The position numbers and the translations under genes are program-made. From Histomonas meleagridis 2922-C6/04-290x (lineage: Eukaryota; Protista; Parabasalia): DNA of 64,000 nucleotides. Below are positions 1 through 64,000 of the stretch, piece after piece. The number at the start of each line of letters is the position of its first letter. Position 1 is the stretch's first letter. The notes under the pieces were generated by a model. It had not been told where the DNA came from, ran no database searches, and saw only the letters and a list, made by a program, of their open reading frames with translations. Where the stretch lies: NCBI GenBank assembly GCA_020184695.1, contig JAANOX010000195.1, forward strand, positions 50,862 through 114,861, written 5' to 3'.

Positions 1-149
1 TACCTCAAACTGTGAAATTAAAATAAACGTACGTTTTCAATATTGAATACCCACTTTTTAAAATGAATACAACATATTTGAAAACAACCAAATTTTTTAT
101 TAGAAATTTTCAAACGCTTGAAATGTCTGACATAAATTATTCAAAAAGT

Positions 150-167
150 AATTTTGGCGCCAAAATT
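150..167. promoter_or_regulatory. 18-bp perfect palindrome AATTTTGGCGCCAAAATT, resembling an E2F-type site
   Basis: Read directly; GC core in AT-rich intergenic DNA ~330 bp upstream of the IBD gene; related TTTGCCGCCAAAAA at ~431-444. Confidence 0.4.
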
Positions 168-498
168 TATTCAAAGTTTAAAAATTAAATTTCCTGTGTA
201 AAAATGATAGTTTTGGACGTAATTAACATATTAATTAAAATTTTAAAATACAAACTTTAGGATTAAATCTTAGATCACGAATAAAAGCTGATGAAATTCT
301 CGAATTTAAATATGTTTATAGAATATAGAATAGAATTATTATTTGCTATTGATATTTGATGTTAAAACCAAACATATACGAAAATTATTTCTTTTAACTT
401 TTGATGCTTGAAGATAATCTTATCACTTTTTTTGCCGCCAAAAATTGAATACAACATAAACTTTTTGATAAAATCAGTTAAAAAGTGACCACTTTTTG

Positions 499-1218
499 AT
501 GTCGAACCCACCACCAACTCATGACATCTTACAAGCTTTAGATCTCAATATGCAATTAATGAAAGAACAAGCAAATCAACAATCACAACTAATTCAAAAT
601 ACTCTTCCAACAAAATTAAGGAAAAAACAAAAATCTTTGTCTAAACAAACTCCTCCAAAACAAAAATCTCTCCCAGCTATTCTAGAAGGAAATTTCCCAG
701 AATCAAATGGAAACTACACAAAAATGCTTCAGGATAATTCAATTCTAATTTCTCCGAGTGAAATGGGATTTGTTCCAATTGGCTTTTGGACAAATAACAC
801 AGAAACATTTGGTGGTATTGTTCAAAATTTCTTCCATAAGAAAAATAATTCAAATTGCAGATTTCCTCATAAGCTTTATAATGCCTTACAATTAGTAGAA
901 AAAAAACCAGAGTTTTGGCCTTACGTTGGAGTAAAATGGATGGGAGATACCGTGTTCAAAGTTGATAAATATGTTTTTGGAAGGCTTCTAGGAATTACTG
1001 CATTTGATGGAGGGTTGTTCCATAGTCAAGGAAACTTTCCATCTCATGGATTCCAAGAAATTACATGTGAAGTTGCTACTAAGTGGGTCTCACAAGATGA
1101 TCTTAATGGAATTGATTTTGATCGAATCCGTTTGATGACACATCGCACAGGTTTCAAAAAAGGCGTTGAGGAGAGTGTTATCAACCAGCTAAAATGGATA
1201 AGTGATCAGGCAAAATAA
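499..1218 (+). CDS. Initiator-binding domain (IBD, IBP39-like) protein
   Basis: Motifs RFPHKLYNAL, VGVKW..FKVDKYVFGRLLG, GGLFHSQGNFPSHGFQE typical of the trichomonad IBD family; first ATG at 499, preceded by Inr-like CCACTTTT. Confidence 0.85.
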   Translation: MSNPPPTHDILQALDLNMQLMKEQANQQSQLIQNTLPTKLRKKQKSLSKQTPPKQKSLPAILEGNFPESNGNYTKMLQDNSILISPSEMGFVPIGFWTNNTETFGGIVQNFFHKKNNSNCRFPHKLYNALQLVEKKPEFWPYVGVKWMGDTVFKVDKYVFGRLLGITAFDGGLFHSQGNFPSHGFQEITCEVATKWVSQDDLNGIDFDRIRLMTHRTGFKKGVEESVINQLKWISDQAK

Positions 1219-1450
1219 TGATTTTGTTTTGGTGAACGAAACCAAATGTCTTCAAAATAAATTACAAAATAATAACGATCATTTTCTTTTGAATTTGTGC
1301 GTCAACCGTTTCTTGAAATTTTTGGTTTTGGAAAACAAAGAAACACGACAATAATTCTATATGTGATATCACAAAAAAAAAAGAAGCAAAATCCTTTTGT
1401 TTTATAAGAAAATGCTGATTTTATGAAAGAACATTATCAAGATATTCTAA

Positions 1451-1918
1451 TTATTTAGCCTTTTGAAGTTGTTCAAAATACTGACGCCCTGTCATAGGCT
1501 TTTCTGTGTTGCCTTCCAGCTCCATTTGTTCTTTCTTGAACTTCTCAAGCCAAAGCAAAAATGCTTCGCGTGAGAAGGGAGTTGCTGTAACGTGTTCTTG
1601 CTGCTCAACAATTTCTTTATCTGATATTCCAGATAAGTAATCCATAGCTTCGCCAACCAAATATCCTATCATTGATAAACCAATCATTGTTTGTGCGGCT
1701 GAATTCAAGAATTTTTCTAAGCCTTCACCTGATATTCCTTCAAGTTCTGCATGAATAGAAGGAACTTCATTTGGATAATTTTCTGGAACTGTAAATGTTA
1801 ATGTGGCATGTTTCATTCCTATTGAGGGCTTAATAACAACAACATTTTGGCTTTTACATATGTAATTATTTTCATAGATTAAAGATAACTCTTCTTTTTC
1901 GATTTCGAATGAGTTCAT
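1451..1918 (-). CDS. RWD-domain protein, RWDD1/Gir2-like
   Basis: LTFTVPENYPNEVP RWD core, IGLSMIGYLV helix and C-terminal TPFSREAFLLW..KPMTGRQYFE DFRP-like tail. Confidence 0.8.
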   Translation of the reverse strand: MNSFEIEKEELSLIYENNYICKSQNVVVIKPSIGMKHATLTFTVPENYPNEVPSIHAELEGISGEGLEKFLNSAAQTMIGLSMIGYLVGEAMDYLSGISDKEIVEQQEHVTATPFSREAFLLWLEKFKKEQMELEGNTEKPMTGRQYFEQLQKAK

Positions 1919-2540
1919 GTTTTGGTTTGGCTCGGTTAAATTAACAAGCTTTGTTCGACGCCACTTTTTGAAATTAAATTTCCGGTTTATTTACACTTGA
2001 CTTAACTTTCAATCGAACGATAGTATTTTCTGTATAACGATGGAAGCCAGGAAAATTTTATAAAAATGTCTTTTTTGAAAATATTTTTGTAAAATTTAGG
2101 GATCTATTCTAGAAATTCATGAATGTCCTATCGCTAGTGGGAGTACTCCCTAATTCATAATGTTAGATGGGACATTATTTCTACATTTCATGATATTAAA
2201 AAGATCTAAATTTAGAATATAGAACATACATAATATTACATTTATTAAATATCGTTTTCATGTTTTTTAAAAATGAGTTGGAAATCAAAAGATTCATTTT
2301 CGATTTTTTTCAAATTTCTCAGCGATAAACGTAATATTAAAAAAATAATTTTTATTTTTAATTTTCAATATCAAAAAAATAGCCGAAAAGATTTTTTTGC
2401 CGAAATATTAAATTGTGATATACAAAATGCATACATATCATACTTTTTTTTAGAATTCCCGATTTCCCGAAAGATTTTTAATTTTTTTCGGGAAGAGATC
2501 CCGAGTAAACTTATACATAGTTATAAGCAAATTTATATTT

Positions 2541-3974
2541 TTATTCACATATTTCATCATCAGTCCTCTTTTTTAGCTCTGCATCTATTTTTGATAAAAG
2601 TACTGTTGCTTTTCTGTTGGTGTTTTCTATTGCATGAAGCGCATTCATTGCATCTTCGTTTTCAAATATTTGGATTGCTGTTTCAGCAACTGGTGATTCC
2701 ATTAATCTAATAAAAGCGTCAATAAAAATTTTCGTTTTATCATAATCTGTTTCATCAATAAACAATTCCATTAACACATTTAATCTTTCAATTTTAGACA
2801 CAAAAGATTCCAAAAACGAAGTATCTCCATGAACAATTAGATGTGCAATTACTTGACCAGCTAACATTCTAGCTTCATAAAATGAATTAAATGCAACATT
2901 AACAATCTCATCATAATTCTTTTCTGACCGTAAGAGCACATCAGTGTATTGCTGCATTCCAGGTACAGCTATCATTACAAAACGTAAGCTTTCGAAAACG
3001 ATACGTTGACTTTGATGCGAAAAAAGTGACGGATAAAAAGTGATGTAACGAATCGGCGTTAACTTATTAAGATCTCCATCTGGGCCTGAAGAAGCAATAA
3101 AATTTATTAGCTTGGTACATAAATAAACAATTCTTTCGGCATCGCTTCGTATGTTATCATCGATTTCTTCATCGAATGTATTTTGTGCAATTAATTGAGA
3201 ATGCTCTACAAGTTTACACAAGTTATGTTTAATAAAAAATTGATAATGTGGATGTTGATAATTTCCTGTTGATGTTGAAAGCTTATAAATTCCATGAATA
3301 ATATTTTTTAGATAGAAAAAAGAGGTTGAAAAATACTCAAAAGTTTTCATAATATGTTTAAGAGTTTTTTCGTCATAACACAATTGGAAAGATTTGGAGG
3401 TAAGAACCTTAATAACAATATTTGATGCAATAGGCCTATTGGTGTTTTTACAAAAATCGCATAGGAATGAAACAAAACCTTTGTCGAAAGATGTTTGCTC
3501 TTTGATAAAACCATGTTTGGCAAATAAGTAAAGAGAGGTAAGTGATTCATATACAATATCATCAGAGTCTTGTTGAATAAAGTTGGTAAAAAGCTGAAGA
3601 ACAACCTCTTCTGGAAAATGATGGAAATATTGACTAGAAGATCTCATTATTACAAAGCATGCATGTAAGTATAGTGGCAGGCGTTCGTCATCTGGAGATA
3701 AAGCTAATGTGTTTCGAAATAAATTGTCAGGAAATGTTGTTTTAAATAATTCATCAACATCCAAAAAAAAATCGTTTCTTGTAGCCTTCACAAACAAGTT
3801 AACAACATCGGGTGTTAAATCGTATGTATGATATGCTGAAATCCATTCATTTATTAATTGTATTTTTTCCTCGTTTAAAACCAATTCGCTCAAATCGACA
3901 TCTGCTTGTGAAATAATCCTAAATTTTGCGTTTTTGTCCTTTTTTCTAGACGGAACTTTGTAATTACTCTGCAT
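2541..3974 (-). CDS. Hypothetical alpha-solenoid (ARM-like) protein
   Basis: 477-aa ORF with ATG, helical leucine-rich composition; no specific family recognised. Confidence 0.65.
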   Translation of the reverse strand: MQSNYKVPSRKKDKNAKFRIISQADVDLSELVLNEEKIQLINEWISAYHTYDLTPDVVNLFVKATRNDFFLDVDELFKTTFPDNLFRNTLALSPDDERLPLYLHACFVIMRSSSQYFHHFPEEVVLQLFTNFIQQDSDDIVYESLTSLYLFAKHGFIKEQTSFDKGFVSFLCDFCKNTNRPIASNIVIKVLTSKSFQLCYDEKTLKHIMKTFEYFSTSFFYLKNIIHGIYKLSTSTGNYQHPHYQFFIKHNLCKLVEHSQLIAQNTFDEEIDDNIRSDAERIVYLCTKLINFIASSGPDGDLNKLTPIRYITFYPSLFSHQSQRIVFESLRFVMIAVPGMQQYTDVLLRSEKNYDEIVNVAFNSFYEARMLAGQVIAHLIVHGDTSFLESFVSKIERLNVLMELFIDETDYDKTKIFIDAFIRLMESPVAETAIQIFENEDAMNALHAIENTNRKATVLLSKIDAELKKRTDDEICE

Positions 3975-4787
3975 TTTTCATTTAACGGTCTCTTCTAAGT
4001 CACCACATAGCCAAAACAACTTAAATTTAAGCATTAGATGTTATTTTATGAAGCATTCACAGCTTGTAGCAAAACAGCTGTTACACTATGATAGAAATAT
4101 TTAGTTAATGAATTTTTTATTAAATTTTATTATTGAAGAAATGCAAATGTTAGCAAACAATCATTAAACTAAAAGTAGTGCCCATTTTATATTTACTGTT
4201 TCCCCTATTTTATAAGTCAAGATTGAGAATTGAATCATTTACATGTTTTCAAATAAGAGAAAATGATTCATCTCTGTTAGCAGTTGAGTTTAAATAATTC
4301 TTGTCTCAAAGTTTTGGGAATAACTAGTTTGATCTATGTTTGCCCAACAACATGACCACAAACGTCTTATTCAAAACGATGATTTGTTTCAAAATGACAC
4401 ACAAAATTCAATTGAATGCATTCAATATTTTGACTGTAAATAACAGTGAACCGCTTATTCCAATCAAAAACCATTTTGATTTTTTCAATAAATAGCTTTT
4501 TCTATCATGTGAATTGGTTGTATGCTCAGAAATCATGCATTGGTCATGAATACAGTAAATTACATTTATCTTACACTCTAATATGCTTTCTCTTGGATAA
4601 ACATGTATACATGTAAATAGAGAATCCACTTAATTGATATACTTGGATCATAATAATAATTTTCAAAATTTGATGGTAACATATAAGACGAAATGCAACG
4701 GTGTTTTCACTTTTCCAATTAATATCGTTTTCTGATGTAATTTTACTTTTGAAAACAACAGCATTTCAAAACTTCGCAAAGAAAGCA

Positions 4788-6671
4788 ATGTTCTTTATCA
4801 TTATCCTTTTTATTCTATCAAATCAATCATCCTTTATTGCTAACAATGAGACCCTTCTATTAAATAATGGTAGCTCTAATTTATTACCTTATAAAAATAT
4901 CACAAAATATATTTTCGTTAATACAAATTATTCTATTGACAATTATGCTTTTTCACATTGGGATTCACTCATCGAAGTTCATATTCTCTCAGTTAAGTCA
5001 ATTGGATGTTATGCTTTTTCTTTTTGTTTTGATTTAAAAGTTGCGATTTTTTACAGCGATATTACAACGATTGGAGATTATGCATTTTCATCATGTTTAA
5101 ATTTATGTCAAGTTTGTTTTTTTGGGGAAGTTAAGTATTGCAGTAATTTTACTTTTTCTAATTGTTCGAATCTTAATCTTGATGGAATCACTAATCAGAG
5201 TGCTAAAAACCATTTTTTGAAACATATTCAATCTAATCAGAGGAAAACGCCGAAATCAATAATTTTTCAAGGAAATGCAGAAGTCATTTCAGTCACAAAA
5301 GTTTCTTCGTTATCTCAAACACATTCATTTACATTAGTTTCATCATTATCAAAAACAGATTCATTTACAAATGTTGAATCATATACCAACACATCATACA
5401 ATACACAAACATATTCAGAAACATTTTCTATATTAAACACAATGGTTCCATCATATACAGAAACATCATCAGCATCTATTACATTATCAGCAACATTAAC
5501 ATCATCAAATACATTAAGTCGAACATATACAAGTCAATACTCAAATACGATTATATCATCATCTTCATATACACAAGTGAGCACAAGTATTAGAATTACA
5601 ACTACGATGTATACAAGTTCGCTCAAATATGTTGCTTCTTATTCATATATCGACACAAGAATTTCCACATTAACAAATTCAGTAATAACAACAGGTACTA
5701 TTATACAAACTAAATGTTCCCCTGATGATGATTTTAGTATGTGTACAGTCATTGATTTTGATTATAAAGTCACAACTGAAATATCAACATATGTAAATTC
5801 AAAAATTCAAACACAAATAAATTCTCCTTCTTATACTGCAAGTCCATATCAAACTATTGTCACAAAGGAGTCTTCAACTTCAATACTTATATATAAACAA
5901 GCAACAACACGAATTTTAACAAATATGCCATCTTCAACATATTCTATCACATTTTCCAAAACAATAATACCAAAAACAGTATTTGTATCATCAACAACAT
6001 TCACCAAATCTAGTTATTTTACTATATATTCAGAATTTACCTTATCAAATTCGTTGATTATTTCGAGTTTATTAACATTATCAAAGTCGCTAACCATATC
6101 ATCCATTCCTACTTTATCTAATTCATTAACATTATCAGCTATTCCTACTATATCTAATTCATTAACAATCTCAAATTCATTATTAATAGAATCAAATTCA
6201 CAAATCGAAGGATCAGGAACATTTTCATATACATTGATTTATTTCTTATCATTTACTGTGACGATTACCATAAATTCATTAATTTCAAATTCATTTATTT
6301 TGTCACTATTAAATTCTGAATATACCATAACGCACTCGAAATATATTTTTTATAATTATTCAGTCATTAAGTATCCTACTTATTTTAGTCTTTATACAGG
6401 ATTCTTTGTTCCTTATATGCAGAATGAAATAAATGATGTGAGAAATGCAATTAGCAAAAGCCTATTGATTGGAATCATATGTGGTGCTATAGCAATTGTT
6501 CTTATCTTAATTGGAATTATAATTTTCCTTAAAAGAAAGAGAAATATCAAAACAGAAGAACAATCATCAAAAAGTATTAGAGATGATAATGAATTTGTTG
6601 TAGAAAGTATTGAAAAACCAGATAAAGTAATTGGTGAATTATTAGAAAACGAAGAAGACCTATGGATCTAA
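4788..6671 (+). CDS. BspA-like type I membrane protein with Ser/Thr-rich stalk
   Basis: ATG 4788 opens a hydrophobic leader (MFFIIILFILS); short LRR_5-like units (SIGCYAFSFC, TIGDYAFSSC); S/T-rich stalk; TM LLIGIICGAIAIVLILIGIIIFL then KRKR. Confidence 0.78.
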   Translation: MFFIIILFILSNQSSFIANNETLLLNNGSSNLLPYKNITKYIFVNTNYSIDNYAFSHWDSLIEVHILSVKSIGCYAFSFCFDLKVAIFYSDITTIGDYAFSSCLNLCQVCFFGEVKYCSNFTFSNCSNLNLDGITNQSAKNHFLKHIQSNQRKTPKSIIFQGNAEVISVTKVSSLSQTHSFTLVSSLSKTDSFTNVESYTNTSYNTQTYSETFSILNTMVPSYTETSSASITLSATLTSSNTLSRTYTSQYSNTIISSSSYTQVSTSIRITTTMYTSSLKYVASYSYIDTRISTLTNSVITTGTIIQTKCSPDDDFSMCTVIDFDYKVTTEISTYVNSKIQTQINSPSYTASPYQTIVTKESSTSILIYKQATTRILTNMPSSTYSITFSKTIIPKTVFVSSTTFTKSSYFTIYSEFTLSNSLIISSLLTLSKSLTISSIPTLSNSLTLSAIPTISNSLTISNSLLIESNSQIEGSGTFSYTLIYFLSFTVTITINSLISNSFILSLLNSEYTITHSKYIFYNYSVIKYPTYFSLYTGFFVPYMQNEINDVRNAISKSLLIGIICGAIAIVLILIGIIIFLKRKRNIKTEEQSSKSIRDDNEFVVESIEKPDKVIGELLENEEDLWI

Positions 6672-6895
6672 CATAACATATTTGGGAGGAAAAAATTTTT
6701 CTAGACACTTTAGTATTCATGAATATTAAAAAATTCTCAAAAAATAAACTTCAATATATTGTATTTTTTTTTTTTTTTTTTTTTTGTATCAACTTAACAT
6801 GACATAAAAATTTCATTTTGAGATTTCTTTCTTAATATTAATTTATTTCCAATTACTACAATATGGAGATGTTCTATTATAAGGTTACAACCTTT

Positions 6896-7028
6896 GGGTA
6901 GACTAAACTATACCCCCGGAAAAAATACGTTATTTACGATAGAGGACGATAGAGATTTTATGATAAAAATGATCGTTCGAAAAAATTTCAAAGAAATGAT
7001 CCCCTGGGGGTATAGTTTAGCATAGCCC
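6896..7028. mobile_element. MITE (non-autonomous DNA transposon, ~133 bp)
   Basis: Perfect 15-bp inverted core CTAAACTATACCCCC (6903-6917) / GGGGGTATAGTTTAG (7006-7020); ends GGG...CCC; flanked by direct repeat AACCTTT (6889-6895 and 7029-7035). Confidence 0.75.
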
Positions 7029-7199
7029 AACCTTTTTTTCTGGATAATACACTTGATACAAAACAAATTCTTGAAACAAATTAATTATTTCAAAAAAAAT
7101 TCACGTGATTTCTCATAAATTAATTCCTCTTCGAAATTTTGCTCAAATATGGCTTTGATGAATTATTAAAGAACAAAATTACAACACATCAAACAACAT

Positions 7200-9068
7200 T
7201 TACTGCGAATCTTCTTGCCACTGCGAGTCCTGCGTAGAGTTATTATCCTCTGATTCCAAGTCACTTTTACTACTTTTCGCCAGGTACCTATTCTGCGCCG
7301 CCAATTCTCTGTCTTCCTTATTCTTCTTTATCCACACTTCCTCGTTTACGAAAGCGTACTTCAGCTTCGGCGGGATTATTGCCTTCATCTTCAATTCCGC
7401 CAAAGACATTGGCTTATAGTTCATGAAAATCACAACTTTGTCGGCGTCGGTCAGCAAAGATCGGTCATTTAAAGCTGTCGGCTTTCGAGTTGACTCTTCG
7501 ATTTGACCTTTGCCTTCGATCCACTCGGAAACGGTGAAATCCGTTGGGAAGAACTGCGGCGTTATTCTGCACTCGGGGCCATCCGCTATTCGGAATATGA
7601 ATATGCCGCCTGTTGCGTCCGATGATATTATTGATAATCCATCAGATGTCCAATGCGCATCATGAATACGTGGTGTTTCGACTGGAATGATTAATGTATG
7701 AAGTGGCTCACTCGATTTATATATGTCCCATATCGTGATATATGATTTGGATACAACTAAAAAAACACTAGGCAAGAATGGATGCGATTCGATTTTCTCT
7801 AATTCTTTCATGTATATGTTGTCTTCAACATGGATCATGGGCGTGGTATCTTCAATCTTCCAACAAAAAAGTGATTGTGATGTGATAGCACATAATATGT
7901 TTTCGGTGCACCCCAAAGAAACACCGATAATGTATCGGCGGGAGACGTTTACGCGAACTGAAAAAGTGGAAACACATTGAATTTTGTCTTTAAGTTGCCA
8001 AATTTTAATGTCGCCGCCTTTAGATGACCAACTAAAAATATGATTAAAAGAATATTTCATAAAACATGCATAATCGACTGGTGCATTATGTGCACGAACA
8101 GTCCATTTATGATTTGATGGAATATGAACAACTGTAATGGAACCAGTATCTTGTGATGCGACTCCAAAGTTACCACCCGGGGAAAAAGAAAAATGAAGAA
8201 CACCGCCTTTGAGTTGTAAAGGCTTTTTAAGCTTTGGAGGACTCGAAATGAATTTGTGTGTGTCGATGTCAGGAAAATATGTAACTTTTTCACAGGAACT
8301 AAAAATGTCATTCACGAGTGAATTGCACTCGTATTGACTGAGTTCGTTTGATATGACACTCTGAACATTTGATAGAACATCGGGAAGTTTAGAAACATTG
8401 TATATCCGAAGACTACCAAATGAAGTAGCGATGGCTAAATAACGACCACATGGTGAAAATGCAACAGAATTGATACTTCCAAGATTGGGGTTTGGTAAAA
8501 CGGAAACTGCAAAACCATCTTCAAGAGACCAAAGCCGAACACAGTGGTCTTCTTTACCAAAAGAAGCAAGAAGTTTTTTATCAGGAGACATAGAAAGTCC
8601 GGAAATGGCATCAATATGACCTTTGAGTGTGTGCATAAGAGTAAGAGATGGAATGTGCCAAACTTTGATATTGGAATCATCTGAACCAGTAATAAAAAAT
8701 GTACCATTTGGATCAATAAGAATGTGCTGTACAAGTCTTGTGTGACCAATAATTCTGTGAGTAAGGGCTATGCGTTTAAGACAATTATATATTAGATTTA
8801 AACGCCTTTGTGAAACATTTGTGCATTTTTGAGGAAAAACTGTTGAATTATGTATAAGAGATGGATAGTTTGTCTTAGGGAGACTAGTAACAAGCAAATT
8901 ATGAAAGAAGTTTGGTGGTAATGAATTTGTAATTGTTTCAGCATTTTCTTTTGTTTGTTGATGTTGAAATGCTTGTTCTGCATAATGTTCTGATATTTGT
9001 GGATCAAACTCTTTTAAAAAAGCATATGTTAGTGTTGACGCCTCAAACGCTGCATTTTGATTTTCCAT
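7200..9068 (-). CDS. WD40-repeat protein, BRWD/PHIP-like N-terminal region
   Basis: GHTRLVQHILIDPNGTFFITGSDDSNIKVW, GHIDAISGLSMSPD WD repeats and QFFPTDF motif; first ATG at 9068. Confidence 0.8.
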   Translation of the reverse strand: MENQNAAFEASTLTYAFLKEFDPQISEHYAEQAFQHQQTKENAETITNSLPPNFFHNLLVTSLPKTNYPSLIHNSTVFPQKCTNVSQRRLNLIYNCLKRIALTHRIIGHTRLVQHILIDPNGTFFITGSDDSNIKVWHIPSLTLMHTLKGHIDAISGLSMSPDKKLLASFGKEDHCVRLWSLEDGFAVSVLPNPNLGSINSVAFSPCGRYLAIATSFGSLRIYNVSKLPDVLSNVQSVISNELSQYECNSLVNDIFSSCEKVTYFPDIDTHKFISSPPKLKKPLQLKGGVLHFSFSPGGNFGVASQDTGSITVVHIPSNHKWTVRAHNAPVDYACFMKYSFNHIFSWSSKGGDIKIWQLKDKIQCVSTFSVRVNVSRRYIIGVSLGCTENILCAITSQSLFCWKIEDTTPMIHVEDNIYMKELEKIESHPFLPSVFLVVSKSYITIWDIYKSSEPLHTLIIPVETPRIHDAHWTSDGLSIISSDATGGIFIFRIADGPECRITPQFFPTDFTVSEWIEGKGQIEESTRKPTALNDRSLLTDADKVVIFMNYKPMSLAELKMKAIIPPKLKYAFVNEEVWIKKNKEDRELAAQNRYLAKSSKSDLESEDNNSTQDSQWQEDSQ

Positions 9069-9372
9069 TAGCCAATTTGAAGGATGCCCCTGATTAAAAG
9101 TAAACGGTTTCAGCTTAACGTTCTCATTTAAAAGTAAATTTTTCTTTTGCAAAATCAACACCAAATATTTGTTATTTCCACTTTATTAACTTACCTCTAT
9201 TTTGATTCCAATTGTATAAATTAATCTTATTTATTATAATCTGATTATCACCAAATCATTTTAAACCATTTCCAAAAAAAGTTCCAAAGATATAATAAAT
9301 TAATTAAATTACAAAAAAATTTATATGTTTGAAATTGTATATTTAAAATAAGATACGAATTATTATTATTGT

Positions 9373-10419
9373 TTAGAGTTCAGTTTTTTCTTCTTCCTTT
9401 TCTTCTTTAGCTGGTTCTTCTTCTACTTCTTTTGGAACAAATTGTTGGAAGACATTGAGACGCTTCTTCATTCCGTCGAGAGAAGCGAATGATCCTTTAC
9501 GAGCTTCAAGGAGATTATTCATTGTTTCAATATCCTTTTCTATTTGTTCTTGTCCTTTTGCAATATAACGTTCCATTACTTTAACATAGAATTCGGCACC
9601 TTTGATTGCTTTCATCTTCTCTACAATTGGTTCCTTCTCAGTTGAGCTTAAGAACTCAGTAACAATTGGTGCAGCTTCTTCTATAAGACCTGCTTTGTCA
9701 TTGAGGAGACCGTTAACGGCACGTTCTGTTCCGCACTTATCGTTGATGAAGTTCACAACCGCTTCAGCAGTACGTTTACCTGTGTACTTTTCGAATTCGC
9801 CATCTTTGAACAATCTGATTGTTGGGAATCCGGGAATATCATTCTTTTCACAAAAATCGTTATATTCATCGCAGTTAAGCCTAGAAATAACAATTTGAGG
9901 ATCTGCTTGGAAAGCATTAGCTGCAATCTTTGCTTGAGGAAGAAAATGTTTACAATGACCACACCATGGTGCAAAAAATGTGTTTAAAACACATTTGTGG
10001 TTGCTAACAGTGGTATTAAAATTGGATGGATTTAAATCAATGAGATTATTGGGTGGAAGTTTTGCTTTGATGTTTGTTTGGTTTTCAACAAATTTACAAA
10101 AATCTTCAGACTTACGTTTGCCTTCGTATTCAACACCTGTTGTTTCCTTAGCTTTGTAAAACATGATTGTTGGGTAACCGTCGATCTTATACTTTTCGCA
10201 AAGTTCTGTTTCTTCAATACAATTTAATCCACCAAAAGTAACTTCTGTAAAAGCAGTTGCTGCTTCAGCAAAATCTTCTGCCATTGCTTCACAATGTGGA
10301 CATTTTGTACTATAAAACTTAATAAAAGCTGGGCGATTACCCCCAATGATATTGTCTATGTTTTTTGATGTTAATTCAACATAAGCTGATGATATGAACT
10401 GAGTGAGAACAAAAAACAT
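9373..10419 (-). CDS. Protein disulfide isomerase (two thioredoxin domains plus ERp29-like C-terminal helical domain)
   Basis: CPHC and WCGHC active sites, GYPT/GFPT motifs, leader MFFVLTQF from ATG 10419, C-terminal TEL. Confidence 0.92.
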   Translation of the reverse strand: MFFVLTQFISSAYVELTSKNIDNIIGGNRPAFIKFYSTKCPHCEAMAEDFAEAATAFTEVTFGGLNCIEETELCEKYKIDGYPTIMFYKAKETTGVEYEGKRKSEDFCKFVENQTNIKAKLPPNNLIDLNPSNFNTTVSNHKCVLNTFFAPWCGHCKHFLPQAKIAANAFQADPQIVISRLNCDEYNDFCEKNDIPGFPTIRLFKDGEFEKYTGKRTAEAVVNFINDKCGTERAVNGLLNDKAGLIEEAAPIVTEFLSSTEKEPIVEKMKAIKGAEFYVKVMERYIAKGQEQIEKDIETMNNLLEARKGSFASLDGMKKRLNVFQQFVPKEVEEEPAKEEKEEEKTEL

Positions 10420-10617
10420 TTGGCAATTTGGCTTGTCAACGCGGTTTTGGCGGCCAATTAAAAACGGTTTCAAGAAATAATAAACGGGTTCCGAAGTTAA
10501 AAAAGCTTTTCACTAAGGAATGTAAAAACAAATAATTAGTTTTTCAAACTCTTATTTAAAAAAAGGTGTGCGTTATTCAAGGATAAAAAATTTCGAAAAA
10601 TCATAAATTGAATTTAA

Positions 10618-11316
10618 TTAAAGCTCGTCATTAAGTTGTGGAAGATAATTAATGACTTCTGTAAGATTATGGACTTCGATCTGTGGATCGTAAATTGTTG
10701 CGGACTTCATATTACCCCTATTGACCCAAATCTTATTTGGCCATTTCATTTCAGCTGCTGGAAATATATCCCACCAGTATCCAGCAGCAACATGTGTATG
10801 GTTATTATGGTCGAAATCAAGTTTTTCATGGACATATTTGAAAAATTCTAAGCGTGGTTTGTAATTTTTAACCTCATCAGCTAAATAAGCAATTTCAAAT
10901 AAATCGCCAAGTGCTTTTCTGTTATTGTCCATAATTGCTTTCATACTATTTGACATCATAGCTATTGTATATCCGCGATTTTTGATTTCAGTAAGGGCCT
11001 CAACAACTTCTGGGAATGGCTTGAGATTATTATATGCATCAATAACACGATCATATGCTTTTTCAAAGCAGTTTGTGTTTAAGTAAATATCTGTCCAAAA
11101 GAGTGCCCTCTGGATTTTGACATCCAAGTCAGCATACTCTTCTCCATACATAACTTCATCTTCAGATGAGGAATATGTATTGGCGGCATTTACTGGATCG
11201 ACATTATTTTCTTTAGCAATTTCCTTGATTCGATCAGTAATTGAACTCATATCAAGGAGTGTTCCATAGACATCAAATGTAACATAATGAATAGCAAGAA
11301 ATGAGAAAATTATCAT
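10618..11316 (-). CDS. HAD-superfamily hydrolase, haloacid dehalogenase type II-like, short hydrophobic leader
   Basis: TFDVYGTL motif I, MMSNS motif II, YKP motif III, HVAAGYWWDI motif IV. Confidence 0.88.
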   Translation of the reverse strand: MIIFSFLAIHYVTFDVYGTLLDMSSITDRIKEIAKENNVDPVNAANTYSSSEDEVMYGEEYADLDVKIQRALFWTDIYLNTNCFEKAYDRVIDAYNNLKPFPEVVEALTEIKNRGYTIAMMSNSMKAIMDNNRKALGDLFEIAYLADEVKNYKPRLEFFKYVHEKLDFDHNNHTHVAAGYWWDIFPAAEMKWPNKIWVNRGNMKSATIYDPQIEVHNLTEVINYLPQLNDEL

Positions 11317-11516
11317 TGAATTAAAAATTTTAATGGTTCGTTACCGATATTAAAGTCAAGTGACTTAACGTCTTTTTTCGGTTAATGATATTATTTTTTT
11401 TAGAAAAAGATTACAGTAAAAATATGATTCTAATTAACTTTTAATGTTTAACCAAATACCTTTTTCTTCTTTTGAGAACAAAAACCTTTTTTTAAGACTT
11501 TACATTCTTTAATTAT

Positions 11517-12353
11517 TTAAACATCTCTTGAGACGAGTGCACTTGTATTTAAGGACTCATATCCTTGCTTTCTCTTTCGCAACATAACAACTAATACAAT
11601 GACCACAATAATGATTACGACAGCACCAATGCATAAGCCAACTAATAACCATGGGAAAGATTTTGGATTTTCCAACTCTGGAAGGAATTCAAGTGCCGCA
11701 GTTAGATTGGAGACGACATGGTAAGGCTCGAAACGTGATGAGACACCTTCACCTGCACGATTAACCCAAATCTTTGTCCAGTTCATTTCGTTAGCAGGAA
11801 ATATATCTGCCCAAATACCTTGAGCAATGTGTGTATGACCGTTGTGATCAAAGTCAAGTTTTTGATGTACATATCTGAAAAATTGGAGATTTGGCTTGAA
11901 AGCTTTAGATTCGTCTGCTAAAACAGCCATATCAAGGACATCACCAAGAGCTTTTCTGTTGAAATCCATAAGTGAGGTAACAGAATTTGACATGGCAACA
12001 AGTGTATATCCTCTCCTTTTCATTTCTTTAAGGGCATCAATGACTTCTGGGAATGGCTTGTATTCATTGTATGTTTGTATTATTCGATCATAAGATTTTT
12101 CGAAACAATCAGAATTCATGTTTAAATCTGTCCAGAAAAGAGCTTTTTTAAGTTTTTGATCCCAATCTGCATATTCTTCACCCCATACAACGCGTCCTTC
12201 ACAATTTGAATATGTTGTTGCGGCTAATTCAGGATCCAAACCATTTTCACGTGCAATTGCTTTAATTGTTTGACTTTTTGTGCTAATGTTTAAAAGCGTT
12301 CCATATATATCAAATGTGACATAATGAATAAGTAAAAAGGAGAAGATAATCAT
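11517..12353 (-). CDS. HAD-superfamily hydrolase, tandem paralog with C-terminal TM anchor
   Basis: TFDIYGTL, MSNS, FKP, HIAQGIWADI; clearly paralogous to 10618..11316; TM WLLVGLCIGAVVIIIVVIVLVVML then RKRK. Confidence 0.88.
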   Translation of the reverse strand: MIIFSFLLIHYVTFDIYGTLLNISTKSQTIKAIARENGLDPELAATTYSNCEGRVVWGEEYADWDQKLKKALFWTDLNMNSDCFEKSYDRIIQTYNEYKPFPEVIDALKEMKRRGYTLVAMSNSVTSLMDFNRKALGDVLDMAVLADESKAFKPNLQFFRYVHQKLDFDHNGHTHIAQGIWADIFPANEMNWTKIWVNRAGEGVSSRFEPYHVVSNLTAALEFLPELENPKSFPWLLVGLCIGAVVIIIVVIVLVVMLRKRKQGYESLNTSALVSRDV

Positions 12354-12534
12354 CGAAAATGGTTAATGTTTACTTTCAATACATCAGTTAAGGAGAATAA
12401 CCGTTTCATGGCGACCGTTACACCTTAGAAATCATTCAATGCCAAGCCGTTAGTTTTATCTGAAAAGTTTTTATTGCCCTACTGAAAATCGTATCGGATA
12501 TTTCAAAAATTTGAGTAAATTTGAGATGGTCTTG

Positions 12535-14670
12535 CTAGATGAATCCGAAGCCTTCAGTATGGGTAATAGCAATTAAAACCTTCTTTTTCATTTCTGCTTT
12601 AGTTCTATAGCAAGGCAAGGTGAAGATACTAAAGCACGTATGAGAAGTTGGCAACAATTTTGTATTTGTTGATTTTTGTATTGTAATTATAACATTTGCC
12701 AAACCACCCAAAGGAACTCCATCAGTACCAGTTGTAAACTGCAGGAACTTTGATTTCATTTCATCGTTTAATTCATCAAATATTTCCCAAAACCAAATAA
12801 CTTGCTTTGATTTAGGCGTATATCCATCACTATACTTTGCGTTTTGCTTTAATGCGTTCCAATCCAAAACTTTTTCTCCACTTGCCAATATATCTATTTC
12901 ATCTGGAGTAAACATTTCGAAGAATTTTCCATGGCATAACTTAGTAAACCCATCATAGAACGCATTAAACGAAGATTCTATTGATTTGTTTGTATACCAA
13001 TCCAAATATTTTTCGATATAAATTTCTACGTTTTCATTTGTCACATCGATATTATCTCCATTTTCGATCAAATTTACTTCTTTTTTATTCCCGAACACGT
13101 CAATTGTTGCTGTAAAGTTCAACATCAAGTCAGAAATATCTTCACCATCTTCTTTCATCTTTAACATTTGTTGAAAACTCTTTACTACACTTTCATTAAT
13201 TTCCATCATATCATTTAAAGTTATTTTATAATGTAATATTTTCTTATATAAAAGTAATGGGAATCTAATTGGTAATATAATACTATTATATATTGCAATT
13301 GATATAACTTTCCCAAGTGTTTGGAATGTTCGTTGATCTTCATACGAAACTGGATTAAACCAATAATACTTATTATTAATCAATGTAAACATTCCATAGT
13401 CTGGAGAAAATAATTTCCCCATTAATAAATGGAAATATTCACGTGATACTCCTCCTGCATCATAACCTGATTCACCTCGAAATTGTACCATTAATTTACG
13501 TGCTAAATGTGACTCCGGAATACTTTCGAGTTGTCGAATAGTATCTTCAACAATATGATCTCTTCGAACTTCAATGTTTAAATGAAGCTGTCGAACAAAA
13601 TCATCCGAAACTCGTCCGCCGTTCATGAAAAATGTGTTTAAGTTCTCAAAGACTGCTCGCGTCATGTTTTGTTCTTGTAAACTTTCTTGATATATATGGA
13701 AAAGTTCGTTTTTAAGTTTCATGGATAACACTGCTGGATATGTAAAAAATGGTGAGTTGCTTTGACTAAATAAACTTTTGGCATCAAAACATTCGGAAAA
13801 AACATCGTTAATAAAGTCAATGGAATGAAATGGTGGCGTGCATTGGAATGCTGATTTGTTGCGAAGATTCGTGAAAAACTCTGAAAAAGTGAAGAAAAGT
13901 GACGCGTTCGGATTGATGGGCTCGTTTTGGAGAATGTACAACGTTAAAAGGTTTTGGCTGATATTGATAATGTGACGAATGACGCGTGGAAGCTTTTGAA
14001 GTGAGGCGTAAAATATATCTTGAATTTCTTTAGATAATCGATTGATATGTGCTAAGATTGATATAAAAGTCGTTTCAAATTGTTCATATTCATAAAAATT
14101 ACCAAAAATAAGAAGGAGAATTAAACCTCGGATATGAAGAAATGTGTCTGTTGGGGATGAAAGAAATGATTTGACCATGTGAAGAAAAGATTGTTGAACA
14201 AATGAAAAGAGTGATGCCTCATGTTGCATTGCTATGACAAAATCATCAATAGTTTCGTCATCTATTGCAATGTTGAGATGAGATAATCGATCTTTATTTG
14301 AACGAAGGATATGAGGAAAGAGTTTATAATCAGAAAGAACTTCATTAATAAATACGATAGTGCAATCCTTAGATTGGTGTAGTTGTTGTCTTCTAATAAG
14401 TGCCATTATTGTATCATCAAATCTTTTGATATGACCTAGAAGAATTGGATCATACACGAAATTTTTCATGCCATCACAAAGTGTTGGATTTATATTATAA
14501 TTTAAAACAGATATAATTGCTTGTTTTGCAGCTTCATCTGGATTTTTAAATTTTTTTGCAAAAGATGGACAAGATCTGCAATCACCATTCTGACAATAAA
14601 TGCGACCACAACCTTCTGTATATTGATAAAAGTATAAAGCAATAAGTTTTTCTACATTTTTTTCATCCAT
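12535..14670 (-). CDS. HECT E3 ubiquitin ligase with N-terminal AZUL-like zinc finger (UBE3A-like architecture)
   Basis: YFYQYTEGCGRIYCQNGDCRSC at N-terminus; FRGESGYDAGGVSREYF, FLQFTTG, LPTSHTCF catalytic Cys. Confidence 0.93.
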   Translation of the reverse strand: MDEKNVEKLIALYFYQYTEGCGRIYCQNGDCRSCPSFAKKFKNPDEAAKQAIISVLNYNINPTLCDGMKNFVYDPILLGHIKRFDDTIMALIRRQQLHQSKDCTIVFINEVLSDYKLFPHILRSNKDRLSHLNIAIDDETIDDFVIAMQHEASLFSFVQQSFLHMVKSFLSSPTDTFLHIRGLILLLIFGNFYEYEQFETTFISILAHINRLSKEIQDIFYASLQKLPRVIRHIINISQNLLTLYILQNEPINPNASLFFTFSEFFTNLRNKSAFQCTPPFHSIDFINDVFSECFDAKSLFSQSNSPFFTYPAVLSMKLKNELFHIYQESLQEQNMTRAVFENLNTFFMNGGRVSDDFVRQLHLNIEVRRDHIVEDTIRQLESIPESHLARKLMVQFRGESGYDAGGVSREYFHLLMGKLFSPDYGMFTLINNKYYWFNPVSYEDQRTFQTLGKVISIAIYNSIILPIRFPLLLYKKILHYKITLNDMMEINESVVKSFQQMLKMKEDGEDISDLMLNFTATIDVFGNKKEVNLIENGDNIDVTNENVEIYIEKYLDWYTNKSIESSFNAFYDGFTKLCHGKFFEMFTPDEIDILASGEKVLDWNALKQNAKYSDGYTPKSKQVIWFWEIFDELNDEMKSKFLQFTTGTDGVPLGGLANVIITIQKSTNTKLLPTSHTCFSIFTLPCYRTKAEMKKKVLIAITHTEGFGFI

Positions 14671-14788
14671 TCAACAGATTTTGGTGATAAAATAAACTGT
14701 AGAAAAAGTGGGAACTGACTCAACAAATTCTCCAAAAAAATGTTTAAAAAAAAATAAAGGAAAAAACATGTTTAAATTTATTTATACA

Positions 14789-17700
14789 TTATATCCATGA
14801 GTACGCATAAGGTAACTCATTATGCGAATTTTCAGCGCAATCGATTATATGTTCAAGTAACGCGAACGGGAAAGGGTCATCAGTTTTATCTGTTTCTTCT
14901 GCCTCGATTGGAGCCATTAATTCAATTCTATTTATTATTTTTCCTATTATTTCATTCTCATTCAATAGAGAACCCAATAATACTCTAATATAATCGATAT
15001 TTCTTTCAAATGCTAATGGTATCACGTTCCAAGTTGTCGAGAAAGTTCCATTTAATATATATTTCGGCGTCAATTTCATCAAAGCCTTTGTTACGGGGAT
15101 TTGAGGTATTTTATTAAAATCGGATTTTATGAAACCAGGAACGCATGTTTTCATACAATCATCGAAGAAGCAAAGATTTGGTAACACATTTAATGACGAA
15201 TTAAAAACGAATCTTAAAACAGAAAATAAACCCAAATTAGACATAAAACTTTGTCTCATGAAAAGGAAATTTGCTTTTGATCCATCACATCTATTTAAGA
15301 AGAAGTTAACAATATAATTTCGATCAGTTTTAATTTTAATTTTATTCTTTGTTGATAAAGGAGAAGAATCTTTATGAATATCTTTTTTATATGCCTTTAA
15401 AAATAATAAAGAAATGTTATCATTTATCATTGTGATTTGAGTTCGTAAAGAAGAAGAATGTACTAATGAAAGAAAAGGATGTATTAAATAAGTCATTGGA
15501 TAAAACATAAAATGACTTCTTAACTTTGATGATTGACATTTCTCAATATATTTAGTAATTCCTAATATAAACAAATATTCTCGATAAGTTAATTGATATA
15601 AACGTGATGAAACAAGCATTATTTGTTTTAATTCGCCACGAACAGTAATGAATTTTAATTGCGTTTCATTAACTCCATCACTTTGTACATATGCATGTAT
15701 AATATTACTATTAATAGCCGGGAATTTTAATCCTGCTTGATAAGATAATTGGATTTTAGTATTATTTGTCTTTAATATTGGTTGATTATCTTTAAGGAAA
15801 ATTGCCTTTTGTTTAAGTTCATTATAATTATTAATATCATATTTATTTTTATAAAGTGACTTATAGAACTTAATATGATTTATTGCATTATTATCTAATG
15901 TTTTAATATCTTCTTCAATGTCATCAATCCAATTAAATATCTTTTGTAAATCAGATTGCGTATGATTTTCTTTACTATTCTTTATACGTAATAAGAATTC
16001 ATCAATTTGATGAAATTCAGTATTTAAATTACTATTTTTTATATGTTTTATTGTGATCAAAAATAAAGAAGGATGACTTTTATATAACAAAAACAAAAAT
16101 TCCGATGGAATCGCTTTACATATTTCAAAAATAGGTTGTAACCAACGTAAAAAGAATGGCAAAAATGGATCTGTTATAAAGTTATTTAAAAAATCTGTTT
16201 CGAAAAACTTATGATAAGCATTATTTTGTTTTACAATACTTATAGCTAACGTTATAAAAAGAGTAGCAGAATCTGTTGATAATATTAATTGTCCTTGAAT
16301 TGTCTTAAAAATAGTTTTAATATTAATACATTGAGGGAATTTACGTATCAAATTAATAACAACAAAATACCATTGTTTACTAAGTTTACCATTTTTATAA
16401 AATGTTGGAAAACTTTGATAATTACCTAAAATTAAATTACATTGACTTTGTAAGTTTTGAAACCATTTTGTTTGTGCATATACTAAGGAGTTCTGTAAAA
16501 ATAATAATATCGATGGAAGAATATGTTTTTTTACATGTAAAGGTTTATTTTGTGATATATTTCGATATTGTTTTAAAGCAGAATGTGTTGCGCCAGATTT
16601 AAGTAATAAACGAATAAATACATTTAAATTATTAATTAAAACTTCTTGAGATTGTTGTTTAATGTTTTGAGTTGATGAAGGATCATTAGGAATATTACCA
16701 CCAATGTTCCCAATATTAGTAATATTACTCCCTTCAATACGTTGACAAAATGAAATTCTTAATGATAACATCGAAGATAATGCAGTTTGCATATCTAAAG
16801 CTTTCATCCAGAAATATTTTGATTTAGTAGATATTGTTGCACTATTCGGAAGACTTCTTTGTTGTAATATTTGTAAAGCAACATTAAATTCATCATTTAA
16901 AGCAATATATAATATATAAGGTAAATAAGTTTGTGATAAATATGTAGTTAAATCTGGAGGATTATTTGTTTGATTTGGTAATATAGTTGGGATATTTAAT
17001 GAAGATTGTTGAAAAAATAATGAAAATGGTAATTTAAATTCATTATTATTACTATTAGGTTTTCGTGTTACAAATTTCTCATATAAATCAGTAGTAAATG
17101 GTAATGATAAATTAATTGATATCTTCATTAACTCGATTAAAGAATAAAAATATGTATTATAATCTTTATCCATTTCATTTAAAAAATATGACTTAGCTGC
17201 ACGATAATGTGTTAATTGTAAATATGATGAAGCTATATAAAGATTTTTAAACTTAGTCTTTAATAACCCTAATGAATCATCAATATAATTTCTGGAGTTT
17301 AAATATTCCATATTTTTAATTAATGTGTTTTGACATAAAGGTAAACCTAAAATTCGTGATTTAGTTTGCCAGATACAATATGATAAACCTGTATTAGGAT
17401 AAACATTAATATAATATTCAAAAAATCGATTAATTTTAGATCGTTCATTTAAATTAGATATGACAATTGAAACAGTTTCTATTAAATCTGTTTCATGAAA
17501 TGTTAATATATGTTCAACTAAATTATTAGGTAATAAAAGTCGCAAGAAAATTACCAAATGATAAAATTCATTATATTGTCCCCAATTAAAATTCCAACAA
17601 TCATTTATAAAGTCATTACTTTGTGTGATAAATATATTTGAAATTGCTAAATTATTTCGACAAAACATTTCTTCATCTTGATTTTCAAATTGGAACTCAT

Positions 17701-20700
17701 TAAGAATTAAATTTTTTATATAAGTTAATACATAATTATTCACTGGTACTTTTAATGAATAAATCATTGTTCTAAACTGAGTTTTAGTCATAGGTTTAAA
17801 TGCCTTAAGAAATGATTTTAATTGGAAAAGTGTTTGTAAATTAGTAATTTCTGATATCCATTGTGATATTGTAGTGAATGGTGTACCAAAAGGTTCTGAT
17901 ATTGGTTCATTTTTATTTTTATTTAATATTAATTGATATAATTCTTCAAAAATCTTATTTTCAATTGTAAATTCTTGATATAAATTAATCGATTGAACTG
18001 CTTTTTGATAAAATGGTAATAAATCTTTAAAATGATTCGATGCTAAAATCGCTTTAGGTGATAATGTCTTTAATACTGTTGGCGTTGATTCATTTTGTAT
18101 TATTAATAATCGTGCTAATGATGATATTAATTGATAAAAAAACTTTAGAAGTTGTATGTTTTTAGTTTGATTTTCTTTAAGTTCATTTGATAAAATATTT
18201 TTAATCCTTGCAATTAAATCAAATTCAATTGGATTTATTTCTAAATCTACATTTTTCACATATTCTTCAATCGTTTCATGATCAAATCCAACTGAAAATA
18301 CTTGATCAGGAAATCGTTCATATACTGTTAAAATCATTTGAAGATTTACTTCAAATAAACGATTAGAAAAATTTTTATTTAGATGTAAACGTTTACATGC
18401 GTAAGTTAAAAAATATAATGAACGTTCAAATACATTAATTTTATTAAATATATTAAATGTAATATTAGTTAATATTAAGTTACAATATTGATCATTATTA
18501 TAATCAGCGAAATGTGTAATTTGAAATATTTTATTAAATTTATTGGGAACTGTTTTATAAAACATTTGTGTACGAGTTAAATAATGAATCATTAAATTCG
18601 TAAATTCTTCTGATGATATTATTTCATTTTTTGTATTTAAAAGTATATTACATACATGTAACATATGTGAAAATGAATGAAATTTTTTATCATTGATACC
18701 ATAGATAATAGATAATGCATAAGATGAAGGACATGAATAAATAAATGGACATTTTTGAAAATCAGGAATATTAACATTTTTAATAAAACCTGCAGAAGTT
18801 ATAATCGTATTTAAAAAATATGCTTGAAATGCTGTAAGATTATTTAAATCATCAAAATTAACATTAAATTGATATTCTGTTTCAAAAGGAAATGTTTTAA
18901 ATTTATCAATCATTAAATGATAAATAAATGCTTTTTCATATGCATTATTATATTGTAATGTTGGAATTATATTATAAATAATTTTTTGGACATTTGGTTC
19001 AAGTTTTTTAACAAATCCTAAAAAATATATCAAAAAAATCGGATGATGAAATATATTTGTACATGAAATTATTAATGGTAAAATATTATATAATAAATTA
19101 TTTAATAATTCTGAATCAATTGTATAAAAATTTATGAAATTCATTGGTAAAAATATTTTTTGGAATCCTAATAATACAGAAGGTGTATAAGTTAAAATTT
19201 TATCATTAGATTGTGTTAACTTTTTTATTAATTCAATGGAAATATTTTGTAACAATAAAATATTTATATCATCTTCTTTAAATTTATCAATAGAATTACT
19301 AATAATAGATAAACATCTTGATTTTAAATAATTTAAATCAATTTTTGGTATTTTCTTAATAAAATCGATAAAATTATCCAAATTTTTATATAACTTGTTT
19401 AAACATATATCTCTAAATTTAGGTAATTTAATATCAAAAATTAAATTAAATAATAAAATTATATATTCGAAATTATTTGATTTCTTTAAATATATAATAA
19501 ATATATTTAATACCATTTCAGGCATTGAATCAACAAATATATTAATCGGTAAACTTAAAGGTATTCTAGAAGATTGTGGTGAAATAGTTAAATCAATAGA
19601 AGCTGAGATACAACTTGTTAAATTAATTTTTTCATCTTTTTCATGAATATTTTTAATGAACAAAAACAATTCTGTTGATAAAGATTTGATAAAATTTGAA
19701 TTTTGTTGTGATAATTTACATAAAAAAGCTTGAATCCATAAAACAATTTCATGTGTAGGTATAACTTTAGAATGTGAAAACAAAAATCGAAATATTATTA
19801 TATCATCACATTGACAAGGATTTTGTGGCATTCTATTCGAAGTACCGAAAATATTTAATATTTCATTTGGTAAAGATTGAATTATTTTATTTTCATCAAG
19901 TAATTTATCAATAACTTTAATAAAATAATTAATAAAAGATCTAAATTTCTCTGATTTTAATGTTTTAAATAATTTCTCCCAGATTAAAGTTGATTGATTA
20001 TTCGAAGGCATTTTAATTAAAAATCGAGCTAATAATTTTAAGATGAATTTAGCATTATTAATCGGTATTAATGAAGGTTCTTGATACGTAATATCTTTAA
20101 ATAATATTGATATTTCTTTTGGTATCTTTTCTATCTTTAAATTAGTAAATGTATTTATTAATTTCTCACAAATTTCATATGAATTAGGTATGTTACTATA
20201 ATCTTGATATAACATAAATTGAAATCGATGATAATATTTATAAGTTTGTTCATTCTTAAAAAATTCTGTAAAAAAGCGATTAAATTGATTTTGATTTACA
20301 TATTCGATATGAAGTTCTTTTAAGCCCCAAATTGCTAATTTACGAATTTTCCCAATAAATTGTGTAACTCTCGAATGGAAATGTGAAACAATTTCACGGA
20401 AAATTTCATCATTTTTTGATAAATGTTCAATTTTACTAAATATCTTTGTTTGAATAACATCTTTCACATGCTCAAAATCATACATTGAAGCTTGAAACAA
20501 TGAAGGAATTATAGAACTATATATAGAAGATAAAGGAATTATAGGTAAAATATCATTAATTAATGAAACACTTGTTGATATTAATTTACGATAACTACAT
20601 ATCATTTTACAATGTTCTAAAAAATCAACATAATCATCAATATAATTAATAGGATTTGATTTTTCCCTTAAGTAATGATGTTTTAAAACTAAATATATGT

Positions 20701-23257
20701 ATAAAACATTTTGATTTAATTGTGTTTCAATATTATCATCAAATAAATCAGGTGAATTCTTTACTAAATATTCAGTAATATCATGTACTAAATTACATGT
20801 TAAAGCAGGATAAAATGTTAATTTATTAATTAATTTTAATAAACATGAAAATAATAATTTATAATCTTCAGTAACAACATTTTCTTTTTTCTTTATCGAA
20901 TTAAATAAACTATCACAATTAATATAATATCCATCGATTTCTATACTTTGATGTTTAAGTTTTGGCTCGCTTAAAACTAATGAATAACATGAAGTAGAAT
21001 CAGGAATTTTATTTAAAAGGACATTTGTATATCTTAAATCTTCTTTATTAAGTTTTAATATTGAAGAAGAAATCTTCGCAATTAATTGGAATTGATTTGT
21101 TCTTTTAATGTTATTAATCCATTGTGGTAAATTAGAAGATTCATGTCTATAAAATGATTGTAATGAAGTTTTCATATGTTCATTAGATTCTAAAGCAGGA
21201 AAAAATAATTGTGTCCATTGATCATAAATTCCAGATTTTTCTTGTTCTTGAATTTTTACAAAAGGAAATATAATAATTGATAATAATGAAGTTAATTCTT
21301 CTAATTTCGGTTCTTCTTGTAATACACGTAAAACAGAATGAAATGAAAATTTTGTTGTTCCTAAATTACTATAAAAATATGATAACTTTTGTGGCTTATT
21401 ATTTTGATGTATTATAAAAAATATATTTAAAACTAACTCAATTAAAACATGATCTTTCGATACCATTGCTTTTAATATAAATCGATATAATGCATTACAT
21501 AATTGATTATTTTGATTAATTTGTAATGATAATTTATTATCAATAAAAGTCTTAATAAAAACTTGTCGTGTAAATAAAAACAAACTCGTATGTGATACTG
21601 GTTGATAAATTTTATCGAATTTTGTTGAAATCGTATTAAAAAATGCCAAATAATATGGAGTAGGATCCTTTAATTCCATTAATAACTTTTGATTTACACT
21701 TATATGATAACTATGATAAGGTTTATCAGGTAATAATAAATATAACTTCTCATATAAAAAAGGTTCTAATATCGCATTAGGTAACGTAGTAATTAACTTA
21801 ACAGAAAATTCAAATAATGATGAAACTTTATCAACGAATTCTTTGGTTGATAAGTTCTTAAATATAATATCAGATAAAATCGGAAATTGTGCTTGTGCTC
21901 TCATTTTTCCAACATTATCTAAAAGAAATGCAATATATTTTGCTACTCTTGATAAAATCGACATTATATAATATTCTGGTTTTGTAGGTACATCCATTGT
22001 TGTAAAAAGCACAAATAATTTCATCAAGCCCATGTTCGCATTTGCCCAAACGTCAAATTCAAATTCTGTTTTAGGATTAGTAAAGTCGACCATTTCATAA
22101 TCTAATTGTATCATTTGGAATGCGCCTGTTACTTGTTCCAAAAGATCACGTTGTAACCCGGGAGTAGCTTTAAATAATGCTGCTGAAACCATTGATTGCA
22201 TTAATACACTTGCCGGTATATTTAAATTTGACATATGAAAATGTCCAATCAATGGCATTATATAAGGTAATAAATATGATAAATTTGTATATGTTTTATT
22301 TTGAATACTTAACCATCCATGTAATGATCGTAAATAAAGAAATACTTTATGACATTTATTTAATGGTGGAAACATAAACGCTTGCATATTCTCCGTGATG
22401 TTTGAGATACAATAATTTGTGATTTCTTGCGTGCGTTGTTGTTCTTTAAAAATTAATAAACAACATAATAATGAAAAATAATTGGAATAAATATAATAAT
22501 TATTCGCGTCATTAGAGATTTGATTCCGAAATTTTAAAACAAGTGATAACGATTTAGAACTTAGAAATTTAACGGATTCTTCAAGTCGTGAGATTAAATG
22601 AAATAATTTACCCGTTAAAAGTTCATGTTGATGTGTGTAAAATGATGAATTACGTGCACGAAGGAGAATATCAGTAAATGATATAAGCGTATCAAGAAGT
22701 GTAGGTAAAACAGATTTGACTTTTTGATCAAATATAAATAATGTAGATCTGCATGTACGTGAAAAGGTTAATAAAAACTTGATGTCACATCCCGGTAAAT
22801 CATCATAATTTTTGGGGATTTTATTGAGAATAATTTTGAAAAAATCTTCTACATTTTCTTGTGTAGAAGACTTAAAGGAGGAATAAAAATCTAATAACGC
22901 AACATATGTAAGAGATAATACAGATCCTTTTGTTTGACGCAGATAAATAAACAATATGGTTTCGATTTGTTGTAATAAATCAAAACTTTTGATTAGTGTA
23001 GGTCTTAAAAAACGAATAAATTGTATGACCTTTTTTTGATATGATTTGTTTTCTTCATTTTCAAGAAAGTTATTTAATAATTGAAGAAAATATTCGATGA
23101 GTAAATTATAATTTGGAATAAGTTCTGAGTCAAGGGAATTTACAAGGTAAGTACTAATTTGATCAAAAAGAGAGGGTGTAAGTGTTATGTTGGATTTTGG
23201 ATTATGTAAAGATTTTAGGAAAATCCCAATTTCATCCATTGAATCTAATCCAACCAT
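14789..23257 (-). CDS. Large PIKK-family HEAT protein, TRRAP/Tra1-like pseudokinase
   Basis: 2822-aa ORF; C-terminal RQSFMSNLGLFSVLRFVF resembles the TRRAP pseudokinase helix; FATC-like end ENSHNELPYAYSWI; no catalytic DRH/DFG seen. Confidence 0.62.
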   Translation of the reverse strand: MVGLDSMDEIGIFLKSLHNPKSNITLTPSLFDQISTYLVNSLDSELIPNYNLLIEYFLQLLNNFLENEENKSYQKKVIQFIRFLRPTLIKSFDLLQQIETILFIYLRQTKGSVLSLTYVALLDFYSSFKSSTQENVEDFFKIILNKIPKNYDDLPGCDIKFLLTFSRTCRSTLFIFDQKVKSVLPTLLDTLISFTDILLRARNSSFYTHQHELLTGKLFHLISRLEESVKFLSSKSLSLVLKFRNQISNDANNYYIYSNYFSLLCCLLIFKEQQRTQEITNYCISNITENMQAFMFPPLNKCHKVFLYLRSLHGWLSIQNKTYTNLSYLLPYIMPLIGHFHMSNLNIPASVLMQSMVSAALFKATPGLQRDLLEQVTGAFQMIQLDYEMVDFTNPKTEFEFDVWANANMGLMKLFVLFTTMDVPTKPEYYIMSILSRVAKYIAFLLDNVGKMRAQAQFPILSDIIFKNLSTKEFVDKVSSLFEFSVKLITTLPNAILEPFLYEKLYLLLPDKPYHSYHISVNQKLLMELKDPTPYYLAFFNTISTKFDKIYQPVSHTSLFLFTRQVFIKTFIDNKLSLQINQNNQLCNALYRFILKAMVSKDHVLIELVLNIFFIIHQNNKPQKLSYFYSNLGTTKFSFHSVLRVLQEEPKLEELTSLLSIIIFPFVKIQEQEKSGIYDQWTQLFFPALESNEHMKTSLQSFYRHESSNLPQWINNIKRTNQFQLIAKISSSILKLNKEDLRYTNVLLNKIPDSTSCYSLVLSEPKLKHQSIEIDGYYINCDSLFNSIKKKENVVTEDYKLLFSCLLKLINKLTFYPALTCNLVHDITEYLVKNSPDLFDDNIETQLNQNVLYIYLVLKHHYLREKSNPINYIDDYVDFLEHCKMICSYRKLISTSVSLINDILPIIPLSSIYSSIIPSLFQASMYDFEHVKDVIQTKIFSKIEHLSKNDEIFREIVSHFHSRVTQFIGKIRKLAIWGLKELHIEYVNQNQFNRFFTEFFKNEQTYKYYHRFQFMLYQDYSNIPNSYEICEKLINTFTNLKIEKIPKEISILFKDITYQEPSLIPINNAKFILKLLARFLIKMPSNNQSTLIWEKLFKTLKSEKFRSFINYFIKVIDKLLDENKIIQSLPNEILNIFGTSNRMPQNPCQCDDIIIFRFLFSHSKVIPTHEIVLWIQAFLCKLSQQNSNFIKSLSTELFLFIKNIHEKDEKINLTSCISASIDLTISPQSSRIPLSLPINIFVDSMPEMVLNIFIIYLKKSNNFEYIILLFNLIFDIKLPKFRDICLNKLYKNLDNFIDFIKKIPKIDLNYLKSRCLSIISNSIDKFKEDDINILLLQNISIELIKKLTQSNDKILTYTPSVLLGFQKIFLPMNFINFYTIDSELLNNLLYNILPLIISCTNIFHHPIFLIYFLGFVKKLEPNVQKIIYNIIPTLQYNNAYEKAFIYHLMIDKFKTFPFETEYQFNVNFDDLNNLTAFQAYFLNTIITSAGFIKNVNIPDFQKCPFIYSCPSSYALSIIYGINDKKFHSFSHMLHVCNILLNTKNEIISSEEFTNLMIHYLTRTQMFYKTVPNKFNKIFQITHFADYNNDQYCNLILTNITFNIFNKINVFERSLYFLTYACKRLHLNKNFSNRLFEVNLQMILTVYERFPDQVFSVGFDHETIEEYVKNVDLEINPIEFDLIARIKNILSNELKENQTKNIQLLKFFYQLISSLARLLIIQNESTPTVLKTLSPKAILASNHFKDLLPFYQKAVQSINLYQEFTIENKIFEELYQLILNKNKNEPISEPFGTPFTTISQWISEITNLQTLFQLKSFLKAFKPMTKTQFRTMIYSLKVPVNNYVLTYIKNLILNEFQFENQDEEMFCRNNLAISNIFITQSNDFINDCWNFNWGQYNEFYHLVIFLRLLLPNNLVEHILTFHETDLIETVSIVISNLNERSKINRFFEYYINVYPNTGLSYCIWQTKSRILGLPLCQNTLIKNMEYLNSRNYIDDSLGLLKTKFKNLYIASSYLQLTHYRAAKSYFLNEMDKDYNTYFYSLIELMKISINLSLPFTTDLYEKFVTRKPNSNNNEFKLPFSLFFQQSSLNIPTILPNQTNNPPDLTTYLSQTYLPYILYIALNDEFNVALQILQQRSLPNSATISTKSKYFWMKALDMQTALSSMLSLRISFCQRIEGSNITNIGNIGGNIPNDPSSTQNIKQQSQEVLINNLNVFIRLLLKSGATHSALKQYRNISQNKPLHVKKHILPSILLFLQNSLVYAQTKWFQNLQSQCNLILGNYQSFPTFYKNGKLSKQWYFVVINLIRKFPQCINIKTIFKTIQGQLILSTDSATLFITLAISIVKQNNAYHKFFETDFLNNFITDPFLPFFLRWLQPIFEICKAIPSEFLFLLYKSHPSLFLITIKHIKNSNLNTEFHQIDEFLLRIKNSKENHTQSDLQKIFNWIDDIEEDIKTLDNNAINHIKFYKSLYKNKYDINNYNELKQKAIFLKDNQPILKTNNTKIQLSYQAGLKFPAINSNIIHAYVQSDGVNETQLKFITVRGELKQIMLVSSRLYQLTYREYLFILGITKYIEKCQSSKLRSHFMFYPMTYLIHPFLSLVHSSSLRTQITMINDNISLLFLKAYKKDIHKDSSPLSTKNKIKIKTDRNYIVNFFLNRCDGSKANFLFMRQSFMSNLGLFSVLRFVFNSSLNVLPNLCFFDDCMKTCVPGFIKSDFNKIPQIPVTKALMKLTPKYILNGTFSTTWNVIPLAFERNIDYIRVLLGSLLNENEIIGKIINRIELMAPIEAEETDKTDDPFPFALLEHIIDCAENSHNELPYAYSWI

Positions 23258-23560
23258 GAAATCCGTTTATTATTCGTGAAACGATATTAACCGTTTCTGC
23301 TTATTAATTTATTAAACTATTTTACGCTTTTATCTACCCAAAATTTTCAACATATACTGGTTAAAATGAGGATACTGGTTATATAAAAACACTCACACAT
23401 TTACCGTTATTAATTTAATAAAATTGATTTTGTGTTGAATCAATGCAAGAAATTTCTTTTTATATTAAAAATTGTGAATTATTATACGATTTATTTTCTA
23501 ACATGCTTATAATTTTGTATTAGTTAAAAATGAAATTACAAAATATTTATTATGATTAAT

Positions 23561-24646
23561 CTAATCTAAATTTATAATTCCGTTTGTATCATCAGCAATT
23601 ATTAGATTAAAATGTGGCGCTTTTATCATTCGTATTCCTTCTATGTCGGTGCCTTTTTGATTTTCATTGGTTAATAAAACATAATTTTTAATGTTTTGCT
23701 CTTTTGCTAATAACTTAAATTCAGCACATTTACTATTTAACGTTTCTTCCATCTGTTTTCCTTGTGGTCTGGTATCAAAAACTTCAACTTTTTGGAAAGC
23801 TTGACGAATTGGATTTCCATTTACATAAACTTCAACTATTTGGTATACAAGAAACCATTTGCCTTTTTGTTCATTGTAAAAATAGAATCCAATGAAAATA
23901 AAAACGCATTTGTTATTTTCATTTTTTCCAATTATTTCTGTTTGATAATGTTCAAGACATCGCATATGTTCCTTTAAACAAACATTTAGATGTTTTTCGA
24001 TGTCAAATTGAAAATTACGAACTGTTCCATCATTGTGAAAAATGAGAATTTTGATAGTTGAGATACAATTAACAACTATAGAAAGTGGTGAAATGATCAA
24101 AGATGATTCAAAATCCCATGAAAAATTTGATGAGTTAGATGGAAATCCGTAATGAAAAATTTTCGTTTCATCAAAAATCAATGTGAGATATACAAAATGA
24201 TCAATATCAAACTTATTATATCCAAATACTATGTATTTAATTCCTATGTTGGGCAGTTGAAGTAATTTAATACAAAATCCTGATGTTGATGCATGAGAAT
24301 TAATCCGACCATTTTGTGTAAACAATGGATACTGTCTAAGCGGACCTGTAAGAGAACAGTCAACTGGATTGAAGTTCCAAATCATTAGTGAGCAAAACAA
24401 CCCATTTTCAATTTTAAAGAGATGAAAAGAAATTAATTGATTTCCACTCAAATCAAACCCAAGAATTGTGTTTCCTGGAACGCCAAATTCGCCATCACCA
24501 ATCATTCTATTAGTGATTATATGAGGATACATTGATGGCCATACATCATCCATTATGTTTTTAGAATCCACAAAACCTATAAAATCTCTCATAATAAAAT
24601 TTCTTGTGTTTACATTTTCTTTAGCTAAGAAACAACATGAATGCAT
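23561..24646 (-). CDS. Putative DCAF15-like CRL4 substrate receptor
   Basis: By-eye similarity to remembered DCAF15 blocks: GNTILGFDLSGNQLISF, LMIWNFN..LRQYPLF, YIVFGYN, FVYLTL; not verified by search. Confidence 0.55.
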   Translation of the reverse strand: MHSCCFLAKENVNTRNFIMRDFIGFVDSKNIMDDVWPSMYPHIITNRMIGDGEFGVPGNTILGFDLSGNQLISFHLFKIENGLFCSLMIWNFNPVDCSLTGPLRQYPLFTQNGRINSHASTSGFCIKLLQLPNIGIKYIVFGYNKFDIDHFVYLTLIFDETKIFHYGFPSNSSNFSWDFESSLIISPLSIVVNCISTIKILIFHNDGTVRNFQFDIEKHLNVCLKEHMRCLEHYQTEIIGKNENNKCVFIFIGFYFYNEQKGKWFLVYQIVEVYVNGNPIRQAFQKVEVFDTRPQGKQMEETLNSKCAEFKLLAKEQNIKNYVLLTNENQKGTDIEGIRMIKAPHFNLIIADDTNGIINLD

Positions 24647-24913
24647 GCATTTAAATCGAAAAAATCCTATATATTATGATTAAATTTAGAAAAATTGTTT
24701 TTGAATATATAATAAGCATAAAAAATAAAAAAGATATTTTGAGTATTTAAGATGCTAATCAACAATATTTCGAGATAATTCTGTTTTTCATCAAAAATTT
24801 ACAAAAGTGACAATAAAATCATGATTTATAACTTATAAGTTATATATGTAGAATATAAATAAGTTTGAATTCATCATATGCCACATATTATGAATAACGT
24901 TTAATATCATCAA

Positions 24914-25354
24914 TTAAAAATTTAAAATCAAAAAAATATCCATGTCAGAAAGTAATTCTTTGATGTCAATTCCAGAAATGTTAAATTCTTTGATCGCTTG
25001 TGAAATTGGCGAATCTTCAATTAATGGAATAATTTGAGTGGTACCATCACCTATGTTGATGATAATGCTGGAATGAAGGCCTTCTGATTTAAGTGAAAAA
25101 AGCATTTATTCCCTGATACTTTTCAAACATGATTTAGGCCATTTTACTTCTGTAAATTGTAGGATCTAGAAGATTGTCAATAAAGAGTTTTGTATTTCAT
25201 CAAAATAGTGAGAGTTATTATCCTGAATTATTTCCATTTCATTCCAATTTTTTAAAGAACCTTGAATGGTGCTCAATTGGCTTCTTAACATTAAGTAGTA
25301 TGTCGTAGTGGTTACAACATAAAATGCACCAAATTCGAATGGGCTTCCTAACAT
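24914..25354 (-). pseudogene. Fragmented actin-like gene relic
   Basis: IQGSLKNWNEMEII and SIIINIGDGTTQIIPL..FNISGIDI match the intact actin-like gene at 38990..40090; split into short ORFs with deletions and stops. Confidence 0.7.
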
Positions 25355-25706
25355 TGTGCTTGTTCCTTATCTATAATTCTTGTATTATAATCCAATTAAA
25401 CTTTTTTTTTTTTACACTGGGATATGAAGTCATATTAACTTAGTAAAATCTTATAAATAAATTATTTTAGCAATTCTAAATATATCTTATGCTGATGATG
25501 TATTTACTATAACTTTTAAAATTTTGCGAATAAATATCTTGAAGTGCCAAAAACCAGAAAACATTAATGGTTTTTCTGAAAAAAATATTCAATTTTGTTC
25601 ATTACTATCGGGGCGCTTTCATTTATGTAACTACCATTTCTTTGATACAATTATCAACTCGGTTTCATATTTTTGCTGATTTTGCTTAGAAATGGTTTTA
25701 TTTGTA

Positions 25707-25710
<4 letters not shown>

Positions 25711-25745
<35 letters not shown>
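25711..25745. repeat. (TA)n microsatellite
   Basis: About 17 uninterrupted TA units. Confidence 0.95.
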
Positions 25746-25747
<2 letters not shown>

Positions 25748-26001
25748 ATATAAATTGTTTTATTGTTCTTTTGATTAAAAAATAATTTAATAAAAAAAAA
25801 TCATCTTTCTTTGATGAAAAAAACTTTTCTTTAACAATTAATGTAATACCTCTTATCCACAAAATATTTATAAAGCTTTCATCTGCTTAAGTTGCAGATG
25901 ATGTTTGTTTTGTATTTTGATAGTGATTAATATAAAGACAAAATTTTCTTTGAATTTTCATTTTTTGATACTGCTTAAAAAACCATTTATTAAAATCATA
26001 T

Positions 26002-26508
26002 ATGTTAACAAATTATGTAACTCTAATGCCACGAAGGGCATCAAAAAAGCCGCACCCTCGAGTCCCATTTTCGAAAGATGAGGATGAAAAATTAAAAGAA
26101 CTTGTAAAAATTCATGGGGAAAATTGGAATGAAGTTTCAGAAAAAATGGGAAACCGAAATCCTAGGCAATGCAAAGAAAGATGGACCCATTACTTATCTC
26201 CAGAAATAATCTCAAAACCATGGACTATGGAAGAAGATGATTTCTTGAAAAAGAAGCTGAATGAATTTGGTCCAAAATGGGTAAAAATTTCGAGGTTTTT
26301 TCCAAATAGAACAGATGCTCAACTTAAAAACAGATGGTTTGTATTGATTAGGAAAGAATCTAAAAAAAGAAAAAAAGAAATCAGAAATGAAATTAGTCCA
26401 ATTCATGAAACAAATCAGGGATTTACATTTAATCTAAACTCAAGTGAGTTTCAAATATTTAATGATTTGTTAGATAATATGAAATTGGAACATGATTTCG
26501 AATCTTAA
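26002..26508 (+). CDS. R2R3 Myb DNA-binding protein
   Basis: FSKDEDEKL..NW..RNPRQCKERW and WTMEEDDFL..GPKW..RTDAQLKNRW repeats. Confidence 0.93.
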   Translation: MLTNYVTLMPRRASKKPHPRVPFSKDEDEKLKELVKIHGENWNEVSEKMGNRNPRQCKERWTHYLSPEIISKPWTMEEDDFLKKKLNEFGPKWVKISRFFPNRTDAQLKNRWFVLIRKESKKRKKEIRNEISPIHETNQGFTFNLNSSEFQIFNDLLDNMKLEHDFES

Positions 26509-26609
26509 AGAAGGGTTGATATTATTTTTTAGAATAAAACTTGTAAATTTTTGTTTTTTCGGAGGTTTTGGAGGTTATGACAAAGGGTAATTTTTTACCA
26601 CATTTTCAG

Positions 26610-26855
26610 ATGGATGAAGAACAAAGCAACCAAGAGAACGGAGCTATTATAATCCAAAATTTACAGACTCAAATTGACGACAACAAAAAAAGAATTGAAG
26701 AACTCGAAAGTATTGTTGAATCTCTTGAAACTACAATTCGGAATGCAGAAACCAGTAGCCAAAACTCAAAGCTCAATGCAGTTTTTACATGGATACCTCT
26801 CATTTTCTTAGTTATTGGATATTTATTCAAACGACTGAGTTTAGATCAAGAATGA
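26610..26855 (+). CDS. Small coiled-coil, tail-anchored membrane protein
   Basis: ATG 26610 after Inr-like CACATTTT; heptad region LQTQIDDNKKRIEELESIVESLE; C-terminal TM AVFTWIPLIFLVIGYLF. Confidence 0.62.
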   Translation: MDEEQSNQENGAIIIQNLQTQIDDNKKRIEELESIVESLETTIRNAETSSQNSKLNAVFTWIPLIFLVIGYLFKRLSLDQE

Positions 26856-26897
26856 TTACATATTTTTTTTGTAAGTAACAATAAATAAAACATTCAT

Positions 26898-28175
26898 TTA
26901 TAATTCATGGATTTCAATGTACTTCCTTGAAGCAGCCATGATTGTGTTATGAAGAATTGTTAATCTTTCATTGAGTATTTTTTTGTGATTTTGAACCAAT
27001 GATTCAGTATATGATTCATTTGTTTCTTTAGATCTGACTAACTCATCATTAAGATCAATATAAAGTTTCGCAAGAAGTCCGAGTAAATATCCTGATGAGT
27101 TTGCTATCGCATGATCGAAATCAATTCTCCATACCAAAAAGTGCTTTTTTAGTTTTGTGTGTGGGGCATCCTGAAGTTGATCGTAAAAGAGCACCCCGAG
27201 AAACCGTAACTTTTCAAGGAGTTTTTGGCCGGATGGCAAAAGACACAATTCACAAAGCATTGAAGTTTCAAGGTGTTCTCTTTTAAGAAGTAGGTTTAAC
27301 ACTCTTCTTGCAAGAGGATAACCTATTTCTGATAAAAGTTGTGCAATTTTCTTGATTTTGAAATTTCGAATAGCTAACGCAGGCGTTAAAACCCATTCGT
27401 TTTGTGAGATTATGGAATATTCTTTAGAACGGAGAATTCCATATATTCCGTTGATTTCTTTGGGGGTAATTCCTGTAATTGAAGCAATCATTGGCGTGAC
27501 TTCTTCGACATTGAATTCCGCATTTTCTTTGTTCAAAAGTGTTCCAAAGAAAAGTTCGGGTGAAAACAACGCACGAACAACTTCAATAACTCTGTGGTCA
27601 TTATATTGAACAAGAGATTCAAGTGCAAAAAGTCTTTGCTTCATGAAGAAATAACCAACATTAAATGAGAGACAACCTTGTTCATCAGCAAATAATACAT
27701 TTATTGAAGCAAGATGTTCAATTACAAATAACAGGCGTGAGTTATTGATTTCGGGATTTTTAGTTGCTATGGAGTTGGCTAGTTTTTGTGCAGTGAGTGT
27801 TTGCTCATCAAATACTTTTTTCATCACCAAATTTATAATTTCTTTATCTTGAGGAATTGGCGCAAAACTCAATGCAAACTCGGTAAAATGTGAGTAAAGT
27901 AAGATATTAAATATTTGCTGAAAGTTAATTTGGAATGGTTCTGTTTGGATAATCTTATTGTGGACAAGAAGAGAAATTGCTTCAGAAAATTCTGCTTTTT
28001 TTAAAGTCACAACATCTTTTAATTCTTGAAGGTTTGTTACATTTTTTTCGATTGCAACAGTTAAAAGATAATTACAATTTTGTCCATAAGAATTACCGAC
28101 AATTTTCAAACAGAGGGCTGTTAAAATTTCGTTATGATCACGCCCCCAACAAGCTGCTGCTTCTTCCATTTGCAT
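26898..28175 (-). CDS. RNA polymerase III subunit RPC3/RPC62/RPC82-like
   Basis: Winged-helix-type repeats and C-terminal LARRVLNLLLKREHLET..FLVWRIDF..coiled coil pattern typical of POLR3C. Confidence 0.72.
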   Translation of the reverse strand: MQMEEAAACWGRDHNEILTALCLKIVGNSYGQNCNYLLTVAIEKNVTNLQELKDVVTLKKAEFSEAISLLVHNKIIQTEPFQINFQQIFNILLYSHFTEFALSFAPIPQDKEIINLVMKKVFDEQTLTAQKLANSIATKNPEINNSRLLFVIEHLASINVLFADEQGCLSFNVGYFFMKQRLFALESLVQYNDHRVIEVVRALFSPELFFGTLLNKENAEFNVEEVTPMIASITGITPKEINGIYGILRSKEYSIISQNEWVLTPALAIRNFKIKKIAQLLSEIGYPLARRVLNLLLKREHLETSMLCELCLLPSGQKLLEKLRFLGVLFYDQLQDAPHTKLKKHFLVWRIDFDHAIANSSGYLLGLLAKLYIDLNDELVRSKETNESYTESLVQNHKKILNERLTILHNTIMAASRKYIEIHEL

Positions 28176-28324
28176 TTTTTTCTAATGTGTTTTTGGTATC
28201 TCCACAGTTCGTTTATTATAAGGCGCCCTAAAGTAATTTGTGAAACATATAGAATTTCTGAATACTTTACATATGTGAATTATTTTTTTTCAAAAGCACA
28301 CTTGATCAAGTTGTCAATGTTGAA

Positions 28325-29662
28325 ATGCTAAATACTCTTAAAAACTTGGTTTTTGGTTTAACTGAAGAAAATGTTAATGTAACTGTTCATCAAACAATGG
28401 ATTTGTTTGATTCAAATTTCCCATGTTCGTTTAATTTTCTTTTAAGTATAATAATTTTATCATCATTCTCCACTCGAGTAGATGAAAGTTCTATTTACTT
28501 ACGCTATTTACAAGAAATTCAAAAAAAGCAAGAAATGCTTAAAAATAGTTTTAGAATCATTCATATATTTGGAATTTTCCTATCTGAAATAATGAACCAA
28601 GAAGCACTCTACCTTCTTGATAAAATGTTTGAGCAAAATTTAATTGATATAAAACCCCTCAGAAAAAAATCTTTCTATTTTTCTCATTATCAAGGAATTC
28701 GTATTCTGTTCGATTCTTCAGAGGGTTTCGTCCTGGACTTCTGCAAAGATCGCACCAAACTTTCAAAGAATGATTGGGAACTTCATAAGAAATATGTTAA
28801 AGAAGGAGTTAATCCAAATGAAATTGCGAAAATAATTCGAAATGATGAAATCGAAAAGCTTCAAGAAATCTCATCACACAATAATTTTGATTATAATCAA
28901 ACAATTAAACCATCACTTTATGAAAGATGCTCATTTGTTAATCAGAAAAATGTTACATTAATTGATTATGCAGCATTTTTTTCTTCAGTTAAATGTTTTA
29001 AATATTTACTTATGAATAATGCAAGTGTAGAAAATACAGGCAAATATGCAGTTGCAGGTGGAAATGAAGAAATCATTCATTTATGTGAACAAAATCATTC
29101 ATCATTTGAAGATGCATGTGAAGCTGCAATTAAATATCATCGAAATGATATATTTAAATATATTTATGAAAACAAATTAGAAAAATTGAATAATCATAGT
29201 GAACAAGAAGACCCTTTAACTGGCAATGCAAATCAAGCTCCAAATTCATTTAATAATGGAAATTTAAATCCAGGTTTAAACGGTAATGGAAATCAACACA
29301 TACCATTGTTCAATAGCATAGGATTATTAAATAGATTTAAAGATAATATTTCCTCGAAAATGAATTTAAATTTTTTGGGATATTTTTGTATTAATAATGC
29401 AAATTATGAAATTCTTTCATTTTTGGAAGATAGTGGAATGAAACCTGATGAAAATTTTATTTATAAAATAGCAAGTATTGGCGACTTATATCATGTTAAA
29501 TACTTTCTTAAAAATGTTCAAATTCCGAAAGATATTTTATTATTCTCATCAAAATCAGGAAATATTGAACTTGTAAAATTTTGTCTTGAACAAGAAGGCA
29601 TTGATTTAGATGCAAGATACAAAATTAATGGAAATTGTTTAAATTATTTGATACTCCGTTAA
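28325..29662 (+). CDS. DUF3447-type ankyrin protein 1, N-terminal ORF (coding probably continues through the interrupted array to ~32500)
   Basis: IIRNDEIEKLQ, LIDYAAFFSSVKCFKYLL, AVAGGNEEIIHLCEQ, AIKYHRNDIFKYI; ORF leaves frame in the first spacer (29621-29652). Confidence 0.88.
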   Translation: MLNTLKNLVFGLTEENVNVTVHQTMDLFDSNFPCSFNFLLSIIILSSFSTRVDESSIYLRYLQEIQKKQEMLKNSFRIIHIFGIFLSEIMNQEALYLLDKMFEQNLIDIKPLRKKSFYFSHYQGIRILFDSSEGFVLDFCKDRTKLSKNDWELHKKYVKEGVNPNEIAKIIRNDEIEKLQEISSHNNFDYNQTIKPSLYERCSFVNQKNVTLIDYAAFFSSVKCFKYLLMNNASVENTGKYAVAGGNEEIIHLCEQNHSSFEDACEAAIKYHRNDIFKYIYENKLEKLNNHSEQEDPLTGNANQAPNSFNNGNLNPGLNGNGNQHIPLFNSIGLLNRFKDNISSKMNLNFLGYFCINNANYEILSFLEDSGMKPDENFIYKIASIGDLYHVKYFLKNVQIPKDILLFSSKSGNIELVKFCLEQEGIDLDARYKINGNCLNYLILR

Positions 29663-32425
29663 TATGTGCTACTGAAAGAGGATACACTGAAATCGTTAAA
29701 TTACTTCTTGAACAAGAAGGAATTGATGTTAATGCAAACATTTCTTTGTTTTGTTTAATATTTATTTTAATAATTATGGGATATTTCAAAATAATATTTG
29801 GAAATTATTTAAATTATTTAATACAGCGCTTATTTATGCATCTGATTTTGGTTATATAGAAATCGTTAAATTACTTCTTAAACAAGAAAGAATTGATGTT
29901 AATGCTAAAGATATTTATTTGTTCTATTTAAAATTTATTTTAATAAATTAATATTTCAAAATAATACTTGGAAATTATATAAAATATTTAATACAGCACT
30001 TATTTATGCATCTGAAAATGGTCATATAGAAATAGTTAAATTACTTCTTAAACAAGAAGGAATTGATGTTAATGCTAAAGATATTTATTTGTTTTATTTA
30101 TAATTTATTTAAATATTTTGAAATTTCAAAATAATATTTGGAAATTATTTAAATTATTTTGTAATGCACTTATGACCGCATCAGAAAATGGACATATAGA
30201 AATAGTTAAATTACTTCTTGAACAAGAAGGAATTGATGTTAATGCAAACATTTCTTTGTTTTGTTTAATATTTATTTTAATAATTTTGGGATATTTCAAA
30301 ATAATATTTGGAAATTATTTAAAATATTTAATACATCACTTATATTAGCATCTGAAAATGGACATATAGAAATAGTTAAATTACTTCTTAAACAAGAAAG
30401 AATTGATATTAATGCTAAAAACATTTATTTATTTTACTTAGAATTTATTTTAATAATTTTGGATTTCAAAATAATATTTGGAAATTATTTAAATTATTTG
30501 ATACAGCACTTATATTAGCATCTGCTAATGGTTATACAGAAATAGTACAATTACTTTTTGAACAAGAAGGAATTGATATTAATGCTAAAGATATTTATTT
30601 ATTTTACTTAGAATTTATTTAAATATTTTGAAATTTCAAAATAATATTTGGAAATTATTTAAATTATTTGATACAGCACTTATATTAGCATCTGCAAATG
30701 ATTATACAGAAATAGTTAAATTGCTTCTTAAACAAGAAGGAATTGATGTTAATGCAAACATTTCTTTGTTTTGTTTAATATTTATTTTAATAATTTTGGG
30801 ATATTTTAAAATAATATTTGGAAATTATTTTAAATATTTAATACAGCACTTATGAATGCATCTGAAAATGGTCATATAGAAATAGTACAATTACTTCTTA
30901 AACAAGAAGGAATTGATATTAATGCTAAAGATATTTATTTATTTTACTTAGAATTTATTATAATAATTTGATATTTCAAAATAATATTTGGAAATTATTT
31001 AAATTATTTAATACAGCACTTATATTAGCATCTGAAAATGGTCATATAGAAATAGTTAAATTACTTCTTAAACAAGAAGGAATTGATATTAATGCTAAAG
31101 ATATTTATTTGTTTTATTTATAATTTATTTTAATAATTTGATATTTCAAAATAATATTTGGAAATTATTTAAAATATTTAATACAGCACTTATATTAGCA
31201 TCTGCAAATGATTATACAGAAATAGTTAAATTGCTTCTTAAACAAGAAGGAATTGATGTTAATGCAAACATTTCTTTGTTTTGTTTAATATTTATTTTAA
31301 TAATTTTGGGATATTTTAAAATAATATTTGGAAATTATTTAAATTATTTAATACAGCGCTTATTTATGCATCTAAAAATGTTCATATAGAAATAGTACAA
31401 TTACTTCTTAAACAAGAAGGAATTGATGTTAATGCTAAAGATATTTATTTATTTTACTTAGAATTTATTTTAATAATTTGATATTTCAAAATAATATTTG
31501 GAAATTATTTAAAATATTTAATACAGCACTTATATTAGCATCTGCAAATGATTATACAGAAATAGTTAAATTGCTTCTTGAACAAGAAGGAATTGATATT
31601 AATGCCAAAGATAATATTTATTTTAATAATTTTGGGATATTTTAAAATAATTGGAAATTATTTAAATTATTTAATACAGCACTTATGCTTGCATCAGAAA
31701 ATGGACATATAGAAATAGTTAAATTACTTCTTAAACAAGAAGGAATTGATATTAATGCTAAAGATATTTATTTGTTCTATTTAAAATTTATTTAAATATT
31801 TTGAAATTTCAAAATAATATTCGGAAATTATTGAAATGATTTGATACAGCACTTATTTTAGCATCTGAAAATGGTCATATAGAAATAGTTAAATTACTTC
31901 TTAAACAAGAAGGAATTGATGTTAATGCTAAAGATATTTATTTGTTTTATTTATAATTTATTTAAATATTTTGAAATTTCAAAATAATATTTGGAAATTA
32001 TTTAAATTATTTGATACAGCACTTATTTTAGCATCTGATGAAGGTCATATGGAAATAGTAAACTTACTTCTTAAACAAGAAGGAATTGATATTTTTACTG
32101 AGAATATTTGTTTTTCTAATTTTGGGTTTATTTTCTTGATATGATATACCAAAGTAGTATTTAAAGTTTATTTAAATTATTTCAGCATTCATTTTAGCAT
32201 CTAAAAATAGGCGTATAGAAATAGTTAAATTACTTTTTGAACAAAAAGGAATTGATATTATTACTAAAAATATTTATTTGTTTTAATAATTTGCTGTTTC
32301 AGGGTAATATTTGGAAATTATTAAAAATATTTAACATAGTTCTTACATTAGCAGTTTTTAGTTTTCACAAAGAAGTTGTTAAATTACTTGTTGAAAATAA
32401 AGAAATCAATTTGTTAACAGCATTT
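29621..32425 (+). repeat. Ankyrin tandem array 1: 17 stop-free ~90-nt modules separated by frame-breaking AT-rich spacers, period 170 nt
   Basis: Module starts (Thr position) counted at 29653, 29823, 29993, 30163, 30333, 30503, 30673, 30843, 31013, 31183, 31353, 31523, 31676, 31846, 32016, 32182, 32336; consensus TALIxASENGHIEIVKLLLKQEGIDxNAKD. Confidence 0.95.
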
Positions 32426-32503
32426 CAAATTGCATTGAAAATAGGCATGAAAGATATTATTGATATTTTGAATAATATAGATAGAATTGATAAAAGTAAA
32501 TAA

Positions 32504-32761
32504 ATAAATCAGTTGGAAAAATCACTTGATGGTTTTGAGCAAACAGAAATTAATTTTTCACATCACAAAAGTTATTTTTTGTGTTGTACATGTGGAATAC
32601 TTTCTCCTAATGGTATATGTGAAGGATGTGCAAGAGTTTTTCATTACGGACATGAGTTGGTAGAAGTTAATAGAAAATAAGGATCAGAATTTTTCTGTGA
32701 TGGCACTAGTGTCTGCCTAACTCCATGTAAGCAGATGAAAAATTGTCGTAGAAAACAGTAA
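32504..32761 (+). pseudogene. Degenerate UBR-box-like zinc finger in frame with, and just past, the ankyrin stop
   Basis: Translates FLCCTCGILSPNGICEGCARVFHYGHELVEVNRK*GSEFFCDG; internal TAA at 32678-32680. Confidence 0.62.
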
Positions 32762-33073
32762 AAAAGATGATCTGTTTTTGATAAGTCAAACAATATAATT
32801 GCTATAGATACAACTTTAAATGATTGATTAAAAAAATTGAAAGACATATTATCCATGTTTTTAATTAAATGAATTTTGGACCTATTCAGATGGAATATTC
32901 CATATTTTAATATAAAGACATTATTCAAACCTATTCAGTAAATTTTTGACAAGATGGATTCTTTTGGATTAAGCTTAAATTACAAATTCATTTAAGAAAA
33001 TATTTCCATGAAAACCTGTACATTGCTTTTTTTTTGAACGTTAATTGACACTTTTCCTTCAAATCAGAAAAAA

Positions 33074-33328
33074 ATGAATGAAACCACAGATTCATTGGTT
33101 TCAATTATACATGAGCCTTTAGAACCAACAGAGCAAAGCATTCTAGAATTAGAGTATTTTTATTTTCTAATTTCCAGGCAAGCACAGAATGAATGTTTAG
33201 AATCAATAGAAAATCTTCATCTTACAGAATTTGACGAACTTAGGGAAGCAGTATGTTTTATTTTTAACTCCAGATATCCAAAATTCCAAGTTACATTAAA
33301 AAAATTCATACTATACAAGAAACCATGA
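33074..33328 (+). CDS. Short ORF, possibly a truncated gene fragment
   Basis: ATG after ACACTTTT Inr-like motif; 84 aa; no family recognised. Confidence 0.35.
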   Translation: MNETTDSLVSIIHEPLEPTEQSILELEYFYFLISRQAQNECLESIENLHLTEFDELREAVCFIFNSRYPKFQVTLKKFILYKKP

Positions 33329-33472
33329 ACGAATGTAACACACTTGTTGAAAAAATAAAAAAGCATGTAGCTAAGATTCCTGATGCAAAGTAAAGTATCC
33401 TTGTAATTAAACAAGTTTTTTTAGTTATTTGTTTTATAAACAAACCTAGTCAATTATAATGACACTTTTCCA

Positions 33473-35278
33473 ATGAAGGATTCTTCGATTCTAGATGTTT
33501 GTGGAAAATTTATGTGGGATAAATCAACAGAAACATATCTAAAATCCCACTTAAATTCAAGCACTCATCTTTTGAATCTAGCAACAAATCATATTGGTCC
33601 TGGTAGTGCAGATATTATTACATCAATGATGAAGTACGAATCCAGTAATCTTGAAGAACTCGTTTTTGATCAATGCCGTCTTACAGTCGAATCTTCAATG
33701 AAAATATTCGATGCGCTTCCTCAATCCAAAGTTACATATCTTTCAATGAACCAAAATGTGCTTACTCTTGAAGCATGTCAAAAATTTGCAGAAATACTGA
33801 ATCAAGATCCTGTCCTTCAATTTGTAAGTTTTGCTGGATGTGATATTCCTGCTGATGGTTGTGTAGCCATTGCTAAATCACTTCCCAATACAACTCATCT
33901 CGAAATTCTTATACTTGATTCCAACTGTATATTTGACAAAGGAGTCATTAAAATTGCCAAATATCTATCACGTTCATCACTTAAAGAGTTATCAATTAGT
34001 GATAATCATGTTTGGAAAGAAGGCACCAATTCTTTACTCAAAGCCATTATTGATTCACCTAATGTTGTTTCATTAGATATTTCCTATAACATTGTTGATT
34101 TAGCATATTTAGCAGAATGTCTTTCATCCTCATCAATTCGCAATCTTTCAATTACCGGGTGTAAAGTCAGCAAATCACAAATATTCCTATTCCTTGAAAG
34201 TCTAGGTCGTTCTAACCTTCATACATTAATTGTTGAAGGAATGAACCTTGAGTCACAACTTCCCATCTCATGGCCGCACGTTAAGGACACGTTATGGGCC
34301 GATGGCCCACTTTTTATGAAGTTTACATCGATGATTAATTCGAGTAAAACCCTTGATGATGTTAGACTTGGTTTTATCGATTTAAATTGTATTAGCATTT
34401 TTAAGAAAGCCATTTCCAAAGAAGTGATTATCTCTATGAATGATTTTGGGCGAACTGAAAATACGTGGGTCATACATTTACCCGAATTTAATGTCGAATC
34501 ACCACTTCCTATTTTACAATGGAATTCGCCCATTCGAAAAGATGAATCTATTGTGTTACTTGATATTTTTAAAAACACAACATTCCAAGGAGAACCATTA
34601 GATTCATTAAGTGTTACTAATTCTGATTTAAATGATCAAACACTTCAAGAACTATTCAGTAATTTCCATGGAATTAATCTTCGGGTTTTAGATATGTCCA
34701 ATAATTCTTTTAGTGATAATTCTGTTGAATCCATTCTTAAGTATTTAAATGAAACAAACATTGAACATTTAATACTTAATAAAACAAATATCACAGAAGT
34801 TGGTTACAAAATACTTTTTTCGAATTTGGAAAAGATTCCTTATACAATTGTATTCTCATTTGAAACACTAAATAATGATGAAGCTTTTACACATGAATTC
34901 TTTAATGACTTAGCAAATTTGATCGAAAATGATCCGCAACTTGAAGAAATGACAATAAATGGATTTGTCACATCAAGCGATTTATTATTAATATTTGCAA
35001 AAATGAAAAAGAATTCGCATCTAAAAAAGTTAATTATCGAAACAGAAATCCCAGATGAGTATAAAGTACCAAACCCTCAGATATTACCTGAGGTACAGGA
35101 AGGTTATAATGCTATGGTGGATGCTTTATATCATGCGCTGTGTGATGAGGATTCGATGTGCGTGTTAAACACTTTTAAGTTCCAAATGTTGACTTCAGTT
35201 TACTTGTTTAGTGATGCGATTTTGAACCTTTGGGGAGAAATTGAAACTAAATTGGAAAGTAATAATGAATTGGAATAA
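33473..35278 (+). CDS. RNI-like leucine-rich repeat protein
   Basis: Repeated LxxLxLxxNxI units (LNLATNHIG, LILDSNCIFDKG, LSISDNHVWKEG, LDISYN, LDMSNN). Confidence 0.85.
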   Translation: MKDSSILDVCGKFMWDKSTETYLKSHLNSSTHLLNLATNHIGPGSADIITSMMKYESSNLEELVFDQCRLTVESSMKIFDALPQSKVTYLSMNQNVLTLEACQKFAEILNQDPVLQFVSFAGCDIPADGCVAIAKSLPNTTHLEILILDSNCIFDKGVIKIAKYLSRSSLKELSISDNHVWKEGTNSLLKAIIDSPNVVSLDISYNIVDLAYLAECLSSSSIRNLSITGCKVSKSQIFLFLESLGRSNLHTLIVEGMNLESQLPISWPHVKDTLWADGPLFMKFTSMINSSKTLDDVRLGFIDLNCISIFKKAISKEVIISMNDFGRTENTWVIHLPEFNVESPLPILQWNSPIRKDESIVLLDIFKNTTFQGEPLDSLSVTNSDLNDQTLQELFSNFHGINLRVLDMSNNSFSDNSVESILKYLNETNIEHLILNKTNITEVGYKILFSNLEKIPYTIVFSFETLNNDEAFTHEFFNDLANLIENDPQLEEMTINGFVTSSDLLLIFAKMKKNSHLKKLIIETEIPDEYKVPNPQILPEVQEGYNAMVDALYHALCDEDSMCVLNTFKFQMLTSVYLFSDAILNLWGEIETKLESNNELE

Positions 35279-35509
35279 ATATAAACAAAATTATTTTATT
35301 TGATAAATAAATGATATAAATAATATTTTTTTTTTAAATAAACAAAATGAATTTTTTTTTTCATTTATAAAGTAAAAAGTGACTGTTAAAGATAAACTTC
35401 AACGAAAAACAAAAACATTTCTCAAATAAATTTCCAAAAAATTAATAAACAGATTAAAAACGTCCTCGATGAAATTAGTGAACAAAGTAATGAAGGCGAA
35501 AGCAACTTA

Positions 35510-36850
35510 ATGGAACCAAAATTTCATCTTCATTATCTCCAACTTCGTGATTTAGGAATTGCACTTGATACACTACTCGATAAAGAACCTCCAAGTGATG
35601 ATAATCCTAAAGTTGTTGGGGGACAAGCATTAATCACAAAAATTACAACCAAATATTTAGAAAAAAGATTTAACATTTTCAAAACATATAATCAACCAAA
35701 AATTGACCAACTTTACTTTGGGCAAATATGTCTATTGAAAGAGCCAGATTCAAAGATATCATTAGTCGTTATTACAAATCAAGTCAAAAAAGACGTATAC
35801 AAAGTCTACCACCTTAATTCTCGCCTCAGTTTTTCATATGGATGCCCACATGATCTTCTACTATTTGAACATTTTGATCATTCCGAAGTTTCCATTGGTA
35901 CTAAGGCCTATGGAATCGTTTTTCATAGCTCCAGAAACAACTACGAGATCATCAGTGGCACTATTACCTTGATTTCTGATGATGGAATATTTTCTATTCA
36001 AACGGACACCTCATTAATTCCCATTGAAAAAAGGTTTATAGCACTCACTGAGTCACCGTTTCCTTTTGATCAACAGAACGAAGACGAAAAGAACAATGTT
36101 TGCAATGAAAAAGAAGTAAAAGCAAATCGAAAAAGTAAAAAAGCGAATCGCTTCAAAGGCAAACGAAAGCACGAAATGCAAAACGTAAACCAAGAAGCAG
36201 AAGAAGCCAATGAAAATACAGAGCAAACTTCTCCGACAGATAATATTTCCGATCAAAATGAAAATAATCTTCAGCAACAACAACAACAACAAAATGAATT
36301 TTTTAATATTCCACAAGTTTCCATATTACAAAATGAACAAACACAGAATGAAACAGACTTTGAAGAAACAAGTTTAAATCAAAGTTCATTTTTTAAATGG
36401 GAAACACAAAATAAGGAAAACATCACAAACGAAAATAACCAAATTAAATACATGACGCAAAAGATACAAACTATATCCAGTGAAGAAGAAGAAAATATTA
36501 AAAGTTCTCCTGTGAAATATATGTCACAGAAAGTACAAGTTGATCCGAATGAAGAAATCGTGCAAAAGTTAACAACAAAGAATAACAACGATTCGGGCAT
36601 GATGAAAGGATCGCAAACACTTTCTATTATGAAAGGTAATGAAAATAAAGATGAAGAATTATCTGTGGAAAGTAAAGAAAATAAGAACGATTCATTAGCG
36701 AATAAACAAATGCAACAGATGCCAAATACATTAAGCATGACAAAAGAAAAAGAACTGATAAATGAATATCTGTCGACAATAATGAAAAGTATCTTAAAAG
36801 AAAAAGGAAATAACCAATCAACAGATGATAATTTGTCACCAGATAATTAA
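35510..36850 (+). CDS. Hypothetical protein with low-complexity E/N/Q-rich C-terminal half
   Basis: 446-aa ATG-initiated ORF; beta-rich N-terminus; poly-Q stretch. Confidence 0.65.
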   Translation: MEPKFHLHYLQLRDLGIALDTLLDKEPPSDDNPKVVGGQALITKITTKYLEKRFNIFKTYNQPKIDQLYFGQICLLKEPDSKISLVVITNQVKKDVYKVYHLNSRLSFSYGCPHDLLLFEHFDHSEVSIGTKAYGIVFHSSRNNYEIISGTITLISDDGIFSIQTDTSLIPIEKRFIALTESPFPFDQQNEDEKNNVCNEKEVKANRKSKKANRFKGKRKHEMQNVNQEAEEANENTEQTSPTDNISDQNENNLQQQQQQQNEFFNIPQVSILQNEQTQNETDFEETSLNQSSFFKWETQNKENITNENNQIKYMTQKIQTISSEEEENIKSSPVKYMSQKVQVDPNEEIVQKLTTKNNNDSGMMKGSQTLSIMKGNENKDEELSVESKENKNDSLANKQMQQMPNTLSMTKEKELINEYLSTIMKSILKEKGNNQSTDDNLSPDN

Positions 36851-36984
36851 TAAATTTGTACTTCATTTAAATTTTTGGATAATTTATAAATTTGTTACCA
36901 AAATGAATTTTTGTGTTTTTTAATTGTTGTGTAATTATTTTGAATACTTTACAATTTAACGTATTTTCTTGATCAGTTCACTTT

Positions 36985-38289
36985 ATGCTGAATGAAAACC
37001 CTTTCTTAAGACAAACCGTAAATAAGAATCAAAATAATGAATCCCCATGGGAATCTGTACGAATCCGTAAAAAGAAATATAATCCTCCACCAAATCAAAG
37101 CAATATCAACCCAAATATTAATATTAATCCACCACAAGAAAAATCATTCCAACAAGTAACGCCCCATGTTGCTATAGGCGCTGGTCCAATATTAGGTGAT
37201 GCTAATGAATTTTTGGAATTGATAAAAGATGTTTTAAAGAAAAATTCTATTCAATTTCCAAATCAAATAGACTTATATCCAGGAGGATTTTGGATTATGC
37301 TTATGGATGATTTTGAGTCCAGAAAAAAGCTACTTCAAATGAATGGAACAAATAATATAATTTTTTCAGGAATTGATCTTAGATTTGGTGCACAAATTGC
37401 AGACACTCTTTTGCCAATTCTTCCAATGAGGATTCATGACAATATTCTAGATCTTTCTGATTTTCCCTATTCTTTCAATTTTGATCTTTTCAATAATTTT
37501 TCATTTATTATGTTTTTTTCAGCTATATACTGCATACGAAACAAAAACAAAATCGAAAAGATATATTTTATTAATGAATTAATGACCAAACCAAATATTC
37601 ACGATTTTCGATATCTCAGATATTATTTTCCTTTTCTTCAAACTCTTGTTCTTCCTCTTGATGTAGATGTTACTGGTTTCAAACACATTCTTGATGTTCA
37701 AAATGTACAACTTATTCTTAGTAACGAAGTTTGTATACCTCCAAAAATAGTACAACCACAAAAAACATCATCATATCCATTTATTCCATTAACGAATCCC
37801 CAATCGTTAAATCTTAACAAGCTTTCTCTTAACGATTTCCCTGTAAAACCGTTTGACACTTTTGTTTATCCTCGTGCTGATTACGTTGGTAAATTTTTTG
37901 AATGTTTATGGACTGATATAAATTTGATAAAACCATTTTATAAGAATGCTTCTGTGTTTTCTGTTTCTGTGGCTTCACATGGTCCGTTTTCTCCACTTGA
38001 TTATTTTGATGGTTTTGCTCGGAATATGAAATGTTCAAATATAAAAGAAAATGTTCTTATTGGTGCTGATATGATAACTGGGGGACAAATGAAAATGTTT
38101 AATGGGCATTTCTTTGCACATCCAAGTTCTTATAATGGACAAAAATTCTCAGATAATTTGGAAACTGTAGTTGTTCACGGAGTGTTTGGATTTGAAGAAA
38201 ATGTATTTGGATTCGATAGAGTGCTTGTGTTGGCCAACACGGGTGAATTATATATATCAAATGATCATATTTTCATTAGAAATATCTAA
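36985..38289 (+). CDS. NXF1/Mex67-like mRNA export factor (LRR-like plus NTF2-like domain)
   Basis: C-terminal VVVHGVFGFEE..FGFDRVLVL..LYISNDHIFIRN resembles the NXF NTF2-like domain; Inr TCACTTT just before ATG. Confidence 0.68.
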   Translation: MLNENPFLRQTVNKNQNNESPWESVRIRKKKYNPPPNQSNINPNININPPQEKSFQQVTPHVAIGAGPILGDANEFLELIKDVLKKNSIQFPNQIDLYPGGFWIMLMDDFESRKKLLQMNGTNNIIFSGIDLRFGAQIADTLLPILPMRIHDNILDLSDFPYSFNFDLFNNFSFIMFFSAIYCIRNKNKIEKIYFINELMTKPNIHDFRYLRYYFPFLQTLVLPLDVDVTGFKHILDVQNVQLILSNEVCIPPKIVQPQKTSSYPFIPLTNPQSLNLNKLSLNDFPVKPFDTFVYPRADYVGKFFECLWTDINLIKPFYKNASVFSVSVASHGPFSPLDYFDGFARNMKCSNIKENVLIGADMITGGQMKMFNGHFFAHPSSYNGQKFSDNLETVVVHGVFGFEENVFGFDRVLVLANTGELYISNDHIFIRNI

Positions 38290-38559
38290 AATGTATATAT
38301 TTTTCATGAATGAATTTAAATTTTTATATTTATGTTTCACTGTTTATTCGATTAATCGAATTATTAATGTTTAGCATGAAAATCATTGAGCTTTATCATA
38401 ATTGTAATTATTGGTGAGGAAGAAATCAAAACCTTTGAATATTCCAATATTTTGTGTATATTCATGTTCTTGTAATTTCATGAAATCAAAAACATGTTAG
38501 CAATGATAAATGAAAAATATTATAAAAAAACATAAAAATAAATTTATTGAACAAAAAAA

Positions 38560-38904
38560 TTAGTTAAAACGTGTACGAAATGCCCAGACTGAAGCTATGC
38601 ATTGCATAGATTCATTGGCCCATTTAGTAGTAATTTTTGTGTCATTTTGAGAATCCCAAAATGCCATTTGACTTTCATGAATATGTTGACTAAAAGGACT
38701 TAGTATCATGCATTTAGCTATGAATTTATATTGAGGAGTATATTTATTTTTGAGCTTTTTAAGAATTTCTTTTACAATTGATGTACACCAACTTTCAACA
38801 CTACTTTTCTCAAATTCTTTCCCATTTAGATTTTTGTGTATTGATGATTGGGCAACGACTTGCATTGTTTTCATTATTTCAGGGGAATCTGGTTCGCTCG
38901 CCAT
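38560..38904 (-). CDS. Tctex-1 family dynein light chain
   Basis: SWCTSIVKEILKKLK, YKFIAKCMI, FWDSQND, WANESMQCIASVWA. Confidence 0.9.
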   Translation of the reverse strand: MASEPDSPEIMKTMQVVAQSSIHKNLNGKEFEKSSVESWCTSIVKEILKKLKNKYTPQYKFIAKCMILSPFSQHIHESQMAFWDSQNDTKITTKWANESMQCIASVWAFRTRFN

Positions 38905-38989
38905 CCACCCAATTAATAGGGTGCACCGTCAATAACGGTCTCTTTGATAACGGTCGCTTCTTTTTGGGTCTACCCCAAATTTTTTTTAA

Positions 38990-40090
38990 ATGTATGACAT
39001 GGACGAATTCGTCACAAAAATCATAGATATTGGAACATGTTTTTATAGAGGTGGATTTTCAGGTGATGACAGTATGTGTCTTAGTGATTATACAATGATT
39101 TTTTATCCAAATGATACCAAAAAACAAAATTCATATTATGTTGGTTGTTTCAATGGTGAAGTAAGTAAAGTTAAAAAACCAATTGAGCGAGGTGCCATCA
39201 AGAACTGGGATGATATGGAAATAATATTGGATGAAATTTTTAAACAATTTGAACGATACCATATATCCTCAAGGTCAGTACTCCATGTTGATAGCCTCCT
39301 CGACCCGACTATTAACAGAGGTAAAATGTCTGAGATCATGTTTGAAAAGTATAATTTTAGATATTTTTACTCAGGAAATCAATGCACTTTTGACACATAT
39401 AGTGCAGGCTTGTTTACCACCCTTATCATTAACATAGGCCATGGCACTACACAAATTGTTCCAGTGTATGAATTATCAGCAATTACATCTGCAGCATCCG
39501 AACTCAACATTTCTGGTGTTGATATCACACAAATGTTTGAGAATCTTCTTTATGAACGAGGTTATACATTTAATGATCCAACTGACATTGAATACCTTAA
39601 ACGAAAATCATCATATGTTGCAGATGACTTTGAGTCCGAACTTATTAAAGCTAAAACGACGAATGAATGTAATCAAACAATTTCTGTTGACTCTCAAGAA
39701 ATAACTCTTTCATATGAACGATTTGTTTGTTATGAGCAATTATTCCGAAATCAATCGAATGGGTTTAATCAAAAAGGAATTGTTGAAGCTGCATACGATT
39801 CAATTATGAGCTTAGATGAAGAATTAAGGAAAAAAATAAAATGCATTTACTTGATGGGTGGTTCTACACTTGTGGATGGGCTCATTGATAGATTTGATAA
39901 AGAACTAACAAAGAAAATGGAAAACAAAAATATAAAATTTAAGATTCTTGCAACTGTAGAAAGACCTAAGAATAGTTGGGTAGGAGCATCTATTTTTTCA
40001 AGTTTGAGCTGGTATGATCAAGCCTATGTTAAAAAAGATGAGTATGATGAATATGGATTATCTTTTGTATTAAAAAAATGTTTTAATTAA
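38990..40090 (+). CDS. Divergent actin-like protein
   Basis: IIDIGT..GGFSGD, KPIERGAIKNWDDME, NIGHGTTQIVPV, LMGGSTL, WVGASI, EYDEYG..KKCF. Confidence 0.9.
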   Translation: MYDMDEFVTKIIDIGTCFYRGGFSGDDSMCLSDYTMIFYPNDTKKQNSYYVGCFNGEVSKVKKPIERGAIKNWDDMEIILDEIFKQFERYHISSRSVLHVDSLLDPTINRGKMSEIMFEKYNFRYFYSGNQCTFDTYSAGLFTTLIINIGHGTTQIVPVYELSAITSAASELNISGVDITQMFENLLYERGYTFNDPTDIEYLKRKSSYVADDFESELIKAKTTNECNQTISVDSQEITLSYERFVCYEQLFRNQSNGFNQKGIVEAAYDSIMSLDEELRKKIKCIYLMGGSTLVDGLIDRFDKELTKKMENKNIKFKILATVERPKNSWVGASIFSSLSWYDQAYVKKDEYDEYGLSFVLKKCFN

Positions 40091-40179
40091 TTTTTTGATT
40101 TTTTTAAACAGATAAAATTCAATATGTAATTGTTGAAACATAATATTAAAAGAAGTAAATTTATGTTTTTTACAGATGT

Positions 40180-40725
40180 TCATTTCCCTCTCATCATTTC
40201 AGAAATTGTTTTTCTTTCGAGTCGAGCTTTACGACGTGCCTCAATTTCAATGTTAGATGTATTTTGTCTTGGCTTACGACGCGCTGTTTCACCAGAAGCA
40301 AGTCTCTTTTCTTCAAATTCTTTGGCTGTTTGTTGGGTAAACCATTGTGGAATTTCATTATCCCATTCACCTGGTACTGGTGGCTCAAGTGGTTCTTTAA
40401 GATTGCGAGTTTCCCATCGCCTTATAGCTAACACAACACGAACTAACTCTGCTTGATCTGCCATAACTAAGCGAACTTCGTCATATGCCCAACCAATTCC
40501 AAGTTTTCTCATTGCTTGAGCTGCAAGGCGCCAGTTACCGACTCGAGCAAAGCGATCAACTCCATCTGTAATCTGTTTTAAATTAATGCATCCTGGTGAC
40601 ATTCGATTTAAAATAAAGCAAATAATGTCTCCATGTGAAACACGCTCCCAATTCACGACACGCTCACCTGAAGCTTCACTAAGATACTTAAGGAATCTTT
40701 GTTTACTATTATCAACTAAACTCAT
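40180..40725 (-). CDS. Calponin-homology-like domain protein
   Basis: HGDIICFILNRMSPGCI..GNWRLAAQAMRKLGI..LVRVVLAI matches a CH-domain pattern. Confidence 0.65.
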   Translation of the reverse strand: MSLVDNSKQRFLKYLSEASGERVVNWERVSHGDIICFILNRMSPGCINLKQITDGVDRFARVGNWRLAAQAMRKLGIGWAYDEVRLVMADQAELVRVVLAIRRWETRNLKEPLEPPVPGEWDNEIPQWFTQQTAKEFEEKRLASGETARRKPRQNTSNIEIEARRKARLERKTISEMMRGK

Positions 40726-40787
40726 AAATAACGTTTATTTTAACGGTCGATAATATAATAATAAACGTTCTCTAAAGACATTTTAAA

Positions 40788-42269
40788 ATGATAGGATCTC
40801 CCACAAAAAACCCAAATAAAGAAGATCTTTATAAAGAATATTTTGCGCGAATTAATGAATGTTTAGAATCACGAAGTATTGGATATAATAAACAAGGATT
40901 TTATCTATTATGTAGATTATTATCACACAATGTTCCACTTGATAAATTTAAGCCATTAATAACCAAACATATTTCTAGTCCGAAGTCCCAAGTAGAAATC
41001 CTTTCTCAAATGTTTTTTGCCCAATATTATGATCCAAACGATAAATTATGTTTAGAAACATTAAAAACTCTAATGAAACAAACAGAATCACCTAATGAAA
41101 TTCATAGAATTCATGCAGTCAAAACATTATCAAACATTAATCATCCTGATATTATCCAAAAACTTATTCAAGTTGCCCAATCAGATAAATCTCCACTTGT
41201 CAAGAAAGCTTCATTAATTGGAGCTTCATATAGAGTTTCCAAGTCAGGAATAGATTCCAATAATTTGTTAATAATTGTGTTAATCAAAAGTTTTTTTAAA
41301 ACAGAAGATCCTATTTTAGTTTCTGGTGCCATATTATCATCTCACATCATTAAAATCCCATCACTTATTCAAGAATTTAAAGATTCCATATGGCCTCTTA
41401 TTTATTCACTTGACCCATGGTCGCAAAGCCAAGCCATTCCATATCTCCCAGATGTTAATGATCACAAGCCCATTCTCTTTGCTTTACTTCACTCACAAAA
41501 TCCTATCGTTGTATTAGAGACCGTTAAGCGTCTTCCAGATGAGCCTGAAAAAATCATTCCACCATTACTACGACTAACAAATCAAAATTCCATCATTTCT
41601 ATCCATGCCTTTTCTGCTTTAGAATCTGTTTCTCTCCAATATCCACAATATTTACAACCATATTCGTCATATTTTTTACCACTTAATAACTCAATTGAAA
41701 CGTCATATCTTTCAGTCAAAATCCTTGGTAACATTGACTGTACCAAATATCTTTTAAATTGGGCATTGTATGAACGTAATATATATGCAGCACATCTTAT
41801 TGGTAAAAAGAAAGATGAAAATTGTCTCCGAACTCTTTTAGAGAATGGAACAGATCTCATTTCAGAAATCGCTTCATTTTATTCATCGAAAATTAACAAC
41901 GAAGAATTCCTTGTTAATTTACTTAATGTAAAACGAATTCGTTCAACAATTGTTGCTGTGTTTACTGAAATATCGAAAGAAAACCCAAAAATTTCGGAAC
42001 TCATGTTAGAGAACTTACTGAGCAAATATAACGAATTGGAAAGAGATGTGAAGAACGAAGCGGCTCTACTTAGCGTAAGATTAATCGACTGCGCTCATAG
42101 CGATTGTGCAAACGAATTCTTCGATAAATGTTTAAATGATGTGGATGAAGACATAAGAAATAGAGCAAAAACTCTGAAGTATTTGTTGGAAAGTGGTCCA
42201 AACTTGAGAAAGGCTATTTGGAACACAAGCGAACCACCAAACCCGGCGCCGCCGTACATATTCCTGTAA
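40788..42269 (+). CDS. Adaptin N-terminal (beta-adaptin-like, AP-3 type possible) HEAT protein
   Basis: RIHAVKTLSNI, DKSPLVKKAS, LDPWSQ, LLHSQNPIVV, DVDEDIRNRAK. Confidence 0.7.
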   Translation: MIGSPTKNPNKEDLYKEYFARINECLESRSIGYNKQGFYLLCRLLSHNVPLDKFKPLITKHISSPKSQVEILSQMFFAQYYDPNDKLCLETLKTLMKQTESPNEIHRIHAVKTLSNINHPDIIQKLIQVAQSDKSPLVKKASLIGASYRVSKSGIDSNNLLIIVLIKSFFKTEDPILVSGAILSSHIIKIPSLIQEFKDSIWPLIYSLDPWSQSQAIPYLPDVNDHKPILFALLHSQNPIVVLETVKRLPDEPEKIIPPLLRLTNQNSIISIHAFSALESVSLQYPQYLQPYSSYFLPLNNSIETSYLSVKILGNIDCTKYLLNWALYERNIYAAHLIGKKKDENCLRTLLENGTDLISEIASFYSSKINNEEFLVNLLNVKRIRSTIVAVFTEISKENPKISELMLENLLSKYNELERDVKNEAALLSVRLIDCAHSDCANEFFDKCLNDVDEDIRNRAKTLKYLLESGPNLRKAIWNTSEPPNPAPPYIFL

Positions 42270-42476
42270 AAAATTATTCGATGTTTTTGTAAAATGTATT
42301 CATTTATGAATTTTTCCAAGCATTTTATTGTTAAAAATAATAAATTTATTGAGATATCAATAAAATAAAAATAAAATTATAAAGTTAAACCACTATTTGA
42401 ATTTTTATTAATAACAGCACTTTGATTTTTCTATTTCTTATTTTTGTTTGAAATAAGCAGGCAAATATATCTTGTA

Positions 42477-44882
42477 TTATATCCATTTGTCATCTTCCTG
42501 AATAATAAAATCATTATATTCTATATTAAAAGATTCACTTATGCTGTTACATTTTGATGAAGAAAGATGTGAATTTTTATTCGAATAATTCTTTTTACTC
42601 CTTTTAATAACAAAAATAATAATCCCTATGATCAATAGAAATGTAGCAACTGCAGAACATATAATTCCAATTAAAACACTGGTTGACATATCATGATTAA
42701 CTTGGGGTGAATTAATTTGAGTAATTGTATAAAATTCAAAATAATAATATGAAGAATATTGAAGGATAATATAATCATAAAATACAAATTCTGAGTAAAT
42801 TAAAGTGTATATTGAACTAACTAATGTATGTGAGAATGAATTTGATAAAAATGTATGGTTAATGGTTAACGTTTGAGTAATTAACAAAGAATGTGTAAAA
42901 ATTAATGAAAATGATAAAAATAAATTTGATTTCGTAAAAATATCACTTTGTGTAAATTCATTTGATTTCGTAAATGTATATGAAAATGTTTTAGATTTTG
43001 TAAATGTGATACTTTTAGTAAAAAAATCAGATTTAGTAAATGAATTACTTTGTGTAAAAACATTGGATTTTGTGAATGTAGGTGTTGGCCAAAGATATTG
43101 AGCACATCCATCAACTGTTGTTCCTTTTAATGCTTTAAGTGTTCCAAATGTAGTATCTTGATATAAATCTGATGTCATAACATATTTTATTGTAACGCCA
43201 AATGCGTTAGAATCTATATCAGTTGGGGATGTATAACCTGTGAAATAAATGCATTTTAAATTATTGCAGTAAGTAAATGCATTCTTTCCAATTGTTTTTA
43301 CATGTTCTCCAATTGTAACTATTGTCAATTTTGTACAATAGCAAAATGCAGATAATCCAATTTTTGTAACAGAATCAGGAATTGCAATGTTTTGTATTAA
43401 ACATTGATAAAAAGCATAATTTTCTATATTTAAAATTGAGTTTAAGAAATTATATGTATCATTAGAAATGGATGATGGATAACAAATAATTGAAGAATAA
43501 TTTTTATTAAATAAAATCCCATTATCATCATTTATATAATAAGTATTTTCATTAGACACTTTAATAAATTGAAGATTTTTACAATACATAAAAATACCTG
43601 GTCCAATTGAAGCTACTGATTTTGGAATAGTAATATTTTTTAATGAAGTGCATGAATGAAATGCAAAACTATCAATAGCTTTTACATTTTCTCCAATAAT
43701 CACTTTTTCGAGTGAATAACATTCTCTAAATACATATGTTTGAATTATTATAACAGAATTAGGAATTATAATATTTGTAAATGAACATCTATAAAACGAA
43801 TAAGTTTGAATTATTTGAACAGAATCTGGAATTGTAATATTTGTAGATATACACCCATTAAATGCATAGTCTCCAATTTTTGAAACTGTATTAGGGATTT
43901 CAAATGTTTTATCAGAAAGTCCAGCTGGATAGCAAATGATTATGGAATAATTTTTATCATAAAGAATTCCATTATCAGATAAATAAAATGTATTTTGATT
44001 TGATACTTGGATTTTTTGTAGTTTACTGCACCCTACAAAAGCAGTTGAAGCAATTGAATTGACAGATTTTGGAATTGAAATATTTTTTAATGAGGTGCAT
44101 GAACGAAATGCACTGGTTTCAATTGAGTTTACATCGGCTCCAATAATCACATTTTCTAATTTAGAACAATAAGCAAATGCATAAGTTCCAATTGTTATTA
44201 CTGAATTACATATTTGAGCAGAAATCAAATTTGTCCACTCATCGAAAGCACGAGAAGGAATTTCTTTAACCCCACCATCAATGATTACATGTTGAGCTGA
44301 AAACTTGTATTCATCAGAAAATTCAAGAGAAGTAGATATCGTAAGCGTATAAATTGTTGAGTTAAATGTTTCGAATGCATGTGTAAAAAAGAGAATAAAT
44401 AGAATAGGAAAAAATGTATAACTCGAATTTTCTTGAAAGTAAAAGTTTTTAAATATAAAATTTGGTAAATTAAATTTAATTTTGTATATAAACATAACTA
44501 AAATTAATATTAAAAAAGTGATTTTATATAACAAAAGAATACAATCAAACATGTATGTTTTTAGATGTTTCATCGAATTTGAATCCGAACATGCTGCCAG
44601 CAAGCAACTTAAGAATGTCGTATGATTGTAAACATTTTGTTTTAAAACACTAAAATGTGAAATTTGAATGTAGGTAGAATTTGGGTTAATGTATCTAAAC
44701 AATTCACTTTTATTTTTAGGGTTTTGATGGGATGTGCATTGGAATAATTCAGACTTCTTTTTAAAAAATGATATACTACATAAACAAACCAGAAGGAACA
44801 GATAATGTTTAATCATTTGATATATTACAATGAGAAAACTAGCTCTGTTATTGACAAAATAAAAAGCCCGCATCATATTCAA
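42477..44882 (-). CDS. BspA-like LRR_5 surface protein with F-T-x-S stalk and TM
   Basis: Many ~23-aa TpLRR units (IPxSVxxIGxxAFxxCxxL); hexapeptide stalk TFTKSN; TM VLIGIICSAVATFLLIIGIIIFVI; true start uncertain. Confidence 0.9.
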   Translation of the reverse strand: MNMMRAFYFVNNRASFLIVIYQMIKHYLFLLVCLCSISFFKKKSELFQCTSHQNPKNKSELFRYINPNSTYIQISHFSVLKQNVYNHTTFLSCLLAACSDSNSMKHLKTYMFDCILLLYKITFLILILVMFIYKIKFNLPNFIFKNFYFQENSSYTFFPILFILFFTHAFETFNSTIYTLTISTSLEFSDEYKFSAQHVIIDGGVKEIPSRAFDEWTNLISAQICNSVITIGTYAFAYCSKLENVIIGADVNSIETSAFRSCTSLKNISIPKSVNSIASTAFVGCSKLQKIQVSNQNTFYLSDNGILYDKNYSIIICYPAGLSDKTFEIPNTVSKIGDYAFNGCISTNITIPDSVQIIQTYSFYRCSFTNIIIPNSVIIIQTYVFRECYSLEKVIIGENVKAIDSFAFHSCTSLKNITIPKSVASIGPGIFMYCKNLQFIKVSNENTYYINDDNGILFNKNYSSIICYPSSISNDTYNFLNSILNIENYAFYQCLIQNIAIPDSVTKIGLSAFCYCTKLTIVTIGEHVKTIGKNAFTYCNNLKCIYFTGYTSPTDIDSNAFGVTIKYVMTSDLYQDTTFGTLKALKGTTVDGCAQYLWPTPTFTKSNVFTQSNSFTKSDFFTKSITFTKSKTFSYTFTKSNEFTQSDIFTKSNLFLSFSLIFTHSLLITQTLTINHTFLSNSFSHTLVSSIYTLIYSEFVFYDYIILQYSSYYYFEFYTITQINSPQVNHDMSTSVLIGIICSAVATFLLIIGIIIFVIKRSKKNYSNKNSHLSSSKCNSISESFNIEYNDFIIQEDDKWI

Positions 44883-45027
44883 ACCATTTGAGAGATTTTA
44901 CAGTTTTTTGTGAAGGGACATGAGGACGTTAATTAACTGAAAATTGCCATGTTACAGTTCGATCATCGGTTTCATAGAAATAATTTTAAACGTGCATTTT
45001 CATTTTAGCTGATTTTTATTTAGATTT

Positions 45028-45867
45028 TTAAATAGGTGTGAGTCTTTTCACTGTAATTCCATACCCAACTTGATCGGGGGTTAGAAGTTTCTTAAACATG
45101 TTTTCCCATGAAATCTTTGGAATGACAATTTTCCTTGACATCTTTAATTCTCTCTCTAAGATGATAGGTGAGTTTTGAGGAACAGCTGTAAATGTCTGGC
45201 AGAAGAATGCCTCGTTGATTTTGCTTCCATATTTGTTTTGGAAATCTTCGGCGGAAATCCAATCGCCTTTTTCATCAAGAGCAAGAACATCAGAAAACAG
45301 TTCTGTGTAGTGATCAAATATGAATTTGACGAGTTGTGGATCCAAAAGCCATTGCGGTTTTGATGGATCTGATATTAATATTGGCGCTAAAGGAACACTT
45401 ATGTTATATAAATCCATTTTGTTCCTCTTATCTTGTGATATCTTAACGAAAAAGCCTAATATTCGACTTAATAAGACTTTGTTATGAAATGGCAACATTC
45501 CAATTAATTTTGAAACCTGTTTGAGATCATCATCGTTATATGGATCTTTACATCCTAACGGTTTAGAAATCTTTTCCCATTGTGGTGCAAAGTTGTTATC
45601 AAGAATGTGATTCTTCAGGTATCGGAAGAAACGTGTAATGACATTTGCAATTATGAAAGGTGAAATGGATTTTGTGATGTTAATAGTGCCTGTGGCATCA
45701 ATTAAGGCCGTGAGTCTTGTGATTTCCTTATCATCTCCAGGGACTCGAAAAATGCCAACAACATGTGAATTTTCAAGCATATAAGACATACATTTTTCAA
45801 GGAATGGGGGAACGGGAGCATTGAAGTGACCAATGATATCTGAAAGTTGAGCTCCGTAAACTTTCAT
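45028..45867 (-). CDS. RhoGAP-domain protein
   Basis: VPPFLEKC, GIFRVPGD arginine finger, KNKM-equivalent RNKMDLYNISV. Confidence 0.9.
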   Translation of the reverse strand: MKVYGAQLSDIIGHFNAPVPPFLEKCMSYMLENSHVVGIFRVPGDDKEITRLTALIDATGTINITKSISPFIIANVITRFFRYLKNHILDNNFAPQWEKISKPLGCKDPYNDDDLKQVSKLIGMLPFHNKVLLSRILGFFVKISQDKRNKMDLYNISVPLAPILISDPSKPQWLLDPQLVKFIFDHYTELFSDVLALDEKGDWISAEDFQNKYGSKINEAFFCQTFTAVPQNSPIILERELKMSRKIVIPKISWENMFKKLLTPDQVGYGITVKRLTPI

Positions 45868-46279
45868 GATAAAAATTGATTTTAATTTGAGTCAAAGTGT
45901 TAACGTATGGTATTCAAAACGTCTTTGTGAACTCAAAAATGAAAACTTTACTTCAGTTCTCGACTTTTTGATTAATTTCATATAATATTTTCTGTATACA
46001 TAACCGAATAAACCGCTCAATTTGAATATATCGGCATTTTATAACATCGGCCCACGTCATGCTAAAGTGAAGTGAAGAAGAGAAAAAGCATTTCCACAAT
46101 ATAATTCTGGTACTTTACTTTAGTTTTCTACACTTAAACAATTCCGCCTATAGAAACATAGAAGTTCCAGGAAAATATTTATAATTAACTTCATTATACT
46201 GAGGAAATAAATATTTTTTTTAATTAATTTTCACCAATAGTTTATATTATAAGATAAATTTTATTAATACAAACATTTT

Positions 46280-47692
46280 TTAAATATTTTTCATTTTCCC
46301 AACAGATTCGGCAATTTTTTTCAATGACACCGAATGATTTAGCATTTGCATTACCAAAACCACCACCAAGAACAAGAAGATGACGCCCATAATTCTTGCC
46401 TTCTTTATTTCCTTTTCCATTTTCCCTTCTACGTCTTTAATTCTTTCTTTCATTTCCGATGTTTCCTTTTGCATATTACATATTTCATTTACTGCATTTT
46501 CGGTATCATTATACGCGCTATTAATTTCGTTTCTAATTTTTAACGCTTCGACTTTTGTATTAAAAATTTTATTTTTAACTTTTTCTGTTTTTACGTTTAC
46601 ATTTAACATCAATTCCGACGCTTCATTAATTGCTTCGATAAAATGCTTTTGAGCAGAAGCTATAGAACTTATTGGGCTTTTTAATCCCGAAATAATTTTT
46701 GACAAATTTTTTGTAATTTTTTGTGCGTTTTCATCATTTATATTATTAACATTTAATTCGCCGATTTTATCATTTACATTATATAAATTAAATGGTACTA
46801 TAACACCAAGCTCGTTTAATGTCTTTAAAGGATCATTAGAAATTGGTATTAAGTTCTTTATTATCGAATTAAACGTTTCTTTATTACATTCGTTTATAGG
46901 TAGAAAATGATCTTTTTGATATTGCTGCAATGATGAGCGAATACTCGTCATGTCATCACTACAGCCATAATTCAAGCGATGCAATGAAAACATTATATAT
47001 CGCTTCAATGAGAGAAGCTGATGAAGAATAAATGGAGTTAAACAAAAGTTTCCTAATAATAAATTGGGAAAACATTTTTCTTTAAAGCGATAGATTGGTT
47101 CTTTAAGCGTGCCAAAATATTGGAAATTTGTTGGCGGAGGAGTTGTAGTAAGAAAACAAAAGAAATGTAGAAGTGAATGAACTTGTAAATATAAATTAGA
47201 TAATGTCATGGAATTACCATAAAGTTGATGGAATCGGTGTAAACATGTGGAATAAATATCAGGGTTATGAAGAATGCTTTCGGTAAGTTGTGGAATAACA
47301 TCAATATGAGAAAACGCAGCAAGCTTTTGATAGAGATCTGAAACTTCAGACCAATTACCTGAGCTTATAGTAACCTCATTGCCATTAAGTGAATTTGAAG
47401 GATAATAGATGATAATTTGTTCTGAATCAAGGCGTTTTATTTGAAGTCCCAATTTACTAAAATCTGGTATTTGATCAGGAAACTTGAATTGATGAAAATA
47501 AGTGGTTGAGGATTGGTCAATAACTGGGGCTGAGAAAAATGGAAAATTTGCATTATCAAGTCTATCTAAAAATGCATAAAGTTTGTATCCTGAAATTTGA
47601 ATTGGTTTATCACTAACCCTAATAGCCGATTTTAAAAAAGAGTATGGATTAGTCTCATAACTTTCTGGAAATAAGTATATTAAATCAAGCAT
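46280..47692 (-). CDS. Hypothetical protein with C-terminal coiled coil and TM
   Basis: 470-aa ORF; long heptad region then MGVIFLFLVVVLVM; faint unverified STB6-like resemblance. Confidence 0.6.
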   Translation of the reverse strand: MLDLIYLFPESYETNPYSFLKSAIRVSDKPIQISGYKLYAFLDRLDNANFPFFSAPVIDQSSTTYFHQFKFPDQIPDFSKLGLQIKRLDSEQIIIYYPSNSLNGNEVTISSGNWSEVSDLYQKLAAFSHIDVIPQLTESILHNPDIYSTCLHRFHQLYGNSMTLSNLYLQVHSLLHFFCFLTTTPPPTNFQYFGTLKEPIYRFKEKCFPNLLLGNFCLTPFILHQLLSLKRYIMFSLHRLNYGCSDDMTSIRSSLQQYQKDHFLPINECNKETFNSIIKNLIPISNDPLKTLNELGVIVPFNLYNVNDKIGELNVNNINDENAQKITKNLSKIISGLKSPISSIASAQKHFIEAINEASELMLNVNVKTEKVKNKIFNTKVEALKIRNEINSAYNDTENAVNEICNMQKETSEMKERIKDVEGKMEKEIKKARIMGVIFLFLVVVLVMQMLNHSVSLKKIAESVGKMKNI

Positions 47693-47879
47693 TAGCTAAT
47701 TTCAGTTTAAACGGGCGCCATAAATGCATTAAACGTTTTCTTCGGCACAACGATAGAATTTCTGAATCTATGTAAATAAAAAGTGTCGATTGAAATCACC
47801 ACTATTTTCTCAAAAACTATCAGAAGAATTTTTATGATATATGTAAACAGATTAAAATAGATACTTATTGGTTAAAATA

Positions 47880-48390
47880 TATTATGAATTTATTTGATAT
47901 TAATTTCCATATACATCTAATCTTATCATTTCACGTTTCATATATAAATCTTATATAAAATCTTTCTCTATAATATATTAAAATATATTTTTTTTCATAT
48001 ATATAATTAAGTCAAGAGTAGAATCAATTAAAGAAGATTATAACATAATTGAAATTTTTACACATTTTCTTCTTCAATTAAACACAAGAATCATATGATT
48101 GAAGAAATTATATCAATATAGTTCAAACGAAAAACACATTATATTTTGCACACCATTTTACTGAAACAAAAATTAATCAATTAAGAAATTCTGAAAAAAC
48201 ATATTTAAATTTCTTTATAGATATTGAAGATCTCAAAAAAGATAACTGGAAACTACATAAACAACTTATTAAAGAAGGTATCAATCCTAGAAATTTTCAT
48301 AAATCTGGTTTATACCTTTCATATGTTATTTTACAACCATTCAATCCATCCCTGGAACAAACCAAAACGACAAAAGCCCACAAGTACTAA
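47880..48390 (+). pseudogene. Relic of the DUF3447-ankyrin family N-terminal region
   Basis: EDLKKDNWKLHKQLIKEGINP (~48226-48288) matches KLSKNDWELHKKYVKEGVNP and QLSKNNWELHKKLIEEGTNQ of the two ankyrin genes; upstream part is broken by stops. Confidence 0.55.
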
Positions 48391-48418
48391 TGCAATAGTT
48401 TTATTTATTCATAACATT

Positions 48419-50299
48419 TCATTTATCTTTGAATAATTTGTTTAAATGTTCAGTCACGTTAATTGTTGCAGAAGTTTTTTCTCTTTTTCTGTTTTTTCCC
48501 ATCAACAACTTAAACAATTCTCCGCTTTGGTTAATTATTTCGTTTGCTCTATTCGCAGCGTTTTCCACAATTGTTTCGAAGTTTTTATCTTTCATTTTAT
48601 CCACAAACATTTCTTTCATTTTATTTTTCTCATTATCCGCCAAAACACAAGACAACAATTCGAAGTCATTATATAAATCGACGATATTTTTGTTATTATC
48701 ATTCAACAAATTTTCGAATGAATTAATAATAATTTTTTTAGTTTCATTTCTTAAGCATTCATCTAAAGGATAATGATAATTACTACCACCTGCTTTTAAT
48801 ATTTCTTCTTCCAAATTACAAAGAAATTTAAATGTTATATTACTATTCGGTAAATTCATTAATTCCATTTGATATTTCTTCGATATGTTCTTTGCCCATT
48901 TCGTTGCTGATTTCATTTGTATTTCTTTAAGAATATTTATATTATCCTTTAAAATAATATTTAACGATTTGATGGAACTTAATGATCCTGTTAATAAACA
49001 TATACATAATGGATTCGTTTCAATATATTTATCAAATAAATTAGAAATTAATTTGATTTGCGTTAAAATTGGAGTTTCAAGCATTTGAATAGAAACGATT
49101 CCATGTGTTTGATTTCCTAATTGTGTGATAAGTGTGTCTATAAGTTTCTCAAAGTGATCATATATCATCGAGATCTCAATTGGTATTCCATTTGAGCGAA
49201 GTTTGAGACTTTGTGATTCTAAAAAAACAAATTCAATCGAATTGAATGATTCGATACGTTTGTTATTCAAAAGTTTCTTTGTTTGTGTCAAAATATTTAG
49301 CTCCGATATGGAAAAGTCGATGGATTGCTGTGATAACAAATGAAAAATCTTAAGAAATATTTCATTCCAGATGTCTTTGTGAATTCCTATCTCTGTAATA
49401 TTAAAACGAAATGTTGTAAGTTGGGTTTGAATGATTTCATTAATTTCTTTAGAATATTGAAGAATGCATTGAAGTGAATGAGACTTAAATTTGGAAACAT
49501 TGGATTCAAATGTGTTGACAAATGTGGTCATCATATCAGTTAAAATTTGATTTGCTGATTTATTTTTGGCAATAAATTCCGTCGTGGACTCAAGAATAGA
49601 TATAAACGACTTACAAATTTCCAATATATTGTCTTTAGATTGTATAAGTTTGATAACCCGATTATTGAGATATTCTGATAAAATTGATGACGCAGTTTTA
49701 GACACTGTTACAAGATCAGGAAAGTCCGTAACTAATTTACTTATTGCAATAAAACAATCTGTAATGGATTCATAAGATAAATTAGTATCAAGATTATTGG
49801 AAATAAAATTATTAATTGATGAAAAAACTCGTTGTGGTAATAAATTGAAGCTGAATTGTAAAGAGCCATAAACAGTTGTACCATTGTCCTTAGTTTTAGT
49901 GAATATTTTGTTGGCTTCTGATATTAGTTTGACTGCTTCAAAAAACTGCTTCATATTAATCTTTTGAATTGTTTGAATGTAAAAACTTGAAACTTGAGAG
50001 AGAGGTTGAATTGATTGTTGCGTTTGAAATATTGATGAATCTGAATAATCTTTTCGAAGATGATCAACCTTTTTAAGAATTTGTTCACATCCTTCAAAAA
50101 TTCCTTGTATCTGCTTTAATACTGGTGGAGTATTGAGAAGAGGTCTGTAATTATCACCAATAAACTTTCTGAGAATTGTTTGCTTATTTTCAATTTCATC
50201 AAGAGCTGTCTTTTTGATTTTTTTGATAGTTTCTACGTCATATTCAACGAAAAGATCTCGAGCATCTGAAGTTACAGAAATGTTTAAAACTTCAGACAT
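48419..50299 (-). CDS. COG1 / Vps51-domain tethering subunit
   Basis: N-terminal LFVEYDVETIKKI..EIENKQTILRKFIGDNYRPLL is the Vps51/COG1 pattern. Confidence 0.7.
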   Translation of the reverse strand: MSEVLNISVTSDARDLFVEYDVETIKKIKKTALDEIENKQTILRKFIGDNYRPLLNTPPVLKQIQGIFEGCEQILKKVDHLRKDYSDSSIFQTQQSIQPLSQVSSFYIQTIQKINMKQFFEAVKLISEANKIFTKTKDNGTTVYGSLQFSFNLLPQRVFSSINNFISNNLDTNLSYESITDCFIAISKLVTDFPDLVTVSKTASSILSEYLNNRVIKLIQSKDNILEICKSFISILESTTEFIAKNKSANQILTDMMTTFVNTFESNVSKFKSHSLQCILQYSKEINEIIQTQLTTFRFNITEIGIHKDIWNEIFLKIFHLLSQQSIDFSISELNILTQTKKLLNNKRIESFNSIEFVFLESQSLKLRSNGIPIEISMIYDHFEKLIDTLITQLGNQTHGIVSIQMLETPILTQIKLISNLFDKYIETNPLCICLLTGSLSSIKSLNIILKDNINILKEIQMKSATKWAKNISKKYQMELMNLPNSNITFKFLCNLEEEILKAGGSNYHYPLDECLRNETKKIIINSFENLLNDNNKNIVDLYNDFELLSCVLADNEKNKMKEMFVDKMKDKNFETIVENAANRANEIINQSGELFKLLMGKNRKREKTSATINVTEHLNKLFKDK

Positions 50300-50408
50300 A
50301 TGTCCTAATCAGACAAAGACTCTCAAATCAATTTTGGGGTGCTCCCACTATTTGTGAAGTTATATTACAGTTACGGTAAATAAAAAAAATGATGGATTAG
50401 ATTATCAT

Positions 50409-50966
50409 TTACTTAAGGTATGTTGCCTTGCAAAGTCTTTCTTTTGGTGTTATTTTTGTTCTGTCTAATGGTTTACCAATTGCAACGGCCATGTTATAAT
50501 TGCCTTCACCAATTCCTAAATATTCTTCCATTCCTTTAGTATTACCCCAGTACAGGCATCCAAGTCCTAAAGTATCCAATCCAAAACTACGGGCTAACAT
50601 CATGATTGCCATACTTATAACACCAGCATCAACTTTCTTGAGGTCTTTATCAGCTCTTTCGTTAGACACAATGAAAATAATTGCTGAAGCATCACCTGTA
50701 ATTACATTCTTGCAGCCATATTCTTCTTTTCTCTTATTGAAAGTATCTTGTTGTTCCTTGCTCCATGAGTCAAAAATGATTTTTGTTGCTTCATCAATTT
50801 TCTTACGATCTGTAACAACAAGCAAATCATTTCCTTGGAAATTGCAAAAAGATGGACAATCTAAAACCATGTCAACAAGCTTATTGAGATCTGCTTCTGG
50901 AATTTCAAAGTTTGGATCAAAGTTACGGTAGCTTCTTCTTGAGTTGAATGCTTCAATCACGTCCAT
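50409..50966 (-). CDS. Nitroreductase-family flavoprotein
   Basis: MDVIEAFNSRRSYRNF FMN-binding start, CPSFCNFQ, DAGVISMAIMMLARSFGLDT, AVAIGKP. Confidence 0.9.
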   Translation of the reverse strand: MDVIEAFNSRRSYRNFDPNFEIPEADLNKLVDMVLDCPSFCNFQGNDLLVVTDRKKIDEATKIIFDSWSKEQQDTFNKRKEEYGCKNVITGDASAIIFIVSNERADKDLKKVDAGVISMAIMMLARSFGLDTLGLGCLYWGNTKGMEEYLGIGEGNYNMAVAIGKPLDRTKITPKERLCKATYLK

Positions 50967-51290
50967 TAAAAAGTGTGTCATTTCTTCATATCACATAACA
51001 TTTGACATGAATTTTTCAAAATGCTTTTGTGTGTTATCACAAAAGCGTTGCGACTTTTTGATAACATTATCATTCTCAAAAGGTGAAACATCCACGCGGA
51101 TTCAATATTTGAATGAAAATGATACAACCAAAAAGCGTTGTAAATTGTCGACCAACCCCCCGTCGGTTTTTAAGGCTCCCGACCAGCAGATTGAATACAT
51201 ATCGTTGCCTTAAGGCAAACACGACAAGAAAATTGGTAAAAAAAGTTAAATTATCCGATTATAAACATTTTCCTCAATATTGGTTAGATA

Positions 51291-52820
51291 ATGTTTTCAG
51301 ATTATTTTAACGGGATGCTATCACATCGTTCGTTGAAAAATTGCGGGATGCCTGACCATTCAACTTTACCAACTTCGGGGCAGCCCAAATATGCTTTAAT
51401 GGAATATAAGCAAAGTTCCTTAGGAAAAGATTTTTCTTTTCTTGATGAAAACGTTTGCTTTCCAATAACTACTACTGATAGTTCTGAGTGTGAGAAATTA
51501 CTTTTTTTTGATGATCTTCAAAAGTTTGAAAATTCATTAAATATCCAATCTGATGAACACTGTATTTCTTTAATGAAAAAAATTAGAGAATTCCTTATTG
51601 GTCATCGACCTAATTTTGGTGAACTTGAAAAATTTCATTTCCTTTCAAATTTAAGATTTTATACGTCAAATGAAAAATCACCAGAAGTCAAGAAATATGC
51701 GTTTGAATGTATTGCTACTTGTGTGTGTGCATTTCCAAATTTAATTACCAAAATTATTGATTTAAATCTTATTTTCCAATGCTTTGATGATCCTAATACT
51801 CCACTCTGTATTTTCCCACCGATTTTCAGACTAATTGGTAATCTTTTATATTATAGCGAACAATTCCGACAAATTTTGTTTCAAAAAATATCTCCAGATA
51901 AACTTATCGAAATCTCGTTTAAGGTCATAGAACATGGTACACAAGTCAATGAACCTATTACAGCTGTTTTTTATTGTATTTTCCAAATCGTAAATAAAGT
52001 TAGATTTGATCCTCAATACTATTTTCCATTTGCCGAAATCTTTCAAGAAAAGCTCAAAAAGAAAATATCAGCTGAAGCATGTTCAGATAACTCACATCTC
52101 TATGCCTTAAATGGAATATGGGACATACTCCAAAAAGAGAATGACGATTTAAGCGACGATGAAAAGCGCGAAATTATAGAACGAAATCATATACAGATTT
52201 TATTAAAAAGTTATTTCGAAGTCCTTGGTATTTATCGTGAAAAGCTTGCATGTTGTCGTATTATAACAACTTTTTTCCAATTATTTATACCACTTCAACA
52301 TAATTACATTGGAATTTTCTTTAATCTTCTTTGCGATCAAAATTTTCCATTTAGATACAAGCACAAACTTCTTGAAGAACTTATTTATATATCATTATCT
52401 CGTCCACCGGAATCAATGGTTCCATTTTATACAAGAGATGTAATAAATTATTTATGTGTTTTATGTGAAAATGAAAAATTTAATATCAAATATAATTCTT
52501 TCATCTTGTTGTCACGTATGATATTACATGCAAATGAAGATCAAATTAAAGATTTGTTTTTCGATATAAAAATTTTCCAAATTTTCTTCGGCATACTTGA
52601 AAGTGATGTTAATATGTTTGATAAAGATGCGTTTGTTGCTTTCGATAATTTAATTTCATGCGCAAAATTTATTGATGATGAAAATACTCAAAAAATATTA
52701 GATGATGTTGATGGATATCAAATAATGGATGAGTTAATGAGCGAGCCGGATTTGGAACAATCAACTGTCTCTTGTCTAATAACGATTGCTGGGACAATGG
52801 GAATCAGTTATTCTGAATAA
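51291..52820 (+). CDS. Hypothetical ARM-like helical protein
   Basis: 509-aa ORF (TTG start; in-frame ATGs shortly downstream); composition like 2541..3974. Confidence 0.62.
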   Translation: MFSDYFNGMLSHRSLKNCGMPDHSTLPTSGQPKYALMEYKQSSLGKDFSFLDENVCFPITTTDSSECEKLLFFDDLQKFENSLNIQSDEHCISLMKKIREFLIGHRPNFGELEKFHFLSNLRFYTSNEKSPEVKKYAFECIATCVCAFPNLITKIIDLNLIFQCFDDPNTPLCIFPPIFRLIGNLLYYSEQFRQILFQKISPDKLIEISFKVIEHGTQVNEPITAVFYCIFQIVNKVRFDPQYYFPFAEIFQEKLKKKISAEACSDNSHLYALNGIWDILQKENDDLSDDEKREIIERNHIQILLKSYFEVLGIYREKLACCRIITTFFQLFIPLQHNYIGIFFNLLCDQNFPFRYKHKLLEELIYISLSRPPESMVPFYTRDVINYLCVLCENEKFNIKYNSFILLSRMILHANEDQIKDLFFDIKIFQIFFGILESDVNMFDKDAFVAFDNLISCAKFIDDENTQKILDDVDGYQIMDELMSEPDLEQSTVSCLITIAGTMGISYSE

Positions 52821-53201
52821 AATTTTTAATTCTCCTTTTTTGTTTTTCTTAGATTTATATCGATTTTAAAATATGATTTAAAAAATGTTTTGAGTAAATT
52901 AATAATTGTTATGGCGATTTGTATTATTATTATCCTTTCATTAAGATTTTTCTATAAGAAACATATTATTAAAAATCAAATCTATACACTATAAAGTCAA
53001 TGCAAATAAAAGAGAAACAGAAATCCACTTATCAATATTTAATATTTTTTTTTCCAAGTGATAAACATAAATAATTTTTTTTGACAATTTTTTCATCTTT
53101 ATAATAAACAATGACTCATGCAGACATGTTTTTTATATTAACTTAGTGTAACACATATACGAAAGAGATAAAATTTATAGACGATAATATTTTACTATAA
53201 A

Positions 53202-54947
53202 TTATAATGGAGAAAACACAGCATGTTCCATAATGAAATGCTTTACTTTCTCGCTATCATTTAACAGCGGCACATTACATTCTGTACATTTCTTTTCATT
53301 TTCATCGAACAAATTCAATTTCATTTTCAACAATTTACTTCTCATCAACGAAAATATTTTTTTATGCAAATCTTTTGGCAAATTCTTAACTGCGAATTCG
53401 TATTTCTCGCAAATACTTTTACTCACAATAGAAAAATGTGGATGACTATATAACATATGCACGAACAATTTCGAAGGTGTAAACAATTTTTTATCGCATA
53501 AATTACAATGTATTAAATTATCATTATCAATTGTTACTAAGTTTAACTTGTTAATTATAAAGAAACCATTTTCTTCATAACGATCTGAATGTGATTTTCG
53601 GCCATAAAATTCTTCAAATAAATCCGAATGTTGTATCCAACAATGATCAGAAAGTTTTTGATAATTCTCAAACGATTTGTTACATATGTTACAATAATTT
53701 CCTTTTCCTTCATCATAATTAATTGGTTGAAATGTTTTTCCAGTATCAAAATTAAGTCTCTTTAAGTCTTTCTCTAAAAATGAAAGTGTGAATGGACAAT
53801 TGACATATAAATTAGAAGCTAAATATTTCATAAATGTATCACGTACGTTAAATTCGTAATTATTAATATCATTTTTGTCAATATGAACATCATAACAATG
53901 TAACATAGAGCCATTAAATGACATTTTATATTTGAAACAATGTAAACATCCAATTCCTAATGGCTTTTGGATACAATATCCGCGTAATAAAAACTCAGAG
54001 GCAAGATTCATTTGTGCTATAAAGATCTTTTTCTCTTCAGAGGTTTTATTTGGCAACATATAATAAAAGATTAAATCATTACTTCGATTAAGATAAAAAT
54101 CATCTTCATCATTAACTTCAATATTTAATTCACGTGTCTTACGTAAAACTAATTCTTTGATGGGTAGATTTGGTATGATCTCGTATTTGCTGGGCGACGT
54201 ATTGCTTTCAATTGCAAAAAGTGGATCTTCATTGATGATATTATGGGATTCAATGGATTTCTGAGATTTCGATGACGGTTTATCTGATGGCGGCGGTTTT
54301 GGTATTTCTGTGCCATATTTCTCAATGAAGGAGTTATATATTTGAAGAATAGCATAGGCATCATGTGACGCATAAAGGACTTGAAGAATGCTTAGTGGGC
54401 GAAGGCTCCAGTTAGAACATTGGACTTTTTTATCTTTAAATTGTGCACATGGCTCACCAATAAATTCATGAGTTAATGCACCAAAATTGAGTGTTAAACC
54501 AAATGCATTAAGGCGCGTGTGAATATCTTCGATTTCAAGCCTAACACCAGAAAAATTTAAGAAATGTTTCTTATCTTCAGAAACTCCTTTGCCAACAAAT
54601 TTAGCTGATTGATGAAATTTTGTAATAGCTTCAACACCATCCTTACCGTTTGCTGTTACAACAAGAACACCTTTGCTTGAAGCATATTGAAATGTATCAA
54701 GATCATTTTTTGAGTGCATAAATTTTTGGGCCCACTCAAAGTCAGCACTAATCCATTTTCCATCAATAAGGTTTTGAAGTATTTGTGAAAGATGAGGATC
54801 AGATGCATCAATTACAGTCACAGGAATAATTTTATTTGGATAAAATTCAACTTTTCGTGTTTCCCCAGAACTCCATTTGTATTTTGAGTAGTACTGTAAA
54901 GGAAGATATTTTTCTCCAAAATGTATTTCAGGAAAGCAAACCCTCAT
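53202..54947 (-). CDS. DEDDy 3'-5' exonuclease (WRN/EXD-like) with C-terminal C2H2 zinc fingers
   Basis: ISADFEW (ExoI), SNWSLRPLSILQVLYASHDAY (ExoIII); CxxC..H..H motifs CNICNK..HCWIQH, CNLCDK..HMLYSH, CTECNV..HFIMEH. Confidence 0.85.
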   Translation of the reverse strand: MRVCFPEIHFGEKYLPLQYYSKYKWSSGETRKVEFYPNKIIPVTVIDASDPHLSQILQNLIDGKWISADFEWAQKFMHSKNDLDTFQYASSKGVLVVTANGKDGVEAITKFHQSAKFVGKGVSEDKKHFLNFSGVRLEIEDIHTRLNAFGLTLNFGALTHEFIGEPCAQFKDKKVQCSNWSLRPLSILQVLYASHDAYAILQIYNSFIEKYGTEIPKPPPSDKPSSKSQKSIESHNIINEDPLFAIESNTSPSKYEIIPNLPIKELVLRKTRELNIEVNDEDDFYLNRSNDLIFYYMLPNKTSEEKKIFIAQMNLASEFLLRGYCIQKPLGIGCLHCFKYKMSFNGSMLHCYDVHIDKNDINNYEFNVRDTFMKYLASNLYVNCPFTLSFLEKDLKRLNFDTGKTFQPINYDEGKGNYCNICNKSFENYQKLSDHCWIQHSDLFEEFYGRKSHSDRYEENGFFIINKLNLVTIDNDNLIHCNLCDKKLFTPSKLFVHMLYSHPHFSIVSKSICEKYEFAVKNLPKDLHKKIFSLMRSKLLKMKLNLFDENEKKCTECNVPLLNDSEKVKHFIMEHAVFSPL

Positions 54948-55045
54948 TTAATTGGAATTGAAAAACCGCCAAAAAGTCTTTTAGAACGTTATGTACAATT
55001 GACTAATTATAAGAATTAAAATATATTCTTTTTTATGAAATCGGT

Positions 55046-55119
55046 GCCATCGTAGCTCAATCGGCTAGAGCATAAGACTCTTAATCTTGGGGTTGCGGGT
55101 TCGAGTCCCGCCGGTGGCT
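55046..55119 (+). tRNA. tRNA-Lys(CTT)
   Basis: Acceptor GCCATCG/CGGTGGC, D-arm GCTC/GAGC, anticodon arm TAAGA-CTCTTAA-TCTTG, T-arm GCGGG-TTCGAGT-CCCGC. Confidence 0.95.
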
Positions 55120-55124
55120 TTTTT
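55119..55124 (+). terminator. Pol III oligo-T terminator
   Basis: T6 run immediately 3' of the tRNA acceptor stem. Confidence 0.7.
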
Positions 55125-55335
55125 GCTTTCAAAAGTTTTTTTTTTAGATATGAATTCAATAATTTTTTCCACTTTTTTTGTTTCCATACTGAAAACAAGT
55201 TTAAAAATTTTGGAAAACTTGCTTTTTCTTTCGGAGTTGGAGTGGAGAAGGATATTTAAAGAAAGTTGGAGCTATGAATTTGAAAACTTCATGTATAAAC
55301 GGCCGCAACCGTTGATATGCTGGGCCAAAACCGTT

Positions 55336-55340
55336 CCTTT
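55336..55340 (+). promoter_or_regulatory. M5-like core promoter element CCTTT
   Basis: 7 nt before the RPL23 ATG; AACCGTTG (M3-like) at 55307-55314. Confidence 0.65.
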
Positions 55341-55347
55341 TTCGAGG

Positions 55348-55770
55348 ATGTCAAAGAGAGGACGTACAGGACAACAAGGTACAAAGTTTGCAATGACTCT
55401 TGCTCTTCCAGTAGGCGCAGTTGTTCAATGCGCTGATAATTCAGGAGCAAAAACAATGTTTGTTATTTCAAAGCGTGGTCACAAAGGAAGACTTAACAGA
55501 CTTCCAGCTGCTACAGTTTCTGATTTGATCGTTGTTACAATCAAAAAAGGTAAGCCAACACTCCGTAAGAAAGTTATGTGCGCAGTTATTGTTCGTCAAA
55601 AGCGCTTATGGCGTAGAAAGGATGGTGTTGTCATTGGGTTCGAAGATAACGCTGGAGTTGTTATTAATGACAAAGGTGAAATGAAAGGATCAGCTATCAC
55701 CGGGCCAGTTGCCAAAGAATGTGCCGAACTTTGGCCAAAGATTGCATCTGTTGCACCTGCAGTTTTCTAA
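55348..55770 (+). CDS. RPL23: 60S ribosomal protein L23 (uL14)
   Basis: [50 protein letters not shown]. Confidence 0.97.
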
Positions 55771-55845
55771 AATTCATTTCTTACTCCGCTCAACAAACCT
55801 TTTTTAGAATTGTTTAGTTTTTCTTTGCAATGTATCATCCATTTT

Positions 55846-57090
55846 TCAACACAAAAAATGATTTATGAGTTCAACAAGTTTCATAAACATAAAGACAAGT
55901 GAATAATATATTAATCCAAGAGTTGCAACATAAGGACCTGGTGTCTTTGAAATTGTCTTAAACACATTTTCTTTCCTTTCCTCCATATAGTATGCTTCTT
56001 GAACTCTTTCTGCTACACTTTCCCACGAAAACATTTTTGATATAATTTTATGAGAATTTTCACCTGTTGATTTCTTTTCAGCAATAGCTCTTAAAATTGC
56101 ATCCGAAATCATTTTTGGACAAGGTGGTACCAATGTTCTTAATTGGTCTGGAAGAACTTCAGGAATTCCTCCAGTGTCAGTTGAAATTACATACAAACCA
56201 CAAGCAGCAGCCTCAACATTAGAAATACAAAAAGCATCTGTTAAAGAGCAATTCATGAAAAAATGACCACGTTGTAAAACAGAAGCTATTTTATCATGTG
56301 AAACATTACCAAGTAACTCTATTCTTGATTTATAAGGTGAAGATTCCACATAATTTTTCATCTCACTAAACATAGAACCATCACCTGCTATAACCCATCT
56401 TGATTCATTATTACCAGAACAAACATTTTGCACAATAATTTTTATCATATCGCTCCCTCTTCTTTTTTCAAAACGTGTGACGGCTATTATCGTTGGATAG
56501 TTTGGGGCGGCCTCGTTTCTGGGTTTAAAAACCGTTGTATCGACTCCGTTAGGAATGACGGTTATATTTGCAGAAACTCCAACTCTTGCTTGCAAGTTTT
56601 GCTTCTGAAGGTTTGTAACAGCAATAATCTGGTCACAACAATGTAAAAATGGCGATATTGATAAATTAAGATGAAGCGCTCCAACAACACTTAAACTAAG
56701 CAATGAATGTTCCGTGAAAAATACCTTAAGTCCCATAATTTGTGCAATAACGCCAGCTTCAAAGCCAATAGAAGAAGTAGCTTGATGACAGTGTACATGC
56801 GTAATTTTTTCTTTAACGAAAATGTTATATAATTGAGGAACAGAGAACCAAAATGTTGTAACACTACTTCCAACTCCAAGTGTACACCTTTTTAAAAAAT
56901 ATACTTTCAATTTATTGAACAAAATTATTTCATTTTTATATTTTTTTCCTCTGTTTCTCGTAATCACAATCACTTTGTGACCAAATGAAATTAAATGATT
57001 CGATAGTTCTAAAATATGTGTTTCAATTCCACCAACGCTTGGGTAAAAAAAGTCTGAGCAAAAACAAATTTTCAGCTTTTTTCTACTCAT
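55846..57090 (-). CDS. PIGA: GPI N-acetylglucosaminyltransferase subunit A (GT4)
   Basis: ICFCSDFFYPSVGGIETHI, VFFTEHSL, VIPNGVD, SLTDAFCISNVEAAACGL. Confidence 0.92.
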   Translation of the reverse strand: MSRKKLKICFCSDFFYPSVGGIETHILELSNHLISFGHKVIVITRNRGKKYKNEIILFNKLKVYFLKRCTLGVGSSVTTFWFSVPQLYNIFVKEKITHVHCHQATSSIGFEAGVIAQIMGLKVFFTEHSLLSLSVVGALHLNLSISPFLHCCDQIIAVTNLQKQNLQARVGVSANITVIPNGVDTTVFKPRNEAAPNYPTIIAVTRFEKRRGSDMIKIIVQNVCSGNNESRWVIAGDGSMFSEMKNYVESSPYKSRIELLGNVSHDKIASVLQRGHFFMNCSLTDAFCISNVEAAACGLYVISTDTGGIPEVLPDQLRTLVPPCPKMISDAILRAIAEKKSTGENSHKIISKMFSWESVAERVQEAYYMEERKENVFKTISKTPGPYVATLGLIYYSLVFMFMKLVELINHFLC

Positions 57091-57426
57091 TTTTAAAAAT
57101 GCTTTTTTATGATTTATAAAATGTAATAAAATATGAAAAACCTTTTTCTTTTACATATGTAATTCTCTCAAATGTTAAACATTCTGTTGGTTTCTTCGTT
57201 GACTGTTTTATTTCATTTTTTATGAAGGAAAAAATGTATGAAGAATTGTATATAAAGTTCAACATTATAATATTCAGCTTTGAAGTTTCCGTTCTTAAAA
57301 AAATGTATATTGGTGATCACGGTAATGACCACAAAATTAATTTATGAAATCTTTTTTTTTTTTTTTGTTTAAATATTCATGTTTCAAAATTTTAAAGAAT
57401 TTTATTGTTTATTAAAATGTTAGGAT

Positions 57427-57443
57427 TATATATATATATATAT
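57427..57443. repeat. (TA)n microsatellite
   Basis: About 8 TA units. Confidence 0.85.
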
Positions 57444-57520
57444 CATAAAAAAAATAAAATAGATTTTAATATGTTCTATTGCTTATATAAAAATCAGATA
57501 GAAATAATAACTTTCTTTTG

Positions 57521-59550
57521 TCAAGTAAGCATTTCGATTATTTCTGTATGACCTTCTGATAATGCCCAAATAAGTGCTGTTTCAAATAATTTAAATAATT
57601 TCCAAATATTATTTTGAAATTTTATATTATCAAAATAAATTTCAAATAAAGCAATCAAATATCTCTCACATTAATATCAATTCCTTCTTGATTAAGAAGT
57701 AATTTAACTATTTCTATATGAACATTTTTAGATGCATACATAAGTGCTGTATTAAATAATTTATATAATTTCCAAATATTATTTTGAAATATAAAATTAT
57801 TAACATTAATTTCGAATAAAACAAATAAATATCTTTAGCATTAATATCAATTCCTTCTTGTTCAAGAAGTAATTTAACTATTTCTGTAGAACCATTTGAA
57901 GATGCCCAAATAAGTGCTGTATCAAATAATTTAATTAATCTCCGAATATTATTTTGAAATTTTATATTATCAAAATAAATTTCAAATAAAGCAATCAAAT
58001 ATCTCTCACATTAATATCAATTCCTTCTTGATTAAGAAGTAATTTAACTATTTCTATATGAACATTTTTAGATGCATACATAAGTGCTGTATTAAATAAT
58101 TTATATAATTTCCAAATATTATTTTGAAATATAAAATTATTAACATTAATTTCGAATAAAACAAATAAATATCTTTAGCATTAATATCAATTCCTTCTTG
58201 TTCAAGAAGTAATTTAACTATTTCTGTACGACCATTTAAAGATGCAAATATAAGTGCTGTATAAAATAATTTAAATAATTTCCAAATATTATTTTGAAAT
58301 ATAAAATTATTAAAATAAATTCTAAGTAAAATAAATAAATATCTTTAGCATTAATATCAATTCCTTCTTGTTCAAGAAGTAATTTAACTATTTCTGTATG
58401 ACCATTTTTTGATGCACATATAAGTGCTGTGTAAAATAATTTAAATAATTTCCAAACATTATCATGAAATTTTAAATTATAAAAACAAAGATCAAGCAAC
58501 TCATAAAAATATTTTTATCATTAATATTAGATCCTTTTTGTTGAAGAAGCAATTTAACTACCTTTTCATGTCCATATTTAGATGCACAAATAAGTGCGGT
58601 TTTAAATAATTATATCAATTTCCAAATATTATTTTGATAAAAAATAATTTTAAAATAAACAAGAATTAATATATATAAATATCTCGAGCATTTATAAAAA
58701 TTTCTTCTTGTTTAAGAAGTAATTCGACTATATCTGCATAACCAAATTTAGATGCATAAATGAGTTCTGTTTCAAATAATTTAAATAATTTTTAAATATA
58801 ATATTGAAATTTTAAATTATTGTAGAGTATATTGTATATAATATTTAAATATTTTTAGCATTAATATAAATTCCTTCTTGTTCAAGAAGTAATTTAACCA
58901 ATTTTGCGTTACCACTTAAAACCGCACTTAAAAGAGCTGTATAAAACAATTTAAATAATTTCCAAATATTGATTTAAAATATAATATTATTGGGGTAAAT
59001 TTTATATAAAACAAATAAAAACTAACAATATTAATGTCAATATTTTCTTGTGTCAGTAGAAGTTTAACTATATCTATTTTACCACACGCAGATGCACAAA
59101 TAAGTGCTGTTTCAATTATTTTGAATAAATACCAATTTTAATATTGAAACATAATTTTATTAAAATCAATATTAAATTATTAAAATAAATATAAAATAAA
59201 ACAAACAAATATCTTTAGCATTAATATCAATTCCTTCTTGTTCTAAAAGTAATTTAACGATTTCTATATGACCTTTTTCTGATGCTAAAATAAGTGCTGT
59301 ATAAAATAATTTAAATAATTTTCAAATATTATTTTGAAATATAAAATAATTAAAATAAATATAAAATAAAACAAATAAATATCTTTACCATTAATATCAA
59401 TTCCTTCTTGTTCAAGAAGTAATTTAACTATTTCTGTATAACCATTTTTAGATGCAATTATTAGTGGAGTTCCAAATAATTCAAATAATTAATAAATCTT
59501 ATTTTAATACCCAAAATTAATGAAATAAATTTTAAACAACACAAATGAAT
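57521..59550 (-). repeat. Ankyrin tandem array 2: 12 ankyrin modules separated by frame-breaking spacers, period 170 nt
   Basis: Thr codons start (minus strand) at 59470, 59300, 59110, 58940, 58770, 58600, 58430, 58260, 58090, 57920, 57750, 57580; last module ends EIIEMLT-TGA at 57523-57521. Confidence 0.95.
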
Positions 59551-60720
59551 ATCTTTTACATTGATATCAATTACATTTTGCTCCAAAATGTAATTTACAA
59601 GTTCAATATTTCCTGATTTTGTAGCATAAATCATAATATATTTTGGAATGGGATTAAAATTAAGAAAATGTTTAATAAGAAATATATTTCCAATTTCTGC
59701 TACTTCATTTATAAGTTCATCGTTAATTTTCATTCCTTCTTTAAGTAAGAATGAGAAAATTTCAAAGTTATAATATAAAACACAAAACTTTCCTATTTCT
59801 TCTAAATTATTAATATTTTCTAATTTCTTTTCATATATATATTTAAAGATATCATTTTGATGAAAAATAATTGCTGCTTCATATGCACCTTTAAATGATG
59901 AATGATTTTGTTCACATAAATGAATTATTTCTTCATTTCCACCTGCAACTGCATGTTTGCCTGTATTATTTACATTTACATTATTTATAAGTAAATATTT
60001 AAAACATTTAACTGAAGAAAAAAATGCTGCATAATCAATTAATGAAACATTATCTTTGTTAACAAATGAGCATCTTTCATAAAGTGATGGTTTAATTTTT
60101 TGATTAAAATCAAAATTATTTTGTGATGATATTTCTTGAAGTTTTTCTATTTCATCATTTCGAATAATTTTTGCAATTTCATTCTGATTGGTTCCTTCTT
60201 CAATTAACTTCTTATGAAGTTCCCAATTGTTCTTCGAAAGTTGTTCATAATTGTCTTGAATTTCTCCCATAAAATATTCATATTTAATCTTTTTAATTTC
60301 ATCATTTGTTAAGCGATGTATAAAATATGGTTCAGTTATTTTACTTTTTGAATCTATTAAATTTTGTTTAATCATTTTCTCAATAAGAAAAAATGCTTCT
60401 TGTTTATAATTACTAAGAAGAAAATTCGCAAATGTATCAAATATTTTGAATTTGATTTTGTTGGAATTTTCGAATTTTTCAATTTCTTTTAATATAAGAA
60501 AACATATTTCATAATCATTTATATTTAGCATAAATGAAATAAATACAATTTGAACAATATAGATATTAAAGGAAATTGGATAATTTTCATCAAAATTTTG
60601 GATTATTAAATTTATTGACTGAGTGATATTTTCTTTATTAATACAAAAGATTACGTGCTTGATTGATAAAAGTGTTTCCCATTTATCTTGAAATTTTTGA
60701 TTGACATTTTTAGATTCCAT
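59461..60720 (-). CDS. DUF3447-type ankyrin protein 2, N-terminal ORF (coding probably continues to 57521)
   Basis: Same motifs as 28325..29662 (IIRNDEIEKLQ, LIDYAAFFSSVKCFKYLL, AVAGGNEEIIHLCEQ); leaves frame in spacer 59550-59471. Confidence 0.88.
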   Translation of the reverse strand: MESKNVNQKFQDKWETLLSIKHVIFCINKENITQSINLIIQNFDENYPISFNIYIVQIVFISFMLNINDYEICFLILKEIEKFENSNKIKFKIFDTFANFLLSNYKQEAFFLIEKMIKQNLIDSKSKITEPYFIHRLTNDEIKKIKYEYFMGEIQDNYEQLSKNNWELHKKLIEEGTNQNEIAKIIRNDEIEKLQEISSQNNFDFNQKIKPSLYERCSFVNKDNVSLIDYAAFFSSVKCFKYLLINNVNVNNTGKHAVAGGNEEIIHLCEQNHSSFKGAYEAAIIFHQNDIFKYIYEKKLENINNLEEIGKFCVLYYNFEIFSFLLKEGMKINDELINEVAEIGNIFLIKHFLNFNPIPKYIMIYATKSGNIELVNYILEQNVIDINVKDIHLCCLKFISLILGIKIRFINYLNYLELH

Positions 60721-60784
60721 CAGACATTAAGAAACCCGTTTATTTTGCAAACTTTATACTTGACACTTTTTCGGTTTGTGTTGG

Positions 60785-60789
60785 CCTTT
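60785..60789 (+). promoter_or_regulatory. M5-like core promoter element CCTTT
   Basis: 7 nt before the RPL11 ATG, same spacing as at RPL23. Confidence 0.65.
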
Positions 60790-60796
60790 TAACAAA

Positions 60797-61315
60797 ATGG
60801 CCCAGAAACAAAATAAGCTTAATGAAATCCGCGTTTCAAAACTTTGCATCAACATTAACCCAGGTTCAGTTGGTGATCAAGTTACACGTGCATCACGCGT
60901 TATCGAACAATTAACAAAACAAAAGGCAATGCTTGCACGCTCACACCGTACAATTCCAAAGTTTGGTGTTCGTCGTAATGATAAGATTGCTGCTTATGTT
61001 ACAGTTCGTGGTCAAAATGCACTTAAGATCTTGAATGATGCTCTTCAAGTTCATGATTTTGAAATCAGCTCACATTGCTTTTCAAGCACAGGTAACTTTG
61101 GCTTCGGTATCAAGGAACATATTGATCTTGGTCTTAAGTACGATCGTGATATTGGTATCCATGGTATGGATCTCTATGTTGTTCTTGAACGCCCTGGAGC
61201 ACGTGTTGCCAAAAGGAAGCACTGCCGCTCAAGGATTGGTCCAAAACAGAGGGTTACTAAGGAAGAAGCTAAGGAATGGTACATTCAAAAATTCCAAGGC
61301 ACACTCCTTAAATAA
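60797..61315 (+). CDS. RPL11: 60S ribosomal protein L11 (uL5)
   Basis: KLCININPG..RASRVIEQLT..FGVRRNDKIA..GNFGFGIKEHIDLGLKYD..GIHGMD. Confidence 0.97.
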   Translation: MAQKQNKLNEIRVSKLCININPGSVGDQVTRASRVIEQLTKQKAMLARSHRTIPKFGVRRNDKIAAYVTVRGQNALKILNDALQVHDFEISSHCFSSTGNFGFGIKEHIDLGLKYDRDIGIHGMDLYVVLERPGARVAKRKHCRSRIGPKQRVTKEEAKEWYIQKFQGTLLK

Positions 61316-61694
61316 AGCACAAAAATGATTTCGAATATTTTTTTAGCTCAAAATTTGTGTTATTGGTGTTGATACTTTTAATAATTCCGAAGTTTCTTAA
61401 AATCTTTTCCAGGGAACATTTGCGGAAAATGAGACACTTGAAGAGGGTGGTTCGATGGCTTTGAAATCGGCGTCATTAAATTTTGGTTGCAAATCAATAT
61501 TTGCACCAAAGCTAAAAAAATTTATTTTTGAACAAATTTTTGAGCCGAACAATAACTTTACTAAAATCAATGAAATTAAAGAAAAAGATAAAATGAAATT
61601 TGATAATTGATCCAAAAAATCCATTTTATAACACAAAAGTTGAACTCAATCGCATTTCCATAGTAAGTAACAAATAAGAACAAAAAACATTTAA

Positions 61695-62900
61695 TCACAT
61701 ATCCAAATAGTCTTCGAACACATCGAATTTTCCGCCATCTCCCATCACTTCTGTACCCGCAAAAGCGTCCATATTCTGCCCAAAGTCGAATTCCTCCTGT
61801 TGCTGCTGGTTTTCTTCTTTTACCTCAGTTTCCGGTTGCGGTGGCTGTTGTTGGACCATCATTTGCACGTTTGGTGACTGTGCTGCCTTAATCATTTCGT
61901 ACGTCTGTTGTGAGAACACCAATTGTTGTAATGTAGTTGCGTGTCGACAAATAGGACAAACCCAATTTCTTATAATTGTTGCTCGCTTCATATATTCCTT
62001 TAAATCGAAGCATTGCGGATGTGCACAGTTTATACCTTTCCTGATACTTATAAGTTTCCTGTGAGTGGACATATTAAACTGACATTTTCGGAGGATTGAA
62101 TACACTTTGGTCAGTATTGTTCATCTGTATTTGTGCAACAATACTATTGAAGGATTGATACTTGGCAACCCTAATTAGGAGTGCAAATGGCTCGCTTTCT
62201 TTCTGGCAGTTGATGTGAACGATAGAATTGGCGCCAAATTCAAAAGTGTCAATCAACGGAAAGTTGAAAAGTCCGGGCGCTTTGACTTGTTGACCATTGA
62301 CGTAGATGGAGAAAGAAGGTGGCCAACGAACTATTGCTGGTGCAACGCCAACAATGAATGATTTGAACAAACATGGGTATCTGGTGAAAGTGGAGGAACT
62401 TGAAAGCTTAAGTTAAAATCAGCTAGACCAATGGCAATGGGCTTTGAAAATCATGTTTTTCTTCTTCACAAATGACAATCGAACATCAACAAAATCAGAG
62501 GAAAAACTGGACCAAGTCGAGGAGCTGAGAGGTGTCCACCCTGGAGCAGAATTAGAGGTGGTGGCGGCTGTGGGTACATACTGTTAAATTGTTGTTGTTT
62601 CAAAACCGAATCTATTGCTAATAGGAAATACTAGCAATGGCAGTTCTGGTCATTGGGTGGAACAGAGCTGAGAAATCGATAAAGGCCTTCTAAAGTTGGT
62701 GGATTGACATTGGTAAATTTGGCTATTTACGTGCATGATATTTGGTGGATAAGTTGGATATTTTTGTAAAGAGATACTCACGTTCCGAGAATCAGGACCA
62801 TTAATGTCATGAAGTCTGAAAGAAAGCATGTGAAAGATTTTGGTTTGGTAAAAATGGAGAACCTGTTGGTTCCACTTCAAACGAGCCAGCGTTTCGACGT
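61695..62900 (-). CDS. MIZ/SP-RING zinc-finger protein (PIAS/Siz/Zmiz-like SUMO E3), frameshifted in this sequence
   Basis: VSLICPLTG in one frame and GINCAHPQCFDL..WVCPIC in another; Q/P-rich upstream region in broken frames; 5' end approximate. Confidence 0.78.
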
Positions 62901-63260
62901 TTCCGCTGAATGTCTTGTACCGTTAATTGTGGTGGGTGAAATTATTTCAAATTAAGAACACCATTCGTGCGTTTTTAAAGGATATTTTAATGATTTAAAA
63001 CGATATTTCTTATTTTAAATAAAAAAATTTAATGAAGAATTCCTGATATATTTCACCCTATATCAAATAACAAAAATGCAAAAGGGAAAGATGAAATGTC
63101 CTCGTTTGAATTTTATTGCTTTGTAATTATCCCACAAGAATGAGATTCATGACAAAATTTTTAACTTTGTAGAAAAGCCGTGATTTTTGGCAACCAGATT
63201 TGATCTCAAATTTTCAAACTAAAACCGATAATCAAAAGGTCATGGCCAAACCTGACTTTT

Positions 63261-64000
63261 ATGAAATGAAATTTCATATCAAATGATCTCAGCATCTCTG
63301 TAATCCTCTAATTGATGCCACAGTAGAAGTTGAAGAACCTTTATTTAAAGAAATGGGGTTTGAAAGAACGATGATGCTATTTTGGCTGATTCACGTTATC
63401 GTGCCATTAATTTGATGAAATTGTTAAGAATAAGTGACTTTTCTCATGACATGTGGTGGTGCTTGCCAAAACACCCTGTCATGAGTCAATGGATGATGCA
63501 AATGAAGGAGAAACAGCAATAGTAGGAGGTGTTGAAATGATTCCAATCAAGAAGTTCTTTCGAAAATCATGAAAACATGGTGTACAATGTCTTTACTCAA
63601 ATGAGTGAAGGACAATTTACAGGTTGTAGTGCAATTTTAGTATGCAATGGAAATCGTTCAATTGTTGCATCTGTTGCTGCAGCAGGCCAATTTGACTTTG
63701 AACGCTGGGATAATCCAGATGTAATGGCAGCTTTTGATAAGGCAAAAGTTGTTTTACTAAGTACATTTTTCTTACGTTCTTCAGATCGCACAGGCTTAGC
63801 TGTTGCATCGGAGTGTCGTAGCCGGAATATTCCACTTGCTATCAGCCTTTCGTCACCAACAGCTATTGATCTGGAAGATAATAATACTTCGTGAGTTATT
63901 TAGGGTTTCAAGTATTGTTTTTGGAAATAATACTGAAATCATTTCTGTCTTGCTAAGAAGTTAAAGCTAATCACATCCGATTCTGTTGATATCAGCAGTT
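63261..64000 (+). CDS. Adenosine kinase-like PfkB carbohydrate kinase, frameshifted, runs off window
   Basis: CNPLIDAT, CGGACQNT..SQWMMQ, TGCSAILVCNGNRSIVA, IVFGNNTE spread over several frames; start approximate. Confidence 0.78.

Follow-up and report, generated by a model that had tools for sequence, protein, structure and literature searches.

Two ankyrin genes in a 64,000-nucleotide stretch of genomic DNA (the window) from Histomonas meleagridis, a trichomonad relative as the first-pass annotation had supposed, are interrupted once per repeat by a spacer. The ankyrin modules are coding, the spacers are non-coding and frame-breaking, and no GT–AG pair restores the frame, so some skipping mechanism is required. 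We put at about even the chance that the spacers are non-canonical, intron-like elements that are cut out of the RNA, each duplicated together with its one-repeat exon. Present in two Histomonas genes and in gut-metagenome relatives, the spacers point to an undescribed kind of intron-like element. We infer that removal would take place at the RNA level, through the action of a spliceosome, and where the cuts would fall. Among the three mechanisms initially put forward, non-canonical removal from RNA would fit best, whereas ribosomal hopping and DNA excision do not hold up; these two, frameshifting and a dead satellite are all disfavoured.

Two ankyrin arrays interrupted once per repeat

Gene 1 lies on the forward strand and has no annotation in the GenBank record. 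Its N-terminal coding part (28325–29620; ORF 28325–29662) is uninterrupted, contains a DUF3447 domain (Pfam, E = 3.8e-9) followed by short ankyrin-like repeats (Ank_2), and closes with the residues IDLDARY. In an AlphaFold2 model, residues 345–422 form helix pairs with a period of 28–31 residues (pLDDT of about 80). The interrupted part begins at 29621, the start given by the first-pass annotation; this position stands as the beginning of the first spacer, which proved to be a short form of 32 nt (29621–29652). Nucleotides 29628–29651 match positions 56–79 of our spacer model (E = 0.003); of the full 80 nt, this first copy has kept nothing but the conserved 3′ core.

Sixteen units follow (29653–32335, mapped by repeat and spacer model), each made of one ankyrin module of 87–90 nt and one spacer, with module starts at 29653, 29823, 29993, 30163, 30333, 30503, 30673, 30843, 31013, 31183, 31353, 31523, 31676, 31846, 32016 and 32185. 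A recount, with the seventeenth and last module starting at 32336, gave the figures already reported: 17 modules free of stops and spaced by 170 nt in 13 of 16 intervals (the others being 153, 169 and 151 nt). Tandem Repeats Finder delineates the same array as 15.4 copies of period 170 (29689–32285), and a further, higher-order period of 340 nt implies that the array was amplified recently. Measured between the final codon of one module and the Thr codon in the following one, the spacer is exactly 80 nt long at 13 of the 16 junctions and 63, 79 and 61 nt long at the other three. A representative copy occupies 31103–31182, its positions 41–80 (31143–31182) forming the conserved 3′ core. The last two units, with spacers of 79 and 61 nt, are decayed, as had been suspected. 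A terminal ankyrin-like module with a weak Ank_2 match leads into the C-terminal tail and a TAA codon (32336–32503; ORF 32237–32503). Downstream, in the frame of the tail, is a remnant of a UBR box (32504–32761), rightly described at first reading as decayed: it scores 21.2 bits against the Pfam zf-UBR cut-off of 25.2, its translation contains two in-frame TAA codons and its CDCG motif is damaged. An intact zf-UBR is found in a distant member of the family (P0092).

The minus strand carries a second array of this kind (57521–60720). The N-terminal part of this gene 2 (59551–60720; ORF 59461–60720), a paralogue of that of gene 1 with 52% identity, contains DUF3447 (Pfam, E = 2.1e-9) and ankyrin repeats. 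Its array (57581–59550, mapped by spacer model and sequence) comprises 11 modules and 12 spacers, eleven of them 80 nt long and one of 100 nt built from two partial copies, and finishes with a truncated module reading TEIIEMLT before a TGA codon (57521–57580); the array of L012 likewise finishes with a truncated module and a stop codon. A scan of the window with the spacer model found the element in these two arrays only. One Histomonas paralogue locus (L002) lacks the array and is split by a putative transposon, a mariner-type element recognised by eye.

Coding modules and non-coding spacers

The ankyrin repeat (PF00023/PF12796) is a helix–turn–helix of about 33 residues with the signature T-x-L, G-H, V-x-L-L-L and D-x-N. 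A module with its flanks matches Pfam Ank at positions 3–32 of the 33 in the profile (E = 1.6e-9), and the signature is kept in all 17 + 12 modules of the window and in 22 modules of metagenome relatives. The latter contain no stop in 629 codons, compared with 41 and 83 in the other two frames, and differ at codon positions 1, 2 and 3 by 0.38, 0.23 and 0.48. The comparison of dN/dS proposed at first reading gave a pN/pS of 0.52–0.56 for these relatives and of 0.64–0.88 for the window modules, indicating weaker selection in the latter. The modules of the window show 108 distinct variant events, not one of which introduces a stop (P = 0.0005 under neutrality), and the share of synonymous changes is 0.30 against 0.18 expected. 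A dead satellite or a pseudogene would show no selection for an open frame; the modules do show it. They are selected coding sequence, in line with their first reading as coding ankyrin units.

The spacers behave differently. Their GC content is 0.10, compared with 0.27 for the modules, an 80-nt copy moves the frame by 2, and 17 of the 29 spacers of the window have a stop in the incoming frame. Even in the conserved 3′ half, stop-creating variants arise at the neutral rate (5 of 28 events, against 0.13 expected). The spacers are thus non-coding and frame-breaking, as claimed from the start. All of the 31 distinct spacers are stop-free over at most 4 nt on the 5′ side, 8 nt on the 3′ side and 9 nt in total; at most 9 nt of a spacer can therefore be exonic, and 71–80 nt must be skipped. 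This replaces the initial estimate of 68–71 nt, as a 68-nt skip leaves a stop in three of the 31.

Both the length and the 3′ core of the spacer are conserved. In the relatives the length is exactly 80 nt though mutual identity is only about 57%, and the 80-nt copies align without indels even when gaps are permitted; the sole indel among aligned spacers is of 3 nt. Diversity among window copies, per 10-nt window, is 0.07–0.16 in the 3′ half, the last 40 nt being strongly conserved, against 0.27–0.40 in the 5′ half. Columns T3, T22, T37, T44, T56 and T76 are invariant, G58 and G59 are retained in 17 of 21 divergent copies, and the 5′ end reads RTTTAY, with G in the GC-richer relatives and A in the Histomonas window. 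A 22-mer of the core occurs 36 times, compared with 0.05 by chance; when it was used to scan JGI metagenomes, only L008 and L009 came up, both of them unrelated matches due to chance.

We may ask whether the Histomonas arrays are still expressed as protein. The product could end at the first spacer stop, as IDLDARY plus a short tail, the 170-nt arrays being recently dead or silent relics homogenised by unequal crossing-over. The annotated paralogues P0026, P0028 and P0031 (termed caskin-like in their source) all end in spacer read-through, and the missing annotation of gene 1, the higher pN/pS in the window, the decay of the last two units and of the UBR box, and the 340-nt period are all in keeping with such an outcome. 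We nevertheless regard it as rather unlikely, given the absence of stop-creating variants and the synonymous enrichment in the window modules, together with the proper terminal modules and stop codons that end both arrays. Moreover, the modules of divergent relatives stayed open while their spacers fell to about 57% identity, so that the interrupted state must long have been compatible with translation.

In searches of protein collections, an N-terminal profile run against 1.84 billion representatives showed that all close relatives stop at the first spacer. An 84-residue unit ORF recovered short unspliced ORFs only, and two modules of P0006 with their intact junction matched P0006 alone among 5.8 billion proteins, a search in which no uninterrupted array was found. 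No cDNA-derived protein or spliced gene model of the family appeared in the protein searches; many-repeat hits (P0037, P0045, P0060 and others) are generic ankyrin proteins.

Splice signals and possible routes of removal

An exhaustive search found no consistent GT/GC–AG or AT–AC solution across the junctions: eight of the 16 have no in-frame, stop-free GT/GC–AG solution at all, the rest have none in common, and no frame-compatible border pair has a terminal AG. Canonical splice pairs are impossible for the spacers, in agreement with the absence of GT–AG noted at first reading. The trichomonad 3′ motif, RCTAACACAYAG or TCTAACH(1-2)AACAG, has no match in the window, the spacers contain no CTAAC-type branch motif, and two of the L006 spacers are free of AG over their entire length. 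At the 5′ end, spacers of L006, L010 and L013 begin with G-T-T-T-A/T-N, which matches or nearly matches GTWYWD; their hexamers are GTTTAC, GTTTTA, GTTTAT and GTTCAT, and two copies begin with GC. Nearly every copy in the window starts with A instead (ATTTAT) and so departs from the trichomonad 5′ GT. Spacers with an initial G end in G in five of ten cases, compared with one of 32 for those with another initial base. The only junction without a spacer, found in L003, spans 12 nt, with GT at its start and AG at its end.

Other border pairs fared no better. The spacer consensus RTTTATTTG departs from the U12 5′ site RTATCCTT; the motif TTSTTYAAAT, at spacer positions 62–71 and 9–11 nt from the module, matches the U12 branch TTCCTTRAY at six of nine positions, a weak match in sequence that is 90% A+T. 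AT–AC joins exist at only 12 of 17 junctions, with varying offsets, and the commonest removes the conserved T-x-L codons. A join that links the AT of GAT with the CAC of GCA-CTT was rejected too: it is in frame at nine junctions but removes T-x-L, and it fails at five of six in L006. ACAG at the module start was considered as a Trichomonas-like 3′ site and rejected: the Thr codon varies synonymously (ACA, ACC, ACT, ACG; also TCG), relatives have no AG there and the resulting lengths break the frame. A tiny intron of 17–23 nt at the spacer 5′ end was likewise rejected, the AG at positions 18–21 being in the wrong frame and missing in several copies. RNAalifold gave no consensus structure for the spacers, and single-sequence folds have a mean z-score of +0.2. 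Rfam returned no match at gathering score over 29500–32600 (a single sub-threshold chance hit), its sole match in the 64-kb window being one tRNA.

In the intron-like reading, every spacer would occupy the identical site, separating the last Asp/Asn codon of one repeat from the Thr codon in the repeat that follows, and the array would have expanded in tandem by the copying of an exon (one repeat, 90 nt) together with a spacer (80 nt). The apparent signals would be the hexamer RTTTAY immediately downstream of the module, a 3′ block that is conserved over about 36 nt (core TTTGGAAWTT followed by TTYAAATTATTT) and a fixed overall length, with no 3′ AG. Taking out 71–80 nt would yield a continuous protein with repeats of 30–33 residues, a truncated capping repeat and a stop codon; this repeat length is structurally plausible, since the uninterrupted repeats of the same protein have a period of 28–31 residues. 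This reading is favoured by the GT-like 5′ ends in L006, L010 and L013 and the two copies with GC, the association of an initial with a final G, the GT and AG of the L003 junction, the location of the conserved part in the 3′ half, the survival of that part alone in the first spacer of gene 1, and the confinement of the element to the two arrays within the window. The missing AG and CTAAC-type branch and the A at +1 in nearly all window copies speak against it, as do the weaker selection on window modules, the decayed UBR box and the unannotated locus. Also against it is the exact 80 nt at about 57% identity, a length that no RNA fold accounts for; ordinary introns of about 80 nt do not hold an exact length across divergent copies. 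The number of elements, 12–17 per gene, is a further objection, since the trichomonad genes described to date have one or two introns, as is the lack of any cDNA-derived protein or spliced gene model among the search results. It is conceivable, if unlikely, that the spacers are instead a separate class rather than degenerate spliceosomal introns, removed by a machinery that reads the 36-nt 3′ block and measures length in place of GT–AG borders or an RNA fold, and specific to Tritrichomonadida, which would cover Histomonas, its metagenome relatives and possibly Tritrichomonas.

Translation could also deal with the spacers, if ribosomes shifted by −1 (or +2) wherever a module ends and then read the spacer in the frame of the next module, or if they hopped over it. 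The frame of the next module is indeed open across the whole spacer in 18 of 29 window copies and three of six in L006, the only indel is of 3 nt, in-frame variants of 63 and 66 nt exist, some of them open (L010 unit b, L013 and P0025), and some window copies have TTA then TAA on the 5′ side and TTA on the 3′ side. The same frame contains stops, however, in the other 11 window spacers, including the first of gene 2, as well as in L003, L012, L013 and three L006 spacers, and stop-creating variants are not depleted. The window of about 14 nt that the stops allow for frameshifting has no slippery heptamer (X XXY YYZ), and no stable structure follows it. Hopping fails because the divergent copies lack matching take-off and landing codons (the last module codon differs from the last spacer codon in six of six L006 spacers) and a take-off hairpin is absent. 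Twelve to 17 consecutive events would moreover leave almost no full-length product. P0019 was discarded as proof of read-through: its source gene call fails to give this protein under the standard code, and its contig has in-frame TGA and TAA codons in two of three spacers, so that read-through needs TGA as Trp. We consider recoding very improbable.

We give still less credence to processing of the DNA, whether by ciliate-style cutting of the spacers in some nuclei or by copying of modules, as silent cassettes, to an expression site. A DNA-cutting enzyme with phasing needs would impose a strict length even in the absence of RNA structure, T|A occurs at both spacer borders in the window consensus, and the mariner-type element, putative and recognised by eye, lies inside a paralogue. 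The T|A borders are nevertheless confined to the window consensus copies in a test for ciliate-type internal eliminated sequences, and L006 and other relatives have no border repeats. The Histomonas assembly, built from long and short reads, contains the spacers, as do all six metagenome contigs with junctions, which come from short reads. Excision from DNA fails on these two grounds, the lack of conserved terminal direct repeats and the presence of spacers in every assembly examined. Furthermore, no uninterrupted array was found among the 5.8 billion proteins, and each array runs on directly from an intact N-terminal ORF of its own. We know of no programmed DNA elimination reported in parabasalids.

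Comparison with known systems and significance

The introns of Trichomonas vaginalis and T. stableri fall into type A (56–196 nt) and type B (23–28 nt), have 5′ motifs GYAYGY or, for type B, GTWYWD, and occur in ankyrin genes among others (PMC12316389). The spacers share with them the phylum Parabasalia, a 5′ end (GTTTAY in the GC-richer relatives) that fits GTWYWD, a long and a short size class with one common conserved 3′ block, and a fixed spacing of the 3′ signal to the exon. They differ in having neither a terminal AG nor an ACTAAC branch, in the A at +1 in Histomonas, in a conserved 3′ block that measures about 36 nt where theirs has 12 nt, in a length fixed at 80 nt and in their number, 12–17 per gene instead of 1–2. 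U12-type introns tolerate varied 3′ dinucleotides and keep a strict branch-to-3′-site spacing (PMC6679479). The spacers resemble them in having A or G at +1 among homologous copies and a T-rich branch-like motif (TTSTTYAAAT) 9–11 nt from the 3′ border, and depart from them in the 5′ site and in a branch-like motif that lacks the CC of TTCCTTRAY. To our knowledge, no minor spliceosome has been reported in parabasalids.

Non-conventional introns of euglenids also lack GT–AG borders and occur several per nuclear protein gene, but their ends pair in a stable stem, whereas the spacers have no conserved or stable fold. Translational bypassing, as in gene 60 of phage T4 or the byp elements of Magnusiomyces mitochondria, likewise concerns ORFs with short non-coding inserts, numerous in each gene for byp, that often open with a stop codon; the spacers lack its matched take-off and landing codons and its take-off hairpin, and here the gene is nuclear, translation is cytosolic and the gap is 80 nt. 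Animal ankyrin genes have one exon per repeat, for example the 99-nt exons of erythrocyte ankyrin. They thus share with the arrays one insert per repeat at constant position and phase and the tandem duplication of exon plus intron, although their introns are canonical and length-variable whereas the spacers are non-canonical, fixed in length and mutually related in sequence. Tandem satellites of 170–171 bp are similar in unit length, tandem layout and 340-nt higher-order period, except that half of the unit is here selected coding sequence and an intact ORF adjoins the array. Searches of the literature on Histomonas, on Dientamoeba and on parabasalids generally returned no description of such elements, nor did those on Tritrichomonas splice sites, on Histomonas ankyrin genes and for one known intron-structure paper.

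The prevailing view of parabasalids is that they have almost no introns and that the few present are strictly canonical and highly stereotyped; parabasalid gene finders and RNA-seq pipelines drop junctions without canonical motifs. The annotation of the Histomonas genome made use of a transcriptome (PMC8529796). Template switching by reverse transcriptase at short direct repeats and within tandem arrays is a noted artefact (PMC6679479). If the intron-like reading is true, the annotation of a whole class of genes as truncated proteins would be wrong in Histomonas and perhaps also in Tritrichomonas, whose family members have tails of similar appearance, and either the parabasalid spliceosome would take AG-less substrates or another removal system would exist. 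The arrays would then offer a clean natural system for recognition by length and an internal block, with borders that are not conserved.

Architecture and annotation of two interrupted ankyrin genes

Gene 1 (window 28325-32503, forward strand) starts at position 28325 with a 445-residue ORF, with Pfam matches to DUF3447 and ankyrin, which leads into a repeat region, array 1 (window 29653-32335). The first-pass annotation had described an ankyrin array with spacers of fixed length, and this description holds: 17 ankyrin modules, none containing a stop codon, follow each other at an interval of exactly 170 nt in 13 of 16 cases. The spacer, measured from the last codon of a module to the Thr codon of the following one, is 80 nt long at 13 of the 16 junctions and has a GC content of 0.10, compared with 0.27 for the modules. 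Tandem Repeats Finder counts 15.4 copies at period 170 (80% matches) but prefers 340 (85%), a higher-order period. Three spacer subtypes are mixed in the array in an order roughly three units long: one with a G at position 9, one with an A at position 9 together with CTTAG, and one with a 3-nt insertion following a 29-residue module that ends in NAN. In frame after the last module lies a UBR-box-like zinc finger (window 32504-32761), which is indeed decayed, as first suspected: its CDCG motif is damaged and its frame is broken by two TAA codons. P0092, a distant member of the family, keeps an intact UBR box, and the ancestral gene may therefore have carried one.

The spacer core is also present on the minus strand, in gene 2 (window 60720 to 57521), a paralogue of the same build located 25 kb from gene 1, to which its N-terminal domain is 52% identical. 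Eleven of its 12 spacers are 80 nt long, and its last module is truncated and followed by TGA. The spacer between modules 59300 and 59110 measures 100 nt and combines two incomplete copies of the element. A spacer sequence model recovered all 30 spacer copies of the two arrays, with no significant match elsewhere in the 64-kb window. The window also contains a single RNA gene according to Rfam and ARAGORN, a tRNA-Lys (CTT) at 55046-55119, and an uninterrupted ORF of 2822 codons on the minus strand (14789-23257) in a region of 20-23% GC.

The window is from Histomonas meleagridis: 17.8 kb of contig JAANOX010000195.1 (assembly GCA_020184695.1) agrees with window 25473-43278 at every base, and this contig encodes an identical copy of a window ORF. 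The H. meleagridis genome (28.7% GC, intron-poor) was annotated ab initio by AUGUSTUS (PMC8529796). Gene 1 and its array carry no annotation in the public record (window 28325-32503; positions 2698-8000 of the Histomonas locus L005). Other Histomonas paralogues (P0026, P0028 and P0031, and also P0012), named caskin-like by the source, end inside the first spacer through read-through, and the family thus appears to be systematically truncated in the annotation. After P0012, a putative mariner-type transposase ORF (about 7400-8400 of Histomonas locus L002) interrupts the gene at the expected site of the array. For an actin-family gene (window 38990-40090; L005 13518-14618), the public model has 348 residues, compared with an uninterrupted ORF of 366 codons. 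AUGUSTUS seems to have put an intron inside this continuous ORF, which casts doubt on the number of introns published for this genome.

A fixed-length element shared with gut-metagenome relatives

A search with the N-terminal domain retrieved about a dozen gut-metagenome proteins with 40-50% identity, all of which break off where gene 1 does, in ...IDINAKDI or a comparable ending. The metagenome contigs L001, L003 and L012 carry one spacer each, L013 carries four (three of 80 nt, the fourth of 66 nt), and L006 carries six of exactly 80 nt, flanked by modules whose protein sequences share only 40-50% identity. A 63-nt in-frame variant occurs on contig L010 and likewise in one window unit. The mean pairwise identity of the metagenome spacers is 0.51-0.62 in each 10-nt window, and the gapped alignment of 23 divergent 80-nt spacers contains no indel apart from one 3-nt insertion in one window subtype. 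At the protein level, distant members in Tritrichomonas foetus and T. musculus show spacer-like hydrophobic stretches directly after an ankyrin repeat, either terminal or internal. On L013 (about 745-929), half an ankyrin module runs on in frame into a stretch of higher GC content with a match to GDP-mannose 4,6-dehydratase (Pfam E=3.6e-17), most likely because the scaffold is chimeric.

Three features of the spacer are conserved: its 5' end, its 3' 40 nt and its total length, which is fixed. The 5' end, RTTTAY, directly follows the module. It begins with A in Histomonas, L001, L003 and L012, and with G in L006, L010 and L013, where it fits or nearly fits GTWYWD, the type B motif of Trichomonas, two copies having GC instead. 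Spacers starting with G end in G in five of ten cases, compared with one of 32 for the others; the pattern hints at a link between first and last base as in spliceosomal introns, but these copies are non-independent. Among window copies, the diversity of the 3' 40 nt is 0.07-0.16, compared with 0.27-0.40 in the 5' half; G58 and G59 are retained in 17 of 21 divergent spacers, and T is invariant at several positions. At the first junction of gene 1, the spacer is reduced to this conserved 3' block and measures 32 nt. The sole uninterrupted junction in the family, on L003, is 12 nt long, starts with GT, ends with AG and reads V-M-F-E; it resembles the first codon of the spacer joined to its last two codons.

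Coding modules and untranslatable spacers

The 629 codons of the metagenome modules contain no stop, compared with 41 and 83 stops in the alternative frames, and the modules differ by 0.38, 0.23 and 0.48 at the three codon positions. Their pN/pS is 0.52-0.56; for the modules of the window it is higher, 0.64-0.88. Even there, the 108 distinct variant events include none that creates a stop (P=0.0005 for neutral change), and more of them are synonymous than expected (0.30 vs 0.18). Over the whole period of spacer divergence, the downstream modules have remained under coding selection. For the spacers, every possible retained flank was considered in the 31 distinct copies, and none longer than 4 nt (5' side), 8 nt (3' side) or 9 nt (both sides together) lacks a stop in every copy. 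Even in their best-conserved part, stop-creating variants make up five of 28 events, at or above the neutral rate. Consequently, 71-80 nt per unit are untranslatable and, since the downstream modules are selected, the spacers must be removed or skipped somehow. The decayed UBR box and last units, as well as the weaker selection on the window modules, leave room for a recent loss of expression of the Histomonas copies, which we rank second, but such silencing cannot account for the relatives. In the AlphaFold2 model, the N-terminal ORF forms confident helix pairs with a period of 28-31 residues, which makes repeats of 30-33 residues plausible after spacer removal; the tail translated from the spacer has low confidence.

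Candidate mechanisms

Canonical splicing was rejected as no consistent border pair could be found. Frame-compatible border pairs never show GT-AG or AT-AC; an exhaustive donor/acceptor search gave no in-frame, stop-free GT/GC-AG solution at eight of 16 junctions, the remainder sharing none, and two L006 spacers lack any AG. No 3' motif of Trichomonas introns occurs in the window. The ACAG that opens the module can be dismissed as a splice site, given the synonymous variation of the Thr codon, and the only recurrent AT-AC solution would cut out the conserved T-x-L and does not work in L006. Frameshifting is disfavoured: the frame of the next module is open across 18 of 29 window spacers but has stops in the other window spacers, among them the one that opens the gene 2 array, and in most relatives, and there is neither a slippery site nor a stimulatory structure. 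Read-through cannot be argued from the family protein P0019, as the gene call of its source (L010 86-496) does not yield it under the standard code. On its contig, L010, two of three spacers contain in-frame stops (TGA and TAA), and an in-frame TGA aligns with a Trp of P0019, so the metagenome pipeline probably applied a TGA=Trp code to this eukaryotic contig. The spacer of P0025, another family protein, looks open and may present the same problem.

Non-canonical splicing, ribosomal hopping and DNA excision had all been put forward in the first-pass annotation. Hopping fails on the matched codons, which are missing in L006, and DNA excision on the lack of conserved border repeats and the presence of the spacers in all assemblies; removal at the RNA level is retained. 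The spacers have no consensus RNA fold, folded one by one they gain no stability over shuffled sequences, and no Rfam family matches them. An exact length without any fold is explained by none of the models considered, and is our strongest reason for keeping a separate, undescribed mechanism in view. The best-supported reading is an intron-like removal, which we infer to take place at the RNA level, of a non-canonical element that would have been duplicated together with its one-repeat exon. This element may be related to the introns of trichomonads, though strongly diverged from them.

Follow-up and report, generated by a model that had tools for sequence, protein, structure and literature searches.

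On the minus strand of the window (by which we mean the whole stretch of DNA that was analysed, 64,000 nucleotides), positions 57521-59550 hold an array of 90-nt ankyrin blocks that are parted by 12 gaps, 11 of which are 80 nt and one 100 nt long. The architecture and the modal spacer length are conserved in several species, the arrays have natural 3' ends, and canonical splice signals are absent. We put at roughly one half the probability that the array belongs to a multi-exon ankyrin gene with one repeat per exon, in which the spacers are non-canonical, intron-like intervening sequences. From the sequence, we infer that the spacers are removed from RNA and that a machinery for this removal exists.

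In such a gene, the array would make up the 3' two-thirds of one protein-coding gene extending from the ATG at 60720 to the TGA at 57521 (minus strand). Each 90-nt block would encode one ankyrin repeat minus its four-residue hairpin, and the T-rich 80-nt pieces would have to leave the transcript and hence behave like introns. The array would have grown by tandem duplication of the block-plus-spacer unit (170 nt), lately in pairs of 340 nt, and duplication of block and spacer together would yield identical lengths among young copies. Given the terminal tails of the arrays and the hairpin junctions in two relatives (L011 and L007; see below), the simplest reading would be a single long protein, with a removable element breaking up its repeats at the hairpin. 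The intron-poor organism and the parabasalid gene content (uL5, PIG-A, Vps51, IBD, and BspA-type LRR) also count in its favour; the lack of splice signals, spacers of 23-32 nt in otherwise intact arrays, the absence of a block-joining transcript or protein from the databases searched, and a dN/dS of 0.77 within the window count against it. The shortest intron reported in Trichomonas vaginalis is 23 nt (PMC12316389), and the array spacers of 23-32 nt are at that limit.

Parabasalids are textbook intron-poor eukaryotes. In published work, their introns number a few dozen per genome, no gene has more than two, and all carry rigid GT...ACTAACACACAG signals. From 4 to ~20 signal-less interruptions per gene, together with blocks under selection, would thus imply either an undescribed removal of RNA segments or the upkeep of the blocks for a reason other than expression in place; that is, if gaps are not removed by an undescribed route in this intron-poor lineage, the gene would not be read as a whole. 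Either outcome bears on the origin of introns, by tandem duplication or by intronisation of repeat sequence, and on the genome annotation of Histomonas, a poultry pathogen. What appears to be new is the existence of conserved, many-per-gene 80-nt interruptions without known splice signals, which lie outside the described trichomonad intron classes.

The array and its units

The first coding part (59551-60720, minus strand, as are all units below) contains the N-terminal DUF3447 and ankyrin repeats (PF11929, 2e-9; PF12796, 3.5e-7; family P0001-P0016) and closes with the first 90-nt block (59551-59640); the mechanically called ORF, 59461-60720, continues through spacer 1 to a TAA. Spacer 1 (59471-59550; 80 nt, divergent) is followed by the ankyrin block TPLIIASKNGYTEIVKLLLEQEGIDINGKD (59381-59470), spacer 2 (59301-59380; 80 nt, with TGA where TGG is usual), the block at 59211-59300, and spacer 3 (59111-59210; 100 nt, i.e., 80 nt plus one additional 20-nt sub-repeat). 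The next blocks, at 59021-59110, 58851-58940, and 58681-58770, alternate with the divergent 80-nt spacers 4 (58941-59020), 5 (58771-58850; without the GG of TTTGG), and 6 (58601-58680). Then come a block that begins with ACC GCA and hence has no AG at its border (58511-58600), spacer 7 (58431-58510; 80 nt, divergent), a consensus-like block (58341-58430), and spacer 8 (58261-58340; 80 nt), which is 96% identical to a spacer of array 1 in the sister gene described below. The four youngest units (57581-58260) are a duplicated 340-nt pair, with blocks at 58171-58260, 58001-58090, 57831-57920, and 57661-57750 and spacers of 80 nt each at 58091-58170, 57921-58000, 57751-57830, and 57581-57660. A terminal short block, TALIWALSEGHTEIIEMLT (57521-57580), ends at the TGA at 57521-57523, which is a natural end of the reading frame.

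None of the 12 full 90-nt blocks is interrupted by a stop, nor is the terminal piece, and their translations are ankyrin repeats (TALICASKNGHTEIVKLLLEQEGIDINAKD and variants); LLL is encoded by TTA CTT CTT in most blocks and by CTT CTA CTG in the block at 59021-59110. An in-register print of the minus strand confirmed the spacer lengths that an earlier note on this DNA had given, and its description of modules that keep the ankyrin pattern with synonymous leucine codons up to a clean TGA also holds.

Tandem Repeats Finder places the array at 57539-59572 with a period of 170 (11.8 copies, 72% matches), and a period of 340 matches better (77%). For the two arrays of the window taken together, matches amount to 72-80% at period 170 and 77-85% at period 340; in both, monomers stand head to tail and the higher-order units are more alike than the monomers, as in satellite-type repeats. 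The 100-nt spacer owes its additional 20 nt to the tandem copying of an internal 20-mer (59157-59197, period 20). Among the youngest units, the spacers at 57751-57830 and 58091-58170 are identical, and those at 57581-57660 and 57921-58000 are 95% identical; between the two arrays, several spacers share 96% identity. Near-identity of neighbouring units indicates that block and spacer were duplicated together, and since many spacers in the window are young copies, their equal length is inherited. For the five spacers that the earlier note had singled out as strongly divergent, identity to the closest relative is 74-82% and median identity is 64-69%, against 40% from composition alone.

The same architecture in relatives

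As relatives, we used the contigs of family members, namely eight metagenomic loci (L002, L005-L009, L011, and L012) plus Histomonas meleagridis (L001). Every family contig that reaches past the first ORF has the block-plus-spacer architecture, which thus occurs at the eight metagenomic loci and twice in H. meleagridis. L002, L005, L006, L007, and L008 have 14 spacers between them, each of exactly 80 nt, with a mutual ungapped identity of 55-65% (composition alone, 40%). The spacers of L009 are 80, 80, 81, 80, and 80 nt; those of L011 are eight of 80 nt, one of 63 nt, and one of 60 nt; and those of L012 are 63, 63, 54, and 63 nt. The length of the blocks varies by whole codons only (84, 87, 93, and 111 nt).

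The two genes in H. meleagridis are here called alpha and beta. Gene alpha corresponds to P0015; its ORF is split by a mariner-like ORF (recognised by eye, with no Pfam match), and the 5' part of its array, behind this transposon-like insertion, is degenerate. Gene beta consists of an ORF (16222-17649) and 21 blocks without a single stop; it occupies 16222-20990 of L001, which corresponds to ~1,451,400-1,456,200 of WSYJ01000186.1 (GCA_020186115.1). Units in L001 are 170 nt (14 single units and one 340-nt double), 173 nt (four, with a 93-nt block plus 80 nt), 153 nt (three), or 116 nt (three), and one each is 113, 150, 154, 165, 171, and 181 nt. The 10 kb of H. meleagridis sequence with these arrays carries no called gene in the record used.

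Terminal blocks in the window array, array 1, L002, L009, L011, and L012 depart from the repeat and have their own stop, some of them with a short specific tail. In L011, furthermore, nothing but a normal four-residue hairpin (VVD-KNGF-SAI) joins the final two repeats, and the first junction of L007 is 12 nt (N-VMFE-SAL) where paralogues have 80. A block has 30 codons, to which the spacer-free junctions of L011 and L007 add four residues, giving 34; the ankyrin period is ~33.

A joined (spliced) protein was sought by the family search, the P0008 region search, and the unit-ORF search, none of which returned one. A profile run against 1.8 billion representatives also gave none, its output being swamped by generic ankyrin proteins. 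The ORF of Histomonas beta is absent from the collection by exact look-up, and scanning for the DNA pattern gave 0 matches in JGI metagenomes, in IMG/VR, and in GTDB genomes.

Spacer anatomy and processing signals

The sense strand of the spacers is composed of 52-53% T, 31-38% A, 7-10% G, and 3-7% C, and the skew of T over A follows the coding strand in both of the oppositely oriented arrays of the window. A periodicity of 20 nt is evident (autocorrelation z = 6.5 at lag 20 and 4.7 to 11.5 at lag 40), with G concentrated at positions 1, 21, 41, and 58-59; the spacer is made of four degenerate 20-nt sub-repeats beginning with RTTTAT. As 80 equals 4 x 20, the 100- and 60-nt forms are one sub-repeat off. 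The motif TTTGG occupies spacer positions 55-59, and its distance to the following block is fixed, TTTGG(A)A being placed 21-26 nt ahead of that block. Among 23 diverse spacers, the consensus is RTTTATTT...TTTGGAAWTT...AAATTATTT; across the junction, it reads RTTTATTT ... TTTCAAAATAATATTTGGAAWTTATTYAAATTATTT NNN on the spacer side and ACN on the block side.

The borders of the spacers are variable. In the 27 spacers tabulated for the window, the first base is A in 22, T in 5, and G in 0, whereas 23 of 64 spacers from the remaining loci start with G, as do roughly one third to one half of those in the relatives. No 3' consensus was seen in the last two bases. The commonest end pairs are AT-AA, GT-AA, AT-AT, and GT-TG, and a pairing rule between first and last base was sought with no association found (p = 0.23). 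AG is depleted two- to five-fold in the spacers (33 observed vs 72 expected; 11 vs 55), and in some units such as L006-0 there is no AG between the first base of the spacer and position 15 of the block that follows.

Canonical GT..AG introns were tried by hand as intervals of 76, 80, 68, 86, 35, 20, and 21 nt and rejected, none having conserved termini while keeping the frame in all units. The trichomonad 3' motif (ACTAACACACAG or TCTAAC..AACAG) does not occur in the arrays, its window-wide matches being not above chance, and the spacers do not show the trichomonad 5' motif (GT within GTAYGT or GTWYWD). Lacking both GT..AG and a ACTAACACACAG-type motif, the spacers do not belong to the described trichomonad intron classes (PMC12316389). 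Neither the U12-type 5' motif RTATCCTT nor the branch motif TCCTTAAC is present in the spacer consensus. A conserved RNA fold (bulge-helix-bulge or paired ends) was sought with RNAalifold, which returned 0 pairs in 23 junctions, and Rfam 15 gave 0 matches at E <= 1 in 57400-59800. The ruler-like processing step that the earlier note had envisaged was accordingly not borne out by any conserved RNA structure or Rfam family.

A more specific form of the intron-like reading, which we offer tentatively and regard as rather doubtful, is that the spacers represent an undescribed class of intervening sequences in Histomonas-like parabasalids, with many members per gene, no terminal GT/AG, and excision set by the distance from an internal T-rich motif. 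Excision might then be measured from TTTGGAA, ~21-26 nt upstream of the 3' junction, with RTTTAT marking the 5' end, and the measuring step would be performed by a modified spliceosome or by other machinery.

Length of the spacers

A length of 80 nt is the clear mode: the window and the metagenomic relatives together have it at 49 of 59 junctions, and Histomonas has it at 18 of 31. In the eight metagenomic loci, 25 of 33 spacers are exactly 80 nt, and these as well as the Histomonas ones keep that length at ~45% ungapped difference; indeed, aligning 23 diverse junctions by MAFFT required only two 3-nt gap blocks. Since the lengths within the window are inherited from duplication, the evidence beyond chance for 80 nt comes from outside it. 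Length variants are frequent among the young copies of the window (100, 76, 64, 63, and 32 nt) and rarer among the old ones in the metagenomic loci. The sole in-clade estimate comes from two samples that differ by 42 substitutions but 0 indels, so that part of the length effect may be due to indels arising at a low rate. That the 80-nt mode has persisted points to mild selection on spacing, or merely to a scarcity of indels.

The length of 80 nt is not obligatory, because the intact Histomonas array tolerates others. The claim of the earlier note that length is under selection therefore survives in part: the modal 80 nt in diverged lineages and the fixed distance of TTTGG speak for it, whereas the spacers of 23, 26, 60, 63, and 81 nt in that intact array speak against it. 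Also, much of the uniformity in the window reflects recent duplication, and the lengths are partly quantised by the 20-nt sub-repeat (60/80/100).

Coding constraint on the blocks

The blocks in the arrays of relatives are coding and under purifying selection. Their dN/dS is 0.26 in L006, 0.20 in L002, and 0.48 in Histomonas beta, with synonymous differences of 0.5-0.67 per site, and variability increases from codon position 2 through 1 to 3. Some 90 (~90) in-array blocks were examined, and there were 0 stops except in the transposon-disrupted 5' part of Histomonas alpha; under simulated neutral change at spacer-like divergence, 9-11% of blocks remain stop-free. The dN/dS of the modules, a check that the earlier note had proposed, thus points to constraint in these three arrays (0.20-0.48) but not within the window, where the value is 0.77. 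At 0.77, the copies in the window are of too recent an origin for a judgement, and the two arrays there could be recently inactivated copies.

It might be argued that the whole array is a non-functional tandem repeat, in which the block and its 3' flank were amplified in a satellite-like manner (170-nt monomer, 340-nt higher-order unit) and the gene ends at the stop in spacer 1. Spacers would then be equally long because they were duplicated recently, underwent in-register unequal crossing-over, and seldom acquire indels, with no selection involved. The 340-nt higher-order periodicity, the spacer pairs that are identical or 95-98% identical within and between the window arrays, and the dN/dS in the window would all be consistent with a dead repeat, as would the stop immediately after ...KDI in many family members, the lack of indels between the two samples, and the visible decay of the 5' part of the Histomonas alpha array behind its transposon-like insertion. 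Nonetheless, we consider this unlikely; old, diverged arrays (L002, L006, L011, and Histomonas beta) keep all blocks open with dN/dS of 0.2-0.5 while their spacers gather stops, the array ends have specific C-terminal tails, and the block length shifts by whole codons (84, 87, 93, and 111 nt). A plain satellite is further disfavoured by coding constraint on part of the monomer.

Constraint on the blocks could also be explained, though quite improbably in our view, if they constituted a silent store of cassettes, unexpressed in place and kept open so that gene conversion can copy segments of them into the last repeat(s) of the upstream ORF, which are expressed, and so diversify its binding surface. 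The upstream ORF often stops just past its last block, the blocks differ mostly at a few surface positions, the conserved 3' half of the spacer and block start could act as homology, and near-identical stretches are common to both window arrays. In diverged arrays, however, spacers of 55-65% identity are too dissimilar for homologous exchange, terminal tails and spacer-free junctions inside arrays better fit one long reading frame, and no mosaic expression-site copy was seen.

Translation across the spacers

The spacers, in contrast to the blocks, are non-coding, with stops in all three frames and no codon periodicity. In metagenomic relatives, 15 of 25 spacers are open in the frame of the block that follows, against 7.4 expected under a column-preserving null, but part of this excess stems from biased sampling, as it was such ORFs that led to three of the loci; in the unbiased sample of Histomonas spacers, 5 of 18 are open vs 3.6 expected, which is no excess. 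A few short ORFs (P0179-P0182) join two blocks via an in-frame spacer of 54, 63, or 81 nt, and in-frame stops occur in 4 of 8 spacers whose length is a multiple of three. Translation of the spacer in the frame of the next block, to which a recurring peptide (LFxLFxIYFNNFxFQNNIWKLFKLF) and some joined ORFs had pointed, was rejected in view of the stops, the missing codon periodicity, and the Histomonas data. The stops rule out read-through as a general mechanism.

Translational recoding, in which ribosomes would cross the spacer with a -1 shift once per unit (80 = 3n+2), perhaps aided by the absence of diphthamide synthesis genes, appears to us very improbable. The needed shift is always -1 for spacers of 80, 83, 77, 32, 26, and 23 nt, the open-frame excess in relatives could be taken in its support, and the heptamer U_UUA_AAU is found at spacer positions 66-72 in the window. 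Also in line with recoding, parabasalids without dph genes have been reported (PMC6143161), and frameshifting was once speculated for the 'split' genes of T. vaginalis (bioRxiv 10.64898/2026.08.31.748405). Yet the position of the shift could not be common to all units, as L005 needs it at position <=3 and L002-1 at >=72, and a stop-free path with a single shift is missing at 8 of 20 junctions in Histomonas beta, at 7 of 12 in alpha, and in L006-0, L006-5, L007-0, and several units of the window. L006-0 is the first junction of L006, downstream of which the blocks remain under selection. As to the criteria for programmed -1 frameshifting, neither a conserved slippery heptamer nor a conserved structure was found; a shift at U_UUA_AAU or at the block end is ruled out, with no conservation of the heptamer in relatives and no paths. 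A prokaryotic repeat-spacer array of the CRISPR type is ruled out as well, given that the window is eukaryotic, the 'repeats' are coding, and the 'spacers' are mutually homologous.

Comparison with known interruptions of genes

Trichomonad introns are classified into type A (50-196 nt) and type B (23-28 nt), with one or at most two per gene; those of T. vaginalis and T. stableri are all GT...AG, with GTAYGT or GTWYWD at the 5' end and a 12-nt 3' motif, ACTAACACACAG, that has a fused branch site (PMC12316389). The spacers resemble these spliceosomal introns in being short, AT-rich, non-coding interruptions of an ORF in an intron-poor parabasalid, and their 80 nt is within the type A range. The constant distance of an internal motif from the 3' junction is also reminiscent of T. 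vaginalis, in which branch site and 3' site are a set number of bases apart (PMC12316389). They differ in their number of 12 to ~20 per gene, in a variable first base (A, G, or T), and in having no AG and no ACTAACACACAG motif.

Among the rare termini reported for U12-type introns are AT-AA, AT-AT, and GT-AT, and the 3' site of these introns is considered to be set by the distance from the branch site. The spacers are similar to U12-type (AT-AC) introns in that they begin with A or G and have AT-AA and AT-AT among their commonest end pairs, GT-AT being also seen, but they are devoid of the RTATCCTT and TCCTTAAC motifs. U12-type introns are, furthermore, reported to be absent from Trichomonas (PMC12316389).

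In T. vaginalis, 'split' genes are known; the 2007 genome had 923 cases with a frameshift, and readthrough of stops has by now been documented (bioRxiv 10.64898/2026.08.31.748405). As in our arrays, adjacent ORF pieces of one protein are parted by frameshifts or stops in a parabasalid; these are, however, single breaks interpreted as mutations or readthrough, whereas in our arrays a conserved 80-nt element recurs at an identical position in each repeat. The non-conventional introns of euglenids have no conserved terminal dinucleotides, their defining feature being that the two ends of the intron pair with each other. The spacers are likewise without conserved termini, but conserved pairing was not found in them.

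The ankyrin genes of animals have 99-nt ankyrin-repeat exons. Arrays with one repeat per exon have been described for repeat proteins (reviewed in PMC1553488) and for the LRR/TPR exon arrays of brown algae (PMC3341825). Our arrays share with them one structural repeat per block, a block length that is a multiple of three, and the joint duplication of block and spacer. Those arrays nevertheless have ordinary splice sites and variable introns, while ours have blocks of 30 rather than 33 codons, sharply modal spacers, and no recognisable sites.

Sister gene and genomic setting

The window contains a sister gene (28325-32503, plus strand), in which an ORF with DUF3447 and ankyrin repeats (28325-29662) is followed by array 1 (29653-32503), with the same 170/340-nt organisation as the array at 57521-59550. 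Its first junction is merely 32 nt (29621-29652). From 29653, there are 16 blocks, the spacers of which are 13 of 80 nt and then 63, 76, and 64 nt; four of the 13 can also be read as 83 nt after an 87-nt block. The gene closes with contiguous C-terminal repeats and a TAA at 32501-32503. The plan of these genes is hence an N-terminal part of ~390 codons, 12-16 block-plus-spacer units, and a terminal block with its own stop.

The two upstream ORFs score 37.7 and 36.8 bits with the DUF3447 profile (PF11929; cut-off 26.9). The ORF at 59461-60720 (minus strand) matches Ank_2, Ank_4, and Ank of Pfam and is thus an ankyrin repeat protein by PF00023 / PF12796; small ORFs over single blocks in relatives also have Pfam Ank matches, and a profile of block plus spacer matched ankyrin repeat proteins through the block part only. 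The best named homologue of this ORF is the H. meleagridis protein P0015, with the remaining matches coming from gut-type metagenome assemblies.

The window encodes the ribosomal proteins uL5 and uL14, PIG-A, Vps51, actin, a HECT ligase, BspA-type LRR proteins, and an initiator-binding IBD domain (PF10416, IBP39-type). It is eukaryotic and parabasalid, AT-rich, gene-dense, and apparently intron-free, and H. meleagridis is its closest named relative. The genome of H. meleagridis has been described as 28% G+C with few predicted introns, its gene models having at most one intron (PMC8529796). The DUF3447/ankyrin gene family is best read as specific to Histomonas-like parabasalids, and its distant members have ordinary contiguous repeats (P0023, ...KDIYGLTAAH...).

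The first junction and in-frame spacers

In array 1, namely the 90-nt ankyrin blocks and spacers of the sister gene at 28325-32503 (+), the first junction is only 32 nt long (window 29621-29652, + strand); it is identical to the final 32 nt of a normal spacer, the non-coding T-rich 80-nt piece between blocks, and 48 nt are therefore missing. When 29621-29652 is read in the upstream frame, a normal ankyrin hairpin (...ARY-KINGN) is obtained, followed by 17 extra nt and then TPL. Also, this junction contains a U_UUA_AAU heptamer in the correct register for a -1 shift, the frameshift that an 80-nt (3n+2) spacer would need. Among metagenomic contigs of relatives with the same architecture, some arrays have in-frame spacers of 54, 60 or 63 nt (L012 598-1110; L011 1791-1853 and 2114-2173), half of which carry an in-frame stop, either a TGA replacing the conserved TGG or a TAA. 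The array of L002, another such contig, is followed 2.4 kb downstream by a DDE_Tnp_IS1595-type transposase gene at 4380-5279 (-).

The H. meleagridis locus L001

In L001, an H. meleagridis locus (WSYJ01000186.1) with two genes of this type, an ORF of 249 codons (11397-12146) separates the P0015 ORF from the ankyrin array that follows and apparently truncates the P0015 gene. This ORF has no Pfam match; judged by eye, it resembles the N-terminus of a mariner/Tc1 transposase. The array blocks immediately 3' of it (12686-13700) contain stops and a frameshift. Furthermore, the annotation of the record calls zero genes across the 10 kb of L001 11267-21266, a stretch with some 40 ankyrin blocks and a DUF3447-type ORF of 475 codons (16222-17649), whose product was absent from the protein collection on exact look-up.

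Other genes and repeats in the window

The ORF at 496-1215 (+) encodes an IBD, a transcription-initiator DNA-binding domain (PF10416, 9e-18); this domain also occurs in IBP39, the Inr-binding protein of Trichomonas, and so helps to mark the lineage of the window. An uninterrupted ORF of 2822 codons, of which the sole Pfam match is a sub-threshold one to EFR3 armadillo, occupies 14789-23257 (-) in the most AT-rich part (20-23% G+C). Leucine-rich-repeat genes, BspA-type and others, are found at 4701-6671 (+), 33473-35278 (+) and 42477-44882 (-), the first of which includes 36-nt tandem repeats (5288-5382 and 6078-6173). Intergenic simple repeats are an (AT)18 microsatellite at 25710-25745 and a T17 run at 57350-57366.
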